DNA of 64,000 bases from an uncultured Chloroflexia bacterium (GTDB taxonomy: Bacteria; Chloroflexota; Chloroflexia; Thermomicrobiales; UBA6265): positions 1,037,562-1,101,561 of the forward strand of contig CAVXMV010000005.1 in the NCBI GenBank assembly GCA_963763125.1, given 5' to 3'. The position numbers and the translations under genes were made by a program. Under the pieces are notes generated by a model. That model made no database searches and was not told the origin of the DNA. It was given only the letters and a program-made list of their open reading frames with translations. Each line of letters opens with the position of its first letter. Positions within the stretch are counted from its first letter, which is position 1. Shown here piece after piece: positions 1-64,000 of this stretch.

Positions 1-1
1 G

Positions 2-949
2 AGCCCGATCACCTCGACCCGCGAGAAAATCGAGCGTGACGTACGCGCCGCGCTGGACACGATCGGCGGGGTCGGGCAGATCGCGATCGATTGGCGAACG
101 AAGGTCCGCGCCAGCGGTGGCGGCCGATCGGACGCCCAGCCAATTCCGGGGGTGAAGAACACGATCGCCGTGGCATCCGGCAAGGGTGGGGTTGGCAAGT
201 CGACCGTGGCCGCCAACCTGGCCGTATCCCTGGCCCTGGCCGGGGCCAAGGTTGGCTTGCTCGATGCCGATGTCTACGGTCCGAGTGTGCCGCTGATGAT
301 GGGCGCCAACGAAAAGCCCCTGATGGCGAATAACAAGATCGTCCCGCTCGAGGCGTACGGGGTGAAGCTGATGAGCATCGGCTTCATCCTCGATCCAACC
401 AAGGCGCTGATCTGGCGCGGCCCCCTGGTGGCGCAACTGATCAACCAGTTCCTGAACGATGTGAACTGGGGCGACCTGGATTACCTGGTGCTCGACTTGC
501 CGCCGGGCACCGGCGATGTGCAACTCACGCTGGTCCAGAAGATTCCGATTGCCGGGGCCGTGATCGTGACGACGCCGCAGAAGGTGGCGCTGGCCGACGC
601 TGTCAAGGGACTGAAGATGTTCCAGGAAGTGAAGACACCGATCCTGGGTATCGTCGAGAACATGAGCGGCTTCATTTCGCCAAGCGATGGCGTGCGGTAC
701 AACATCTTCGGTGAAGGCGGCGGTCAGCGCACGGCCGACGAGAACGGTGTCGAGCTGCTCGGACAAATCCCGATCGAGCCTGCGATCGGCACCGGCGGCG
801 ACGAGGGGATCCCGATTGTGGTGGCTGCCCCGGAGTCGGAATCGTCGAAGGCGTTCGCCCATCTTGCCGAGCGGGTGGCGACCCAGCTTGCTGTGCAGGC
901 CGTGGCCAAGCCGCGGAAGCCGACGATCATGCTGAAGACGGTGGGGTAA
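2..949 (+). CDS. mrp: Mrp/ApbC/NBP35-family Fe-S cluster carrier ATPase (5' end outside window)
   Basis: Deviant Walker A 'IAVASGKGGVGKSTVAANLA' and 'DLPPGTGD' motifs. The same frame stays open back to base 2 ('...GQIAIDWRTKV'), consistent with the N-terminal DUF59-like part. The GTG at 152 is therefore probably internal. Confidence 0.9.
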   Translation, partial: SPITSTREKIERDVRAALDTIGGVGQIAIDWRTKVRASGGGRSDAQPIPGVKNTIAVASGKGGVGKSTVAANLAVSLALAGAKVGLLDADVYGPSVPLMMGANEKPLMANNKIVPLEAYGVKLMSIGFILDPTKALIWRGPLVAQLINQFLNDVNWGDLDYLVLDLPPGTGDVQLTLVQKIPIAGAVIVTTPQKVALADAVKGLKMFQEVKTPILGIVENMSGFISPSDGVRYNIFGEGGGQRTADENGVELLGQIPIEPAIGTGGDEGIPIVVAAPESESSKAFAHLAERVATQLAVQAVAKPRKPTIMLKTVG

Positions 950-2517
950 GACGTTTTCTACGTAATCTCGTAGGGTTGCCGACCTACCCTTCACGGACCG
1001 GTTCTGGTAGTGGCTGGTCTTGTGCCGGCCAATCGATACGGGCGGAGCAAGCTCCGCAACCGTACAGAGACTTTTCTGGCATTGGCCGGGATTGTGCGGA
1101 CTAACATGAACGGGCGGATATACGCAGGTCGGATTCGATTGGGCAAGGTGTCGTTCATGGCCTGCCAATTCGCCCCTACAAATTCCCGTAATGCACTTAA
1201 CGTCGCAAGGGCTGGAGATGTGTTATCTATCCGGCCCTTGCGCATTCCGTATTCATTTTGCTCCTGGCAGATTCCGCGTGTCTCCACAGAATCCTGATGT
1301 GCCTCGATACCCCTGATCGGCTCGTCCGAAGCTCACCTGCCATTCGTTTGAGTCGATATCAGTTGCCTCCTGGCATCATCCATCTTGCCTGCACAATACG
1401 ATCGATTGTGTATCCGTCCCCTCGATCGCTCCGGTTTTCACTGATGAGATCATGGCAGTTCGTTGATCTGCTTCCTCATCGACGAGCCGTGCATAGACCG
1501 AATCACCGCAATCGTTGGCCCCGGAAATCAACCGGTATTCCAGCCGTAGCGGCTTGCGACGGTGGCATTGCGCGACATCAGATGGTGCGCACTCAGGCTC
1601 GAAGAGCCTTCCAGGGTCTGTGCGTCACTGTAGGTTTGCGATGTGATCGAGGACAACCGTGGAGCGTTTCCAGACTCGTTCGCACATTCCGACCTTGTCG
1701 TCGTCCAAAAGTTTTGAGCCTTATCTCCGGCTCCCGCGTTCATACAAGATCACGGGATCTTCTGGATGCATGGTGTGCCACCGAATGACGGTATGCGCAA
1801 ACTCGGTGGACCCGTGCTCCTGTTAGGGAGTCATGGTACGGAAACGAAATCGAGGCGATGTCCAATCTCCTGTCGCAAGCCGGGCAGATGGCACGGCAGA
1901 CCGTTCGTCAGAATCACCGTATACGCGGAGGCAGAGCTGGAAACCGTTTCGTGAGCGGTTCCGCTCGATATAGCGGCACTGCGCAGCCGGTTGCGATTCT
2001 GGGTGTTTCCCGCAGATACAGGAAACCGATGGTTATTCTCTTCAACCACACCTGGCCCGGGTGCCAAGGATTATGGCGGGATAGCTCCGCCTGTAGCTCG
2101 GTCGGTTGATGGTTGAACAGTGAGTAAATGCTAAGGATTCCATCCGCAAAAGTCAATAACCCGAAAGGCCCATGCAACCGATTCGAGAATTCACGGATAG
2201 ACACTCAGGGCCATCCCATCCATCACGTCCCACATCGACAGGAAGGTTCCCAAGTCGTATGCCCAGTACGTCGCCGGCCCTGGAAAGGTTCGAACCGACA
2301 CCGCCTTGCCAACCTGCTGCCGGTTTTCCGGAAATGGTTCATTCCGCATGCGTCCTGCGGATTGCCGTGAGTCAGGCGCAGGTGTATTCTGGCAGACACC
2401 TTCCCGTTCGTTCCCATCCTGCTGGCAGCACTTCTCCCCGCGCCGGCATCCGCTCCGGGCCTGTCCGCAGGATCCCGAATCGCTCATCAGACGTTCGTCA
2501 GGACGAAAGGATCTGCG
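950..2517. other. 1.57 kb region without a credible coding frame (possible decayed genes or non-coding RNA)
   Basis: Only short overlapping ORFs with Arg/Ser/Pro-rich nonsense-like translations in all six frames. Hand-counted sample lines give about 52-53% GC versus about 62% in flanking genes. Confidence 0.5.
1004..1035 (-). repeat. REP-like palindromic element, family A (TGGCCGGCACAAGACCGGCCACTAC core)
   Basis: The reverse complement reads cgattggccggcacaagaccagccactaccag. It matches the copies at 3790, 12207, 40842 and 61451. Confidence 0.8.
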
Positions 2518-3342
2518 ATGGAACGCACCACTTCACCCGATGGAATCGCGATTGCATGCTGGCGTTCCGGCGAGGGGCCGCCCCTCCTACTGGTTCATGG
2601 CGGCGTGTCGGACCACACCCGATGGAAACCCGTGCTGCATGGATTCGAGCGTAAGTTCACGGTGTATGCGATGGACCGCCGGGGTCGAGGCGGGAGTGGC
2701 GACGCCTGGTCGTACGCGATCGAACGCGAGTTCGAGGACGTTGCGGCAGTTGTCGATGGCATCGGCGAACCGGTCAACCTGCTTGGCCACTCGTTCGGCG
2801 CGGTTTGCGCGCTGGGGGCCGCGCACCTGACCCCGAACATTCGCGCACTCGTGCTGTACGAGCCTCCCCCTGTAGGAGGCGAGGGATTGCTGTCGCCGAA
2901 GATGGTTACCAGGCTGCAAACGCTGCTGGATCACGGCGATCGAGAAAGCGTTGTCACCCTGTTCATGAGCGAGGTGGCGGCAGTTCCTCCGCAGGAACTG
3001 GCGATGCTGAGAGCGCAGCCGGCCTGGAAAGGCCGGGTTGCCGCCGCCCACACGATCCTCCGCGAGCTGCACGCACTCAAGACGCTCGCCCCGTACGATG
3101 CGGCGCACCTGGGCTCGCTGGCGCTTCCGGTATTGCTGCTGGTGGGTGGTGTAAGCGATCCGATGTATGCCGACAATGTCGGCTTGCTCCACACCTTGCT
3201 GTCCACCAGCCAGGTCGTGGCCCTCCCGGGTCAACAGCACATGGCAATGAACACCAACCCGGAGCTGTTCGAGCAGGAAATCCTGTCATTTCTCACCAAT
3301 GCGGGGACGGATGACGGCGACTCTGTTATCAACGCTGCGTGA
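2518..3342 (+). CDS. alpha/beta-fold hydrolase
   Basis: 'LLLVHGG' oxyanion region and 'GHSFGA' nucleophile elbow. About 270 aa. RBS gaaagga lies upstream of the ATG. Confidence 0.85.
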   Translation: MERTTSPDGIAIACWRSGEGPPLLLVHGGVSDHTRWKPVLHGFERKFTVYAMDRRGRGGSGDAWSYAIEREFEDVAAVVDGIGEPVNLLGHSFGAVCALGAAHLTPNIRALVLYEPPPVGGEGLLSPKMVTRLQTLLDHGDRESVVTLFMSEVAAVPPQELAMLRAQPAWKGRVAAAHTILRELHALKTLAPYDAAHLGSLALPVLLLVGGVSDPMYADNVGLLHTLLSTSQVVALPGQQHMAMNTNPELFEQEILSFLTNAGTDDGDSVINAA

Positions 3343-3351
3343 CGTGTAACG

Positions 3352-3747
3352 TCAGTCGCCAGCGGCCTGATCGATGAACGCCTTGATCCGGTCGCGATAG
3401 GCCTGGGGAAGCTCCCAGTAATTGGCTTCGGCGATGATTTCTGCAGGCGCTCCGATTGCCGATGGTTCGCTGGCGAGCATCGCGGTCGCCGACGAACCAT
3501 CGGGGAGCGTCAGCGGCACCGGCATGCCCCGGAGCGGCTCACCAACCTCGACGATGATGCCCCACACCTCGGGTCCGAACGCGTTCGCACCCAGACCGGC
3601 GCCCTGGGTGAGCACCCCGTCGGCACGGGCGATGCCAACGAACCGCGATGCCGGCCAGCGGTCGCGAATCAAGGAGGGATTCATGTCGGCGCCGCAAAGA
3701 AAGGCGCGGCTCTTGAAGGCGGGGTTGGCTGGATCCTGGCTTGTCAC
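3352..3747 (-). CDS. gamma-glutamylcyclotransferase/AIG2-like family protein (tentative)
   Basis: N-terminal 'FLCGADMNPSLIRDRWP' resembles the GGCT-like 'FxYGSNM...R' signature. GTG start with an AGGAGA RBS. Confidence 0.5.
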   Translation of the reverse strand: MTSQDPANPAFKSRAFLCGADMNPSLIRDRWPASRFVGIARADGVLTQGAGLGANAFGPEVWGIIVEVGEPLRGMPVPLTLPDGSSATAMLASEPSAIGAPAEIIAEANYWELPQAYRDRIKAFIDQAAGD

Positions 3748-3789
3748 GGGTGTGTTTTCTCCTGGCGATCGTGAAGACCATCAAAACCG

Positions 3790-3820
3790 TTGGCCGGCAC
3801 AAGACCGGCCACTACGAGAG
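3790..3820 (+). repeat. REP-like palindromic element, family A
   Basis: ttggccggcacaagaccggccactacgagag, lying between two same-strand genes. Stem TGGCCGG/CCGGCCA with a 7-nt loop. Confidence 0.8.
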
Positions 3821-5149
3821 CAAAAGGGTCTCCGGCAGGTCGGGGCCGGCAAATCCATGCAAGGGTGGGTTGACCGGCGCGCTCCGGGCGAGGCCCAGCA
3901 CCCGGAATCGTCCCATACCTGCCGGATCGATCAAGCGAAAAACCGCCGCCTGGGCCCGATAGTAATCCTCAATGACGATTCCCGGTTCCTGCTGGAGGTT
4001 TACGAGGAGTTCGCCAAGACCAGTGTTGGCCAGAAAATCGGCCTGGGTCGTCAATCCGGCACTGATCATTCCATTCTGTTGCGCGACATCGATGATCAGC
4101 GAGAAGTCGACGTGGGCAGTCATGTCACGCTCGCCAACGGCTTCATACGGTCTGTCCGTAACCTGGTGATTGCCGTAGATACGGAGGGTGCTTTCCAGGC
4201 GATGATCGGCATAGAGTTCGGCAGCGGGATATCCGTAATCGACGATCAGCGCATAGCCGCGTGCCAGCCGCCGGGCAATGTCGCGGGTCCACTCCGCCGT
4301 GGCCGGTGAGATTTCCAAACGAGCGTCGATGGGTAGCGCACCGGTGTCGAGGTCAGCACGAGTGAGGTACGCGACGGGATCGAAGGCGACGACCTCAGGC
4401 GAGAGGGTTCCGGCCCGCTCGACGAACCCGGTGAGGTCGTCCCAGGTCACCCACAGTTCCTCGAATCCGGTTCCGGTCCAACGCAGCCGATGCACGGGCA
4501 TTGCATCGGCGACCTCATTGGCGAGGATGATGCCGGTGAAGGAGTCGGCGTTGTCCGGCGAATCGATCTCGACCACGTCCGCGAGGCCGATCTCGGCCAT
4601 TGCCGCGTACGCCTGGTCGGTGCGATGTGGGTTGATGTCGTTCAACCGGTAATGCAGGGCGGATCGCATTTCGGGTCGCGCGTCGAGCATGCCGACGATC
4701 ACGTCGTAGGCGAGACCGCCGATTCCGGAACCGTATTCGAGCACGGTGAACGGATTCGGATTGCCGAGGCGATCCCAGCACTCGACGATCTGGCGGGCAA
4801 TCGTGAGCCCGAAGAACGGGTGCATCTCGGGGGCGGTGAGGAAATCGCCGCTGCGACCGGGGCGCCGGATCGGCGACATATAGTACCCAAAAGCCGGGTG
4901 GTAGAGTGAGAGGTCCATAAAGCGGGCGAAGGTGATCCTGCCTGTGGCGTCGATCTCCTCCCGGATGAGCGCGATCAGCGCCGGGTTGCCTCCTGTACCG
5001 GATGCGTTGTCTGTTTCTGGTGCCACCGCGCGTCGCTCATCCCTTCCGAGAGGTATTGTATCGGTTGGCGCGGTTCCCGGGGGGTCGGCGGGACGTCCTG
5101 GCGCCGAATCCCATGCGCCCATCGCCTGCGGCTCTTTGCAGAATGACAA
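3812..5149 (-). CDS. class I SAM-dependent methyltransferase, MidA/NDUFAF7 (DUF185) family
   Basis: 'ITFARFMDLSLYHPAFGYY' and 'GDFLTAPEMHPFFG' match the DUF185 signature. The start is uncertain (TTG at 5149 or ATG at 5122). Confidence 0.8.
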   Translation of the reverse strand: MSFCKEPQAMGAWDSAPGRPADPPGTAPTDTIPLGRDERRAVAPETDNASGTGGNPALIALIREEIDATGRITFARFMDLSLYHPAFGYYMSPIRRPGRSGDFLTAPEMHPFFGLTIARQIVECWDRLGNPNPFTVLEYGSGIGGLAYDVIVGMLDARPEMRSALHYRLNDINPHRTDQAYAAMAEIGLADVVEIDSPDNADSFTGIILANEVADAMPVHRLRWTGTGFEELWVTWDDLTGFVERAGTLSPEVVAFDPVAYLTRADLDTGALPIDARLEISPATAEWTRDIARRLARGYALIVDYGYPAAELYADHRLESTLRIYGNHQVTDRPYEAVGERDMTAHVDFSLIIDVAQQNGMISAGLTTQADFLANTGLGELLVNLQQEPGIVIEDYYRAQAAVFRLIDPAGMGRFRVLGLARSAPVNPPLHGFAGPDLPETLLLS

Positions 5150-5327
5150 TTAACTGGCTCTGCCAGGTATTTCCCCGACAAGAACCCTCAGAACGGCGGC
5201 GATCCTCCTGATCCAGGCGATCGTCGGAGTATAGTTAAGCTATGGTGAAACGCACGGTGTGAGCCAGGCTGCCTGGGCAGCGATGCGTACATGAGCGATA
5301 GCCCGGCAGGCAAGAAGGAGCACTTCC

Positions 5328-5735
5328 ATGGCGAAAAGCGGCCACAACGGCGCATTCATCGTTGGATCGATTCTGGGGGGAGCAGTTGGCGCAGTCACCG
5401 CACTCTGGAAAACCCCGCAATCGGGAGCCGAGTTGCGGGCCCGGCTCGGCATCGAGCGGGAGGTGAGCCATGCAGCCTCAACCGCGAAACATGCGGCAAA
5501 CACCGCGAGCGAGCTGGTCTCCGGCGCAGTCGCCGCCAGCAAACCGCTTTCCAGCAAGGCGCTCCGGTTGGTCGAGACCGCATCGGCTCCGTTGGTTGGG
5601 GTGAAACTGGGGCAGACCGCGAACAACAGCCAACCAGCACCTCCGGACATAGCGGCGGGATCGATCAACGATGGTTCACCGGAGACCGGGACACAGCCCG
5701 AAGTCGCACCCATTACGCCTCCGTGGGCAAAATGA
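5328..5735 (+). CDS. YtxH-domain protein
   Basis: N-terminal 'FIVGSILGGAVGAVTALWKTPQSGAELR' is typical of YtxH. RBS gaaggag. Confidence 0.75.
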   Translation: MAKSGHNGAFIVGSILGGAVGAVTALWKTPQSGAELRARLGIEREVSHAASTAKHAANTASELVSGAVAASKPLSSKALRLVETASAPLVGVKLGQTANNSQPAPPDIAAGSINDGSPETGTQPEVAPITPPWAK

Positions 5736-5801
5736 CCTGATACCACGGGGTCTCCGGGGATTCCGTGCTTCATCTGCACCAGAATCAGGAAAGGACTGAA
5801 G

Positions 5802-6002
5802 ATGCTCGGCAACGCACGCACCGCAATGAAGTTCCTTGTTTATGGACTCGTGCTCGGTCTTCTGTTTGCCCCTCGCAGTGGCAAGGAAACCCGCAAGGAA
5901 TTGATGAGCTGGGTTTCGGAAACCGTCCAGGAAACTGTCAAGACGGTGACCGGCGGCGGCACGAACCAGAGCGCCGACGAAACCCAGCCAATGACCAACT
6001 AG
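5802..6002 (+). CDS. YtxH-domain protein (short paralogue)
   Basis: 'LVYGLVLGLLFAPRSGKETRKEL' matches the YtxH motif. RBS aggaaagga. Confidence 0.7.
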   Translation: MLGNARTAMKFLVYGLVLGLLFAPRSGKETRKELMSWVSETVQETVKTVTGGGTNQSADETQPMTN

Positions 6003-6043
6003 GCTGGCGCTCCTCGACCGCGCTTAAACCTGCATACAACAAC

Positions 6044-6083
6044 AAACGGGGATGGCGACTGATCGCCATCCCCGTTTGTTTGT
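6044..6083 (+). terminator. rho-independent terminator
   Basis: aaacggggatggcga-ctga-tcgccatccccgttt gives a perfect 15-bp stem. It is followed by a T-rich tgtttgt and preceded by an A-rich run, so it may work in both directions. Confidence 0.75.
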
Positions 6084-6571
6084 GGGTGACACTGGCGGCA
6101 AACGAGCCAATCTCCCGTTTTGCTCGTTACACGTGATGACCAGATGACGCAATGTAACGAGTCCACGCCATTTGGCTCCAACATTGGGCTCATCACTATT
6201 CGCGGCATGTTTGCGTAGGGCGGTACCCCCGGTCGCTAGAGTCACCTGGCCAACCACATTGCAGAGGTGTCCGTCCGTTCCCGGTGAAATTTTCAGGTCG
6301 ACACCCTACGCCCTGTCGCGCAACACGCACATTGCGACCGGAGTCGGACCCTACGAAATCCGGTGCACATGCCTCTTCAATGCCCATTCAGCCACGGGCG
6401 GATATACGCGGGGCGGGTGTCCCACACGGAAATCCACTTTTTGGCCCGCTAACTCGCTACGCTGCCGCCCCTACGAAACCCGCGTGATGCATGCGAGTGC
6501 GCCCGGGTGGACGATCCCCGTACACTTGGGGGCAGCGTTCGCTCCGGCATTCGTCTCCAGGAGATGTGTCC

Positions 6572-6823
6572 ATGACCAGCTTCTTTCGCCTCCAGGTCGA
6601 TCTCGATGAACTCACTGATGCGATGTACGATTTCGTGACCGATCCCCAACCCAGCCGCAACGATCGTCCAGTCGTGCAGGAACTGAATGATCTCAATCAC
6701 GATCTGGTCGATGTCCTCGAATGCATGGTGCTCGATGGCACCGAGGAACGGCAGGATGTCGCCGATTTCGTGTATACCGTGTTTGGTTCCCAGGGTTTAG
6801 GGCTGCGCAAGGTTGAATCCTGA
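6572..6823 (+). CDS. hypothetical acidic protein (83 aa)
   Basis: The ATG is preceded by aggaga. The translation 'MTSFFRLQVDLDELTDAMYDF...' is protein-like. No family recognised. Confidence 0.4.
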   Translation: MTSFFRLQVDLDELTDAMYDFVTDPQPSRNDRPVVQELNDLNHDLVDVLECMVLDGTEERQDVADFVYTVFGSQGLGLRKVES

Positions 6824-6915
6824 CCTCAACAACGTCTCACCTCCTATCAATGGAAAGCAGTACTTAACGTGATCAGGCAAACGCAGCGAACCCCAGGCAC
6901 GAACGGCAGGTGGGT

Positions 6916-7947
6916 ATGAGCGGATCGCGACTGATCTTTTCTGCTGCCGAAGATTATCTGGAACCGGCGAGCGAGGAGCTGCGGGAACGATTTCCGGATG
7001 CAACGTTCGGGGAGATCGGGCCCGATCTTGGCTGGATTGCCGCCGATGGGCTGTCGATCAGCCTGCTCGCCCAGACATGCCGGGAAACGCCGACGATTTT
7101 CGTGCGGCACCTGATGCGCGAAGTCGGCACGATTCCGGCGAATCTCGCCAACCAGATCGACGAGGTGGTCGCGATCGCGATCGGCGCCTGGACCCAATTG
7201 CCGGTCAAACCCGACGTTTCGCTCCAGGTTTGGTCCTCCGGTGAGATCCCGGTCGACTATCGAACCGACGAATTACGCCACGCCCTGGCCGATGCCCTGG
7301 CTGAGCGCAACATCACGGTCGCCCGGTCTGGGCGGGACCAGATTCTCGGGGCAATCGTGACTCCGGAAGGAATCATCCTTGGCCTGAACGGTCTCGACAG
7401 CGCGCTCAGCGATTGGCCGGGGGGCCGGGTTCGGCTGGCCAAACCGAAGGGGCAGGTTTCACGCTCCGAATTCAAGCTGGAAGAACTCTTCCGCGTTCAT
7501 ACCGATCTCGACCTTCCCGATGGTGGGGTGGCGATTGATCTCGGCGCCAGCCCGGGTGGCTGGGCGAGGATCTTGCGACAACGAGGATTCACGGTGTGGG
7601 CGATCGATCCAGGCCGGCTCGATCCGCGCATCGCGGCCGATACCGGGGTGTTGCATGTGCGAACCACAGCAGGGCCGTTCCTCGCCACGACCCAGGTTAT
7701 TGCGGACCTGATCGTGAACGACATGCGGATGGATCCTGACCTCTCAACATCGGTAATGCTCGATGCCGCACGCTGCCTCAAACCGGCAGGGATGATGATC
7801 CAGACCCTGAAGGTGACTCCCCACAACACGCTTCGCAATGTGCGCCGGGTACTTGGCACATTACAGGAGGCGTACGAAATCGTTTGGGCAGGGCAGCTTC
7901 ACCACAACCGCAACGAAGTGACCGTCGTCGCTCGGAAATCAGGCTGA
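6916..7947 (+). CDS. RlmM-like (FtsJ-fold) SAM-dependent RNA 2'-O-methyltransferase
   Basis: 'SRSEFKLEELF', 'AIDLGASPGGWARILRQRGFTVWAIDPG' and C-terminal 'QLHHNRNEVTVVARK' parallel E. coli RlmM. The start could also be the GTG at 6910. Confidence 0.7.
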   Translation: MSGSRLIFSAAEDYLEPASEELRERFPDATFGEIGPDLGWIAADGLSISLLAQTCRETPTIFVRHLMREVGTIPANLANQIDEVVAIAIGAWTQLPVKPDVSLQVWSSGEIPVDYRTDELRHALADALAERNITVARSGRDQILGAIVTPEGIILGLNGLDSALSDWPGGRVRLAKPKGQVSRSEFKLEELFRVHTDLDLPDGGVAIDLGASPGGWARILRQRGFTVWAIDPGRLDPRIAADTGVLHVRTTAGPFLATTQVIADLIVNDMRMDPDLSTSVMLDAARCLKPAGMMIQTLKVTPHNTLRNVRRVLGTLQEAYEIVWAGQLHHNRNEVTVVARKSG

Positions 7948-8760
7948 TGACATTTACTCCCGATATGGATGCTGTCGGGCAGATTCTGCGAGAAGCGGCG
8001 GCAACCACAGTCGTTCCCCGGTTCCGGATGCTGGCCGATCACGAGATCGAGGAGAAATCGCCGGGCGAAGTCGTCACGATTGCCGACCGTGAGGCCGAGG
8101 CGATGATCACGACCCGGTTGCAGGCAATGCTGCCGGGTGTGCCGGTGGTCGGCGAAGAAGCGGTCGCGGCCGATCCGTCATTGATCGAGGCAATCACCAC
8201 GGGGCCATGCGTGTGGCTCGTCGATCCGCTCGACGGCACTGCCAATTTCGCGGCTAGGCGATCCGCATTGGGCGGTAATGGTGGCTTTTGTGCGTGACAG
8301 CGAGACCGTAGCTTCGTGGATCTACCGCCATGCCGACGATCGCCTCTACCAAGCGGAGCGAGGCAGTGGCTCGTGCTGTGACGGGGTGAGAATTGCCTGC
8401 ACGGAACCCACGTCTGGGGTCGACTCCCTTCGTGGAGCCGTGCTCGAGAAATTCCTGACCGGTGACGAGCGGGCGCGGATGATTCCGCGATTCCACGATT
8501 TCGCGGAGATCAACGGCGGGTTCACCTGCGCAGGCTACGAGTACCCAGCGATCATTGCTGGAGTCGAAGACTTCGCGGTATTCCAGCGGCAACTCCCCTG
8601 GGACCATGCGCCTGGCGCGCTCTTGCTGACTGAGGCTGGCGGTGTGGCGCGACGACCGGACGGAATTGATTTCCGTCCCGACCGGATTGCGCGCGGCCTG
8701 ATCGTGGCCGCTGGCGAAGGCACCTGGCAAAAGGTGCGAGACGTCTTCTACGGCGCTTGA
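7947..8760 (+). pseudogene. inositol monophosphatase family gene with a +1 frameshift near 8256
   Basis: 'WLVDPLDGTANFAA' in frame 0 continues as 'GDPHWAVMVAFV...LPWDHAPGALLL' in frame 1. One extra base at about 8256 is responsible. The ATG overlaps the upstream stop (TGATG). Confidence 0.8.
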
Positions 8761-8849
8761 GCCGATTCGGGGCGGTCTACAGGCCGCGACAGCCTTACCC
8801 TCCCCAAGCCGTCATTCTGAACTTGTGCAGCGGAGCGATAGAATCCCCC

Positions 8850-8931
8850 GGCGCAGCGAAGCGATAGCTGGTCCGCGTCAGCGGACGTGGGTGAAACCGT
8901 CACCAAGCGCCGGCTATCGCTTCGCTGCGCC
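8850..8931. repeat. 82-nt structured palindromic element
   Basis: A perfect 19-bp inverted repeat, ggcgcagcgaagcgatagc / gctatcgcttcgctgcgcc, encloses two small hairpins (gtccgc-gtca-gcggac and ggtga-aaccg-tcacc). Confidence 0.7.
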
Positions 8932-9262
8932 GTCGAGTGCTTCGCAAGTGCAGTCCACCGAGGCAAAGTCGGCTGTCCTGGACGGGACACGCTTCAATTG
9001 GGAAATCAGATTGGACTGCGGTCCAGGAGTTATCGCTGCGCGGCGGGCGGAGCAAGCATCGCTGCGCTGCCGCAACCCTACGCCAATCGGGAACGGTGCC
9101 GAGCCGATACACCCTGTGCCGCACGGCAAGATACCAGGAATGAACGATCAGGCATGACGTCACGATGCCCTGATGAAACCGTTTCGGCGATCGCAACGTC
9201 TGATAGGGGTGCGGCGGGAATCCCGCCACCGGTTTTCACCTCCTGAAAGGCGTTCTGGCGCG

Positions 9263-9901
9263 ATGACAACCTGGCTCACCGAACGCTTGCGCTCACATGT
9301 CGCGCTGGCGGCCATCCTCCTTGCAATCTGCACCATGATTTCAACACCGCTTTCCGGCGCGGCGCAGGATATTCACGACTTTTCATTCACGATCGATCCT
9401 CTCCCTGCCTGCACGGCGAATGCGACCATCTCGGGCACGGTCACGTTGACCGGCCTGACGACGGGATATGGTTTTTATGTACAGCTACGAGGTGATGGCG
9501 TCGTTCTCGACGGTCAGGCCTTCGAAGGTCACGACGGCTACTCCGATGGCGACTACGACTGGTCGGTGACGGGTGACCTTACCGGGGCGTACGAGGTGCT
9601 CGATCTTCACTTCGCGATCTACGACGGTGAACTCGACCTGATCCGGGATGAAACGGTGTTGCTCTCGCCGGATTGTGGACCGACACCGACAGAGGTTCCC
9701 CCGACTGAGCTGCCAGTTACGGTCATATCGGCAACACCGGAATCGACCGAACCCACCCATTCGTCGTCTGTGACATCATTGCCGACGACAGGTGCCGGCG
9801 GCACGTCCACGGCAGACGTATGGCTGGTGCTGGCGTTCACCTCGGCCACGGTACTCGGGTTGGTTGCGCTCGCGGTGCTCGACCGCCGACCGCAGATCTA
9901 G
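9263..9901 (+). CDS. LPXTG-anchored cell-surface protein
   Basis: N-terminal signal/TM 'ALAAILLAICTMISTPLSGAAQD'. C-terminal 'LPTTGAGG' is followed by a hydrophobic span and 'DRR', a sortase sorting signal. Confidence 0.75.
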   Translation: MTTWLTERLRSHVALAAILLAICTMISTPLSGAAQDIHDFSFTIDPLPACTANATISGTVTLTGLTTGYGFYVQLRGDGVVLDGQAFEGHDGYSDGDYDWSVTGDLTGAYEVLDLHFAIYDGELDLIRDETVLLSPDCGPTPTEVPPTELPVTVISATPESTEPTHSSSVTSLPTTGAGGTSTADVWLVLAFTSATVLGLVALAVLDRRPQI

Positions 9902-10012
9902 CGAATACATCGTCAGGGAGCACTAATGGCGGGAAGCGACAGGGTAGACGACACCCTGCAGGACCGAGACACGCGATCGGCAACCCTACGAGGACAGTCG
10001 TGCGCAACTGCG

Positions 10013-10999
10013 CTAGTTGACGCGGTTGCGGACAGGCTCTCCCGCAAAGTGGGCGGCGAGGTTTTTGGCAGCGAGGTCGACCATCGCCGCGATTGCCTCG
10101 GGCGTGCGACCCGCCATATGCGGGGTGAGCAACAGGTTGTCGATCGTCAGGAGCTGTGGCGGGATATCCGGCTCGCCTTCCACGACATCGAGCGCAGCGC
10201 CGGCGATCCGGCGGGTCGTCAGCGCCGCGATCAGGGCATCGGTATCGACGACGGTACCCCGGCCGATATTGACGAGGTAGCCGTCCGGTCCGAGATGATC
10301 GAGCACATCGGCATTGACGATGTGTTTGGTCTCCTTGCCACCCGGGGCGGCAAGGATCAGGAAATCCGACCAGCGTGCCAGTTCGTTCAGCGAATCGATA
10401 TAGAAGTACGGCGCGTTCTCGACCGCCTGCCGATTGTGATAGGCAACCTCCATGTCGAAGCCATCGGCGGCGCGGTGGGCGATCAGGCGTCCTATCGTGC
10501 CGAGTCCCAGGATGCCGAGCTTCTTGCTCGATATGCCCACACGCTTGAACGGAAAGTCGGTGCGCTCGCTGCTGTTGGCGACATCGCGCTGGGGCGACGA
10601 GAAGTTGGACCATTCGCCACGGAGCACGGCGGCGTTGGATGGTACGATCGTCCCGGCAATCGCGAGCAGCAGGGTCATGGCGTGATCGGCGACAGCATTC
10701 GCATTTGTTCCCGCGCCATTGGTGACGACGATTCCACGCTCGGTGGCGAGATCGAGATCGATCTGTTCGTAACCGGCGCCGATGGCGCAGATGATCTCCA
10801 CGTTGGGAAGCTGGCGGATCTCCTCGCCGCTGAGACCCAGCGAGCCATTGGTGAGCACGGCCCGGACGTGCGCCATGCGCGGAATGGCCGCCTGTCGGCC
10901 GCCAAGCTCGCCCGCGAGGTGAGGATCGAATCCGAGCGATTCGAGTGTGTGCCGGGCTTCCGGAGAGATGTCGATGATCACCAGCAGGGGTATTGGCAT
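10013..10999 (-). CDS. D-isomer-specific 2-hydroxyacid dehydrogenase
   Basis: NAD-binding 'LGILGLGTIGRLIA', 'GAGYEQIDLDLATERGIVVTN' and 'TPHMAGRT'. ATG at 10999 with a GAGGAG RBS. The longer ORF to 11161 is an unlikely extension. Confidence 0.9.
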   Translation of the reverse strand: MPIPLLVIIDISPEARHTLESLGFDPHLAGELGGRQAAIPRMAHVRAVLTNGSLGLSGEEIRQLPNVEIICAIGAGYEQIDLDLATERGIVVTNGAGTNANAVADHAMTLLLAIAGTIVPSNAAVLRGEWSNFSSPQRDVANSSERTDFPFKRVGISSKKLGILGLGTIGRLIAHRAADGFDMEVAYHNRQAVENAPYFYIDSLNELARWSDFLILAAPGGKETKHIVNADVLDHLGPDGYLVNIGRGTVVDTDALIAALTTRRIAGAALDVVEGEPDIPPQLLTIDNLLLTPHMAGRTPEAIAAMVDLAAKNLAAHFAGEPVRNRVN

Positions 11000-11218
11000 G
11001 CCTTCGCTCCTCTGACTCCAAACATTCCATGCCTGGCACTGTACCCCGGAAGGCTGCCCGATCCCAAACTGGCGACACCTATTGCCAGGCAGCGCGGCTT
11101 CGCCGGTGTACGGCGGACATTGCTGCAATCCGGCGCGAAGCGCTTGATTGTTATGCCACAACGAGCCGCAGGCGAGTGGAGGCAGCGAAGCGGTATGACA
11201 AATGAGTCGCTGCGCTCC

Positions 11219-11247
11219 TTGGCCGGTACAGACCGGCCACTACAAAG
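11219..11247 (+). repeat. REP-like element, family A (variant)
   Basis: ttggccggtacagaccggccactacaaag. Confidence 0.65.
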
Positions 11248-11325
11248 TGTGATCAGAGGTGCAATGATATGGTGTGTACGTTCATCTTTGATTGCGTGAT
11301 ACTGGAGGTCTCCATTCAATTGCTG

Positions 11326-11676
11326 ATGATTGTGTACGTCGAAGATATGGCACGGTCGGTTGGGTTCTACGAGGCGATCGGTTTGCAATGTGAGAACCCG
11401 GCGGAAATCGACGGATGGTGGACCGCTTTTGCGATCGGTGACGCAAAGATCGCGCTTCATCACAATGGAGGCGAGCCGTTGCCGCCTGTATCCGACCGCA
11501 TGCATCTCAACGTCGATCTCCCCGCCGACGGAACGCTCGAACGGCTCGTCGCCGGGTGCCAGGCGGCCGGAATCGAGATCGACTCCGGGATTGCCGATGT
11601 GGGTTTCGGGCGATTCTTCCGGGTAAGGGATCCGGATGGCTTGCCGGTCCAGTTCAACGAACGCATCCAGTCTTGA
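11326..11676 (+). CDS. VOC/glyoxalase-family protein
   Basis: 'MIVYVEDMARSVGFYEAIGL' and 'FFRVRDPDGLPVQFNE' are typical of the glyoxalase/bleomycin-resistance fold. Confidence 0.8.
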   Translation: MIVYVEDMARSVGFYEAIGLQCENPAEIDGWWTAFAIGDAKIALHHNGGEPLPPVSDRMHLNVDLPADGTLERLVAGCQAAGIEIDSGIADVGFGRFFRVRDPDGLPVQFNERIQS

Positions 11677-11687
11677 GGAAAGGACCA

Positions 11688-12133
11688 GTGCCAGAAACAG
11701 CCATTGACCTTCGGATTGTCGGCCATTCCCTGCCCGGAACAACGTGCCTTGGTCGCCAGGGTGTCCAACTCGGCGTGCAGTGCAACGCGGGTATCGTCGA
11801 CCTCGTCCCGGGAGATTCGGCGTCCGCGACGTTCTCCGTCCGGGTTGTGCGGGTTTCCAGAGAGTCCGGCACTGATTTCAAGGGTCCGTGCGTGCATGGC
11901 AAGCGTGGCGACCGATTTCTGTACCTGTGCTGGGTGGAGCGATCCGAACCGAACCACCACGAAATGTTCGCTCGGGCCAAGCTGCTGCTAAACGACATCG
12001 ACGCGTCACTGATCGATGCGGCATCGTCCAGCGACCGCAAGTTGACGGCCACGTTGCCCTCACGGACCGCAGGGGGAACCCGGCGAGCGGATCGATTCGC
12101 CCGCCGGAGGTGCAGTGGGCGGTGGAAGAGTGA
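11688..12133 (+). pseudogene. DUF5990-family gene with a -1 frameshift near 12056
   Basis: 'IDLRIVGHSLPGTTC', 'FKGPCVHGKRGDRFLYLCW' and 'MFARAKLLL' are in one frame. The conserved C-terminus 'LTDRRGNPASGSIRPPEVQWAVEE' is in another. GTG start with a gaggaaagga RBS. Confidence 0.65.
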
Positions 12134-12206
12134 GCCGCGATGGAACGAGGCGAAGCGATCCCGTGTTTGGGCCGCCTCGGTGTGACCATGCGAGTTAGCG
12201 AGACCA

Positions 12207-12236
12207 ATGGCCGCCACAAGGGACGGCCACTACCAG
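12207..12236 (+). repeat. REP-like element, family A (variant)
   Basis: tggccgccacaagggacggccactaccaga. The stem is maintained (TGGCCG/CGGCCA). Confidence 0.7.
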
Positions 12237-12351
12237 ATGAGCTTCATGTGGGATTACCGACCTGCCCCGCTGCGCTACGGTCGACATGACAATAACGGGC
12301 CGACACATCCAGCGGGGCAGGTCGGCAGCCCTACGAGTATGTCGTCGGTGG

Positions 12352-12861
12352 TCAGGCTGCCGGGGAGGCGGATGGTGTCGCATCGGTCGCGGGCTGAATG
12401 AGCAGCCCCGTGATCAGGCCGCTGTCGCGGTCGATCTGGACGCTGACTTCGGTCCGTGAGCCGTCGCTGCCGATCAGCACGAAGCGACCGTTGGTGGCTG
12501 GCAGATCCATCGTGGTAGTAATTGCGTTGGGATCGATCTCATAGTCAATGCCAGCAGACTGAAGGGCTGTCAATGCCGCGATGGTCTCTTCCATGGTTGC
12601 CCCGGCGAAGAACTCCGGGCTGAATTGCGCCTTGATCAGCGGAATCTCGATTTGGTCGGCCTCGCCGTTCGCGACATCGAGCAGCCACTGGATCTGCTCG
12701 CCAATCGGGCCATCCGGCAGGAGCATGGCGACAGGTGAGGCTTCCGGGGAGGCGGCCGGTGTCTGCGCCGAGAGCGCCTGTGAACCGACCAATGCGGAGA
12801 ACAGCGCAGCAACCAACGCGATCGGATTGGACGGCCGAATGCTTGTCACAAATGACTTCAT
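12352..12861 (-). CDS. secreted protein, stand-alone copy of the N-terminal domain of the adjacent hydrolase
   Basis: Signal peptide 'ALVAALFSALVGSQALSAQ'. 'GPIGEQIQWLLDV', 'TTTMDLPATNGRFVLIGSDG' and 'DRDSGLITGLLIQPA' align with residues of the 13162-14709 product. Confidence 0.7.
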   Translation of the reverse strand: MKSFVTSIRPSNPIALVAALFSALVGSQALSAQTPAASPEASPVAMLLPDGPIGEQIQWLLDVANGEADQIEIPLIKAQFSPEFFAGATMEETIAALTALQSAGIDYEIDPNAITTTMDLPATNGRFVLIGSDGSRTEVSVQIDRDSGLITGLLIQPATDATPSASPAA

Positions 12862-13161
12862 TAAGGGTCCCTTCGTACGAAACACCTAACGCAGCAGCGA
12901 TCCTGAATATGTACGACATGTGTGACGAAGGTGTTTCGGTCGGGCCAGTTGTCGGCATTCTGGCCCGGATTGCGGCGTGGCGATTCGGGCGCGTACGTGC
13001 AACGAATCCGCCGGGGCCGGCGGACCCTCCCGAGCGAGGTGGGGCGGAAACGCGGGATCCTACATGGGGTTTCCCTGCGAGACGAAACGGGCGAAGGGCA
13101 GGTGGGGACGCGGACAAGGCCAGGCCGCACGAAACCTGTGATAGCGGCTATCCGACAGGCG

Positions 13162-14709
13162 CTAGCGACCGCCTGGATTGGCAAGATCGTGCTCCCCAAG
13201 GAACCCTTCGATGGCGGCGACTGCCTCCGGTGAAAACGGGAGTTCCGGATTGGCGTAATCGAGCGCCGCATTCGGATCTCCCTCGACCACCTTCATCAGG
13301 TGATTGACGTTTGGAAGCACCACCAACTGCGCCACGTCGTTACCCGCGTCCCCAAACCCGGTCATCAGGTGATCGACCTGCCCTGCCGTCACCTGCTCAT
13401 CCTTCTCGCCAAGCAGCACCAGCACCGGCAGCGCAGGCGGCAACCCGGCCGCGATCGCTGCGGGATCGACCGCATCGATCTGCGCCAGGAAGGCCGCATT
13501 GGCCGTGTTGAAGAGTGTGTCGAGACCAGGTGTGACGATCGTCTCCGGCACCTCGCCCGACGTTCTCAGGCTCTCCACGATTTCGTCAATCTCCTGCTTG
13601 CCCGCATCAGCCTCATCCTGCGAGATCTGGCCAGCGACGACGGCGTTGTCGAGTTGCGCATTGAGCTGCTCGACGAGCAGGTCGAGATAGCGAATGCTGA
13701 TTGGGGAAACAAGGATGACCGCGGCAGGCGGCGTTCCGGCATCCGACAGTTCCTGGGCGAGCGCGAGCGCAAAGATCGCGCCCTCACTATGGCCAACAAG
13801 GATGAGCCGGTTCGGGTCGACCATCGGCTGGTCGCGGAGAAACGCCGCGGCATCTCTCGCTTCCTGGAGGAACAGGATGTAGTCGACACCGTCGCCACTA
13901 GTCCGCGCACCTGGGCCGGTTTCCCCGGAGCCAAGCTTGTCGTAACGAAGGGAGGTGATGCCCTGCCCGGCAAGGAGGTTCGCAAGATTGAGATTGGTAT
14001 TCATCGCGGTCAGTTGCCCGCTGTTGCCGTTGCGATCGGTAGGCCCACTGCCGGAAATGATCAGCGCCGACGTACCCGGGGCCGTGATGGAGGCATTCGT
14101 CATCAGCGAGCCAACGATGGTGTCTCCACCACTCTCGAAGGTGACCTCGACGTCCGCAATACCGGTCGGGAGCGCGGGTGACGCTTCCGGAGAGGCGTCG
14201 GCTGGAGCCTCCGGCGCTGGCTGGAAGACCAAACCGGTAATGAGTCCGGTTTCACGATCGATTGCGATGGCTGTTTCCAGCCGAATCCCATCCGTGCCGA
14301 CCAGCACGAATCGGGCATTGGTTGGCGGGAGATCCATGGTGGTAGCAATCGCGTCTTCCTCAATCGTGAACGGCCCCATGCTGGATCGAAGCTCCGTCAA
14401 GCTCGATGCCAACTGAGTGGAAGGAACCTGGCGCAGGAACTCAGGCGCAAAGTGGACGTCCATTTCCTCAACGGTGATCGCTGCAGGATCACCGTTGAGG
14501 ATATCCAGAAGCCAGGTCACCTGCTCGCCAAGCGGTCCCTGGGGCAGGAAGGGAAACGCCTCTGGCGTTTGGGCGAAACTGCCTGAGGGGGTGAGGAGCG
14601 CTGGAATCAACGCGAACAACACTGCCAGCGTGACACCAGCCCGAATATGTGGATGAAACCAGGACATGAGCATCGAAACCCTCCATACGCGCGATTGCTG
14701 GGACAGCAA
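13162..14709 (-). CDS. secreted two-domain alpha/beta hydrolase
   Basis: Signal peptide, then an N-terminal domain paralogous to the 12352-12861 product, then a hydrolase domain with 'LVGHSEGA' and 'VNHLM'. The start is ambiguous (14709, 14673 or 14667). Confidence 0.8.
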   Translation of the reverse strand: MLSQQSRVWRVSMLMSWFHPHIRAGVTLAVLFALIPALLTPSGSFAQTPEAFPFLPQGPLGEQVTWLLDILNGDPAAITVEEMDVHFAPEFLRQVPSTQLASSLTELRSSMGPFTIEEDAIATTMDLPPTNARFVLVGTDGIRLETAIAIDRETGLITGLVFQPAPEAPADASPEASPALPTGIADVEVTFESGGDTIVGSLMTNASITAPGTSALIISGSGPTDRNGNSGQLTAMNTNLNLANLLAGQGITSLRYDKLGSGETGPGARTSGDGVDYILFLQEARDAAAFLRDQPMVDPNRLILVGHSEGAIFALALAQELSDAGTPPAAVILVSPISIRYLDLLVEQLNAQLDNAVVAGQISQDEADAGKQEIDEIVESLRTSGEVPETIVTPGLDTLFNTANAAFLAQIDAVDPAAIAAGLPPALPVLVLLGEKDEQVTAGQVDHLMTGFGDAGNDVAQLVVLPNVNHLMKVVEGDPNAALDYANPELPFSPEAVAAIEGFLGEHDLANPGGR

Positions 14710-14784
14710 TCAGTCTATATGGAGTGGATGGCGAGGAGGTGTTGCAAATTGGTCATCCTGCCAATTCGCAAGATGGCAGGGCTT

Positions 14785-15273
14785 CTACCCCTCGGGTTTG
14801 ATGACGGCGAGGGCCTGGCGGATTTCACCGATGTGGTAGGCGGTATGGGCGACGATGCCGAAGGCGCCGCCAACCATCATTTCATTCCAGTTCTCGTTGG
14901 TATCGATGAATTCCTTCAACCCGTCATAGGTCGTGCGCAGGCGCTCGATCAAGTCCTCCCATTCCACCGCGTCTACCTCGCCGATTGCCCAGGAGGACTC
15001 CCAGTCGACCGGAATGTAGTCGCCAGCGGCAGCGTTGGCGGCGATCGCATCGAGGTAGAACCGGATGTGGTTCACCTTGGCCGCGATGTTCCCGCTGCGA
15101 GGGCCGAGTGACTGCGACGCCTCCGCGGCCGAAATACCGGCGAGCGTTTCGAACAGTGAGTCTCCCTTGTCGAGAAAATAGCCGTGCACGGTATCGAAGG
15201 CTTCCTCGAGCGTGGTAAGCAGGGCGGCCCGAAAATCGGCTACGGCAATCGCATTTGTGCTGGTGCTGACCAT
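14785..15273 (-). CDS. DinB-family (four-helix bundle) protein
   Basis: Histidines spaced as in DinB_2 ('VNHIRFYL', 'AHTAYHIGEI'). AGGAGA RBS. Confidence 0.8.
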   Translation of the reverse strand: MVSTSTNAIAVADFRAALLTTLEEAFDTVHGYFLDKGDSLFETLAGISAAEASQSLGPRSGNIAAKVNHIRFYLDAIAANAAAGDYIPVDWESSWAIGEVDAVEWEDLIERLRTTYDGLKEFIDTNENWNEMMVGGAFGIVAHTAYHIGEIRQALAVIKPEG

Positions 15274-15476
15274 CGCTGAATCTCCTGTACGTGGACCGGG
15301 AACGACCCCGGAATTGGTTCAGGACCCAGCATAGTCACGAATTTGGACAGTTCGTGTCCTCATTCGGACTCTTTTACGGTTCAGTGATTGAGAAAACGCA
15401 CCATCATCAACTCCCGTACAATCGAGCAAGAGTAACCATAGGAAGCGGTGAGGCGGTTCAGCGGCAAGGAGACACC

Positions 15477-15677
15477 ATGTGGTGGGAGGATTTGTTGTGG
15501 GGATTCTGGAACGGGCTGACGGCCTGGATCGTACTGGTCGTCCATGTCTTCGGCGGTTGGGAAGACATGAACATCTTTGACTCGATTCGCAGCGCCAACG
15601 GGAACTGGTACGACTTTGGGTTCCTGCTGGGAACCGGATCGCCGCTGCTGGGGTGGTTCCGACGCGGGAAGCGATAA
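15477..15677 (+). CDS. small Trp-rich membrane protein (66 aa)
   Basis: ATG preceded by aaggaga. One clear TM segment, 'LTAWIVLVVHVF'. Confidence 0.45.
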   Translation: MWWEDLLWGFWNGLTAWIVLVVHVFGGWEDMNIFDSIRSANGNWYDFGFLLGTGSPLLGWFRRGKR

Positions 15678-16052
15678 CGGAATCGGCGGGTGGGCAGTGA
15701 CACACGCAGGGCGTAATGGTGCCTCGGCTGCATTCCGCCTCAATCTCAACGTCGCTGCTTGGGACGATCACATTCGACGTCGATGATGTTAGGATGGGGC
15801 TGGCGAAATCTCCAACCCGGGACCCCTATTGTTAATGTCGTGGCTTCGACTATTGCGACCGACTGATACGGGCAAGCAATAGATTGTGCGTTACGAGTCC
15901 GTTTCTGTTCGTCCATGTTACGCGTATTGCCGTGCTTGATCGTTTCCGGGACTTTCACGCTTTGGCACGTGCAGGGTGTTCGGATCAACGCGTCGCTGAG
16001 TGCGTTCCTGCATGGTCAGCATTGTGGAAAATCGCGACAGGCTGGAACGCCG

Positions 16053-18650
16053 ATGACTCTTCTGGAGCGCACAACCGAACTCGACCAACTGGATGTCCAC
16101 TACCGGCAGGCCGCAACAGGTCAGGGTCGGCTGGTCTTTGTCGCTGGCGAAATGGGCATCGGCAAATCGGCCCTGATCGACGCGTTCGCGGCCCGGCTCG
16201 CGCCTGAGGCTCGGCTCACCGTGATCTCGTGCGACGGGGTGGCGATGCCAGCACCGTTGGGGCCGCTCTTCGATGTCGCCCAGCAGCTTGGACCAGAGGT
16301 TGAGCGTCTCCTGGCGGAACAGGCACCCCGGGCCACCATTTTCCGAGCTGTCGAATCAGCCGTGAAGGCACTTCCCGGGGTTCCCGTGGTCGTGCTGGAG
16401 GATGCGCATTGGGCGGACGAGGCGTCGCTGGAACTCCTGCGCTTCCTGGGGCGACGGATTGGCAGCCTGCACTCCCTGTTCATCGTCACCTATCGCAACG
16501 ACGAACTCTCGCCGAACCATCCGCTGCGGCGCGTGCTGGGCGACCTGGCCACGGTGTCGACCACGCAACGGATCGTCCTCTCGCCATTGTCGGTGGAGGC
16601 AATATCCACACTCGCCATTGAGAGCAGTGTGGACGCGGACGAGCTTCACGCCTATACGGGCGGAAATCCGTTTTTCGTGATCGAGGTCCTGGCTGCTCGC
16701 ACGAGAGTTCCCATTTCGCTGCAGGATGCGATCCTGGGGCGCGCCTCGCGACTCACCGCCGAGAGCCGCGAGGTCGTCGACGCGGCTGCGGCGCTGGGAC
16801 CGATTGTCGATCCCGAACTCCTGGCAGAAGTAATGGGACGGCCGATCGAGGCTGCCATTGATGAAGGCCTCGCGGTGGGGCTCTTCCAGCCTGACGAGCG
16901 AATGGTCGTCTTTCGCCACGTGGCCGTGCAGTCCGCGATTGTGGATGCGCTTTCCGCAGCGAGAGAACTTGCCCTGCACCGGCGCATTCTCACATGCATC
17001 GCGGACCATCCGACTCACGGCCGCGATGTGGCGCGAGTCGCGTTCCACGCTGAGGCTGCGCGGGATCGCGACGCCGTACTGACTTACGCGATGGCGGCGG
17101 CCACGGAAGCCGCCGCCTACCAGTCCCACCGGGAAGCCGCCGAGCAATATGCCCGCATCCTACGGTTTGCCGATGAGTTGCCTGCGGAACGGCGGGCCGG
17201 GATTCTCGAGGCGAGAGCCTACGAATGTCACCTCACCGGAGACGTTGACACCGCCGTCAAGAACCAATTGGCTGCCACGGTCCTGTGGGAATCCGTTGGC
17301 GACATTCTCAAGTTGGGCGACAGCCTTCGCAAACTCTCACGCTATGCCTGGTTTGCCGGCAAGGGGTTAGACGCCAATCGCGATGCCCGGCGCGCGCTCG
17401 ACCTCCTGGAGGCATTTCCATCTACCCGCGAGCTCGCCATGGCATGCAGTCATCTGGCGACGATGCGAGGACTCGCCGGAGACGCAGAGGAGGCGGTTAT
17501 TTTCGGCAACCGGGCAATTGCCCTGGCCAGTGACCTTGGAGATGTGCCTACCCTGGTTCATGCGCTGACGACGAACGGTACCATTCGCCTGGAGTGGAAC
17601 GACGAGGGCGGGCGCCCGCTCGTGGAACAGGCGCTCGCGCTGGCTCGGGAAGCCAACCTCGAGGAAGACATCGGCCGGGCCCTGGAGCATCTCACCTGGA
17701 TCGCCCTGATCCAGCGGGACCCATTGCGGGCAGAGCGGTATCTGGTGGAAGGGCTGGCATACGCCTCCGACCATGACCTGGCGGCGCGCGAATTCCTGCT
17801 CCATGCCGATCGCGCCGCCCTGCGCGTGCAGCAATGCGATTGGGCAGCAGTCCACAGCGATGTGGTCAACCTGCTGCAACAGAAGTCCACACCCGCAGCG
17901 GCCCGGATTATCGCGCTTGTTGCCCTTGGGCTCGTGAACATCCGGACAGGGGTCACCAGAGGCAACGAACTCGACGAAGCGCTGGAACTGGCGACGAAGA
18001 TCGATGAGATGCAGTACCTGGCGCTGGTGAGATCGGCCCGGGCAGAAGCGGCGTGGCTTGCCGGGAATCTCGAACTGGTTGCCGAGGAAGCATCGGCCGC
18101 GTTCGATGACAACTTGCGGAACCGCAATCCGTGGATAGCTGGCGAGGTGGCTCTGTGGCTGCATCGATCCGGCCTGACCGAGGTCGATCGCCCCGGGATC
18201 GCCGATCAGTATGCACTCGAAATAGCCGGGAATTGGCAAGCCGCCGCTGCCGGTTGGGAAGCCCGCGGGCTTCCGTTGGAGGCCGCCCGGGCGCGCACTG
18301 TCGCGACCAATGAGTCCGACTTGCGCCTGGCCCATTCTACCTTCGACATGCTCGGCGCCCGGCCCGATGCCCTGCGAACAGCGCGGCGACTCCGGGCGCT
18401 TGGATTCCGTGGCATTCCCCGTGGACCGCATCTGGCGACGCGATCCCACTTCGGCGATCTGACGGCCCGGGAACTTGAGGTGCTTGCCCTGCTGGCCACG
18501 GGCAACTCCAACAGCGAGATCGCCCGTCAGCTGTACCTCTCCCCCCGAACCGTCGACCACCATGTCTCGGCCATCCTGGCCAAACTGAATGTCTCCTCAC
18601 GACTGGGCGCCGTAGACCGGGCCCGCCAGGCTGGCCTGCTCGAAAACTAG
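16053..18650 (+). CDS. large ATP-dependent LuxR-family transcriptional regulator (AAA+/STAND, TPR-like region, HTH)
   Basis: Walker A 'GEMGIGKSAL', Walker B 'VVVLEDAHWADE', a long helical repeat region, and a C-terminal LuxR HTH 'LTARELEVLALLATGNSNSEIARQLYLSPRTVDHHVSAIL'. Confidence 0.9.
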   Translation: MTLLERTTELDQLDVHYRQAATGQGRLVFVAGEMGIGKSALIDAFAARLAPEARLTVISCDGVAMPAPLGPLFDVAQQLGPEVERLLAEQAPRATIFRAVESAVKALPGVPVVVLEDAHWADEASLELLRFLGRRIGSLHSLFIVTYRNDELSPNHPLRRVLGDLATVSTTQRIVLSPLSVEAISTLAIESSVDADELHAYTGGNPFFVIEVLAARTRVPISLQDAILGRASRLTAESREVVDAAAALGPIVDPELLAEVMGRPIEAAIDEGLAVGLFQPDERMVVFRHVAVQSAIVDALSAARELALHRRILTCIADHPTHGRDVARVAFHAEAARDRDAVLTYAMAAATEAAAYQSHREAAEQYARILRFADELPAERRAGILEARAYECHLTGDVDTAVKNQLAATVLWESVGDILKLGDSLRKLSRYAWFAGKGLDANRDARRALDLLEAFPSTRELAMACSHLATMRGLAGDAEEAVIFGNRAIALASDLGDVPTLVHALTTNGTIRLEWNDEGGRPLVEQALALAREANLEEDIGRALEHLTWIALIQRDPLRAERYLVEGLAYASDHDLAAREFLLHADRAALRVQQCDWAAVHSDVVNLLQQKSTPAAARIIALVALGLVNIRTGVTRGNELDEALELATKIDEMQYLALVRSARAEAAWLAGNLELVAEEASAAFDDNLRNRNPWIAGEVALWLHRSGLTEVDRPGIADQYALEIAGNWQAAAAGWEARGLPLEAARARTVATNESDLRLAHSTFDMLGARPDALRTARRLRALGFRGIPRGPHLATRSHFGDLTARELEVLALLATGNSNSEIARQLYLSPRTVDHHVSAILAKLNVSSRLGAVDRARQAGLLEN

Positions 18651-18819
18651 GCATCTCCCCCCAGGAAACACTTATTAATTGTGCCTCCCCCTCTGAAAAG
18701 TTACGTACTTCCTGCGATGGTACGCCACACCATCCTCAAAGTGCATAACAGGCTCTAGACTAGAGGGAGGGCCGTGAAAGTTCGCAGGTTAGGTAGCTGA
18801 TACCAGATAAGGAGCGTGC

Positions 18820-19642
18820 ATGTCATCTCCACCATCTTCCTCCAATCTCAGCGGCGTCAAGCAACAACAGCAGGCGGTTTGGATCCAGGGAGACTACAGT
18901 GCGGTCGCCACTCCGCTGGTCATCGTGAGTGAAAACCTGTGCGAAGCGGTTGACTTGCACGCTGGCGCGGTGGTGCTCGATGTCGCGTGCGGATCAGGGA
19001 ACACTGCCATCGCCGCTGCACGGCGAAACTGTGAGGTAACTGGGGTCGACTTCGTCCCTCACTCCTAAGACGCGCCGAGGAGCGCGCCGCCGCCGAGCAC
19101 CTCTCGATTCGGTTCCAAGTCGGTGACGCCGAGCAGCTGCCGTACCCGGACGCCTCCTTCGACGTCGTGCTCTCGACCTTCGGCGTCATGTTCGCCCACG
19201 ATCAGGAACAGGCGGCAACTGAAATGCTGCGAGTCTGTCGGCCCGGCGGGACCATCGGTATGGCGAACTGGACGCCAGACAGCTGGTCCGGAACAACTGG
19301 CCCGACTTCGTGCGAAGTTCCTCCCGCCACCACCCGGTACGCGGTCGCCGCTACGATGGGGGACCGATAGAAGGCATACACGACCTCGTCAGCGCTCGCG
19401 TCGCAAGAGTGCGCACCGTTCGGCGCGAGTTTGTGTACCGGTATCGCTCGCCTGAACACTGGTTGGAGTTCCTGCGCACGAACTTCGGTCCGACAGTGAC
19501 AACGTTCGCCGCGCTTGACCCGACGAGCCAACAGCGGTTCGCTGCCGAACTGCTCGACTGGATGACCCAAGCGAACACCGCGACCGACGGTACGCTGATC
19601 GTTTCCTCAGGGTATCTGGAAGTAGTGGCTCAGCGAGTCTGA
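18820..19642 (+). pseudogene. class I SAM-dependent methyltransferase, decayed (at least 3 frameshifts)
   Basis: 'VLDVACGSGNTA' is in frame 1. 'AEQLPYPDASFDVVLSTFGVMF...RPGGTIGMANWTP' is in frame 0. 'KFLPPPPGTRSPLRWGT' is in frame 1. 'REFVYRYRSPEHWLEFLRTNFGP' is in frame 2. The shifts lie near 19058, 19290 and 19364. Confidence 0.8.
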
Positions 19643-20010
19643 ACGGCGGCTTGGACTGGAGGTCGCACGTCGGCCTCTGGATTTACAAGCCTCGATTATG
19701 AGGTGGGAAGCGATGGCTGAGTGGCAAGCGGAATGGCCCCGCACTTCTGCGAAGGCGAATGCTGCCGGCAGGGCGTGATAGAGTGGTGACGAGGCTCGTC
19801 ACTGCATGAGCAAACTCGAGGGCACGTGCCCTCCACGGGGCCTGGAATTCAGCTTGAGCGAATCGACGCAGGCAACGGCTTCCAGATTGCTGCCTTGGAA
19901 GGTGCCTCCTCCATACCGCGCCGTTATCCTCCATCCACGACGCGGCACTGCGGCCATGTCCCTTAAGGTGTGATCTCCCGTTTCTCGTGCGCGACCGAGG
20001 AAAGCATCGG

Positions 20011-22632
20011 ATGAATGTCCTGGAACGGGGTCCCTACATCGAGCGCCTGCATGACTACGCGAGCGAGGCGGCGAAAGGTCATGGCCTGCTGGTGTTCGTG
20101 GGCGGGGAAATGGGGATTGGCAAGACCACCCTCGTCGAACAATTCCAGCGCGAGCTCGATGACACGTGCCGGATGGATGACATGTGCCGGATGATGATTG
20201 TCTCCTGCGATGGCCTCAGGGTGCACGGCCCGCTTGGCCCACTCATGGACATTGCACATTCGCTCGATGCCGAAGTGGAACACCTCCTGGATACCCAGGC
20301 TCCGCGGGACCGAATCTTCCGCGCGGTCGAATCAGCACTTGCCAGGGAGCCCGGGCTCACGATCCTGGTCGGCGAGGATGTGCACTGGAGTGACGAGGCG
20401 TCGCTGGACCTGCTGTACTTCCTGGGGCGGCGGATCGGCAACCTGCGGACGCTGTTCATCGCCACCTACCGCGACGACGAGATTCCCGCCAGGCATCCGC
20501 TGCGCCGGGTACTCGGTGACCTGGCGACCGCGCCGTCGGTGCGGCGCATGATCCTGCCGGCGCTCTCGATCGAAGCAGTCACCACACTGTCGGCGAACTC
20601 CGAAATGGACCCGGTGGAGCTTCGCGCCTATACGGGCGGCAACCCATTCTTCGTCTCCGAGATCCTGGATGCAGGAACCCAGCATCCGATCCGGGTCGAA
20701 GACGCCATCCTGGCCCGTACCAGCCGGATTACCACCAGCGCCCGGACCGTGCTCGATGCGGCCGCCATCATCGGAATCTTCGTGGAGCCGGAACTCCTCC
20801 GCTCGGTGAGCGGCGGACCGATCGAGGACGCGGTCGACGAATGCCTGGCCACCGGGCTCATCCGGGTCAGCGGGAACGGTCTCGAATTCCGCCATGCCGC
20901 GGTGCGGGATGCGATTGCGCGGACCATATCGCCAATCCGCATGGTTGCCCTGCACCGGCGCATCCTTGCCGCCCTGCAGGCAGACCAGCATACCCGGCAC
21001 GACCATGCTCGCCTGGCGCACCACGCCGAGGCCGCCGCCGACCATGAAGCGGCATACAACCAGGCCCGGGCGGCCGCCCGGGACGCGGTTGCGTACAAGT
21101 CGCACCGCGAAGCTGCGGCGCAGTACGCCAGAGCCCTGCGCAATGCTAACGGCAAAGAGCCGGAACTTCGAGCCACGCTGCTCGAAGCCGGGGCCTACGA
21201 GTACTACCTCACGGGGCGCATCGACGATGCCTTGAGTTTCCAGAGGCAGGCCGTCGAGATTCGTACGTCGCTCGCACTGGCTCCGATGCTTGGCGAGAGC
21301 ATTCGCATGCTGTCGCGCTATTGCTGGTTAGCGGGCAACACGGACCAGGCCGAGCATTTCGCGCGGCAGGCGCTCGACGTGCTGAGGGCCCACCCGGAGA
21401 GTCGGGCAATGGCGATGGCGTACTCCAACCTCTCCGGATTGCGCAACCTGGCCCAGGATACCGACGAGGCTGTGCACTTGGGCAAGCGTGCGATCGACCT
21501 TGCCGAGCGGTTAGGGGACAACGCCACGCTCGTCCTGGCCTTGACCCATGTCGGCTCGGCGCTGGGGTTTCTCGGTGGCACGGAAGGGCACCCGTACCTG
21601 CTCCGGGCGATCGAAATCGCCAAGACCGAGAATCTGGACGACGAACTGGCGCGGGCGCTCACGTCCCTCGCGGCAAAGGAATGGTATCGACGCAATCTCG
21701 ACCAGGCCCTGCAGTACTACGACGAGAGTCTCGCCCACACCGAACCTCGTGAGTTGCTCACGATGAATCTCTACCAGCACGCCATGCGGGCGAATGTCCG
21801 GCTCGCCATGGGACATGTCGATCTCGCTGTGGACGAAGCGACCTCGGTCCGCAATCACCCATTGGCTGGGAAGCCGACCGTGTTCGTGGCCCTCGTGGCG
21901 CTCGGGCTGGCTCGTGCCAGGCAGGGCGGCGATGGCACTGCCGAGCTGGACGAGGCCCTGGACATCGCGACGGGCATCGGCGAATTGCAACGCCTGGGGC
22001 CGGTGCGCGCGGCTCGCGCCGAAGCCGCCTGGCTGGCCAACGACCTCGTCGGCGCCGCACGGGAGGCGGAGGCGGCGATCGACCTCGCCTGCCGGGCTCG
22101 GGATCCATGGGTGAGCGGCGAACTGGCGATTTGGCTCTACCGGACGGGAACGCCCTGGCCTGAATTGGATAATTGCGCACTTGCGGAACCGTACCGGCTC
22201 GAAATCGAGGGAGACTGGCGGGCGGCAGCGGACATTTGGCGCGAAAAGGGGGTGCCGCTGAATGAGGCCCGCGCCCTGGCGAACTCGACGGACGAAGCGA
22301 CATTGCGGAGAGCCCTGGCGATGCTCTTCAACCAGGGCGCCCGTCCCGATGCGGTGAAGGTGGCCAATCGCCTCCGCGCCCTGGGCTTCCGCAACATCCG
22401 GCGCGGACCACGGCCGGCTACCCGGGCGGCCTTTGCGATGCTCACCCCGCGGGAAATCGAGGTGCTGGCACTCGTCGCCAGCGACTCGACGAACCGGGAG
22501 ATCGCCGAACAGCTCTATCTGTCCAAGAAGACCGTTGAACACCATGTCTCGGCAATCCTCTCCAAGCTCGAGGTGCCGTCCCGAGAGGCGGCGGTTGCCC
22601 GCGCCAGGGAAGCTGGGTTGGTTGTGGACTAG
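20011..22632 (+). CDS. large ATP-dependent LuxR-family transcriptional regulator (paralogue of 16053-18650)
   Basis: 'GEMGIGKTTL', 'ILVGEDVHWSDE' and a C-terminal 'LTPREIEVLALVASDSTNREIAEQLYLSKKTVEHHVSAIL'. Colinear with the upstream paralogue. ATG with a gaggaaag RBS. Confidence 0.9.
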   Translation: MNVLERGPYIERLHDYASEAAKGHGLLVFVGGEMGIGKTTLVEQFQRELDDTCRMDDMCRMMIVSCDGLRVHGPLGPLMDIAHSLDAEVEHLLDTQAPRDRIFRAVESALAREPGLTILVGEDVHWSDEASLDLLYFLGRRIGNLRTLFIATYRDDEIPARHPLRRVLGDLATAPSVRRMILPALSIEAVTTLSANSEMDPVELRAYTGGNPFFVSEILDAGTQHPIRVEDAILARTSRITTSARTVLDAAAIIGIFVEPELLRSVSGGPIEDAVDECLATGLIRVSGNGLEFRHAAVRDAIARTISPIRMVALHRRILAALQADQHTRHDHARLAHHAEAAADHEAAYNQARAAARDAVAYKSHREAAAQYARALRNANGKEPELRATLLEAGAYEYYLTGRIDDALSFQRQAVEIRTSLALAPMLGESIRMLSRYCWLAGNTDQAEHFARQALDVLRAHPESRAMAMAYSNLSGLRNLAQDTDEAVHLGKRAIDLAERLGDNATLVLALTHVGSALGFLGGTEGHPYLLRAIEIAKTENLDDELARALTSLAAKEWYRRNLDQALQYYDESLAHTEPRELLTMNLYQHAMRANVRLAMGHVDLAVDEATSVRNHPLAGKPTVFVALVALGLARARQGGDGTAELDEALDIATGIGELQRLGPVRAARAEAAWLANDLVGAAREAEAAIDLACRARDPWVSGELAIWLYRTGTPWPELDNCALAEPYRLEIEGDWRAAADIWREKGVPLNEARALANSTDEATLRRALAMLFNQGARPDAVKVANRLRALGFRNIRRGPRPATRAAFAMLTPREIEVLALVASDSTNREIAEQLYLSKKTVEHHVSAILSKLEVPSREAAVARAREAGLVVD
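20158..20193 (+). repeat. 18-nt in-frame tandem duplication inside the LuxR paralogue
   Basis: gatgacacgtgccggatg / gatgacatgtgccggatg (1 mismatch) encodes DDTCRM-DDMCRM. The first paralogue has no equivalent at this position. Confidence 0.85.
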
Positions 22633-22644
22633 GCTGATACCCAT

Positions 22645-22890
22645 TCAGTGGTCGTCCGGCTTCTCGCGCTCGCCAGGCTCCATGCCGGTCAGGACCGGGT
22701 TGCGCTGCCGGACCAGGATGTAGGCGAGCGCGAGCACAACGACGCTCCCGGCGCCTCTCAGCCAGAGTGGCGCGGTATCCGAGCCCCCTGAATGGTCGTG
22801 ACCACCATGGGCGAGCGCGGAATTTGCAGACAAGACGAGCCAAAGGGCCACCGATAGCGTAGCCCTGACTGCAATGTGAAGGTAATTCAC
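22645..22890 (-). CDS. small secreted/membrane protein with a His-rich motif
   Basis: Signal peptide ending 'SALA', then 'HGGHDHSGG', then a C-terminal TM 'SVVVLALAYILV'. GTG start with an aaaggaga RBS. Confidence 0.5.
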   Translation of the reverse strand: MNYLHIAVRATLSVALWLVLSANSALAHGGHDHSGGSDTAPLWLRGAGSVVVLALAYILVRQRNPVLTGMEPGEREKPDDH

Positions 22891-23193
22891 AGGTATCTCC
22901 TTTCAACGGACTATCCAGCCATGCTGTTGCGAGTTGGGTGCGTGGAGGAACTGGCGTAAACCTGTTGTAGGGCACGAAGCATGCCGGACACATGGGGAGG
23001 GGACACCTATTTTTCGGCCCGGCACCCCTATGCTGTCGAGCAAGGGACATGGCAACCGGGAGTGCTGGAAGTGGGAGGAATCGCTGTCGCGACAGGCTCT
23101 TTGGGGAACCAACGTAGGTACTCTCACGTGCAAAATGGGTACGCCACACCGATGTGCCTGTGCCTGGTTAACGCGATGCTGCCTACCAGACCG

Positions 23194-23220
23194 CAGCGAT
23201 GAGCGGAATGCTCATCGCTG
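23194..23220 (+). promoter_or_regulatory. 11-bp perfect hairpin in the metX leader
   Basis: cagcgatgagc-ggaat-gctcatcgctg. No U-tract follows. It occludes the ATG at 23199. Confidence 0.4.
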
Positions 23221-23255
23221 AGCATTCGACCCCAATCGAAGGGCAGACACGTCCA

Positions 23256-23609
23256 ATGCATCCGATTCTGAGCAAGGAGTTCATCGCCGCCATCGAGCTC
23301 GAGGCCCGCGCCAATCGCGAAGCGCTGCAAAAGGCGACCGTGGCCCGTCAGACGGCGCCGCATCGCGAATCGACACTCGGCGCGTTATCCCGGCTTGCCG
23401 CGTTGGTGACGAGCACTATTCGTCAACGGGGCGAACCGAGCGGGTACGCACTATCGGAGCTGGCCGCCGACCAGCAGAGAGAGGCAATGCCGGAGATCGC
23501 GCGAGAACACGATCGCGCAGGCACAGGTATGGAAGCGGGGAGAGCAGCGCGAGTGGCGGTCACTTCCCGGCGCGCCGTCGCGATCTCAAGGGATGGGAGC
23601 AATCCATGA
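23256..23609 (+). CDS. hypothetical protein, translationally coupled to metX
   Basis: GC-rich third codon positions. Its stop overlaps the metX start (ATGA). No family recognised. Confidence 0.4.
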   Translation: MHPILSKEFIAAIELEARANREALQKATVARQTAPHRESTLGALSRLAALVTSTIRQRGEPSGYALSELAADQQREAMPEIAREHDRAGTGMEAGRAARVAVTSRRAVAISRDGSNP

Positions 23610-24871
23610 GCCGGACCAGAACCGCGATGGTCGTGGATAACCTCACGGTAATGGTGGATCGACCAAGTTCACGCGCCACAAGCGATGCGACCGCCGCGAA
23701 CCAGCGGCCACACCTCCGCGTGCTTCGCCCACTAGACCACCAGGCGGAGGATGGCGCCCTCCAGGCGATCGATCTCGGCCGCTTCGATCTTGAGCTCGGT
23801 GGCCAGATCGACCACGTGACCCTGGCCTATCGCACCTGGGGCACGCTCAATCCGGCCGGCGACAATGCCGTGATCATCCTCCACGCCCTGACCGGCGACA
23901 GCCTCGCCAGCGGTCCCGGCGGCTGGTGGGAACCGGTTGCCGGCGCCTGCCGCCCGATCGACACTGATCGCCTGTTCGTGATCAGCGCCAACGTCCTTGG
24001 CGGATGCGCGGGCAGCACCGGCCCGGCCTCGATCAATCCCGCGACCGGCAAGCCCTGGGCGATGACCTTTCCCCTGATCACGATTGGCGACATCGTCGCC
24101 AGCCAGCGGCGATTGGTCGAGCGCCTCGGGGTGACCAGGCTGATCGCGGTCGGCGGTTCGATCGGTGGCTTCCAGGCCCTGGAATGGGCCACCCGCCACG
24201 GCGATCTCGTGCGGGGCACACTCGTGATCGCCGCCAGCGGCGCCCTCAGCGCGCTCGGGATCGCCACCCACAGCGAGATCGGGCGCCGCGCCATCATGGC
24301 CGATCCCGATTGGCAGAACGGCGAATACCAGGAGGCCGGAACCTTCCCCGCCAGGGGGCTCTCGATTGCCCGGATGGCGGCGATGACGACCTACCACAGC
24401 CGCGAAAGCCTCGGTCGCCGGTTCGGGCGAGCGACTGCCAGCCGCCCGGTGCTCTATCCGGCCTTTGGACCAACCTTCGATGTCGAGGGCTATCTCCACT
24501 ACCACGGCGAGGCGCTCGTCCGGCGGTTCGACCCGAATTCGTATCTCTACCTGACCCGGGCCATGGATCTTTACGATGTCGCCCGCGACGGGGGTGCCGA
24601 CTTCTGGCTCGGCAAGATCGAGGCACCGATCCTGCTGGTCGGGATCAGTAGCGACTGGCTGTTCGCGCCGAGCGAAGTCCGCACCCTCGGCGACCACCTC
24701 GCCTACCTCGAACGCGACGTGGAGTATGCCGAAATCGAATCGCCCAATGGGCACGACGCCTTTCTCAAGGACTGGGACCAACTGAATCCGATCGTTGAAT
24801 CGTTCGTCCGCCGGACCGAAGGCAGAACGTTCGACGACCGCTTGTGTACGAACCACGGCAGCCCACCGTGA
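23606..24871 (+). CDS. metX: homoserine O-acetyltransferase
   Basis: 'NAVIILHALTGDS', nucleophile elbow 'GGSIGGFQALEW', and 'SDWLFAP...GHDAFL'. Confidence 0.9.
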   Translation: MSRTRTAMVVDNLTVMVDRPSSRATSDATAANQRPHLRVLRPLDHQAEDGALQAIDLGRFDLELGGQIDHVTLAYRTWGTLNPAGDNAVIILHALTGDSLASGPGGWWEPVAGACRPIDTDRLFVISANVLGGCAGSTGPASINPATGKPWAMTFPLITIGDIVASQRRLVERLGVTRLIAVGGSIGGFQALEWATRHGDLVRGTLVIAASGALSALGIATHSEIGRRAIMADPDWQNGEYQEAGTFPARGLSIARMAAMTTYHSRESLGRRFGRATASRPVLYPAFGPTFDVEGYLHYHGEALVRRFDPNSYLYLTRAMDLYDVARDGGADFWLGKIEAPILLVGISSDWLFAPSEVRTLGDHLAYLERDVEYAEIESPNGHDAFLKDWDQLNPIVESFVRRTEGRTFDDRLCTNHGSPP

Positions 24872-24891
24872 CACAGAAGACCGGGCCGTGA

Positions 24892-26241
<1,350 letters not shown>

Positions 26242-26256
26242 CCGCGATCGTCGATT

Positions 26257-26312
26257 GCGTATCCCGGTAGTGGCCGGTCTGTACAACGAGTCCGGACACT
26301 ACCGGGATACGC
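26257..26312. repeat. long hairpin containing a family A REP variant, 16 nt after the metY stop (likely terminator/REP)
   Basis: A 16-bp perfect inverted repeat, gcgtatcccggtagtg / cactaccgggatacgc. The inner gtagtggccggtctgtac matches the REP core. Confidence 0.7.
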
Positions 26313-26961
26313 GCACCGTCCCACCCTCGCCTTGGGTCTCCGGGGAGGGCCAGGATCGGTACATGCGCGACCCACACCATGCAATTTGCGTCGATCCGTA
26401 TGCCCTCCCGCCCCCCTCTCCCCGCCACCCCACCGCGCACTCCGCGTCACCCGTCATCCTGAGCGGCCCGGCCCCGCGCGCACTGGCCCAGGCGCGAACG
26501 CAGCGCAGTCGAGGGACTTCGTCGCTCGAACCATGCCAAGCCAGCCCTTTCCCTGCTCACCCCCGAACGCCGTTGGGAGCGGTCCCCGGCCCACAGACGG
26601 CCACGCCATGAATGCACGTAGGGCCGACCGCCTGCCATGCTTACGCTGCGTTTCGGTTGCGAATGGCGTTGCACGGGCTGCGCCTCTCCGGTCGGGACGA
26701 CGTGGCACAGGGTAGTATTCCAAGTGTTTACTTGGTATATTGGCTGGGCCTGAGGTGTTGCAGACCAGCTCCGGGCCGACACACGGGTCGGCCCCTACGA
26801 TATCCAGTGGCGCACAGAGGTGTTCAACGGGTGAGACCGCCATCTCGATTGCGAACGGATTCGACATCTTGCAGCGGCCACGACGCCTCTTGCCTTTGCC
26901 CCATACGTACACTAGTGTAGGTGGGGTCGCCTTGCCGCCATTGCCATCTCTGGAGTACCTC

Positions 26962-28044
26962 GTGAATCACAACGAGTCTCGATCAACGCCAAGCGCGATC
27001 TCGGTCAGTCATCTCCGCAAGGTCTACGAGGTTCCCGAACGTGAGGGGGGCCTGAAGGCCGCGGTCGGCAGCCTCTTTCATCGGCAGACAAAGGAAATCG
27101 CGGCGGTCACGGACATCAGCTTCGAGATTCAGCCGGGTGAGGTCGTGGGTTTCCTTGGCCCGAATGGCGCGGGGAAAACGACTACCCTGAAGATGCTGGC
27201 GGGTCTCCTCCACCCAACCTCCGGCACCGCCGATGTGCTTGGCTACACCCCCTGGAGCCGCGATCGCGACTATCTGCGCAAGATGGCGCTGATCATGGGG
27301 CAACGCAACCAACTGACATGGGATATCCCGGTGCTCGATTCCTACGAGCTCAACAAAGCGATCTTCCGGATTTCCGACACCGATTATCTGGAGCGACGCG
27401 ACGAGCTGATCGAGATGCTCGAACTCGGCGAGTTGCTCAAGAAGCCTGTCCGCAACCTGTCCCTCGGTGAGCGCATGAAGTGCGAAATTGCCGGATCGCT
27501 GCTGCATCATCCCTCGATCCTGTTCCTCGACGAGCCGACGATCGGGCTCGATGTCGCCATGCAGCGGCGGATCCGGGCGTTCATCGCCGACTACAACCAG
27601 CGCACCAATGCCTCGATCCTGCTCACGAGCCACTATATGGCTGATGTCGAGGCGCTGTGCGAGCGGGTGATCGTTATCCACCATGGTTCCCTCCTCTACG
27701 ACGGTGACCTGCCGGGACTGGTGCGCAATTTCTCGCCGCACAAAACGATCGTCGTCGAGTTCGAGGAAGGGGCAACCATCGAGCACGATGAATCGACGCT
27801 GCGGTCATTGATCGGGGAAGATGGTGAGATCGTCGAGAGTTCCACGATTGGCCTGACGATTCGCGTGCCGAAAACGGATACGGCAAGGGTGACCGGTCAG
27901 CTTCTGGGTGCCTTGCCGATCGCCGACCTCACGGTCGAGGATCCGCCAATCGAGGACGTTATCGAGCGGGTGTTTTCATCTGGTCAGGCAGCAGTCACCG
28001 CTGAAGATGTCGAAACCACCCAGCCAGTCGAGGTGCTGGTCTGA
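26962..28044 (+). CDS. ABC transporter ATP-binding protein (ABC-2 type)
   Basis: Walker A 'GPNGAGKTT', signature 'LSLGERMK', Walker B 'ILFLDEPT'. GTG start after a GGAG. Confidence 0.9.
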   Translation: MNHNESRSTPSAISVSHLRKVYEVPEREGGLKAAVGSLFHRQTKEIAAVTDISFEIQPGEVVGFLGPNGAGKTTTLKMLAGLLHPTSGTADVLGYTPWSRDRDYLRKMALIMGQRNQLTWDIPVLDSYELNKAIFRISDTDYLERRDELIEMLELGELLKKPVRNLSLGERMKCEIAGSLLHHPSILFLDEPTIGLDVAMQRRIRAFIADYNQRTNASILLTSHYMADVEALCERVIVIHHGSLLYDGDLPGLVRNFSPHKTIVVEFEEGATIEHDESTLRSLIGEDGEIVESSTIGLTIRVPKTDTARVTGQLLGALPIADLTVEDPPIEDVIERVFSSGQAAVTAEDVETTQPVEVLV

Positions 28045-28892
28045 TGGCTACGATCCGGAGACCACACAGCGACAGGGAATCGTTCAGCCCACGAGCATTG
28101 GCGACGTTCTACGGCGCCAAATTCCGGACCTCTGCCGCATTGATGCTGGCATATCGCGGGGCGATCCTGATCTGGCTGTTCGCGATCATCAGCTCACCGT
28201 TGATCTCGATCGTGGTCTGGACCACGGTCGCCAAATCGCAGGGCGGCAGTGCGGGCGGGTTCACCGAGGGCGGGTACGCGGCCTATTTCATCATCCTGAT
28301 GGTGGTCAACCAGCTCACGTTCTCGTGGCACATGTGGGAAATGGGCTGGAGAGTCCAATCCGGATTGTTCTCCGGCATCCTGCTCAGGCCGATGCATCCG
28401 ATTCACAACGATATCGTGGAGAACATGGTGTTCAAGGCGTTGACGCTGGTGCCGCTCGTGCCGGTGGCGATAATCTTCAGCTTTATGTTCGATGCCGAGT
28501 ACAACTGGAAACTGCTGAACGTGGTCGCCCTGGCCCCAGCGATCGTTCTCGCCGCGCTGCTGTTGTTCCTGCTCGAGTGGACGATCGGACTCGCCGCATT
28601 CTGGATCACCAAGACAAATGCCTTGTTCCAGCTTTATTCGTCGGTCTACTTCTTCCTGGCCGGCTTCATCGCACCACTGTCGTTGCTGCCGGAACCGGCG
28701 CAGGTCGCGGCGAGCATCCTGCCCTTCCGCTGGATCCTCTCATATCCTGTCGAGATGGCGCTCGGCACAAGTGGACCCCAGGAGATCGCGATCGGGTTTG
28801 CGATGCAAGTGGTGTGGATCGGACTGCTGCTGGGGATTCTCCGCTTCGCGTGGTCGCACGCGGCGAGCCGCTATTCGGCAGTAGGGGCCTGA
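28044..28892 (+). CDS. ABC-2 family transporter permease
   Basis: Six predicted TM segments. Its start overlaps the ATPase stop. This matches the ATPase plus two-permease architecture of COG4586/4587/3694-type systems. Confidence 0.8.
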   Translation: MATIRRPHSDRESFSPRALATFYGAKFRTSAALMLAYRGAILIWLFAIISSPLISIVVWTTVAKSQGGSAGGFTEGGYAAYFIILMVVNQLTFSWHMWEMGWRVQSGLFSGILLRPMHPIHNDIVENMVFKALTLVPLVPVAIIFSFMFDAEYNWKLLNVVALAPAIVLAALLLFLLEWTIGLAAFWITKTNALFQLYSSVYFFLAGFIAPLSLLPEPAQVAASILPFRWILSYPVEMALGTSGPQEIAIGFAMQVVWIGLLLGILRFAWSHAASRYSAVGA

Positions 28893-28894
28893 CG

Positions 28895-29683
28895 ATGCAT
28901 GCAATGACGGTGATTCGGACCTATCTCAAGCTCGGCATCCTCAATGTGATGCAGTACAGGGCCGATTTCTTTCTGCAGGTGATTTCGATCTGTATCGGGC
29001 TGGTCACGGCGCTGCTCGGACTCAGGGTGGTGTTCGGCCAAACCGAGGAAATCGGCGGCTGGACGCACACCGACCTGATCGCGTTGATCGGGATCCAGAT
29101 GCTGGTGCGGGGTCTGGTCAGCCTGGTCGTGCGGCCAAGCATGCAGCAGTTAATGGAAGGCATCCGGCTGGGAACGCTCGATTTCATGCTGACGAAACCG
29201 GCAGATTCGCAACTGCTGGCGAGCGTGGCGCAGGTCAATGTGGCGGCCAGCGCCGACGTGGTGGGCGGCATTATCGTGCTCACCCTCGCGCTCGTCCGGC
29301 TCGGTGGATCGATCGGACCCGGCGAGGCAATCTCGTTCGTGATCGTGCTGCTGGCCGGGGTGGTGATCATCTATTCGTTCCTGCTGATTCTCTCCACATT
29401 GGCATTCTGGTTCGTGAAGCTCGAAAACATCCTGGTGATTTTCAATTCGATGTTCGATGGGGCCGGGGCCTGGCCAATCACGATCTTTCCGGGGTGGATG
29501 CGGGTTTCCCTGACATTCATCATCCCGGTCGCGTTCGCGGTGACGGTTCCGGCACAGAGCCTGACCGGTCGCCTCTCGCCCGGGCTTGGATTGGGCGCGG
29601 TGGCGGTGGCGATCGCGTTCACGGTCGCGGCGAGGTGGTTCTGGCGATTCGGGTTGAAGCACTACACGGGAGCATCGGCATAG
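28895..29683 (+). CDS. ABC-2 family transporter permease (second subunit)
   Basis: 'MHAMTVIRTYLKLGILNVMQYRADFFL', polytopic. Starts 3 nt after the previous stop. Confidence 0.8.
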   Translation: MHAMTVIRTYLKLGILNVMQYRADFFLQVISICIGLVTALLGLRVVFGQTEEIGGWTHTDLIALIGIQMLVRGLVSLVVRPSMQQLMEGIRLGTLDFMLTKPADSQLLASVAQVNVAASADVVGGIIVLTLALVRLGGSIGPGEAISFVIVLLAGVVIIYSFLLILSTLAFWFVKLENILVIFNSMFDGAGAWPITIFPGWMRVSLTFIIPVAFAVTVPAQSLTGRLSPGLGLGAVAVAIAFTVAARWFWRFGLKHYTGASA

Positions 29684-29757
29684 CGATAGGTGACGGGTGC
29701 GCTGGGGCCGCGTATGATGCCGGTTATGCTCCGCGACCACGCCGAAATCGTCCGCTT

Positions 29758-29900
29758 CGAGGTCATTACGAGCCAACGATTCTGTGGAATGACATTTGCT
29801 GGCCAAGCGGCGGCAATCTGGCGGATCTGTTCGCGTACTACTACAACCGCGTGCCCGAAGGTGTCATCACCAACCGCTGGAGGGAGGCGAATCCCGACCG
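29758..29900 (+). pseudogene. relic fragment of a GH29 alpha-L-fucosidase
   Basis: 'YEPTILWNDICWPSGGNLADLFAYYYNRVPEGVITNRW' resembles the GH29 'Y.PD.lWfDg.w...l...yn..P..vvNnR' block. There is no start codon and no remainder of the enzyme. Confidence 0.45.
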
Positions 29901-30104
29901 CAGTAGATTGGCGACCCAGGGAATCAGGCTCGCTGGTCAGGCGATCCAACGCCTCTGGCGCGTCATCCCGGCCGGCAGGAAGCAGTTGCTGCCGGTTTCA
30001 GCGGCCCACGTGCTGCGGATCGAGCCAGCGGCAGGAGTGGGAAGCCGCACCTAAGCGATCAGCGCAAGATGGCTTGCGCACTGTGGCGGCATGATCCGGG
30101 AGGG

Positions 30105-30761
30105 ATGAAGTTGACGAGTGATTCGAGCCCATTTGCGAGTGCAGAGATCGCCTCATTCTGGCGGTTCCTGATCCAGGTTCCCGACAAGTTCGGAAAGATT
30201 ATGGACGGTCTCTCGCCCGAGGAACTGAACTGGCACCCGGATGCGCCAGGCACGAACAGCATCCATGTCCTGGCAACGCACACGATGGGCAACTTGCGGT
30301 GGACGATCCTCGAAATCATCGGCGGGCAGCCCATCAATCGCGATCGTGACGGCGAGTTCCGGAGCGTTGCAACCGAATCGAACGTGCCCATCGAGACCTG
30401 GCCATCCGTACGGGCAGAATTGGACCAGGTCATCGCCGGGTTACCCGCCGACGCCATGGACCACATCTATCACCATCCGGTGTTTGGCGATTTAACCGGG
30501 CGAGATGTACTTCACGTCATGATTGGACATGCCGCAGAACACCTTGGCCACGCAGGGATGACGCGGGATCTGGTGCTCGCGGCGCGGATGGGCGATGCTG
30601 GCAAGCAGGTAGCGCGGTGGAGGCAAAAGCCGATCGATCCGGGAATCCACAGGTCCAGCGGGCGGGCAGGTTCCCCTATACGCGAGCGGATCACCATGCA
30701 GTACAACACCCCGGCCTATGGCCGGGGTGTTGCAGGTTTGTCCGTATTGATGCCTGAGTAA
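30105..30761 (+). CDS. DinB-family protein
   Basis: 'LSPEELNWHP', 'HVLATHTMGNL' and 'GHAAEHLGHAG' form the DinB_2 His triad. It has a long C-terminal tail. Confidence 0.75.
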   Translation: MKLTSDSSPFASAEIASFWRFLIQVPDKFGKIMDGLSPEELNWHPDAPGTNSIHVLATHTMGNLRWTILEIIGGQPINRDRDGEFRSVATESNVPIETWPSVRAELDQVIAGLPADAMDHIYHHPVFGDLTGRDVLHVMIGHAAEHLGHAGMTRDLVLAARMGDAGKQVARWRQKPIDPGIHRSSGRAGSPIRERITMQYNTPAYGRGVAGLSVLMPE

Positions 30762-30767
30762 AAACTA

Positions 30768-31361
30768 TCAGGCCCCGGTGTGGGACTTGCGCCGTGTCAC
30801 ACCGAATGCAGCAGCGCCAGCCAACACTGCTCCGCCCATGATCAGGAGCGGCAGATACGCGCCTGACTCGGATCCTGAACCCTGGCCCGTGGTGGGGAGG
30901 GTCATGACCGCAGCCATGGTCGGTGATGCGCATTCATCGGAGGCCTGGGCGAAGGCACGAATGGTATTGCCAGAGGTCTCCGGCACCTCGGTTGGAGCCA
31001 CGGTCGGCTCGATTGTTGGTTCTTCGGTCACCACAGTCGTGGCGGCCGGGGTTGTGCAGGGATCGACTGGCGGGCAGTCGTCATCGGATTGGGCGAAGGC
31101 GCGAACGTTGGATCGCCCGCCGACTGGTTCTTCGGTCGGAACCTGAGTCGGGGCCTCAGTTGGAACCTCGGTCGGAATTTCCGTTGGGATCTCGGTGGGA
31201 ACCACTGTTTCCACCGGAGTTTCGGTGACAACCGGTGTCTCGGTCACACAGGGGTCATCCTGGGCCGAGGCCGGGGCGCCGAGCATGGCCATCATGCCAA
31301 GCAACATGAAGATCAGAGCAAGCTTGCGCGTCACTCCTCCAAGCGATTGATGCATCGGCAA
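30768..31361 (-). CDS. LPXTG-anchored surface protein with PTE/V tandem repeats
   Basis: Signal peptide, then 'TETPVVTETPVETVVPTEIPTEIPTEVPTEAPTQVPTEEP', then C-terminal 'LPTTGQGSG', a TM segment and 'RRK'. Confidence 0.8.
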   Translation of the reverse strand: MPMHQSLGGVTRKLALIFMLLGMMAMLGAPASAQDDPCVTETPVVTETPVETVVPTEIPTEIPTEVPTEAPTQVPTEEPVGGRSNVRAFAQSDDDCPPVDPCTTPAATTVVTEEPTIEPTVAPTEVPETSGNTIRAFAQASDECASPTMAAVMTLPTTGQGSGSESGAYLPLLIMGGAVLAGAAAFGVTRRKSHTGA

Positions 31362-31947
31362 AAGCTCTCCTTCCCTCTAAATACATAACGTGGGCCAATA
31401 CGGACATCTCTCGATTATAGGCATTCGTACGATGGATAAGTCGAGCTTCATGATGAATCGTGGCAAGATTCATGTATTGGAATCCGGGATCCTGCCAGAC
31501 CGGTTGAACGTCGAGGAAGCCCGCATGGCGCAGGGAGCATGGCGGGAGAGGATGACAAGGATGCCGTATGGGTGGGATCAACCTGCATCGTTCATCTTTT
31601 GCTACCATGCACGTCGGCCATGCTGCATCGTCACCGCTTCCACACGCGAGCCAAGACCCTCCCGGTGAATCAACGGCTGGCACCACAGGCGACGACCCTA
31701 CCCGCCTTCACCCGTCAATCACCCGGGTTACTGCCCGGATGTCCGGACGAACCGCAAAGCGAGTGACGAAGGAGAAACTTGCCGCTGGCGCTAGATTTCG
31801 TGAGGAGGCATCAGGGATGACACAACCACGGATGCGATTGTCGTTTCCCTTTGGGTTCGGAGCGGACTACATCCCGCCGGTCTGTCCGAGCGCGAAGGGT
31901 CGGCGGCAAGTCATGTCGCCCGCGCAGCTAATCCAAACGACAAGATA

Positions 31948-33114
31948 GTGAATCCGATCGTGGCGACCGACATCGCCCACCGCCTGTCGTGGAAGCAGGC
32001 GCTTGCCTGGCGGATGGAGCGACATCACCTCCTCGAGCGGGCTGCGCCGTCTGACCTGGTCCGCGTGGCTGGCGATATATGTGGCTTACACGCACAGGTC
32101 ATGTCTTCGGCCGAGTTGAGCTTATGGGCCCGGATCGAGGGCCTGGAACGCAATGCCGTTCAGGAAGCGCTGTGGATGAATCGGGCGCTCCTGAAGCTCT
32201 GGGCAACGCGTGGCACCCTCTACCTTCTCCCATCCACAGAGCTGGGCGTGTGGCTCCCCGCGTTCAGCACGTACACGAAGTTCGGGAATACCGGACATCC
32301 CGAGATCGACATCCTCGCCGACGCTGTCGGTCGTGCCCTCGAAGGTCGCCTCCTCACACGGGAGGAATTGGCGCGCGAGGTCGAGGAGATCACGGGGTCT
32401 GAATCGTTCGGCGAGTTCGTCCGCTTCAGTTGGGGGTCGTACCTCAAGGCAGCCTCTTTTCGGGGCCTGATCTGCTTCGCCCCAAGCGATGGGACACAGG
32501 TGAGATTTACGAGCCCGACGACATGGGCGCCCAACGAAATCGACAAGCTCGAGCCGTTGGATGCGCTTCGTGACATCACACGCCGTTTCCTGGGCGCCTA
32601 TGCACCAGCCACGCCCCAAGATCTCGCACGATGGTGGTTGGGACCACCCATGCCCAGGCGAGGGAAACAGATGCTCGCGGGACTGTCTGGGGAGGCGATC
32701 GAGTTAGACGTCGAAGGTCAGCGCCGCTGGGCATTGGCGCGGGACGTGCACGACATGCAATCCGCCGCACCGGCCAAGGTGGCACGGCTGCTCCCTGCGT
32801 TCGACCCCTGGGTGATCGGCGCTTCCCGTCATACCCCACTACTCGAATCACAGGACCAGGGACGCGTCTTCCGGAAGCAGGGCTGGATCTCCCCGGTGCT
32901 GCTCGTGAACGGTCGGATAGTTGGCGTTTGGAGGCATGAGCGAAAGGGCCGCCGACTCGTGGTCGAGATGGAGCCCTTTGGCAGGTTGCCCGCATGGGCC
33001 CACACGCAGCTCGAGGCCGAGGCGGAGCGGCTCGCAGCGTTTCTCGGTGGTGAGCTCTCGGTGAGGTGGGAGAGCCAGGACGTATTTGCAAACTCCGGTG
33101 GAATGGGAACATAG
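31948..33114 (+). CDS. winged-helix DNA glycosylase-like protein (YcaQ/AlkZ, DUF1006 family)
   Basis: 'ICGLHAQVMSSAELSLWARI' and 'LLKLWATRGTLYLLPSTELGVW' fit the DUF1006 pattern. GTG start. Confidence 0.75.
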   Translation: MNPIVATDIAHRLSWKQALAWRMERHHLLERAAPSDLVRVAGDICGLHAQVMSSAELSLWARIEGLERNAVQEALWMNRALLKLWATRGTLYLLPSTELGVWLPAFSTYTKFGNTGHPEIDILADAVGRALEGRLLTREELAREVEEITGSESFGEFVRFSWGSYLKAASFRGLICFAPSDGTQVRFTSPTTWAPNEIDKLEPLDALRDITRRFLGAYAPATPQDLARWWLGPPMPRRGKQMLAGLSGEAIELDVEGQRRWALARDVHDMQSAAPAKVARLLPAFDPWVIGASRHTPLLESQDQGRVFRKQGWISPVLLVNGRIVGVWRHERKGRRLVVEMEPFGRLPAWAHTQLEAEAERLAAFLGGELSVRWESQDVFANSGGMGT

Positions 33115-33144
33115 CCGCGGCCAGGGAGCATGCCAGGCCAGGGA

Positions 33145-33177
33145 GTTCGGGGCGACACGGAAGTCGCCCCTACGAAC
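33145..33177. repeat. palindromic element, family B (GGGGCGAC/GTCGCCCC stem with a CTACG tail)
   Basis: gttc-ggggcgac-acggaa-gtcgcccc-tacgaac, lying between convergent genes. Confidence 0.75.
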
Positions 33178-33207
33178 GGTCGCCTCGCGCGAATTTCCAG
33201 AGACACC

Positions 33208-33816
33208 CTAGTTGATGCGGTGCGCCCGGGTGATGATCACGTGCGGATCGAGCGACTGTCCGTTCGACGGCTGGGTTTGGATCGTGCGCACCACATCCAT
33301 CCCGTCGATCACCTGACCGAACGCCGCAAACCCCTGGCCATCGGGGTTCCGCTGGCCACCGAAATCGAGCTGCTGCTGATCGTTGATGCAGATGAAGAAG
33401 TCCGATACGGCGCTGTCTGGCGTGAGGCGGGCCATGGAAATCGTGCCGTCGAGATGACGCAATCCCGTGTCGCTCGTGCGTTCCAGCGCGAGTGCCGGCC
33501 GCTGCTCGCCGGAGCGGGCCTGGTCGATGCCGCCCTGGATCACTTCGATGGCGATGGTGTCGTTGGGCAGGTTGCTGCGATCTGCACCGGGATCGATGCC
33601 GTCGCCGATCGCCTCTTCCTTGAGGTTGGCGTTCGACTGATTGTCGAGCCGCACCGTACGGTGGAATTTGCCGCCATCGTACAAGCCGCCATCGACATAG
33701 AACAGGAAGTTATCGGTCGTAGCGGGTGCGTGCAGCGCATCGAGGCGCACGACAATGGTGCCGAAGGCTGTTTCCAGCACGATATCCACATGTTCCGCGT
33801 TGTTCTGGTCGGTCAC
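33208..33816 (-). CDS. cyclophilin-type peptidyl-prolyl cis-trans isomerase
   Basis: 'FGTIVVRLDALHAPATTDNFLFY', 'FHRTV' and 'FGQVIDGMDVVRTIQ'. Confidence 0.9.
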   Translation of the reverse strand: MTDQNNAEHVDIVLETAFGTIVVRLDALHAPATTDNFLFYVDGGLYDGGKFHRTVRLDNQSNANLKEEAIGDGIDPGADRSNLPNDTIAIEVIQGGIDQARSGEQRPALALERTSDTGLRHLDGTISMARLTPDSAVSDFFICINDQQQLDFGGQRNPDGQGFAAFGQVIDGMDVVRTIQTQPSNGQSLDPHVIITRAHRIN

Positions 33817-33822
33817 CGATGT

Positions 33823-33890
33823 TCTCCTGATTTACGTGTCTGTTGCTGCCGCGTTCCTCCAGCGGAACCGTGCCCGGCAACCATCGCACA
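33823..33890 (-). repeat. 68-nt element, copy A (contains the SD and leader of the cyclophilin gene)
   Basis: tctcctgatttacgtgtctgttgctgccgcgttcctccagcggaaccgtgcccggcaaccatcgcaca is 65/68 identical to 39171-39238 in the same orientation. Confidence 0.9.
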
Positions 33891-34012
33891 TCCAGGGCTG
33901 GGCAGGAAGCTCCAGGCACGCCCGCCACACCCAGGCCGAAGATGCCGCGTGGGCTGCGGGATCGCGAATCCTGGCCAACCGGCGTTCGTGACCGGAACAT
34001 GGACAGGGAGCG

Positions 34013-34477
34013 TCAAGCACGACCAGGCGGCGGTCCCGTGATGTCGATACCGTACCGGGCGGCGGACGCGACCAGGCGCTCGATGGCCTCGCTCGAATCG
34101 GCGTCCGTGCTGGCCATGGCAGCCTCATGAAGCTCGGTCAGGTAACCTTCCGCCCCGCCTGGCGTCAGAATCACCAGGAGGCGCGCGACCTCGGAGTCAA
34201 TCGCGTAGCCATGCTCGGTGCCTCTTGGCAGCAGCACGCACGATCCAGGTCCAGCCGGGAAGTGTCGGCCGTCGATCTGGAACCTGAGATGACCGTCCAC
34301 AATGTAGATCAGCAAATCTTCGTGCCGATGTCGGTGGAGGGGTGGCTCGTGCCCCCGCCGGGCGATTCGCTCGGTTACAGACACCCGGTTGCCGACGTCG
34401 ATGCTTCCCGAGAGGATTCGAACGTGGTCCCAGCCTGGTCCCGGCGCGGCAAGCGGACCAATGATTCGGGCGTTCAT
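34013..34477 (-). CDS. cupin-domain protein
   Basis: 'PLHRHRHEDLLIYIVDGHL' and 'LLPRGTEHGY' are cupin motifs 1 and 2. ATG with a GAGGAG RBS. Confidence 0.8.
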   Translation of the reverse strand: MNARIIGPLAAPGPGWDHVRILSGSIDVGNRVSVTERIARRGHEPPLHRHRHEDLLIYIVDGHLRFQIDGRHFPAGPGSCVLLPRGTEHGYAIDSEVARLLVILTPGGAEGYLTELHEAAMASTDADSSEAIERLVASAARYGIDITGPPPGRA

Positions 34478-34622
34478 GAGCGTGTCACTCCTCGATTGTA
34501 CCGTTGGGACCGGGTGCGGCTCCCCACCCAAATCCATTGTGAACGCCCAGCCGGTGTGAAGCGACTGACAACACCGTCACATACCCCTCACAGTTCTGTC
34601 GTGCCGGCGATAGACATCCCGG

Positions 34623-37277
34623 TTGGCTGCTGAGCCGCATGGTATCGTTCAGGCGTTGGGATCGGGGCGTGCGGAAGCGGGGGTAGCAGCAGTGGCACGA
34701 GCGGAGCCGTCAGCGTTCGGGGTGTGGTTGCGAAACCATCGGGAGATGGCCGGGCTCACCCAGGAAGAACTTGCTGCCCGCGCCGGATTGACCGCAAACA
34801 CCATCGCCGCGCTCGAGCGTGGTCGGCGGCGACGCCCCTATCCGCATACGGTGCGGGCGCTCGCCGCGGCACTGGGGCTCGACGAAGACGAGTGGGCTGG
34901 CCTGCCGGCCATGGTTGCCGATGCCGCCGCCATGGCCCCTATCGCGGCCTCTGGCCCGGCGCCGGTCATTGGCACCTCGCCAACCCCGCTCATCGGCCGT
35001 GACCAGGCGCTCTCCGACATCCTGGAATCGCTCCAAAATCAGCACGCCAGGCTCGTCACCCTCACCGGGCCAGGTGGGGTCGGCAAGACATCGCTGGCCC
35101 TGGAGGTAGCGCGAAACGCCGCGGATGCGTTCCCCGACGGTGTGGTCGTCGTTCCACTTGACACGCTGGACGATCCCGCGCTAGCCATCTCGTGGATCAC
35201 CGCCAGGGTGGGTCTGGGCGGCCTCGCCAGGAATGACGAGATGGCGGCGCTTCACAGGTATTTTCAGGACCAGCGCATCCTCCTCATCCTGGATAACGTC
35301 GAGCACCTGCTCCCTGCCGCCCAGGACATCGCCGCACTCGTGGCCGCAAATCCTGGGCTGAAGGTGCTGGTCACGAGCCGTGCGCCACTGCGTGTGCGAG
35401 GCGAGCTGGAGTATCCGGTCGGCCCGCTGCCGGTGCCTGACCTCGGCCACATCCCGACACCCGACGAAATCCTCACCTCAGAGGCGGTCCAGCTCTTCAT
35501 AGAACGGGCCCGGGCGATTACCCCATCGTTCGAGGTCACCCAGGCCAACGCCACCGCCATCGCGGCGATCTGCCGGCGCCTGGACGGATTGCCGCTGGCC
35601 CTCGAACTGGCGGCAGCCCGGCTCCGGATCCTCACCCCAACCGAGGTGCTGGCCCGTCTCGACCAGTCCCTTCCCCTGTTGACGGGCGGCGCGCGCGACT
35701 TGCCGGAACGGCAGCGCACGATTCGCCAGGCGATCGCCTGGAGCTACCGTATCCTCGGTCCCGGGGAGCAGGCACTTTTCCGGCGACTGTCGGTCTTCCT
35801 GGGAAGCTGGGACGCAGCCGCGGCCGAAGCGATCGGGACCGCGGCTGCGCCGGTCGCAACCTCTACCCTGGACGTGTTGTCCGCGCTGGTCGAGCACTCG
35901 CTCGTCGTCGCCGATTCCACCGGCGGCATCATGCGCTACCGCATGCTGGAGACGATCCGCGCCTTCGGACGAGAACAACTGGAGGCGAGCGGCGAACTCG
36001 ACGACGTGGCGCGGGTCCATGCCCATTGGTACCTGAAGCTGGCCGAACAGGCGGCGGCGCACTACTACGGTCCGGATGAAGACGAGTGGCTCGATCGCCT
36101 GGAGCGCGACCACCCGAATCTGCGGGCAGCGGTGATCTACGCGCTCCAGGTTGACGACCAGCCCCTGCTGCTCCAGCTCGTCGCGCGGCTGGGCCGGTTA
36201 TGGCTCATGCGCGAGTATTTCCGTGAAGAGGAGTCCCTGGTGGACCGCTCCCTTCGCATCGTGCGCCAGTCCGCGCCCTCCCCGGACGGGGCAACCGTGC
36301 TCTTCGACGTCGGGCGACTGGCCTGGAACCGGGGGGACAGGGCCGCCGGCATCGCGCTACTCCGCGAGAGCCTCGGCATGTGGCGAACGCTCGGCGACGA
36401 CCGTGGCGCCTGCCGCGCGGCGGTCATCCTCGCCAACATGCTGCGGCTCGATGGCGATACGGCCGCGGCCCAGACCCTGCTCCGCGAGGCCCTGGCGGCG
36501 CTGGACCGGCTGGGCGGCGAACCGTACTGGCGTTCCATGGCATTGCGATTGCTCGGCATCATGGCGCTGGAGCAAGCGGATTGGCCGAGGGCGGAGTCGC
36601 TCCTGACCCAGGCACTCGACACCGCCCGGGATGGCAGGATCCGGTGGGCGATGGCGTCGGCGCTGCACAACCTGGCCCATTTGGTCTTCCTCCGCGGTGA
36701 TCACCCGCGGTCGCTTGCCCTGTTCCGGGAAAGCCTCCTCATCGCCTTTGGGCAGCGGGACCGCTGGGCCGTGGTCGTGACGCTCCCGGCGCTGGCGGAG
36801 GTACTTGCCGCGTCCGGCAGCACCACGGAGGCGATCCGGCTCTTCGCGGCATCCAGCAGCCTCAACGAGGCGGTCGCCGCGCGGTTCATCGCTGCGGTCC
36901 CGGAGGTCGAGAGCCATCAACGGGCGATTGCCGCCGCGCGGGCCACCCTTGGCGACGACGCGTTTGCGGCCGCCTGGGACGCAGGCCGATCGTTGTCCCT
37001 CGAAAGCGCCATCGATGAGGCGGTCAGGGCTGTTGAGCAGCGCCTGCACCCTTCCCCCCTGGCCGCCCCGGCGACGCTGCTTCCCGCGGGTCTCACGTTG
37101 CGGGAGGTCGAAGTCGTCAGGCTCGTGGCGGCCGGGATGACCAACGCTCAGGTTGCCGATCGGCTCTACCTGAGTCGCCGCACTGTCGATGCCCACCTGC
37201 GACGAATCTACGACAAGCTCGACCTGTCCAGCCGAACCCAGATCGTCACCTTCGCCCACGAACACGACCTGCTCTAG
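34623..37277 (+). CDS. STAND (NB-ARC-like) regulator with an N-terminal XRE HTH and a C-terminal LuxR HTH
   Basis: 'LRNHREMAGLTQEELAARAGLTANTIAALERG' is the XRE HTH. The P-loop is 'LTGPGGVGKTSLA'. 'LILDNVEHLL' and TPR-like repeats follow. 'LTLREVEVVRLVAAGMTNAQVADRLYLSRRTVDAHLRRIY' is the LuxR HTH. The start codon is uncertain (TTG at 34623 or a downstream GTG). Confidence 0.85.
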   Translation: MAAEPHGIVQALGSGRAEAGVAAVARAEPSAFGVWLRNHREMAGLTQEELAARAGLTANTIAALERGRRRRPYPHTVRALAAALGLDEDEWAGLPAMVADAAAMAPIAASGPAPVIGTSPTPLIGRDQALSDILESLQNQHARLVTLTGPGGVGKTSLALEVARNAADAFPDGVVVVPLDTLDDPALAISWITARVGLGGLARNDEMAALHRYFQDQRILLILDNVEHLLPAAQDIAALVAANPGLKVLVTSRAPLRVRGELEYPVGPLPVPDLGHIPTPDEILTSEAVQLFIERARAITPSFEVTQANATAIAAICRRLDGLPLALELAAARLRILTPTEVLARLDQSLPLLTGGARDLPERQRTIRQAIAWSYRILGPGEQALFRRLSVFLGSWDAAAAEAIGTAAAPVATSTLDVLSALVEHSLVVADSTGGIMRYRMLETIRAFGREQLEASGELDDVARVHAHWYLKLAEQAAAHYYGPDEDEWLDRLERDHPNLRAAVIYALQVDDQPLLLQLVARLGRLWLMREYFREEESLVDRSLRIVRQSAPSPDGATVLFDVGRLAWNRGDRAAGIALLRESLGMWRTLGDDRGACRAAVILANMLRLDGDTAAAQTLLREALAALDRLGGEPYWRSMALRLLGIMALEQADWPRAESLLTQALDTARDGRIRWAMASALHNLAHLVFLRGDHPRSLALFRESLLIAFGQRDRWAVVVTLPALAEVLAASGSTTEAIRLFAASSSLNEAVAARFIAAVPEVESHQRAIAAARATLGDDAFAAAWDAGRSLSLESAIDEAVRAVEQRLHPSPLAAPATLLPAGLTLREVEVVRLVAAGMTNAQVADRLYLSRRTVDAHLRRIYDKLDLSSRTQIVTFAHEHDLL

Positions 37278-37335
37278 GTCGCCCCTCCTCGTTCCGCCCT
37301 GCCAATGCTGTTCCTCCTCGTGCAATGCCTGCCCG

Positions 37336-37370
37336 TTAGGTAAGGCCGTGTCGCGTGGATTAGGTAAGGC
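37336..37370 (+). promoter_or_regulatory. perfect 11-nt direct repeat (candidate operator) between the regulator and the SH3b genes
   Basis: ttaggtaaggc at 37336-37346 and at 37360-37370, 24 nt apart. A related ttaggta occurs at 18788-18794, upstream of the methyltransferase relic. Confidence 0.3.
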
Positions 37371-37599
37371 GGTTCGGTGCACCTACCGAAGCGGGCAACC
37401 GCCACGAAGGGCAGTATTGCAGCAGTGATCACAACCATCGTGGGACCGGTCGCCAGAAAGGCGCACCGGGATTCACGAAACCAGGGTCCACAGCAATTCG
37501 TCGGGTTCCCTGCTCCGCGCAGGACTGGCGATTGCCCATACAGTCGAGCGTTTGATCGACCCGATTCACGCACCGCCCACACCCGGGCAGGAGATTCAC

Positions 37600-38358
37600 A
37601 TGGCCACCATGCACCACCTGATCGAAGGCAACGGCATCGCCGATACCCTTGGCAAACCCATGCACCGGCGCTCGCTCCTCAAGTCCCTGGCCGGGATCGG
37701 CGCAGCCGCGATTGCGGTGAAGACCATCGGCCCGGCCGCCGCCAACCATACCGAACAGACCTACACGGTCAGTAGCAATGCCAACTTCCGGTCCGGCCCC
37801 GGCGCCAACTACAGCCTCATCGGCGTGGTGACCACGGGCGCCACCTTCCAGATCAACGGCCAGGTCCAGAACGGCTATGCCGGCATCATCTACCAGGGCA
37901 AGACCGGCTGGGTGCTGGCGTCCCTCGTCGTGGAGGCCGGCGGTGGCGGGGGCGGCACCCCGACCATCACCGGCCAGGGCTGGACCACCGCTTCGGTCAA
38001 GCTCCGCTCGGGACCAGGGACGACCTATACCGTGCTGAAGGTCGTCCCTGGTGGCGTCAAGATCGGCACGAGCACGACCGTGAAGAACGGGTTCCGGTTC
38101 GTAACGGACGGTTCGCAAGCAGGTTGGATGTCGGATGCCTACATCAGCGCCATCAACCCTGGTGACCCGGCCGGGGATTACGCCACGACCACCGCGAACG
38201 TGAACTTCCGGACCGAGCCGAGCGCGAATTCGCCGATCATCCAGGTGATCCCGGCGGGCTCGAAGGTGCTGCTGCTGCACGTGAACTCGGGCGATTACAC
38301 CAAAGTAGCCTTCAACGGCAAGCAGGGCTGGGTCCACAGGAATTACATCAAGCTCTAG
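37600..38358 (+). CDS. Tat-signal protein with three bacterial SH3 (SH3b) domains
   Basis: Twin-arginine 'HRRSLLKSLAGIGAAA'. Three repeats of the type 'ANFRSGPG..Y..IG.V..G..F......NG(Y/F)...Y.GKTGW' follow. No catalytic domain is present. Confidence 0.8.
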   Translation: MATMHHLIEGNGIADTLGKPMHRRSLLKSLAGIGAAAIAVKTIGPAAANHTEQTYTVSSNANFRSGPGANYSLIGVVTTGATFQINGQVQNGYAGIIYQGKTGWVLASLVVEAGGGGGGTPTITGQGWTTASVKLRSGPGTTYTVLKVVPGGVKIGTSTTVKNGFRFVTDGSQAGWMSDAYISAINPGDPAGDYATTTANVNFRTEPSANSPIIQVIPAGSKVLLLHVNSGDYTKVAFNGKQGWVHRNYIKL

Positions 38359-38407
38359 GCATCACCGGTTGCGATTTTGTCACCTGCGCACGAAAGGCAC
38401 ACTCCGA

Positions 38408-38977
38408 ATGATCCTGACTGACACACTCGTCAACGGCACCACCATCGCCGAGACCCTTGCCAAACCCATGCACCGGCGCTCGCTCCTCAAATCCCTGGCC
38501 GGCGCCGGGGCGGCGGTTGCCCTCGCGGCCACGGCCATCGGCCCGGCCGCCGCCAACCATACCGAGCAGACCTACACGGTCAGCGCGAACGCCAATTTCC
38601 GCACGGGACCGGGCACCAGCTACGCCAAAATCGGCGTCATCGCGAAAGGCGCCACCTTCAAAATCAACGGCCAGGTCCAGAACGGCTACGCCGGCGTGAT
38701 CTACGGGGGCAAGACCGGCTGGGTGCTGGCATCCCTCGTCGTGGCGGCTGGCAGCCAACCGGCTCCTCCGACTCAGCCGCCCGTGATCATCGGCAGGTCG
38801 GTAACCACCACCGCCAACGTCAACCTCCGCTCCGGGCCGGGCACGACGTACGCGGTACTGAAAGTGGTTCCCGCCGGCTCACAGGTTGGCACCACCACCT
38901 ACATCCAGAATGGCTTCCGCTACGTGGTGTCCAACGGCGTCCTCGGCTGGATCTCCACCGCCTACCTGAGCTCCTAG
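38408..38977 (+). CDS. Tat-signal protein with two SH3b domains (tandem paralogue)
   Basis: The N-terminus is nearly identical to the upstream gene at both DNA and protein level ('LAKPMHRRSLLKSLAG...ANHTEQTYTVS'). Confidence 0.8.
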   Translation: MILTDTLVNGTTIAETLAKPMHRRSLLKSLAGAGAAVALAATAIGPAAANHTEQTYTVSANANFRTGPGTSYAKIGVIAKGATFKINGQVQNGYAGVIYGGKTGWVLASLVVAAGSQPAPPTQPPVIIGRSVTTTANVNLRSGPGTTYAVLKVVPAGSQVGTTTYIQNGFRYVVSNGVLGWISTAYLSS

Positions 38978-39170
38978 GCCGGAACGCGAACGACACCGGT
39001 CTCCAGGGCTGGATACACCAGGCATATGTCAAAGAGGCCGGTCAACCGGGCAAGCAAACTCACACCTACGACGGGCCCGGCAGGGTGGAACAATCCTGCC
39101 GGGCCCGATTCGTCCTCCCCACCGTCCCGGCGTCCCGATCGGGCCCGGCGCAACCTGTCCCCGCGATTGG

Positions 39171-39238
39171 TCTCCTGATTTACGTGCCTGTTGCTGACGC
39201 GTTCTTCCAGCGGAACCGTGCCCGGCAACCATCGCACA
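39171..39238 (-). repeat. 68-nt element, copy B
   Basis: tctcctgatttacgtgcctgttgctgacgcgttcttccagcggaaccgtgcccggcaaccatcgcaca. No minus-strand gene follows it. It lies 179 nt upstream of the scaffold-like gene. Confidence 0.9.
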
Positions 39239-39416
39239 CCGGCCACCGATGCGGTATGCCAGAAACCGGGCATGTGTTCCAGTCGCCATTGCCATCCAGG
39301 AATCCGGTTTTGGCGCACATCCGAGTCGATGATGCGTTCGCTCAGGCAGGTACAGCACCGGCAATCCGGATTCGGCCAGCGATCACGCAGCGCGGAATAC
39401 AAGGAGTGAGCATTCC

Positions 39417-39764
39417 ATGACTGGTTTCATCGATCCCCTGGAGGCTAATGGCAGCGAGCCGGAACTCGACGCGGCGGCAGACCTGGCGAGTGTGCGCGAC
39501 CTCGTGTTGAAGGCGCATCCGGACGTTGTGCCGGAACTTGTGCGCGGAGCATCGATTACCGAGTTGCTGGCAAGCATCGAACCGGCCCACCTGGCGTATG
39601 AGCACCTCGCGACCAGGATCCAGGATGGCCTCCCCCCGACGGTCGCCTTGCCGGTGGTTCCAGCAGGTGGCACAGGCCCGGTTCCGCTGGACCTCGACCA
39701 GATCCCAACCTCCGAGAAGCTCCGACGCGGAATCGAGAACCGGGCACGGGTAGCGACACCGTAG
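39417..39764 (+). CDS. acidic helical protein, phage head-scaffold-like (tentative)
   Basis: AAGGAG RBS. It sits directly upstream of a capsid-fold gene. 'AHPDVVPELVRGASITELLASIEPAHLAYEHL' resembles scaffold or protease C-terminal segments of HK97-like phages. Confidence 0.5.
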   Translation: MTGFIDPLEANGSEPELDAAADLASVRDLVLKAHPDVVPELVRGASITELLASIEPAHLAYEHLATRIQDGLPPTVALPVVPAGGTGPVPLDLDQIPTSEKLRRGIENRARVATP

Positions 39765-39786
39765 CCCTGCATAGCCCCGCACCTTC

Positions 39787-39807
39787 GGGAACCCACAGGG
39801 GGTTCCC
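39787..39807 (+). repeat. hairpin between the scaffold-like and capsid-like genes (family B-like, CCCCTAC tail)
   Basis: gggaaccc-acagg-gggttccc, followed by ctac. Confidence 0.5.
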
Positions 39808-39896
39808 CTACAAGCTTGGGCCTCTCCCGTTACGAGACCTGGTTGCAAACGAACTGTCCGGATGTCATATCGCTCACAAAAGAGGGGGGATTTTCC

Positions 39897-40784
39897 ATGG
39901 CCCTGACCAAAACCGAAGCCGCCCGCCTATCCAACGACTTGCTGATCCGCGGGGTTATCGAAACCATCGTCAAGGATTCTGCAATCCTCCAGTTCCTGCC
40001 GTTCATGGAGGTCACCGGCACGTCTGTCCGCTACACCCGGGAAGCCACCATGCCGAGCGCCAGCTTCTACAACGCCGGCGGAACCTGGAACGAGGCCGTG
40101 CCGACCTGGACCAATCACACCGCGGAGCTCAAGATCCTCGGTGGCGACGCCGATGTCGACAACTTTCTCCAGGCAACCTACTCGGACACCAACGACATTG
40201 AGGCCGAGATTATCGCCAACCGCGCCAAGTCGATCGCCCACAAGTTCAGCGAAACCTTCATCGTTGGCGATTCAACCGTCGACATCAACGCCTTCGACGG
40301 CATCCGCAAGTTGATCCCCGTCGGCCAGACCAAAAACGTCGGAGTTAACGGCGGCGCCCTCACCCTGCCCCTGCTCGACGAACTCGTCGACATGGTCAAG
40401 CCCGGCAAGCCCGAGCTCCTGCTGATGTCCCGCCGCACCAGGCGCGGACTCAAGCAACTGCGCCGCACGGCCGGCCCGGTGATCGAGACGTCCGTTTCCC
40501 AGTTCGGGGAACAAGTCGAAACCTACGAAGGGATCCCGATCGTCGTCGACGATTTCATGCCCGATAACGAGGCGCTCGGGGCCGGAACCAACCTGAGCTC
40601 GATCTACGCCCTCAAGTTTGGGCTTTCAACGGGATTGATGGGTCTCGAACACGGCGGTATCACGGTCGAAAACGTTGGGGAGCTGGAAACCAAGGACGCC
40701 ACGCGAACCCGCCTCAAATGGTATTGCGGTCTTTCACTGATGAGCGAACTTGGGGTCGCTCGCCTCCAGGGCATCACTGCCTGA
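39897..40784 (+). CDS. HK97-fold major capsid protein-like (295 aa, no delta domain)
   Basis: 'LTLPLLDELVDMVKPGKPELLLMSRRTRRGLKQL', 'YEGIPIVVDDFMP' and C-terminal 'TRTRLKWYCGLSLMSELGVARLQGI' follow the layout of phage HK97-family capsid proteins. RBS agagggggg. Confidence 0.75.
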   Translation: MALTKTEAARLSNDLLIRGVIETIVKDSAILQFLPFMEVTGTSVRYTREATMPSASFYNAGGTWNEAVPTWTNHTAELKILGGDADVDNFLQATYSDTNDIEAEIIANRAKSIAHKFSETFIVGDSTVDINAFDGIRKLIPVGQTKNVGVNGGALTLPLLDELVDMVKPGKPELLLMSRRTRRGLKQLRRTAGPVIETSVSQFGEQVETYEGIPIVVDDFMPDNEALGAGTNLSSIYALKFGLSTGLMGLEHGGITVENVGELETKDATRTRLKWYCGLSLMSELGVARLQGITA

Positions 40785-40841
40785 CACCGCTCAACTCGGC
40801 AGCGATCACGGCCGGTCAGAACAGGGCTGACATCGACACAT

Positions 40842-40870
40842 TGGCCGCCACAAGGGCAGCCACTACCTGG
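40842..40870 (+). repeat. REP-like element, family A (variant)
   Basis: tggccgccacaagggcagccactacctgg, between the capsid stop and the terminator. Confidence 0.65.
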
Positions 40871-40907
40871 GTGAAGGCGAGCCATGGCCCGCCCACATCT
40901 CACATCC

Positions 40908-40942
40908 GCAAAACACCATGCCTGTTCGGCATGGTGTTTTGC
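40908..40942 (+). terminator. strong rho-independent terminator ending the capsid bicistron
   Basis: gcaaaacaccatgcc-tgttc-ggcatggtgttttgc gives a perfect 15-bp stem with a TTTT run in the 3' arm. Confidence 0.8.
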
Positions 40943-41210
40943 TGTGCCCGGATACCGGGGAGCACGGGATGGACCATTCCAGAACCGACGAAACGAACAA
41001 GGTCCAGCCTGAACCCAACAAAACCAATGGACAACTGAATGGCCTGCGGCAGATACTATCCATTGCGGCAATTATTCATCATAATGCGTTGATGCAGGTG
41101 TTGTATCGACGCTGATGGTAACGTGTTCCAGGTGGCAGATCGCGCTCGCGTAACGGTTGGCAGCGACCAGCCACGGATTTGGTTGTATGCATTCGTCCAA
41201 AGGGGGTTCC

Positions 41211-41411
41211 ATGAGCGGTGGCAAGTTGGTTCTGATCTGGATCCTGTGTGTGATCGTTGGGGCGGCTGCCGGGTTTGGCATCGGATGGCTTCTCTGGAAG
41301 CTGGGATTTGAATTAATTGGGAGTGCAGTGGCGTTGGTCGGCGCCGGGGTTGGCGGGATTGTCACGTTCTTCTGGTTCATGAACTGGCAGGAGGGGCGAT
41401 CGAGAACGTAG
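41211..41411 (+). CDS. small two-TM membrane protein (66 aa)
   Basis: aaaggggg RBS. TM segments 'LVLIWILCVIVGAAAGFGIGWLLW' and 'AVALVGAGVGGIVTFFWF'. Confidence 0.5.
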   Translation: MSGGKLVLIWILCVIVGAAAGFGIGWLLWKLGFELIGSAVALVGAGVGGIVTFFWFMNWQEGRSRT

Positions 41412-41881
41412 TGACCCGGCTACACCTACAAGGACACTCTGCGAACGCTGATTCATGGACGATTCGGGGCAGGGTTGGTCGACGCAGTCGCGTCGACCAA
41501 CCACCGCCTCGCCCCTGCCGGCCGCGATGCCGGGCAGTAGGTGATGCCTTCCGGTTTGACGCCGGAGTCGAGGAAAGACTGCGCTGCCATCGATTCGCAC
41601 GCCCCATCCAACCATCATCTGGCGAGGCCTGCCGCCTGCGAATGACTACATCAAGTTGCGCATGACTCAATAATCATCCCCGTCCATTCTCCAGGCACAG
41701 TCGAAGGTTCCATTCAGGCCAGCGGATCATGTCGCACCCGGCACGACTCCCGCTGGAAGCCCTGCGGCATGGATAAGGGTCCCTGCACGCGAGCGGCGCA
41801 ACGTGTGATTCACCATCGGGCTGCTCTAGCTTGTACCCTTGCAGGGACACATGAACGGCACAACGATAATGGAGAAACACG

Positions 41882-43018
41882 ATGAGCGACGCCATTTTGG
41901 AACATGAACGCTTCGCCGGGATCAAGGGCAAGGACCCACAGCTGGAGGTGCTTGCCGCAGCACCGCTCGTGCTGTCAACTCCGGTCAGTTTGCTCGGCGA
42001 ACAGCGGATAACGGACAAGAAGGTGTTGTACGTTCGCAACATTCAGGACCTGCCCGAGGGCATGACCATGGAGCCCTTGCCAATAGCTGGCTGGGAGATC
42101 GAGCTGGCCGGACTGATCGAACCTTCGCGAGTCGTCATTCGCGCTGAAGATTTGCTCGAGATGGACCAGGTCGAGTACGAGATGGTCCTCCAGTGTTCAG
42201 GCAACGGCCGGACTCAATACGCGGACACCAAGGGAACACGCTGGGGACAGGGCGGAGTGGCGAATGTTCGTTTCGCCGGCGTTCCGCTGTCGGCGGTACT
42301 CCGGAAGTACAACGTCATGGTCGATCCCGAAGTCAAGTACGTGACTGCCGAGGGCCACGACCTGCCTGTGGGAGCAGAGAAGCCGAAGCTTGAGCACAGT
42401 ATGCCGGTGGCAGACGTCCTGGAGACAAGCATCATTGCCCTGACGCTCAACGGGGAGGACCTGCCTGGTATCCACGGCGGGCCGGTGCGTCTGGTAACGC
42501 CGGGATTCTTCGGCACCATGCAGATCAAATGGCTCACGCGGTTGCGGTTCGAAACGGCCGAATCTCCCAGTTACTACCATGCGGAGGAGTATCGTGTGCC
42601 GCTCTCTCCCATTAAGCCGGGAGAAACGTTCACATTCACGATGGAGAACAGCAGACCAACCTGGTTCCTTCGGCTGATGAGTTACATCCTCGACCCGCTG
42701 CCCGGTGCGACGTTGAACGCGGGCGCTGTTACCGTCAGTGGCATCGCCTTCAACGATGGCGCGGCCCGGCTGGAGTCGGTGCTGGTGTCGTTTGACCGCG
42801 GCCACAGTTGGCAGTCGGCGGAGTTCAAGGCGTCCGACAGCCCGTATGCCTGGTATCCGTGGACGATCCAGAAGGATCTCCAGCCTGGTGTCCATGAGAT
42901 TTGGGCTCGCGCAATTGACGCGCTTGGCCGCAGCCAGCCGCTCGATGGCGCAATCTTCTGGAATCCGAACGGCTACGAGTGGACGGGTGTGTTCAAGCTG
43001 GAGGTGACGGTGAGCTAA
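41882..43018 (+). CDS. sulfite-oxidase-family molybdopterin oxidoreductase (catalytic plus dimerisation domains)
   Basis: Mo-ligand Cys context 'LQCSGNGR', 'HGGPVRLVTPGFFGTMQIKWL' and a C-terminal Ig-like Moco-dimer region. No signal peptide. Confidence 0.85.
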   Translation: MSDAILEHERFAGIKGKDPQLEVLAAAPLVLSTPVSLLGEQRITDKKVLYVRNIQDLPEGMTMEPLPIAGWEIELAGLIEPSRVVIRAEDLLEMDQVEYEMVLQCSGNGRTQYADTKGTRWGQGGVANVRFAGVPLSAVLRKYNVMVDPEVKYVTAEGHDLPVGAEKPKLEHSMPVADVLETSIIALTLNGEDLPGIHGGPVRLVTPGFFGTMQIKWLTRLRFETAESPSYYHAEEYRVPLSPIKPGETFTFTMENSRPTWFLRLMSYILDPLPGATLNAGAVTVSGIAFNDGAARLESVLVSFDRGHSWQSAEFKASDSPYAWYPWTIQKDLQPGVHEIWARAIDALGRSQPLDGAIFWNPNGYEWTGVFKLEVTVS

Positions 43019-43178
43019 CAAAGTCACCGGGCGGCGCGTTGCGCCTGCCGAGGCTTGTGGTTCACCCATTCAGCCCATGACTAACGCATTCACCGGCAGG
43101 ATCGAGAAGATCACGATTCGCCACATGGATTGATCAGAACCGGAGTTCACTCCAGTTCTTGACTTGATCAGCAACCAG

Positions 43179-43203
43179 ACAGGCGGCCTAGCGGGCCGCC
43201 TGT
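43179..43203 (+). terminator. GC hairpin (candidate terminator)
   Basis: acaggcggcc-tagcg-ggccgcctgt, a 10-bp stem. The T tract is weak. Confidence 0.5.
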
Positions 43204-43215
43204 TGGCAATTGACG

Positions 43216-43252
43216 CAACAGGCCTGACCGACTGATCGGTCAGGCCTGTTGG
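43216..43252. terminator. long hairpin between convergent genes (candidate terminator)
   Basis: caacaggcctgaccga-ctga-tcggtcaggcctgttg, a 16-bp stem. Confidence 0.6.
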
Positions 43253-43282
43253 GATGTCAGTCAGCGAAGGATCGATATTGGG

Positions 43283-44041
43283 CTAGCTGACCGGGGTGGC
43301 CACCGGGGTAGCCTCTGGGGTCGCCTCCGACGCGGCGATCGTATCGGTTTGCAGGACCTTGACCTCGACCGGCTTGTCACTCGACGTCGGATCGCCGATG
43401 ATGACCAGCTCGTACGACTTGCCGGCCTCGACCGTGAAGCCCGTGACCGCGGCGACCGAATCGCCGGTTTCCGCGAGCTGGATGTCAAGATCGTAGCTCC
43501 CGGCCGGAATGTCCATCGCTTCCGAAGTCTTGGGGTAGGCGATGGAAACGGGCGTATCCATCCCGCTAATGACCACGTTGACAGCCGGCGTGCTGACCGA
43601 GGCCTGGGTAAACTGGACCCGGCCCGTGTCAGCGGGCAGTGCAGCCGTGTCGAATGCGCCGGCCAGGATCAGGGCGTCGCTGATCACCAAATAGAAGTCG
43701 TTGCCTGCGGGAGCCGGATAGACGGCATCGAAGAGAATATAATTGAAGCCGGTACGCTCGGCCGTGATGGTGACCTGGACCGCCCCCGCCTCAATGTCGA
43801 CCCAGTCACTCACGTCGCCATAGCCGAACTCCTCGAGCTCACCTTGGCCGTTGATATGGACCTCGACCTCCCCGATATCTGTTGCTCCGTGCAGGAACTG
43901 CACGCGCGTCGCCAGTGCGTCGCTATCCTGGGCCGATGCGCCCGTGGCCGCGACCGGCGCGAAAATGGCTAACAGCAGCAACGCGAGCGCCGCCACAAGA
44001 TGAAATGGTCCGCCGTCAAACCGAGGTTTCCGATGAATCAT
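43283..44041 (-). CDS. secreted DUF4397-domain protein
   Basis: Signal/TM 'LVAALALLLLAIFAPVAA'. 'RVQFLHGATDIGEVEVHING' and 'RVQFTQASVSTPAVNVVISG' are duplicated DUF4397 beta repeats. GGAAGGAG RBS at the ATG at 44041. Confidence 0.8.
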   Translation of the reverse strand: MIHRKPRFDGGPFHLVAALALLLLAIFAPVAATGASAQDSDALATRVQFLHGATDIGEVEVHINGQGELEEFGYGDVSDWVDIEAGAVQVTITAERTGFNYILFDAVYPAPAGNDFYLVISDALILAGAFDTAALPADTGRVQFTQASVSTPAVNVVISGMDTPVSIAYPKTSEAMDIPAGSYDLDIQLAETGDSVAAVTGFTVEAGKSYELVIIGDPTSSDKPVEVKVLQTDTIAASEATPEATPVATPVS

Positions 44042-44616
44042 GGCCTCATGCTCCTTCCCTAACGACAAGAGACGCAACGTGGTTTGGATACTGGGCAAGT
44101 GGGTTATGTGGGCTTGCCTACCTGTCATCGTAACAATTTTTGTTGGGGGAATGCAAGGCACAACAGGGATTGTGTCGTAGCCGAAAAGGTGAACACGCCA
44201 TAGGATCATTTTCCGGAGACGCTACCCCTTCCAGCGGATAGACCGATCGCCGGTACGCCGCCATCGAACGGAAGCGCGTTGTTTGGGGGTGAAATTCGAA
44301 TAGAGTGGCAGTATTTGATGGGCACTTCTCGCTTCTCGCTGTGCCTTCCCCAGCCTCCGTGCCTAACGGATATCCGGAAGGTGCATGTAGAATGGTGCTT
44401 TTTGGGTCGTGATTCAGCATAATGACATGACGAGAAACCAGATACCTATTCAAGATCTGGTCTTTCATCAGGCTGGTCCGTCCAGAATCTATTGCAGCTT
44501 CGGGCGCGGCTGAAGGGGGGGCAGTCCCGTAGCGATCCGAATGGAATCCATGACAAACTGAATCATTTTGGCGAGGCGCGTTGGCCTCGGTTGCGAGATC
44601 CGGAGGTGAATTGTCC

Positions 44617-45039
44617 ATGACATTTGGCCCAATTGATTTCATCGTCTTGCGGTTTCCCGGCAACAACTTTTCCGGCGAGATCGTGCCGGCGCTGAAGGCT
44701 GTTGTGGATGCGGGAACGATCCGCATCATCGATTTGTTGTTTCTCGCCAAGAACAGTGATGGCGATTCCGCGGTAGTCGAAATCACGGACCTCGACGAAG
44801 ACGCCTACCTCGGGTGGGACCCGATCGTGAGTGACATCTCCGGCTACCTGACCGAGGATGACGCGATGCTGATCGCGGACTCGCTGGAACCGAACAGCTC
44901 GGCGGCGCTGATGCTGTTCGAGAACATGTGGGCGCTCCAGTTGGTGCAGGCGATTGCCAATGCCAACGGCGAGGTCCTGATCAGCGAGCGGATTCCGCGC
45001 GCCGTGATTGAAGAATTGGTTGCCGTTCAGGAGGCGTAA
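44617..45039 (+). CDS. DUF6325-family protein
   Basis: 'MTFGPIDFIVLRFPGNNFSGEIVPALKAVVDAGTIRIIDLLFLAKNSDG' matches the remembered DUF6325 N-terminal pattern. GGAGGTG RBS. Confidence 0.6.
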   Translation: MTFGPIDFIVLRFPGNNFSGEIVPALKAVVDAGTIRIIDLLFLAKNSDGDSAVVEITDLDEDAYLGWDPIVSDISGYLTEDDAMLIADSLEPNSSAALMLFENMWALQLVQAIANANGEVLISERIPRAVIEELVAVQEA

Positions 45040-45067
45040 GTCACGCCGCACGAGAGAGGATACCGAG

Positions 45068-45466
45068 ATGATGAGACGACGAGCGATGCCGGGACGGCGA
45101 GGACGAGGACTGGTGGGGGCGATCGCCACGACGGCGGTCGTCGCAGGCACGGCGACGGTGACCCACAATGCGATCAACCGCCACCAGCAGGGTAAGCAAG
45201 ACGCGGCGCAGCAGGAAGCCTACGAGGAACAAGGCGGGCAGCAGGAAGCCGACGAGCAACAGCAGTTGGCCGATATGCAGCAGCAGATGGCCGATCTCCA
45301 GGCCCAGCAGGTCCAGGCCCAGGTGGCCCCGGCGGCACCAGTTGCCGCCGCTCCGGCTGGGACCGACATGATGGCCCAACTCACCCAGCTTGGGCAATTG
45401 CAACAGAGCGGGATACTGTCACCAGAAGAGTTCACTGCGGCCAAGGCAAAACTCCTCGGCATGTAA
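45068..45466 (+). CDS. SHOCT-domain protein with a Q-rich linker
   Basis: An N-terminal TM segment, a poly-Q/E low-complexity region, and a C-terminal 'LTQLGQLQQSGILSPEEFTAAKAKLLG' (SHOCT). Confidence 0.75.
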   Translation: MMRRRAMPGRRGRGLVGAIATTAVVAGTATVTHNAINRHQQGKQDAAQQEAYEEQGGQQEADEQQQLADMQQQMADLQAQQVQAQVAPAAPVAAAPAGTDMMAQLTQLGQLQQSGILSPEEFTAAKAKLLGM

Positions 45467-45547
45467 AACCGATTCCGCCCGGTGTGGACGACACCGGGCG
45501 GAATCGGGACGGGTGGTGGGTGGGAACCCATAAGGGGGGAGCGCGGC

Positions 45548-46195
45548 ATGGATATTCTGCTTGGCATTCTGCTGGTGGTGCTCGGTCTGGGGATCACCTT
45601 CATGGGGATCCAGGTCTTCTTCGTGACCTTGCCGATCCTCGGCTTCATCTTTGGCTTCTTCTTCGGCGCCGTGGGCTGGGAGGCGCTCTTCGGGGATGGC
45701 TTCCTGAGCACCGTCACCGGCTGGATCGTGGGCGGCGTGGTCGGGCTGGTGTTCGCCCTGATCTCCTGGTTCTTTTGGTACGCCGGGGTCCTCCTGGCGG
45801 CCGGGGCGTGGGGGGCGGCGCTCGGCAGCGGGCTCGTCGAAGCCTTCGGGGGCGATGCCGAGTGGCTGCTCTTCACGGCCGCGCTGCTGGGCTTCATCGC
45901 CCTGATCGCGGTCACCTTCCTGCTCAACCTGCCGATCTACCTGGTGATCGTGAACACCGCCTTTGCGGGGGCAACGATCCTGATCACGGGGATCCTGCTG
46001 GTCTTCAACCAGGTCAACTACGAGCAGATCGGGTACGGGACGGCGGTCACGATCATCCAGGAGTCGTGGTGGTGGGTGCTGGTCTGGGCCGTGGTCTCGG
46101 CGGCCGGGATGGTGTTCCAGCTGGCGATGAAGGCGGCGGTCCGGTTGCCAGAGGAGCGCTGGGTCAGTGCCGGGTCGGCCTCGACCTACGCCTGA
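45548..46195 (+). CDS. polytopic membrane protein, DUF4203 (TMEM198-like)
   Basis: Seven hydrophobic helices rich in GxxxG. A paralogue lies at 49558-50157. Confidence 0.6.
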   Translation: MDILLGILLVVLGLGITFMGIQVFFVTLPILGFIFGFFFGAVGWEALFGDGFLSTVTGWIVGGVVGLVFALISWFFWYAGVLLAAGAWGAALGSGLVEAFGGDAEWLLFTAALLGFIALIAVTFLLNLPIYLVIVNTAFAGATILITGILLVFNQVNYEQIGYGTAVTIIQESWWWVLVWAVVSAAGMVFQLAMKAAVRLPEERWVSAGSASTYA

Positions 46196-46261
46196 CCGGA
46201 TACGCGCGTGCGGGGGGGTGCGCATTGAGGCGCCCGTCCCCGCAAGAAGGAGGGCGGGAAC

Positions 46262-46924
46262 ATGGAAGAACGCGCCAAGGGGTTGATGAACCAGGGAGCA
46301 CCCTGGAAAAAGGATGTGAAGTGGCCGATCGTCGCCGTCGAGGCGGCCGTGCTGATTGTGGTTGGCGGTTTCATCCTGTTCAATAAGGACACGGCAAGTG
46401 ACGTGATCCTGCCATTGATCGGGGTCGTGTTGCTGGTCACCAGTGCGGTGGTTGCGCTGGCCAGCTTTCGGGAGGTGGGGACCAGCCTCGGCTTCTACGA
46501 TGCCTTCCGGGCCGGAATCGGGATCACTGCCGGAGCCATTGCGACCGCCAGCTGGTGGTCGGAGTACATCGCCGATCACGCGGTGCGGATCATCCTCGGC
46601 TGGGGGTTGGTCGCCTATGGCGTGCTGCACATCGTGGGCGTGGTCGTGGTCCGGGGACGGGCCGGTCTTCGCCTGAGCGTGATGATCACCGTGGGCCTGA
46701 CCCTCGTGCTCGGCATTTTGCTGCTCACCGGCGACGATACCGCGTCTGATAGTCGATTGAACCTGCTGGGCACCGTGCTGCTGGTGTTCGGGCTGCTGCT
46801 GGCGGCCCTGGCGTATTACATCTACAATGGCGCATCGAAAGGGGCTGCCCCGAATGAGCCGACCACCGCTGCAGCCCCGGAGGTGGCAGTTGAGGGAGAA
46901 GGAACCGATACCAAATCAGCGTGA
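46262..46924 (+). CDS. DUF308/HdeD-like membrane protein
   Basis: Repeated pairs of TM helices ('AAVLIVVGGFILF', 'LIGVVLLVTSAVVAL' and others), as in HdeD-family proteins. Confidence 0.55.
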   Translation: MEERAKGLMNQGAPWKKDVKWPIVAVEAAVLIVVGGFILFNKDTASDVILPLIGVVLLVTSAVVALASFREVGTSLGFYDAFRAGIGITAGAIATASWWSEYIADHAVRIILGWGLVAYGVLHIVGVVVVRGRAGLRLSVMITVGLTLVLGILLLTGDDTASDSRLNLLGTVLLVFGLLLAALAYYIYNGASKGAAPNEPTTAAAPEVAVEGEGTDTKSA

Positions 46925-46968
46925 CCCGATCGAAGATTGCCCACAATGGCGAAAGGATACCTTCACCA

Positions 46969-47469
46969 ATGATTGAGCAAATTGACTACCTGTTCTTTGC
47001 CGTATTCGACGACGAGAAGAGTGCCGGTGTTGCCGCGTCCGCGATCAAGGATGTGGCCAAGGAAGAGGATGTCAACATCGATGGCCTGGCCGCCGTACAT
47101 CGCGACGAGCATGGTCGCGTCCATCTTCACGAGATCGGCGACATCACCGGATCCCAGGGCGCGGTGCGCGGCGGGATCGTGGGCGGGCTGATTGGATTAC
47201 TCTTCCCGCCCGCCATTCTCGGATCCGCGGCCCTCGGTGCTGCTATTGGCGGGGTGATCGCCAAGTTCCATGACAAGGGTTTCAAAACCGGCGAGTTGCA
47301 TAGCCTGGGCGAGGAACTTGGCAAGGGCCAATCCGCCGTGATCTTCGTTGGCGATGAGACCACAAAGGAAGCGGTGAGCGAGCAACTGAAGGGCGCGGAG
47401 AGCGTCAAGCAAGAACCGGTGACGCCGGAACTGAAGGACCAGGTCGCCGAGTTCGAGGGCGTGCTGTAG
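46969..47469 (+). CDS. DUF1269-like membrane protein
   Basis: A soluble N-terminal domain, a glycine-zipper TM 'GGIVGGLIGLLFPPAILGSAALGAAIGGVIA', and a C-terminal domain. The layout is the same as the 53831-54316 product. Confidence 0.6.
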   Translation: MIEQIDYLFFAVFDDEKSAGVAASAIKDVAKEEDVNIDGLAAVHRDEHGRVHLHEIGDITGSQGAVRGGIVGGLIGLLFPPAILGSAALGAAIGGVIAKFHDKGFKTGELHSLGEELGKGQSAVIFVGDETTKEAVSEQLKGAESVKQEPVTPELKDQVAEFEGVL

Positions 47470-47520
47470 CGTCGAAGGTTGTCACCGGCACAGGTGGCGA
47501 TGAACCTTGTGGCAAACATG

Positions 47521-47554
47521 AACGGCCCGACTGGATCGATCCAGCCGGGCCGTT
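47521..47554. terminator. bidirectional terminator hairpin between convergent operons
   Basis: aacggcccg-a-ctggatcgatccag-c-cgggccgtt, followed by tcgtgt. Confidence 0.7.
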
Positions 47555-47582
47555 TCGTGTGGCCCAGGATGGCCGCCTCCGG

Positions 47583-49544
47583 TCAGTCCGCCCCAGCGGT
47601 TGACGGTGACGGCATCTCGACCACGGGAGCGTCGGACGTCGCCGGTTCCAGGGCGCTCCCGTGTTTCTGGAGTTCGCGGTAGAGGATGGTGAATCCCAGA
47701 ATCGAGAAGGGCAGGAACGCGGCGTACACGAGGCTGCTGATCGCGTTGGTGAACTCGACGGTTGATGAGCGGAAGATCAGGAAGAACAGCCCAACCAGTG
47801 GGCCCGGCGCGGCGCCAATGATCAGGAGCAACAACCCGATCCCGGCGACCCGCAGCCACTGGCGAACTCCGACCACTGCGTCGGCGCTGCGTCGCAGCGC
47901 GGCGCGATTGCGGCGATCGTCGAGCATCACCGCCTGCGGAATGAAGTACCATCGCACCCCAAGCCAGATCGCCACCGGAATCCCGATCACGACCAGGCAG
48001 AGCGGCACGAGCACCACCAGCATCAGGAGCACGGCTCGTGCGGTATTTGGCAATTGCCGGAAGGCCTCCTTGTAGACGCCGCCTATCGAGGCCGGCTTGT
48101 GGCGCTCGAATTTCCGGAAGGCTTCGATGATGGCCGGACCCGCGACGATGAGGCCCACGAGGTGCTGGAGCGTGCCGGCGAGAATCGCGGCGGCCAGGCT
48201 GCCCGAGTCGCTGCCTTCGTCCATCATCTGAAAGAGCTGTTCGCCCGGCGGGAACGAGCGGATCAGGTATTGGAAGCCATTGAAGATCAAGCCGACCGGA
48301 ATCAGGACCAGCCCGATCACGGCAAATGTCCGCCAGTGACGTCGATACATCGCCCAGGCTTCGCCGATCGTTTGGCGCGCGAGGGCGTAGAGGGCCATGA
48401 TCGCGGCGACCAGGCCCGCCACGAAGGCGATCACCGCCGCCGGGTTGTTGCCGAGTTCGGTGAAGAGGTTGGAGCCGAAGGTGGACAGTGTACAGAACAC
48501 TTCGGTCGGGCCTGGCCCAAGGGTTGACGAGGTGGGCACCTCCGTGCTGCTGTCGCGGAGACCTTCCTGCCAGGTAAACGGCGAGAGCCACTGCGTTTTC
48601 AGGCGGGGACCGGTCGGGCCGTTGTAATGACCGTGCTCCCGCTCCCCCCAACGGCCCTCGAAGGTCAGCCAGTCGAACTCACTGCCCTGTTCGGGAACCT
48701 GGTCGGGCAGGAGCACGGCGGTGAGGGGGACATCGGTGGTTGGGCTGGTGGTCGTATCGCAGCCGAAACCGGTGCCATTTTCACCCCACCCCAGATAGAC
48801 AGCGTTGCCATACTGGCTGGCATGACTGCCGGCGGCGGCATAGAAAACGACGTGGTCGCCATCCTTCCGGACCTTGCCGTCATCCCAGGCAGCGGTTTCC
48901 CCACCTCCATGCTGGGCGAGCGCGATTTCAACCGGATCGGTTTGCAGGGCTTCTTCCACCGTTGGCACATCCCACACCAACTGCATCATTTCCCAGTCGC
49001 TCTCGTGCTTGTTGTTGAAATCGTTGTAGACGTAAAAGAACCAGTACTGGACGGCCAGCTGGTTCAGGCCATTGCTCTTGATGTGTGCGTAGGTTGTTGG
49101 TACATGCCCAGGCATCCGGGCATCGAACCACTGCTCGTAGCCGCAGCCCGGATCTCGCGGATTGCCGGGAAAGTCGAGGTAATACTCGTCACCGAGCCCG
49201 GAGAGGTCGGCGGCGGTCGGTCCCTGCACGATCACCGGATCGGTGCTCGACGAGCCCCCTTCCTCATTCTGCTTGAGCGCGACATCCGGATCGTTGAACC
49301 AGACGTCGATCGGCGCGGGCACAAACGGCTCGCCATCTTCATCGCATGGCGCCGTCTGGGTTTTCAGTCCGGCGATCGGCGCGTACCGGTCGATCAGTTG
49401 CTGCTCAGCCGATATCGTGGCGCTATCCTGGGCGGTTGCCGAGCCTGGAGTGGCGAGCGGCATCATCGCGATAAGCGTTACGAACAGCAGCACAACGAGA
49501 ATCGTTGGACCCGGCGCCCAAAGGCGATGCCTGCTCATTTGCAA
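47583..49544 (-). CDS. fusion of a secreted Vps62/DUF946-like domain and a polytopic membrane domain
   Basis: Signal peptide. 'LAVQYWFFYVYNDFNNKHESDWEMMQL' matches the Vps62 (PF06101-like) core. The C-terminal 300 aa contain six or more TM helices. Confidence 0.7.
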   Translation of the reverse strand: MQMSRHRLWAPGPTILVVLLFVTLIAMMPLATPGSATAQDSATISAEQQLIDRYAPIAGLKTQTAPCDEDGEPFVPAPIDVWFNDPDVALKQNEEGGSSSTDPVIVQGPTAADLSGLGDEYYLDFPGNPRDPGCGYEQWFDARMPGHVPTTYAHIKSNGLNQLAVQYWFFYVYNDFNNKHESDWEMMQLVWDVPTVEEALQTDPVEIALAQHGGGETAAWDDGKVRKDGDHVVFYAAAGSHASQYGNAVYLGWGENGTGFGCDTTTSPTTDVPLTAVLLPDQVPEQGSEFDWLTFEGRWGEREHGHYNGPTGPRLKTQWLSPFTWQEGLRDSSTEVPTSSTLGPGPTEVFCTLSTFGSNLFTELGNNPAAVIAFVAGLVAAIMALYALARQTIGEAWAMYRRHWRTFAVIGLVLIPVGLIFNGFQYLIRSFPPGEQLFQMMDEGSDSGSLAAAILAGTLQHLVGLIVAGPAIIEAFRKFERHKPASIGGVYKEAFRQLPNTARAVLLMLVVLVPLCLVVIGIPVAIWLGVRWYFIPQAVMLDDRRNRAALRRSADAVVGVRQWLRVAGIGLLLLIIGAAPGPLVGLFFLIFRSSTVEFTNAISSLVYAAFLPFSILGFTILYRELQKHGSALEPATSDAPVVEMPSPSTAGAD

Positions 49545-49557
49545 TCACCATTCGTGT

Positions 49558-50157
49558 CTAGTTCAGGACACGTTGCATGAGCCTGCTCGAATTGAATTGG
49601 CTCAGCGCGCTGAGCGCGAAAATGATGACGAAGATGGTCAGCGTCAATTTCTGGGCAAGTGTCTGCGAGGGGTCATCGAGGTCGCCCGCGATGCGTGACG
49701 CATACCAGATCTGCAGGCCATCCACGATCAGGAACGCGCCAGCGGCCGAGGTTGCCAGAATCACGATGAGCTGGCCGAGGCGATGGCCGAAAAAGCCGCC
49801 ACCGGCGATACCGCCAATGACCAGGATCCACATCACGATGTTGTCGGGCGTGGGGCCAAGGATTTCGATGATACCGCCGATGAGGATCGCAATAACGACA
49901 CCGAGGATCGCTCCAGCGATGTACAGGCCGAATCGCGCCAGCGAATAGAGCACAACCGCCCCGACCGCGCCAGCTACCAACGCGACCAGGATCCGGGTAG
50001 TGTCGCTCTGACTATCGAGCAGCCACCATGCGCCGACAAATCCGATCGCGAAGCCGATTGCGGCAAGCGCAAACTTGAAGAGCATGCTGCCGTATACCGC
50101 GATGAAGATACCCGCTGCGATAACGATCGCACCCCAGGCAAACTCAGTGAAATCCAT
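49558..50157 (-). CDS. polytopic membrane protein, DUF4203 (second copy)
   Basis: 'FAWGAIVIAAGIFIAVYGSMLFKFALAAIGFAIGF...' is colinear with the 45548-46195 product. It lies 14 nt upstream of the Vps62-like gene. Confidence 0.6.
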   Translation of the reverse strand: MDFTEFAWGAIVIAAGIFIAVYGSMLFKFALAAIGFAIGFVGAWWLLDSQSDTTRILVALVAGAVGAVVLYSLARFGLYIAGAILGVVIAILIGGIIEILGPTPDNIVMWILVIGGIAGGGFFGHRLGQLIVILATSAAGAFLIVDGLQIWYASRIAGDLDDPSQTLAQKLTLTIFVIIFALSALSQFNSSRLMQRVLN

Positions 50158-50402
50158 GGTCAGCACTCCCCGCAGTATATATGGCCGTTGAGATCGAGAC
50201 TGACCTGAAGCACGGTTGCTTCGGGAATCTCCCGGCAATCACGTCACCGGCACGATCTGCCGCCCGGACGGCGTCCGGGCACATCATGAGTATTTGTCAT
50301 CTTGCATTGAAAATCCATCAACCGTCAATCCGGCGATCGGGCCAGTTTGCCTGAGGATGACTGTCCGGCCCGCATCGCCGGATTGACAGGGCGTGTGCAA
50401 GA

Positions 50403-51755
50403 ATGGCGAAACGCCGGGTTAGCGCATTGTGGGAGGGGGCGACTGTGCTGGATAGACGACCGAGGCTGCATCGATTCCTGGAAAGTCACACCTGGACGCT
50501 GATGGCAATCATCATCCTGATTGCCTTTTTTTCGGCGCTGGGAATGGTCCAGATCGACCAGGCATTGCGGCTCACACCTGATCCCGATCGCATTTGGCTG
50601 TATGGCGGCGGAGCCGATTCCGCGACTGCCGTTTTGTCAGCCGTGACGTCATCGGCGATCACTGTGGCCGGGATCATCTTTTCGGCGACCTACGTCACGA
50701 TGCAACTCGCGTCCAGCCAGTACACGCCTCGCGTGGTGCAGGCGTTGTCACGTCGCTGGAACCTCCAGGTCGTGCTCGGGATTTTCCTCGCGAACTTTGT
50801 CTATTCGCTGGTGGTGCTCCGTTCGGTTCGACCCAGCACCACCGCCCGCCCGGAAGAATTCGTGCCCGTGCTCGCTGTCTCAGTGTGCGTGGCACTGTCT
50901 ATCGCGTGCGTCGGCGTGCTTGTGTACTACATCACGTATGGCATGCACTCGCTCCAGCCGACGTTCCTCATCAATTCAGCCGCCTCGGAAACGGAGCGAC
51001 TCCTCGAGCGGAGCCGCCTCGCCTCATCTAAAATGCAGCAGGGGGCGTCCATCGAGGGACCCATAGCAGTGCCCGACGATGCCAGGATCCTGACGGCTGC
51101 GACATCGGGGTTCATTCAGCGGGTGCGGTTCGAGGAGTTGCTGGCAATCGTGCGCGAGGCCGATGTGGCCGTGAGTCTCGATGGCAATATCGGGCACTTC
51201 TACCTTGCGGGCGAACCGGTCATGTCTGTTTGGCCCCCTGAGGGATGCACTCCGGAGATCGAGCAGAAGGTGCGCGCTACCCTCTCGATTGGTGACGAGC
51301 GGACTCCGGAACAGGACATTGAGTTCGGATTTCGCCGGGTGGCAGACATCATGCTCAAGGCGATTTCGCCGGCCATCAACGATCCAACGACCGCCGAATA
51401 TTGCATCAACACGCTCGGTAACCTGGTGCTGCTGCTGGCAACCGAGGATGAGCCCAGGAGATACCTGGCTGACGACGATGGCACCGTGCGGTTGCTCTGG
51501 AAGGCTGAGCCATTCAATCGATGCGTGCGCACCGCCTTCGGCCAGCTTCGATTCTACGCGGTGCGCGACGCGTCGCTCGTGTGCTACGTGCTGAACGCCT
51601 TCGAGCGCGTGACGTTATTGGTGCCGGAGGGCCGTCGCCCGGTCCTGATCGAGCAGGCAGGCGTCTTGCGGGATGCGGCGCTCGCGGCGACGCCCAGCGC
51701 TGCCGACCGGGCGCTGATCAACCATGGGAGTGCCTGGATTGCCACGTACGCCTGA
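50403..51755 (+). CDS. DUF2254-domain membrane protein
   Basis: N-terminal TM helices with 'QLASSQYTPRVV' (the DUF2254 'QfSPRv' signature) and a large C-terminal soluble domain. Confidence 0.75.
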   Translation: MAKRRVSALWEGATVLDRRPRLHRFLESHTWTLMAIIILIAFFSALGMVQIDQALRLTPDPDRIWLYGGGADSATAVLSAVTSSAITVAGIIFSATYVTMQLASSQYTPRVVQALSRRWNLQVVLGIFLANFVYSLVVLRSVRPSTTARPEEFVPVLAVSVCVALSIACVGVLVYYITYGMHSLQPTFLINSAASETERLLERSRLASSKMQQGASIEGPIAVPDDARILTAATSGFIQRVRFEELLAIVREADVAVSLDGNIGHFYLAGEPVMSVWPPEGCTPEIEQKVRATLSIGDERTPEQDIEFGFRRVADIMLKAISPAINDPTTAEYCINTLGNLVLLLATEDEPRRYLADDDGTVRLLWKAEPFNRCVRTAFGQLRFYAVRDASLVCYVLNAFERVTLLVPEGRRPVLIEQAGVLRDAALAATPSAADRALINHGSAWIATYA

Positions 51756-51882
51756 CGCTCGACGACGCAGTCGGCGCACGGTGGTTGCCAACGATATGTC
51801 CGCTGACGCGGACCGCGGGATCCGCCCATACCTCGAACCGACTTGCGGTGATATCCACCGGCCACATGTTGCATCGCCGATC

Positions 51883-51942
51883 GGGCTGACACCCTGAATG
51901 TTGCCGAGTGAGGAGCCTGCTGGCCCGAGGTCAGCCCCTACG
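51883..51942 (+). repeat. palindromic element, family B (GGGCTGAC...GTCAGCCC-CTACG)
   Basis: 8-bp arms at 51883-51890 and 51930-51937, followed by ctacg. A related copy in the opposite orientation lies at 61345-61416. Confidence 0.65.
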
Positions 51943-52010
51943 CAAGGGGCGCGTTCCTCGCGGAGCCATGCGTATCAATCGTCCCTGGAAAACTGCCCGT
52001 GCAGGAGTGA

Positions 52011-53626
52011 TCAGGCCGGTTGCGCAGCATCCTCGCCCGTTTCAGCGAGCGGGCGGGAGCGGAATGCCTGGACGACCTCATCCAATGTCTGGAAGATGCC
52101 GGCCTGACCGATCGTATCTTCGGAAGCAGCACGTTCCAGCATCGAGCGTACGGGGCTGCGGACGTTGGCGAGCCACACCGCAATGCCTTTGTGGGTGAAA
52201 TCACGGTGGACACTGGCCAGCACATCGAGGCAGGAAATATCAAGTTCGAAGTTCGCTCCCAGGTCGATCACGATCACCGCCGGTTCCGCATCTTCCTGTG
52301 ACACGAGCTCCTTGAGCGAATCGCGCATCCAGGTCGCGTTAACAAAAATCAGCGGCGCGTCCTGCCGGAAAATGAACAATCCGGGCTCGTGCACGGCGTT
52401 TTCATGCCTGGCAGCGGAGACATATGCGGGCGTCCCGGGAACCTGGACGAGTTGGTCGCCGGGGGGCCGGCTGACATGATCCAGCAGGAGCAGGATCGAG
52501 AGCGCCACCGTGATCAGCAGGCCGGGCAGGATTCCGAGCGCCAGCACGCCCAGCAGCGCCAGGCTGGCCAACACGAAACTGTCCCGGCGCAGTGCGAAGA
52601 TCCATAGACAAGGACGAGGAAGCGATCACCGGACCAGCCGACGCCAGCGGGATTCAAGAACGGATCGCCCGATGGCTGCGTCCAGGCCCGCCCGCATTGA
52701 CGGAATTGATGTGTCCAAAGCCACGCTCGATGTCGCCCTCCTTCCCGACGACACCACCTTCCAGGTCACGAACGACGCCACGGGCTGGCAGCTCCTTCTG
52801 GAGCAGGTTGAGCTGCCCACCATTGCGGGGATCGTGCTCGAAGCGACCGACCGTACCGACGATGGCGACACCCTTGTCCGCGAGGTCGAGGACCGTCACG
52901 ACCATGATCGAGGCAGCGACCATCACCAGCGCCGACGGGATACCGGGCGCCAGCTTCGGCAGGACCAGCAACGCTGCCAGGCTGAGACCGCCAATGGCGA
53001 GGGTCCAGCCGCTGGTTTCATCGAGGTGCGTCACCAGGTGCCAGGCCTGCTTGTAAAACGGGCCATCGATCGAGGAGATACCGAACACCTTGAACAACTG
53101 GCCGACCATGATCGTGAGCCCGAGGCCGACGAGGAAGCCTGTCTGCACCGCTGTCGAAAGGAACTGGGAGAGGAATCCCATCCTGAACTTGCCGAGGAGC
53201 AGAAAGACGATGCCGCAGAGAATCGCCAGGGCCGCCGAAAGTGCGGCGTATTCCCCGGGCTCGTTGGTCACCACCAGTGGGGCGACGAGGGAGGCCGAGG
53301 CTGCGTGACGATTGGGCTGGAGTCCGTGAGGTGCCAAACAGGGCGTAGCCGAGGGGCGCCGCGAACGACGCGAACACACCGGCCTGGGGTGGGAGCCCGG
53401 CGATTTGTGCGTAGGCGATGGCTTGGGGAACGACCAGCGCCCACATCGTGAGCCCGGCGAGGATGTCCGGTTTCAGCCACGAGCGCTTGTAGTGCGGCAG
53501 CCACGACGCGATCGGCAACCAGTGCACGATGCGACCATGATTGAGCAACACCTGGTAGACGCCACTGAAATGTGGGCGGACATGGTGCCGCGCTGGAGGC
53601 ACCCAACATTCTGCGACTGGATACAC
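52011..53626 (-). pseudogene. SulP-family anion transporter, disrupted (frameshift, internal deletion and IS remnant)
   Basis: The N-terminus 'WLPHYKRSWLKPDILAGLTMWALVVPQAIAYAQIAGLPPQAGVF' is in one frame and the middle 'FLSTAVQTGFLVGLGLTIMVGQ' in another. Homology stops abruptly at about 52850. The last TM and the STAS domain resume at about 52610. Confidence 0.8.
52612..52848 (+). mobile_element. IS110-family insertion sequence remnant (5' end plus the first ~59 codons of the transposase)
   Basis: 'IDGIDVSKATLDVALLPDDTTFQVTNDATGWQLLLEQV...IVLEAT' matches the DEDD transposase N-terminus of IS110 elements. It is truncated at the SulP junction. Confidence 0.7.
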
Positions 53627-53830
53627 CTTTGGGGTGATACAGGTACGCCCGATGCCGGGTTACATTGGAAATCTCAATAGCGCACCTGCGCAGGTGAGTT
53701 GTGTACTGGCAAATGTAGGGATTGTGGCAGACAGTACAATGCTCTTCATGAGTCTCCACCAGTCCTGGACCATTCGTGGAATCGGGTGCGGACAGTCGTT
53801 CCCGGTCTTGCTGCAAGGGGATGCTGCGAC

Positions 53831-54316
53831 ATGGCGACATTAACGGCGATCAGGTTTGCGACTCCCGACGGAGCGCAACAGGCATTTGAGATGCTGGAGA
53901 ATTTGCAGAAGCAACATCTCATCCAGGTCGAGGACGCGGCTACCGTATCGTGGCCAGTGGGAGCCAAAAAGCCGAAGACCAAACAGGAGTACAGCACGTC
54001 CAGGCGTGGCGCGCTGGACGGCGCTTTCTGGGGATTTCTGTTCGGACTGATCTTCTTCATACCGCTGATTGGAGTCGCCATCGGCGCGCTCACGGGCGCT
54101 CTGACCGGGGCCATGATGGATGTCGGGATCGACGATGATTTCATCAAGAAATCGCGGGCCAACATCACCGAAGGCTCCTCAGCGTTGTTCCTGCTGAGCG
54201 AGAACGCCGTGATCGATCGCGTTGTCGATGCCTTCAAGACGCTTCCGGCGCATGAGCTGATCGCCAGTAATCTCTCCGCAGATCAGGAAGCCAAACTCAA
54301 GGAAGCGTTCGCCTAG
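53831..54316 (+). CDS. DUF1269-domain membrane protein
   Basis: 'LIQVEDAATVSWP', 'GAFWGFLFGLIFFIPLIGVAIGALTGALTGAMMDVGIDDDFIK' and 'GSSALFLL' are a classic DUF1269 layout. Confidence 0.8.
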   Translation: MATLTAIRFATPDGAQQAFEMLENLQKQHLIQVEDAATVSWPVGAKKPKTKQEYSTSRRGALDGAFWGFLFGLIFFIPLIGVAIGALTGALTGAMMDVGIDDDFIKKSRANITEGSSALFLLSENAVIDRVVDAFKTLPAHELIASNLSADQEAKLKEAFA

Positions 54317-54323
54317 GATTCCC

Positions 54324-54353
54324 CAATGCCCCGTGATGCGTCACGGGGCATTG
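54324..54353 (+). terminator. hairpin after the DUF1269 gene (candidate terminator)
   Basis: caatgccccgtga-tgcg-tcacggggcattg, a 13-bp stem. No clear U tract. Confidence 0.5.
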
Positions 54354-54461
54354 CACACCCTCATTCAGTCCCATCCTCGCCACCGTACCGCCCCAGACTG
54401 TTCCCATGTTCGGCATCGGCGCATATGCTTTGGAACCTCGGGTTAGCATGATTGGAATGGG

Positions 54462-55265
54462 ATGATGGACGAGGATCTTTCCCCACCAGAAGAACCAACC
54501 AGCGCCGTTGAGCGACGTATCGAGCGCGCTCGCGGGTTGCAGAACGCGGCCCGCTTCACCGCCATCGCCGGGATCGCCTACGCGGTGCTCTTCATTGCAT
54601 CGTTCTGGCTGCTGACCGACGTCCCGAAACCCGGGTCGACCGAGCAGGAAATCATCGCCTATTACGGATCCGACGAGAGCAATGCGGTCACATTGGTAGC
54701 GCTCTACCTGATGCCATTTTCCGGCATCGCCTTCCTCTGGTTCATCGTCTCGCTCCGGATGTGGATCTCGACCCGCGTCGAACGTCGCGTCAGCATCCTC
54801 TTCTCCAACATCCAACTGGTCAGCGGCGTCATTTTTCTCGCGCTCTTTTTTGCCGCCGCCGCCGCGCTCTCCGTCGCCGCGCTCGCCATCAATGTTGGCG
54901 ACAACAAGCTGAGCCCAATCGCTTCCGCTGAGTTTCCCCAGTATGGAAGTTCGCTCTTCTTCGTATTCGCAATCCGGATGGGCGCCATGTTCGTGTTCAC
55001 GACCACCAACATCGGCAGGGCGACCAAGATCCTGCCCACCTGGTTCGTGCTCGTTGGAGTCGTGGTTGGTCTCACCATGCTGCTTACCGCATCGTTCAAC
55101 CGTGCGCTGATCCTGGTGTTCCCGGTCTGGGTCCTGGTGCTGTGCCTGCTGATTCTGCTGCATGCACGGAGGGCGGCCAAACACTTCATCGAACACGGAG
55201 CGACCGAAGCGGACCTGAACGCGGCGATGCGGCCGGATGCGGCCCGGTTGATCGACCACGAATGA
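54462..55265 (+). CDS. hypothetical polytopic membrane protein
   Basis: Six hydrophobic helices. No motif recognised. Confidence 0.6.
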   Translation: MMDEDLSPPEEPTSAVERRIERARGLQNAARFTAIAGIAYAVLFIASFWLLTDVPKPGSTEQEIIAYYGSDESNAVTLVALYLMPFSGIAFLWFIVSLRMWISTRVERRVSILFSNIQLVSGVIFLALFFAAAAALSVAALAINVGDNKLSPIASAEFPQYGSSLFFVFAIRMGAMFVFTTTNIGRATKILPTWFVLVGVVVGLTMLLTASFNRALILVFPVWVLVLCLLILLHARRAAKHFIEHGATEADLNAAMRPDAARLIDHE

Positions 55266-55314
55266 TGGTGGTTCCGAGCCGGGGAGACGGGTCGAGAGTT
55301 CGAGCAACGCCTCC

Positions 55315-57018
55315 ATGAAAGCGCTCAAGACCCTGGGGTCCCGGTTCTCGGGGTTTCGGCTGCGTCGCCCGAAGCCCACGAAGAGCGATCTCATCTCCGG
55401 GCTGACCAACGGCATCGCCAGCATTCCCGACGGGATGACGTCGGGCGTGCTGGCCGGGATCAATCCGGTCTATGGCCTGTACACGCTCATGATCGGCACG
55501 CCCATTGCGGCGCTGACTGTGTCGACGCAGTTGATGGTGTTCAACACTACCAGTGCAATGATCCTGGTCGCGTCAGATGGTCTGGGTGACTTGCAGGGCG
55601 ACGAGCGCGTGCAGGCGATGATCGGGATTGCGTTGATTGCCGGTGCGTTCCAACTCATGCTCGGGATCCTTGGACTTGGCACACTCACCAAGTTCGTTTC
55701 CAACGCGGTGATGACCGGGTTACTCACCGGGGTCTCGGTGCTGATCATCCTTGGGCAGCTCTGGGATTTCTTCGGGTACAGCGGCTCGGGCGATGGGAAG
55801 TTGGAGAAAACGGCCAACCTGCTCGCCAACTTCAACGAGATCGATATCGCCACCACCCTGATTGCGTTGCTGAGCATTGGCCTGATGATCGGCCTGGGAT
55901 TCACCAGGCTCGGGCAATTCAACCTGCTGATCGCGCTGGCGATCGCCACCGCTGTGGCGTATTTCACGAACAAGGATTCGGTCGCGCTGGTCAGTAGCCT
56001 TGGCGAGATTCCTCGCGGATTGCCTGGTTTCGATGTCCCCAACATCCGGCAGACGCTCACCATGGGCATCACCGGGGTGGCGGTCGGGGTGGTCGGGCTC
56101 CTGCAAGCCGCCGGTGTTGCGCAACGCTATCCGAATCGAGACGGGACCGAACCGGACGATTCCCAGGATTTCATGGCCCAGGGTGTCGCCAATGTAGCCA
56201 GCAGTTTCTTCCAGGGGATGCCGGGTGGCGGGTCGCTCAGCGGCACCGCGCTGGGTGTCAGTGCCGGAGCCCAAACGCGTTGGGCGTCGTTTTCCATTTC
56301 GGTCGTCGTCATCGTGTCCGTGCTCATTTTTGCGGGCTTGCTCGAGCTGATCCCGATGGCGGCGCTGGCCGCTCTCCTGATTTACAGCGCAGCGCTCTCC
56401 ATCAAGTTTCCGCTGATCATCTCCGTGCAGAAGACGAACTGGCGCTCCCGGCTCGCGATGGTCCTGACATTTCTCCTTGCGCTGGTCATGCCCCTGCAAC
56501 AGGCGATCGTGCTCGGGGTCGTGGTCGCTGCCGTCCTCTTCGTCTATCGATCGAGCACCGATATCAGGGTCACACGCCTCCAGCGCGAGGAGCATCACTG
56601 GGTCGAATCCGATCCACCGGACACGGTCCAGAGCGGACAGACGCTGCTGCTCGATGTCTTTGGCAGCCTCTTCTATGCGGGCGCCCGAACCCTGGCGAGC
56701 ATGCTGCCCAAGGTCCAGGGGGCCGAGGATGCGGTGGTGATCTTGCGGATCCGGGGCCAGGGCGATGTGGGGAGTACGCTGCTCAATGTCCTCAACAAAT
56801 ACGCCGGCCAACTGCAGGACGGCGGTGGGATGCTGATGTTGACCGGCGTCGATCCTGCCGTGAAGAAACGCATGGACGAGTCGAAGCAACTCGAAACGAT
56901 TGGCCCGGAGCACGTCTTTGCGGCCACGCATATCCGCCACCAATCGATCGAGGAAGCCGAAGCGGCGGCCGACGAGTGGCGCAAGGCGCATGTGGCTGGC
57001 AGCCCCTCGGGCGGGTGA
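55315..57018 (+). CDS. SulP-family inorganic anion transporter with a STAS domain
   Basis: 'SDLISGLTNGIASIPDGMTSGVLAGINPVYGLYT', a polytopic core, and a C-terminal STAS 'LLLDVFGSLFYAGA...VVILRIRG'. Confidence 0.9.
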   Translation: MKALKTLGSRFSGFRLRRPKPTKSDLISGLTNGIASIPDGMTSGVLAGINPVYGLYTLMIGTPIAALTVSTQLMVFNTTSAMILVASDGLGDLQGDERVQAMIGIALIAGAFQLMLGILGLGTLTKFVSNAVMTGLLTGVSVLIILGQLWDFFGYSGSGDGKLEKTANLLANFNEIDIATTLIALLSIGLMIGLGFTRLGQFNLLIALAIATAVAYFTNKDSVALVSSLGEIPRGLPGFDVPNIRQTLTMGITGVAVGVVGLLQAAGVAQRYPNRDGTEPDDSQDFMAQGVANVASSFFQGMPGGGSLSGTALGVSAGAQTRWASFSISVVVIVSVLIFAGLLELIPMAALAALLIYSAALSIKFPLIISVQKTNWRSRLAMVLTFLLALVMPLQQAIVLGVVVAAVLFVYRSSTDIRVTRLQREEHHWVESDPPDTVQSGQTLLLDVFGSLFYAGARTLASMLPKVQGAEDAVVILRIRGQGDVGSTLLNVLNKYAGQLQDGGGMLMLTGVDPAVKKRMDESKQLETIGPEHVFAATHIRHQSIEEAEAAADEWRKAHVAGSPSGG

Positions 57019-57063
57019 CGATTGGGTGCACGGGAATGTTGTGCGGGAAAGCGGGGAGGACGG

Positions 57064-58831
57064 ATGGCGGCAGCGGCGAGCGAACAAGGCTCATCGATCA
57101 TGGAACGCGTGGCGAGATTTATCCCGATCCTGACCTGGGGGCGGGCATACGACAAGAAGTGGCTCCAGCCGGACCTGCTGGCCGGGGTCACGGTGGCGGC
57201 ATTCTCGGTACCGGAGAACATGGCCTATGCCTCGCTCGCCGGACTCGCGCCGCAGTACGGCATGTATGCCAGCCTTCTGGCGCTGATCGCCTACGCCGTG
57301 TTCGGGACCTCCAGACAGCTTTCGGTCGGGGTTACTTCGGCACTCTCGATCATGGTTGCCGGGACCCTTGGCGGGATGGCTTTCGCCAATCCCGATGACT
57401 ATGCGGCAGCGGCCGGTTTCGTGGCGATCGCCGCCGGTGGGATTGCGCTGCTGGCTGGCATCTTCCGTCTCGGATTCGTGGTCAATTTCATTTCCGAATC
57501 GGTCCTGGTCGGTTTTTCCGCCGGCGCTGCGCTGTTCATTGGATCGAGCCAGATCGCAAAGCTCTTTGGCATTGAAGGGGTGCAGGGGAATTTTTTCGAG
57601 CGGATGTGGAACGTACTCAAGAACCTGGGCGATACCAACTACTGGAATCTCGCGCTCGGCCTGGTCTCGATCGCTGCGCTTCTCTTCTTTGAAATCAAGC
57701 TCCCGCGGTTGCCGGGCGCCCTGATCGTGGTGCTCGCGGCGATTGCCGTGATGTGGCTCTCGAATCTCGAGGACCGGGGCCTGAAGGTGGCGGGGGCCAT
57801 CCCGCGAGGCTTGCCGGGACCGGAGATCCCGACGATTGATGCATCGGATTTGTCGACGCTCCTGGGGCTTGCATTCGGTCTCTTCCTGCTCTCCTACATC
57901 GAGGGGATCGGCGCGGCGCGGACGTTCGCCACGGCCCACAAATACAAGATCGACGCCAACCAGGAGCTGATCGCCAACGGCGCGGCAAACATCTCGGCTG
58001 GCCTGTTCCAGGGCTACAACGTTGGCGGCAGCATGTCGCGCTCCGCCGTCAACGATTCCGGGGGAGCCAAATCGCCAGCGGCGAGCCTGTTTGCGGCGAT
58101 CATCCTCGCGATCGTCCTGCTCTTCCTGACCAAGCCGTTCAGCTACCTGCCGGAGGCGACGCTGGCGGCAGTCGTGCTCGTTGCCGTGAAGAGCCTGGTC
58201 AAGGTGCCGGCGATCCGGCGGTTGTGGGCGGTCAGCAGGCCCGACTTCCTGGCGGCGCTGCTCACATTCCTCGGGGTGCTGACCTTCGGCATGCTCGAAG
58301 GCATCATCATCGGCGTGCTGTTCACGTTCCTCACCCTGCTCAAGCGGGTCTCGATGCCACAAACCTCGCTGCTGGGGCGGAAGCCGAACACATCAGAGTT
58401 CGTGGACGTGACGCGGAATCCCGATGCCGAAGTCGTGCCGGGATACCCTCCTCTTCCGGGCTGACTCGGGCTTGTTCTACGCCAATGCTCCGCTGATCAA
58501 GGACGATCTGCTGCAAGACATCGATGCCCGCGAGACGCCGCCGAAACTGGTCGTGATCGATATGGCGTCGGCGCCGCTGGTTGATCTTGGAGCGGTCGAT
58601 ACGCTGGGCGAGATCCAGGAAGAACTGGACGATCGGGGGATATCCCTGCGGTTGGCGGGCGTCTACGGCGAGGTGCGCGATTTCCTTACGAAGGCGGGGT
58701 ATGCAGACCAGTTTGAACCTATCGTACCGGACGAGCCCATCGGCGAAGTACTCAGAAGCTGGCAAGAGGCGTCTCCGGAGCCTCCCAGCACCAATCGGAC
58801 CGCTGCCACGACTCCGTCGAAGGCCGGGTGA
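57064..58831 (+). pseudogene. SulP-family anion transporter with a +1 frameshift before the STAS domain (near 58444)
   Basis: The core ends '...NPDAEVVPG' in frame 1. The STAS domain 'TLLFRADSGLFYANAPL...VVIDMASAP' continues in frame 2. One extra t at about 58444 is responsible. Confidence 0.8.
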
Positions 58832-58857
58832 CATGTCGATCCGGAAGGTGATATGCG

Positions 58858-60065
58858 ATGTCCAGTAACGCTCCGTCCCCATCGACGGAGGCCGCAGAAC
58901 CGCGCCTGACAAGGGGAGCCAAGGTCTTCTCGATCTTCGTCCTTGGAACCCTGCTGCTGATCGTTTGGCTGGCGCGCAATGGGCTTGGCCCATATCTCAT
59001 CGCGGTCCTCTTCATCTATTTGCTGCTGCCGGTGGTCCATTTCATTGAGCGGTTGCTGCCCGATCATGGCTGGATCGGGAAAGCCAGTCGTCCCATTGCC
59101 GCCATTGGCTCCTCGGTGCTGGCACTGACGTTTGTGCTGATCCTGATTGGCACGTTGCTGGGCCCGATCATCGACGAGACTCAGGAGATGCTGCTGGACT
59201 TCTCGACGTACTGGCAAACGATCAAGGCCGACAATCCCGATTTCCTCTCGACCTATGAAGACGTGGTGCCCGAACAAGCCCAGGCCTGGATCGAAACCCA
59301 CATCCAGGAAATCGGCGCCAATCTCATCGCTGGCATCGTATCGGTTACGGAATGGCTCCTGAACTCAACCGGCAGCGCCGTGTCGACAATCGTCTCCCTC
59401 GTCACGATTCCGCTGTTCATCGTCTATTACCTGATTGACCAGAAATCGACGGCGCGCACCCTGCGGCGGCAGTTCCCGCAGGCGTGGTCGGAGGATGTGA
59501 TCTCGATGTTCCGGATCGTCGATCGCGTGTTCGGCGCCTACACCCGGGGCGTGATCCTGGAGGCATTGATCGTCGGTGTCATTACCGGGTTCGGCTACTG
59601 GGCGATCGGCGTCGAGGCGTTCCTGCCCCTTGGCGTGGTCGCGCTCATGGGCGAGATCGTGCCGATGATCGGGCCGTGGATCGCCTTTATCATCTCCTTC
59701 CCGGTGGTGCTGGCGACCCAACCCGAGCTGGCGATTCCGGCCGTGATCCTGTTCGGGTGATCCAGATGCTGGAAGGCTGGTTCCTGGCGCCGCAGATCCA
59801 GGGCAACTCCAATGATTTCACCAACTCGGGCACACTGATCATTCTCGCGATCGGTGGCGCCCTGGCGGGCGGGCTGGGGGTCGTTTTCGCCTTGCCGGCC
59901 GCCGGTCTGGTCCGGGCGCTGACGGTCTACACCTTTCTCCGCCTCCAGGGGCACGATCCGGAAGGCGCAATCAATGGATTGAGGATCTTCCGCGAGGAGG
60001 CACATAAACTCAGGCGCAACAACAGACCTGACGACGACCCCGGCACGGCGTTGCCACCGGCCTGA
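58858..60065 (+). pseudogene. AI-2E family (PerM/UPF0118) transporter with a -1 frameshift near 59757
   Basis: '...AIPAVILFG' followed by a stop in one frame continues as 'VIQMLEGWFLAPQIQG...' in another. This is consistent with one G missing from a G run. Confidence 0.8.
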
Positions 60066-60222
60066 TCGCCGCTTTGGTCCTGGGCAGTGTTTGACAACCC
60101 CACCGGCGACGCACATCATGAGTCATCGGCGCCGGCCTGGCCGACCTGCATTGACCCTGGACGTGCTGCCATGACCTCACCTTCCTCCAGTCCAACCGAC
60201 GTCTTGCCGGGAGATCCAGCCA

Positions 60223-61146
60223 TTGACCTGGATCTCCGGCGGAACCTTTACGATGGGGTCCGACAGCCACTATCGTGAAGAGAAACCGGCCCATCGCGTT
60301 GCGGTGGACGGGTTCTGGATCGACCCGCACCTGGTCACAAACCAGCAGTTCGCCCGGTTTGCGACCGCCACCGATTACATAACCATTGCCGAGCGGGCAC
60401 CCGATCCCGCCCTCTACCCGGGTGCGCCACCGGAAAACCTCGTGCCTGGTTCGATGGTCTTTGTCCCGACGGCGGGGCCGGTTGACCTGCGCAACAGCGC
60501 CCAATGGTGGCGCTGGGTGCCGGGCGCCGATTGGCGACACCCGACGGGGCCGGGCAGTTCGATCGACGGGCTGGAGCAGCATCCGGTTGTCCAGGTCGCA
60601 TGGGAGGACGTGGAGGCGTATGCCACCTGGGCCGGCAAGGACCTCCCGACCGAAGCGGAATGGGAGTTCGCAGCCCGTGGCGGTCTCGATGGCGCCGTCT
60701 TCACCTGGGGAGACGAAGACACCCAGCACACCGCGCCCATGGCGAACACCTGGCGGGGCCAGTTTCCCTGGGAAAGCACCAAGGCTCCGGGATTTGAGCG
60801 TACCTCGCCAGTTGGCACGTTTCCGGCGAACGGCTACGGCCTGTTCGACATGGCCGGCAATGTCTGGGAATGGACAGCGGACTGGTTCGTGGATCGACGA
60901 GATCGACCCACAACGGCGGCGTGCTGCGTGCCGCACAACCCGCGAGGAGGGATGCTGGAGGAGAGTTTCGACCGCCAGTTCCCGATTCCGCGCAAGGTGG
61001 TGAAGGGTGGTTCGCACCTGTGCGAACGCGACGCCTGTTTTCGCTACCGGCCAGCCGCCCGCCAACCGCAAATGATCGACACCGGCATGAGCCATGTTGG
61101 CTTCCGCTGTATTGTTCGCACGCCGGTACAAACTCCGGAGGGATAA
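60223..61146 (+). CDS. formylglycine-generating enzyme (SUMF1/FGE family)
   Basis: Colinear with M. tuberculosis Rv0712 as remembered: 'GGTFTMGSD', 'HPVVQVAWEDVEAYATWAGKDLPTEAEWEFAARGG', 'GNVWEWT' and 'KGGSHLCERDACFRYRPAAR'. TTG start. Confidence 0.9.
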   Translation: MTWISGGTFTMGSDSHYREEKPAHRVAVDGFWIDPHLVTNQQFARFATATDYITIAERAPDPALYPGAPPENLVPGSMVFVPTAGPVDLRNSAQWWRWVPGADWRHPTGPGSSIDGLEQHPVVQVAWEDVEAYATWAGKDLPTEAEWEFAARGGLDGAVFTWGDEDTQHTAPMANTWRGQFPWESTKAPGFERTSPVGTFPANGYGLFDMAGNVWEWTADWFVDRRDRPTTAACCVPHNPRGGMLEESFDRQFPIPRKVVKGGSHLCERDACFRYRPAARQPQMIDTGMSHVGFRCIVRTPVQTPEG

Positions 61147-61344
61147 CCGCGCCGGATGCAGTCGCGGCCTTCGGGTGAATGGCGGCGATTCCGGGATACA
61201 CGCCAACAACGGGCGGACACCCTATGTCTCGTTGCGGACGGTGTCGACGTCGACCGGGGTACCGCCCCTACGCAAGTCGGCGGCAATCGAGCCCTGCGCA
61301 GTAGCTGATACGAGATCAGGTGAACGCTGTGTCCTGCGTGATTT

Positions 61345-61416
61345 CGTAGGGGCTGACCTGGATCGACCGTGAAGGACTTCTCGCCAACCGGGGTGTGGTC
61401 GATCCTGTGTCAGCCC
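61345..61416 (-). repeat. palindromic element, family B (inverted copy of the 51883 type)
   Basis: cgtag-gggctgac ... gtcagccc. The internal segment is partly similar (gttggcgag vs gttgccgag) to the 51.9 kb copy. Confidence 0.6.
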
Positions 61417-61450
61417 GAACGGTGGCTATTGCGCAGTCCGCCCGTATCGA

Positions 61451-61480
61451 TGGCCGGCACAAGACCGGCCACTACCAGAG
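61451..61480 (+). repeat. REP-like element, family A
   Basis: tggccggcacaagaccggccactaccagag, just downstream of the HAD hydrolase stop. Confidence 0.8.
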
Positions 61481-61490
61481 AAATGTCGTA

Positions 61491-62432
61491 TCAGTCTGAG
61501 AAGACCTTTGACCAGTCGTTTTTGACGCTGATTACGGTCCATCCCTTGTCGCCGGCCCGTTCGAGCGCTTTTTCGGCCCCGGCCGTGTAGTCGAATTCGC
61601 GCTCGGCGTCGTCGTGGAGCACGAGCAGGCGCAACGATGCACGCCCCGGCACCTTGGCGAAGCGCAACATTTCGATGTCGCCGTTGGAGTTGCCCCCGGC
61701 AACGAGCGGGCGCCGCCCGGTGCGGCTCCAGATCCGGAGCGGTTTCTCCGGACCGTCGTCGAAGACTTCCATTGTCGATGTATAGGAGACCTCCACGCCA
61801 TCCTCGACATCGGTGAACGCCATCTTCAACGCGCTGCCAACGACGCGTTCCGGCGGGATGCTGTACACCTGCCAGGCGATGCCGCGCATGAAATCGCGAT
61901 CGCCACCGGAGGCGATATAGGTGGTGAAGCCGTTCGCTTCGAGATATCGCAGCAACTCCACCATGGGCGTGTAGGCGCAAGCGAGATAAGGGCGTTTCAG
62001 GACAGGATGCGTGGCATCGGCGAAGAACTCGGTCACGCTCGATGCATAACCGTCGAGACTGATCCCATCGAAGGCCGACTGCATGGCCTTCATCAGCAAT
62101 TTCATGTCGTGATCGTCGCCTCGGTAGTACTTGACCATTGCGGCGCCCAGCCAATGGAGATCGCCTTCGTACGATGCCTTGTACGGTTGCTGATCGCGCA
62201 GCGATGGATCTGCCTTGGCAAGCTCAGCGAGCCGCCGGACCATGAAATCGAGCTGGATCGGCATTGGCTTCTCGGGCCACAGCGTGCCGTCGTTGTCGAA
62301 GAAGGCGACGCGCTCTTCCGGAGCAACGAAATCGGAGCCACCCTCGGTGGTGACCGATTCCACGAAATCCACGATCGCTTTTCGGGTAGCCGTATCGTTC
62401 CATGAAGCCAGCAACTGGACGGACTTGGTCAT
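61491..62432 (-). CDS. HAD-superfamily hydrolase (HAD-IB-like)
   Basis: Motif I 'FFDNDGTLW', 'YIASGGDRDF' and 'VAGGNSNGDIEML'. Confidence 0.8.
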   Translation of the reverse strand: MTKSVQLLASWNDTATRKAIVDFVESVTTEGGSDFVAPEERVAFFDNDGTLWPEKPMPIQLDFMVRRLAELAKADPSLRDQQPYKASYEGDLHWLGAAMVKYYRGDDHDMKLLMKAMQSAFDGISLDGYASSVTEFFADATHPVLKRPYLACAYTPMVELLRYLEANGFTTYIASGGDRDFMRGIAWQVYSIPPERVVGSALKMAFTDVEDGVEVSYTSTMEVFDDGPEKPLRIWSRTGRRPLVAGGNSNGDIEMLRFAKVPGRASLRLLVLHDDAEREFDYTAGAEKALERAGDKGWTVISVKNDWSKVFSD

Positions 62433-62785
62433 CTCGACTCCTTACTGTCACGTATTCCGCGGCCGGGCCATTGTGAAACCTGGGCATCCCTACCATACGT
62501 TGGGGCCAGGATTACGTCTGTATCAGACCAAAGGTGTATTCGATTGTGTGCGAGTCGCTGTCCGCATGCCGAACGACCTATTGAGTATGTACCTCCTTGC
62601 GGGTACGATGGCTACAAAATTGTCTCATGTGCAGATTTCGGCGACTGGCTCCCGCTGTATCGACATTCCGGGACCATGGCTGGTGGCGCGAATCAGAAAT
62701 GATCGGAGGGATGTCTTTCCGGGTTGATGGGTTCGTGAGCGGTCACGAACGAGGTCGTCAGATATTCTGGAAGAGGAGGAAAAAC

Positions 62786-64000
62786 ATGGCGGATCAGAAG
62801 CAGCCGAACATCCTGGTGATCTGGGGTGACGATATCGGGCAGTCCAATCTCAGCTGCTATTCCCGTGGGCTGATGGGATACCAGACTCCCAACATCGACC
62901 GCATCGCTAACGAAGGTATGCTCTTCACCGACTCCTATGGCGAGCAATCCTGCACCGCCGGCCGTGCCGCGTTCATCACCGGCCAGAGCGTCTACCGCTC
63001 CGGGCTGTCGAAGGTCGGCGTTCCGGCCGCTCCCGTGGGGCTCGAACCGGAAACTGTCACGATCGCGGACCTCCTGAAGGAACAGGGATACACGACCGGG
63101 CAATTCGGCAAGAACCACCTCGGCGATCTCAACAAGTACCTGCCGACGGTCCACGGGTTCGACGAGTTCTACGGCAATCTCTACCACCTCGATGCCGAGG
63201 AAGAGCCGGAAATGGCCGACTACCCGCCCGAAGCGGATTTCCCAAACTTCCGGTCCATATTCGGCCCGCGTGGCGTCCTCCACTCCTGGGCGACCGAGGA
63301 AGACGACGACACTGAAGAACCGCGCTGGGGCCGCGTCGGCAAGCAGCGGATCGAGGATACCGGACCGCTCACGGCAAAGCGGATGGAGACCTGCGATGAC
63401 GACTTCGTGGGTGCCGCCAAGGATTTCATTGGGCGCGCGAACGAGGCAGACAAGCCGTTCTTCGTCTGGCTCAACACCACCCACATGCATCTCTTCACCC
63501 ACACGAAGCCCGAGAGTCTCGGCCAGTCGGGGCGGTGGCAATCGCCCTACCACGACACGATGATCGACCACGACAAGAATGTCGGCGAGATGCTGGATTA
63601 CCTCGACGAACTGGGGATCGCCGACGACACCTTCGTCATGTACAGCACCGACAATGGCCCCCATATGAACAGTTGGCCGGATGGCGGGATGACCCCGTTC
63701 CGCAGCGAGAAGAACACCAACTGGGAGGGAGCATTCCGTGTGCCCATGCTCGTGCGCTGGCCGGGCAAGATCGAGGCCGGGTCGGTCGCCAACGGCATAG
63801 TCCAGCACCACGACTGGTTGCCAACCTTCCTGGCGATGGCCGGCGCACCCGACGTTCCGGAGCAACTGAAGTCGGGCTACGAGGCGAACGGCAAGCCCTT
63901 CAAGAACCACATCGACGGCTACAACCTGGTGCCCTACCTCACGGGTGAAGAAGACAAGAGCCCGCGTAACCTCTTCTTTTACTTCAGCGATGACGGCGAC
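62786..64000 (+). CDS. arylsulfatase (3' end outside window)
   Basis: Not in the ORF track because no stop lies inside the window. ATG after gaggagga. 'PNILVIWGDDIGQSNLSCY', sulfatase signature 'SCTAGRAAFITG' (a C-x-A-x-R variant), 'GKNHLGD' and 'TDNGPH'. The frame is open to base 64000. Confidence 0.9.
   Translation, partial: MADQKQPNILVIWGDDIGQSNLSCYSRGLMGYQTPNIDRIANEGMLFTDSYGEQSCTAGRAAFITGQSVYRSGLSKVGVPAAPVGLEPETVTIADLLKEQGYTTGQFGKNHLGDLNKYLPTVHGFDEFYGNLYHLDAEEEPEMADYPPEADFPNFRSIFGPRGVLHSWATEEDDDTEEPRWGRVGKQRIEDTGPLTAKRMETCDDDFVGAAKDFIGRANEADKPFFVWLNTTHMHLFTHTKPESLGQSGRWQSPYHDTMIDHDKNVGEMLDYLDELGIADDTFVMYSTDNGPHMNSWPDGGMTPFRSEKNTNWEGAFRVPMLVRWPGKIEAGSVANGIVQHHDWLPTFLAMAGAPDVPEQLKSGYEANGKPFKNHIDGYNLVPYLTGEEDKSPRNLFFYFSDDGD

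Follow-up and report, generated by a model that had tools for sequence, protein, structure and literature searches.

The 64,000-nucleotide stretch of DNA analysed here (the window) raises the question of why a phage-type capsid gene, accompanied by one small partner gene, stands among cellular genes in an uncultured Chloroflexia bacterium. The original prediction, made from the letters of the window, was that the pair is a domesticated capsid, perhaps an encapsulin-like compartment, or else a prophage relic. The evidence discussed below argues for domestication and against both an encapsulin and a relic in decay, and points to descent of the pair from a larger set of phage head and packaging genes.

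The larger gene (39897..40784, forward strand) encodes a protein of 295 residues that family profiles identify as a true phage major capsid protein (MCP) of the HK97 kind; it is of the BPP-1/epsilon15 type (phrog_212) and lacks a delta domain. It matches phrog_212 across residues 1-294 (E = 1.2e-73) and passes the curated phage-MCP cut-offs, as expected from the original assignment, i.e. those of NCBIfam NF045672 (185.2 bits, cut-off 75), TIGR01554 (34.6 bits, cut-off 27.5) and PF05065 (50.5 bits, cut-off 24.2). Full-length identity to the MCPs of cultured phages that have a separate scaffold gene is 38-43%, and 77 of 77 invariant residues are retained. An HK97 fold is likewise predicted by structure comparison, using an AF2 model that is of low confidence (pLDDT 56, pTM 0.53) and built on a shallow alignment; with this model all of the top 50 Foldseek matches in the PDB have the HK97 fold (probability 0.91-1.0, query-normalised TM 0.27-0.50), including the RcGTA capsid 6tsu and the cf-PICI capsid 9gyi. 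At the sequence level, a broad MCP profile finds the MCPs 8cjz (2e-7) and 3j4u (1.5e-6) in the PDB, a narrow profile finds no match there, and the single sequence gives weak matches only. Profile searches place the protein with phage MCPs, structure comparison places it with HK97-fold proteins, and no encapsulin threshold is reached. Translation is assigned to an ATG at 39897, 7 nt downstream of the Shine-Dalgarno sequence GAGGGGGG (39882..39889, forward strand, by direct reading); the mechanical ORF opens at a TTG at 39816.

The small upstream gene (gene A; 39417..39764, forward strand) encodes 115 residues, and its product is acidic, as claimed (17 Asp/Glu, 9 Lys/Arg). Its ATG at 39417 lies 10 nt downstream of a directly read Shine-Dalgarno sequence, AAGGAG (39401..39406, forward strand), such that both genes are, as first described, intact ORFs with their own ribosome-binding sites. 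Gene A has no match among Pfam, PHROG and NCBIfam profiles or in GenBank phages, and PADLOC assigned neither gene A nor the MCP to a defence system. Its family HMM and genomic position are more informative. Every one of 134 gene A homologues adjoins an MCP gene, and gene A lies 5' of the MCP in 66 of 85 genomic loci. In viral contigs with the canonical order c10-TerL-portal-A-MCP-...-adaptor, the HMM matches the gene intermediate between portal and MCP (72 of 80 contigs, E 1e-40 to 7e-9), the scaffold-position proteins of these contigs share motifs with gene A, and in cultured phage relatives the corresponding slot is occupied by the scaffold. By sequence, gene A is thus a homologue of phage scaffold-position genes; its place directly before the MCP gene, together with its homology to the head-module gene found there, puts it with the scaffolds, apparently as a minimal one. 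All of its 15 invariant columns, and all 23 that are at least 90% conserved, are retained. AF2 (pLDDT 73.5) predicts helices at residues 16-33 and 47-71, from which a flexible Pro/Gly linker leads to a third helix, basic and C-terminal (98-113). By homology, this helical protein would bind the coat protein and support procapsid assembly. Of the two roles proposed for it, scaffold or cargo, the former is thus upheld by its scaffold-position homology, whereas the latter is disfavoured, there being no enzyme domain.

A terminator-like hairpin with a perfect 15-bp stem and a 5-nt loop (40908..40942, forward strand), found by inverted-repeat search and folding, begins 124 nt past the MCP stop and confirms the inverted repeat originally described as closing the pair. 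The 66-nt stretch that contains it folds at -37.2 kcal/mol (z = -6.4), and it escapes a simple terminator scan because it has no T-run. Strong hairpins recur after the MCP in the clade, at 11 of 25 loci compared with 16 of 200 control segments (Fisher p = 1.4e-5). The spacer between gene A and the MCP holds an 8-bp GC-rich hairpin, predicted by folding (39787..39807, forward strand; -15.5 kcal/mol, z = -2.4), which had been suggested to set the expression ratio of the two genes. It is unconserved, the spacing varying from -49 to 290 nt across the clade and most relatives having no comparable hairpin; a conserved regulatory function is thereby ruled out, and any role is doubtful. No sigma-70-like promoter was found 5' of gene A.

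Locally, the pair is isolated among cellular genes. When profile HMMs of nine families of the element were run against the 64 kb, gene A was the sole match, and Pfam assigns essentially all remaining ORFs of the window to cellular families only, so that the claimed absence of further phage genes from this stretch holds by both approaches. The neighbours are those first listed, i.e. a STAND regulator (HTH/NB-ARC/TPR/GerE by Pfam), two Tat-SH3b proteins and a molybdopterin oxidoreductase; a DUF4397 protein is also present. No tRNA, Rfam family, direct repeats flanking the pair or att-like repeats were found in the window, and the features by which a prophage would be recognised (integrase, att/tRNA target, lysogeny, replication and tail genes) are missing within the 64 kb. 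The GC and GC3 contents of the window's copy lie within 1.1 sd of those of host genes. LuxR-type STAND regulators were considered as functional partners, an idea that was rejected: 8 of 85 loci have such regulators close to the pair, and enrichment cannot be claimed because the window by itself holds three in 64 kb. Across the loci compared, no conserved candidate cargo gene stands beside the pair.

The wider family shows what the pair has been part of. GTDB species genomes contain at least 528 relatives, of which the 80 best come almost entirely from Thermomicrobiales, Sphaerobacteraceae or Chloroflexia and include that of Nitrolancea hollandica. At least 479 relatives are called viral in IMG/VR, and the same high-GC clusters are present in some of them (L088-L092); viral contigs reach no more than 63% identity to the MCP of the window. 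In many relatives, the pair lies in an integrase-less cluster of ~11 kb between cellular genes, composed of c10-c9-TerL, A-MCP, portal-adaptor-MuF-c11 and amidase, and TerL, portal, SU10 adaptor, Mu-F-like and amidase families are among those that recur beside the MCP. The packaging module comprises a small Zn-finger protein (c10), c9 and the large terminase (TerL), and the neck module a portal, an SU10-type adaptor, a Mu-F-like protein and c11 (~600 aa), often with a small membrane protein (c20) next; an amidase endolysin and a GNAT protein usually accompany the cluster. The proteins c11 and c19 (600-670 aa) have no match in Pfam, PHROG or phages and no homology to each other, and the gene families of the cluster include no recognisable tail beyond the adaptor.

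On a closed chromosome of 3.6 Mb, a complete cluster is bordered by genes for a pyrophosphatase, UDG, an HD-domain protein and GntR. Among 97 ORFs on the flanks of 19 compact loci, the families listed are cellular, and no integrase, replication, regulatory or tail family recurs beside these loci. The homologues do not, therefore, always sit inside complete prophages, as complete clusters occur without integrase, replication or lysogeny genes and with housekeeping genes on their flanks. Gene order is scrambled among genomes. In the clade of the window, as delimited in a neighbour-joining tree without support values, only gene A and the MCP remain together, and in ~20 members they are the only element genes within up to +/-10 kb of sequence. 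In one clade genome, 290 kb of a single contig separate the portal module from the pair; in two others the portal module follows ~3 kb downstream, and in one of these (L002) the intervening ORFs are cellular; c10-c9-TerL stands alone in two cases (L175, L168) and 7 kb from A-MCP in another (L022). None of the best 120 portal homologues, which extend down to ~61% identity, is on the 2.83-Mb contig of the window, and none of 12 metagenome TerL loci among the matches listed is on the contig of L001. As to the check first proposed, whether the two-gene module recurs in related genomes without phage genes, locally isolated pairs occur in this clade, and in other relatives the pair lies within TerL-portal-adaptor clusters. 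Two MAGs carry two MCP copies, for which either some mobility or MAG contamination could account.

Comparison between species indicates that the pair is vertically inherited and under purifying selection. Flanking synteny holds down to ~76% MCP identity; a cyclophilin gene is common to the window and four other loci (L007, L019, L029, L003), and a 653-aa gene to the window and two of these (L003, L019). At L029, c10-c9-TerL is still present upstream of the shared cyclophilin gene. For all 18 syntenic pairs compared, MCP identity equals or exceeds the median of the cellular genes on the flanks (e.g. 85 versus 58%, and 94 versus 60%), a difference that could in part stem from recombination with related elements. 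The dN/dS ratio of the MCP has a median of 0.23, with dS near saturation in most pairs, and is 0.09 for the closest pair among the sequences other than the nearest relative, P0002 (87% identity). Gene A and MCP ORFs are both intact in all loci that have the pair (66 of the 85), in many species. The label 'domesticated capsid' is therefore a fair one, since selection keeps the pair intact without decay, as seen from intact ORFs, retained invariant residues and a dN/dS well below 1.

The same observations bear on whether the pair is simply the last undecayed piece of a prophage, functionless and yet to acquire disabling mutations, a reading which we regard as very improbable. The pair is phage-derived and isolated, and the apparent lack of a sigma-70-like promoter would fit such inertness; however, dN/dS values of ~0.09-0.23 across relatives are contrary to neutral decay, and a relic in decay is not borne out by ORFs that stay intact in many species, an MCP more conserved than neighbouring cellular genes, invariant residues that are all in place, a recurrent hairpin 3' of the MCP and host-like composition. 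Somewhat less improbable, but still distinctly so, is that the family consists of still-mobile elements, either small prophages or cf-PICI-type satellites that depend on a helper, of which the window holds a leftover fragment. The cf-PICIs (capsid-forming phage-inducible chromosomal islands) are chromosomal elements that themselves encode an HK97 capsid, a portal, an adaptor and packaging functions, but no tail, and the combination of head, packaging and adaptor functions with no obvious tail seen here is reminiscent of such capsid-forming satellites, as is the Foldseek match to 9gyi; the many IMG/VR relatives called viral, some with the same clusters, and the two-copy MAGs also speak for mobility. 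By contrast with the loci studied here, cf-PICIs are mobile and have integrase, regulation and replication modules, none of which recurs beside the 19 compact loci. Further, the window has neither a tRNA nor att-like repeats, chromosomal position is syntenic across species, modules lie up to 290 kb apart, gene order is scrambled between genomes, and the best viral contig is only 63% identical in its MCP. Tailed phages with a phrog_212 MCP (such as Paenibacillus phage Tripp, Salmonella phage SSU5, Pseudomonas phage nickie) and metagenomic contigs (L093-L167) share with the window 38-50% full-length MCP identity and a scaffold gene directly 5' of the MCP, and the contigs have the same TerL, portal and adaptor families as the clusters of the relatives. 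In these phages, however, the head genes belong to entire phage genomes that follow the canonical order and also encode tails and replication functions, whereas the pair of the window stands alone, and its scaffold lacks the N-terminal coiled coil of their scaffolds.

A stand-alone shell is a more substantial alternative, although we consider it unlikely. It would require that the terminase and portal modules were lost here and that scaffold and MCP were kept for an encapsulin-like compartment, or for interference with infecting phages. The isolation of the pair within 64 kb, its separate ribosome-binding sites and terminator hairpin, the ~20 clade members with similarly isolated pairs, and a contig of 2.83 Mb that is absent from the best 120 portal homologues are all compatible with this idea; against the last, the portal matches listed reach down only to ~61% identity. 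Encapsulins, too, have an HK97-fold shell protein outside phage and, upstream of it, a small partner whose flexible linker leads into a C-terminal helix, and the linker and short terminal helix of gene A are arranged as in encapsulin targeting peptides. The resemblance to family 2 encapsulins is weak and sub-threshold (PF19307, 18.0 bits, cut-off 22.8; NF041163, 19.5, cut-off 400), and the PDB match to SrpI (E = 0.015) is weaker than those to phage MCPs. With respect to family 1, there is no PF04454 (Linocin_M18) match at E <= 1. Family 3 shells are annotated with PF05065 and lie within natural-product biosynthetic gene clusters (Andreas and Giessen 2021, PMC8346489); Pfam analysis of the window ORFs reveals no such cluster around the pair, nor NRPS/PKS, sulfotransferase, SDR or AmCP genes near it. 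Unlike encapsulins, the pair has relatives that adjoin terminase and portal genes, its upstream protein is a phage scaffold homologue with no enzyme domain, no conserved candidate cargo neighbours it, and homologous pairs associate with phage morphogenesis genes rather than with an enzyme cargo. The encapsulin-like part of the original prediction is further weakened by relatives with isolated pairs that hold portal or terminase modules at other loci, these modules being intact and conserved in those clade members that can be checked.

The closest parallel is with gene transfer agents (GTAs; RcGTA of Rhodobacter capsulatus, BaGTA, VSH-1, Dd1 and VTA), in which phage head, packaging and lysis genes are chromosomally fixed. 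Common to both are vertical inheritance with purifying selection, evident here in synteny, MCP conservation in all 18 pairs and dN/dS, the absence of integrase and replication genes, and the location of genes at several loci; because it is so spread, a gene set of this type is unable to transfer itself, and in relatives of the window the 290-kb separation of modules, the lone TerL modules and the absence of mobility genes conform to this. The differences are that the system has no sequence relationship to known GTAs beyond the HK97 fold, that it derives from a BPP-1/epsilon15/SU10-like head and adaptor lineage in a different host phylum, the Chloroflexota, and that it has only ~11 genes in scrambled order and no recognisable tail. 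In full-text literature searches, no paper on Thermomicrobia/Thermomicrobiales dealt with GTAs or capsids, and a search on Chloroflexi gave unrelated titles only. On balance, and with moderate confidence, we consider the pair to be the shell module of an ancient, phage-derived and chromosomally fixed GTA-like particle system, domesticated in the Thermomicrobiales.

The route envisaged starts from a compact, integrase-less cluster of ~11 genes, in packaging, shell and neck modules, which would have become unlinked in the lineage leading to the genome of the window, leaving the shell module there as a lone bicistron, equipped with separate ribosome-binding sites and a terminator hairpin. The basic C-terminal helix of the scaffold may bind the MCP, so that the scaffold would nucleate procapsid assembly around a portal encoded elsewhere; the terminase would then fill the shell with DNA, and lysis would free the particles, as in a gene transfer agent. 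Particle formation, DNA packaging and the presence of the other modules in this genome are presumed from the relatives and from homology. The pair is an anciently inherited, conserved part of a set split across Thermomicrobiales, and it is hence possible, as a more tentative proposal, that members of this order, Nitrolancea hollandica included, have an undescribed GTA-like DNA-packaging particle system of BPP-1/epsilon15/SU10-like phage origin, with ~11 scrambled genes in three modules that are scattered yet co-maintained in some lineages, the window holding its shell module.

To our knowledge, GTAs are established in only a handful of lineages, all of them discovered via genetics and none via genomics, and we know of no phage domestication described in the Chloroflexota. 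If correct, the proposal would represent an independent, order-wide domestication in this phylum of a vertically inherited, integrase-less set for head formation, packaging and lysis. It would also provide a genomic signature of domestication, in that unlinked modules are more conserved than their cellular neighbours while their order is scrambled between genomes. Loci of this type are labelled 'phage major capsid protein', or viral in IMG/VR, and so would inflate prophage counts in soil Chloroflexota. The availability of Nitrolancea hollandica in culture would make the GTA-like reading directly testable.

The two genes of the pair lie on the same strand, 132 nt apart: gene A (39417-39764; 115 aa) has AAGGAG 10 nt 5' of its ATG, and the major capsid protein (MCP) gene (39897-40784; 295 aa) has GAGGGGGG 7 nt 5' of its ATG. 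The 295-aa product is a phage-type MCP. It matches four curated families above cut-off, i.e. phrog_212 (1.2e-73), NF045672 'MCP_gp7_epsi_15' (185 bits; cut-off 75), TIGR01554 (34.6; cut-off 27.5) and PF05065 (50.5; cut-off 24.2), and is 38-43% identical over its full length to the MCPs of cultured phages such as nickie, SSU5, Xp15 and Tripp. A broader sequence profile matches the MCPs of PDB entries 8cjz (2e-7) and 3j4u (1.5e-6). AF2 modelled the protein poorly (pLDDT 56), yet all of the 50 best PDB matches to this low-confidence model are HK97-fold shells, among them a cf-PICI capsid, the RcGTA capsid, encapsulins and capsids of phages. The family matches and the model bear out the original prediction of an HK97-family MCP.

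Gene A has no match in domain and family profile libraries or among GenBank phages, and its 134 homologues, several of them on contigs also bearing an MCP relative, are all hypothetical proteins. In 72 of 80 IMG/VR contigs the gene that separates portal from MCP is matched by the gene A HMM (E 1e-40 to 7e-9). Alignment reveals two motifs common to gene A and the phage versions, the latter having an N-terminal coiled coil that gene A lacks. In the AF2 model (pLDDT 73.5) predicted helices span residues 16-33 and 47-71, and a linker rich in Pro and Gly leads to a C-terminal helix of basic character (98-113). In Tripp the gene 5' of the MCP is annotated as head scaffolding protein; in SSU5 the gene at the same upstream position carries no annotation. 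Judged from sequence, gene A is a scaffold homologue, at the scaffold position in its relatives; of the two roles proposed for it, scaffold or cargo, that of scaffold stands, and it has no enzyme domain.

The perfect 15-bp inverted repeat predicted to close the pair was found at 40908-40942, 124 nt past the MCP stop, where 66 nt have a folding energy of -37.2 kcal/mol (z = -6.4); it was not called by a simple terminator scan because it lacks a T-run. Strong hairpins (at most -27 kcal/mol, within 150 nt of the stop) follow the MCP in 11 of 25 loci of the window's MCP clade versus 16 of 200 control segments (Fisher p = 1.4e-5), so the window's hairpin is consistent with a conserved terminus of the transcription unit. 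The 8-bp spacer hairpin at 39787-39807 (-15.5 kcal/mol, z = -2.4) is likewise present, but is not conserved in relatives, in which the gap between the genes ranges from -49 to 290 nt.

Within the 64 kb the pair is isolated, as had been claimed. A six-frame search with profile HMMs of the families accompanying the MCP elsewhere matched gene A alone, and Pfam searches of essentially all other ORFs gave cellular families only, among them ParA/Mrp NTPase, hydrolases, Cys/Met PLP enzyme, ABC transporter, AlkZ-like glycosylase, cyclophilin, cupin, an HTH/NB-ARC/TPR/GerE regulator, two Tat-SH3b proteins, molybdopterin oxidoreductase, DUF4397, SulP permeases and FGE-sulfatase. Searches across the window found no tRNAs or Rfam families, and no direct repeats flank the pair; in base composition both genes resemble the window's genes, deviating by no more than 1.1 sd in GC and GC3.

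Several neighbours merit description. Directly upstream are tandem paralogues (37552-38358 and 38369-38977) with SH3b repeats, a domain that binds cell walls; Pfam detects a Tat signal in the second, the first bears the same RR-motif leader, and they hold 228-nt and 85-nt direct repeats, 82-85% identical. Three large LuxR/GerE-type STAND regulators (15915-18650, 19987-22632 and 34623-37277) are present, the third with an N-terminal HTH_3 plus NB-ARC and TPR domains; 8 of 85 loci have a homologue no more than 10 kb from the MCP, a frequency that does not establish enrichment, since these genomes abound in the family. Several sulfur-related genes follow downstream: 41882-43018 encodes a sulfite-oxidase-like Mo enzyme, and the interval 52011-61146 contains a minus-strand ORF with a STAS domain (52011-52574), the genes of two complete SulP sulfate permeases (55315-57018; 57022-58464) and a gene of the FGE-sulfatase family (60223-61146). 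The convergent molybdopterin-oxidoreductase (end 43018) and DUF4397 (43283-44209, - strand; end 43283) genes have between them a perfect inverted repeat of 16 bp (43216-43251; 4-nt loop), which is probably a bidirectional terminator. The DUF4397 gene is comp 461, the family common to the window and locus L011; another DUF4397 protein lies near capsid genes in a compact cluster (L030:2223-3548), which may be coincidence.

The databases hold 3,290 MCP relatives, the best 120 being 66-87% identical; the few of these with a taxon name are Thermomicrobiales. A GTDB scan (one genome per species) gave at least 528, the best 80 of which (50-77% identity) are almost all from Thermomicrobiales, Sphaerobacteraceae or Chloroflexia MAGs and include Nitrolancea hollandica Lb. 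All ORFs of 85 loci, mostly from MAGs, were called mechanically, filtered by codon-position GC and clustered, and recurrent same-strand families were annotated: c10 (~140 aa, Zn-finger), c9 (~75 aa, containing a hydrophobic segment that may span the membrane), TerL (phrog_2), gene A (with the MCP in 66 of 85 loci), portal (SPP1_portal), SU10-type adaptor, Mu-F-like protein (MuF), c11 (~600 aa, without annotation), Amidase_2 endolysin, c20 (small, hydrophobic) and GNAT. The order c10-c9-TerL-A-MCP-portal-adaptor-MuF-c11 is contiguous in several contigs (L169-L173), and the same genes occur in other orders in L038, L050 and L030.

These loci (L038 from N. hollandica Lb; L050 from OY970217.1; L030; L169-L173) carry a phage-derived cluster of ~11 genes (10-12 kb) comprising c10, c9, TerL, scaffold, MCP, portal, SU10 adaptor, Mu-F-like protein, c11, amidase and GNAT, and no integrase. 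It is conserved across Thermomicrobiales with an order varying by genome, an unusual trait in head modules of phages. A divergent DUF4352 gene (family c14) upstream of c10-c9-TerL in at least 12 loci (including L030, L032, L043, L048, L049, L055, L168 and L175), stand-alone packaging modules among them, may be a conserved accessory of that module. IMG/VR holds at least 479 MCP relatives (best 63% identical), mostly on contigs of lower GC whose genes follow the canonical phage order, c10-TerL-portal-A-MCP-...-adaptor-c19. The conserved 600-670-aa proteins downstream of the adaptor gene, c11 in Thermomicrobiales clusters (e.g. L030:15317-17140) and c19 in viral contigs (L063:12098-14113), have no match in Pfam, PHROG or GenBank phages and no detectable homology to each other; both are candidate nozzle or tail proteins. 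Two MAGs each hold two MCP copies (L022/L023 and L024/L076; 64-67% identical to the window's), reflecting either two elements per genome or mixed bins.

A neighbour-joining (NJ) tree of 85 MCPs, built without support values, places the window in a clade of ~25 loci in which, with few exceptions, gene A alone accompanies the MCP. A stand-alone shell role of the pair in the window's organism is possible; the remaining modules are kept in those clade members that could be checked. The 658-kb JGI contig Ga0500083_000002 carries A-MCP-amidase at ~533 kb and portal-adaptor-MuF-c11-c20 at ~244 kb, both amid cellular genes. L002 and L010 have their portal module ~3 kb 3' of the MCP gene, and in L002 GyrI-like, YjbR and Rieske genes intervene; in L022 c10-c9-TerL lies 7 kb downstream, and it stands by itself in L175 (570-kb contig) and L168.

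Flanking ORF families are common to species-level genomes down to ~76% MCP identity. A cyclophilin PPIase gene (33208-33816, - strand) is a synteny anchor upstream of A-MCP in the window, L007, L019, L029 and L003, and a 653-aa gene (47583-49544, - strand) is common to the window, L003 and L019. In L029, which in the NJ tree branches at the clade edge adjoining compact-cluster loci, c10-c9-TerL is still found just upstream of the cyclophilin gene, which falls between TerL and gene A. Inheritance of the pair is vertical. MCP conservation equals or exceeds that of the median flanking cellular gene in 18 of 18 syntenic genome pairs (e.g. 85 vs 58%, 94 vs 60%, 84 vs 55% and 98 vs 82% identity), as mostly does that of portal and TerL. 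NG86 dN/dS is 0.09 for the closest MCP pair (clade median 0.23, with dS near saturation) and 0.24 for gene A (clade median 0.45). The window's MCP retains all 77 residues invariant in 33 relatives and departs, always conservatively, at 3 of 140 columns at least 90% conserved; gene A retains 15/15 invariant and 23/23 such columns. These values show strong purifying selection.

The original prediction had offered a domesticated, encapsulin-like compartment or a prophage relic. Family 2 encapsulins are weakly matched by the broader MCP profile, but, with family criteria taken from PMC8346489, no encapsulin family threshold is reached, nor is there a cargo enzyme or BGC context, and this reading was rejected. 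As to a prophage, the 11-kb cluster of L050, on a closed 3.6-Mb chromosome, lies between inorganic pyrophosphatase, UDG, HD-domain protein and GntR regulator genes. Among 97 ORFs scanned beside or between the genes of 19 compact loci, the 25 most frequent Pfam families are cellular (GNAT, SRP54, ATP synthase, carboxyltransferase, FBPase, sigma-70 and others), and no integrase, replication or tail family occurs in two or more of these ORFs. A prophage was therefore rejected, and neither is the pair a conventional decaying prophage fragment.

Literature searches on GTAs or capsids in Thermomicrobia/Thermomicrobiales found nothing, and those on Chloroflexi and Nitrolancea gave unrelated titles and abstracts only. 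The comparative evidence argues that the pair is the scaffold and capsid module of a phage-derived set of particle genes that is old and fixed in the chromosome. This set encodes head, DNA-packaging and lysis functions, with no genes for mobility. Such gene content, together with inheritance by descent, purifying selection and a scatter of modules over unlinked loci, defines gene transfer agents (GTAs) such as RcGTA and related systems. The element combines all of these features, from which we infer that it may function as a GTA.
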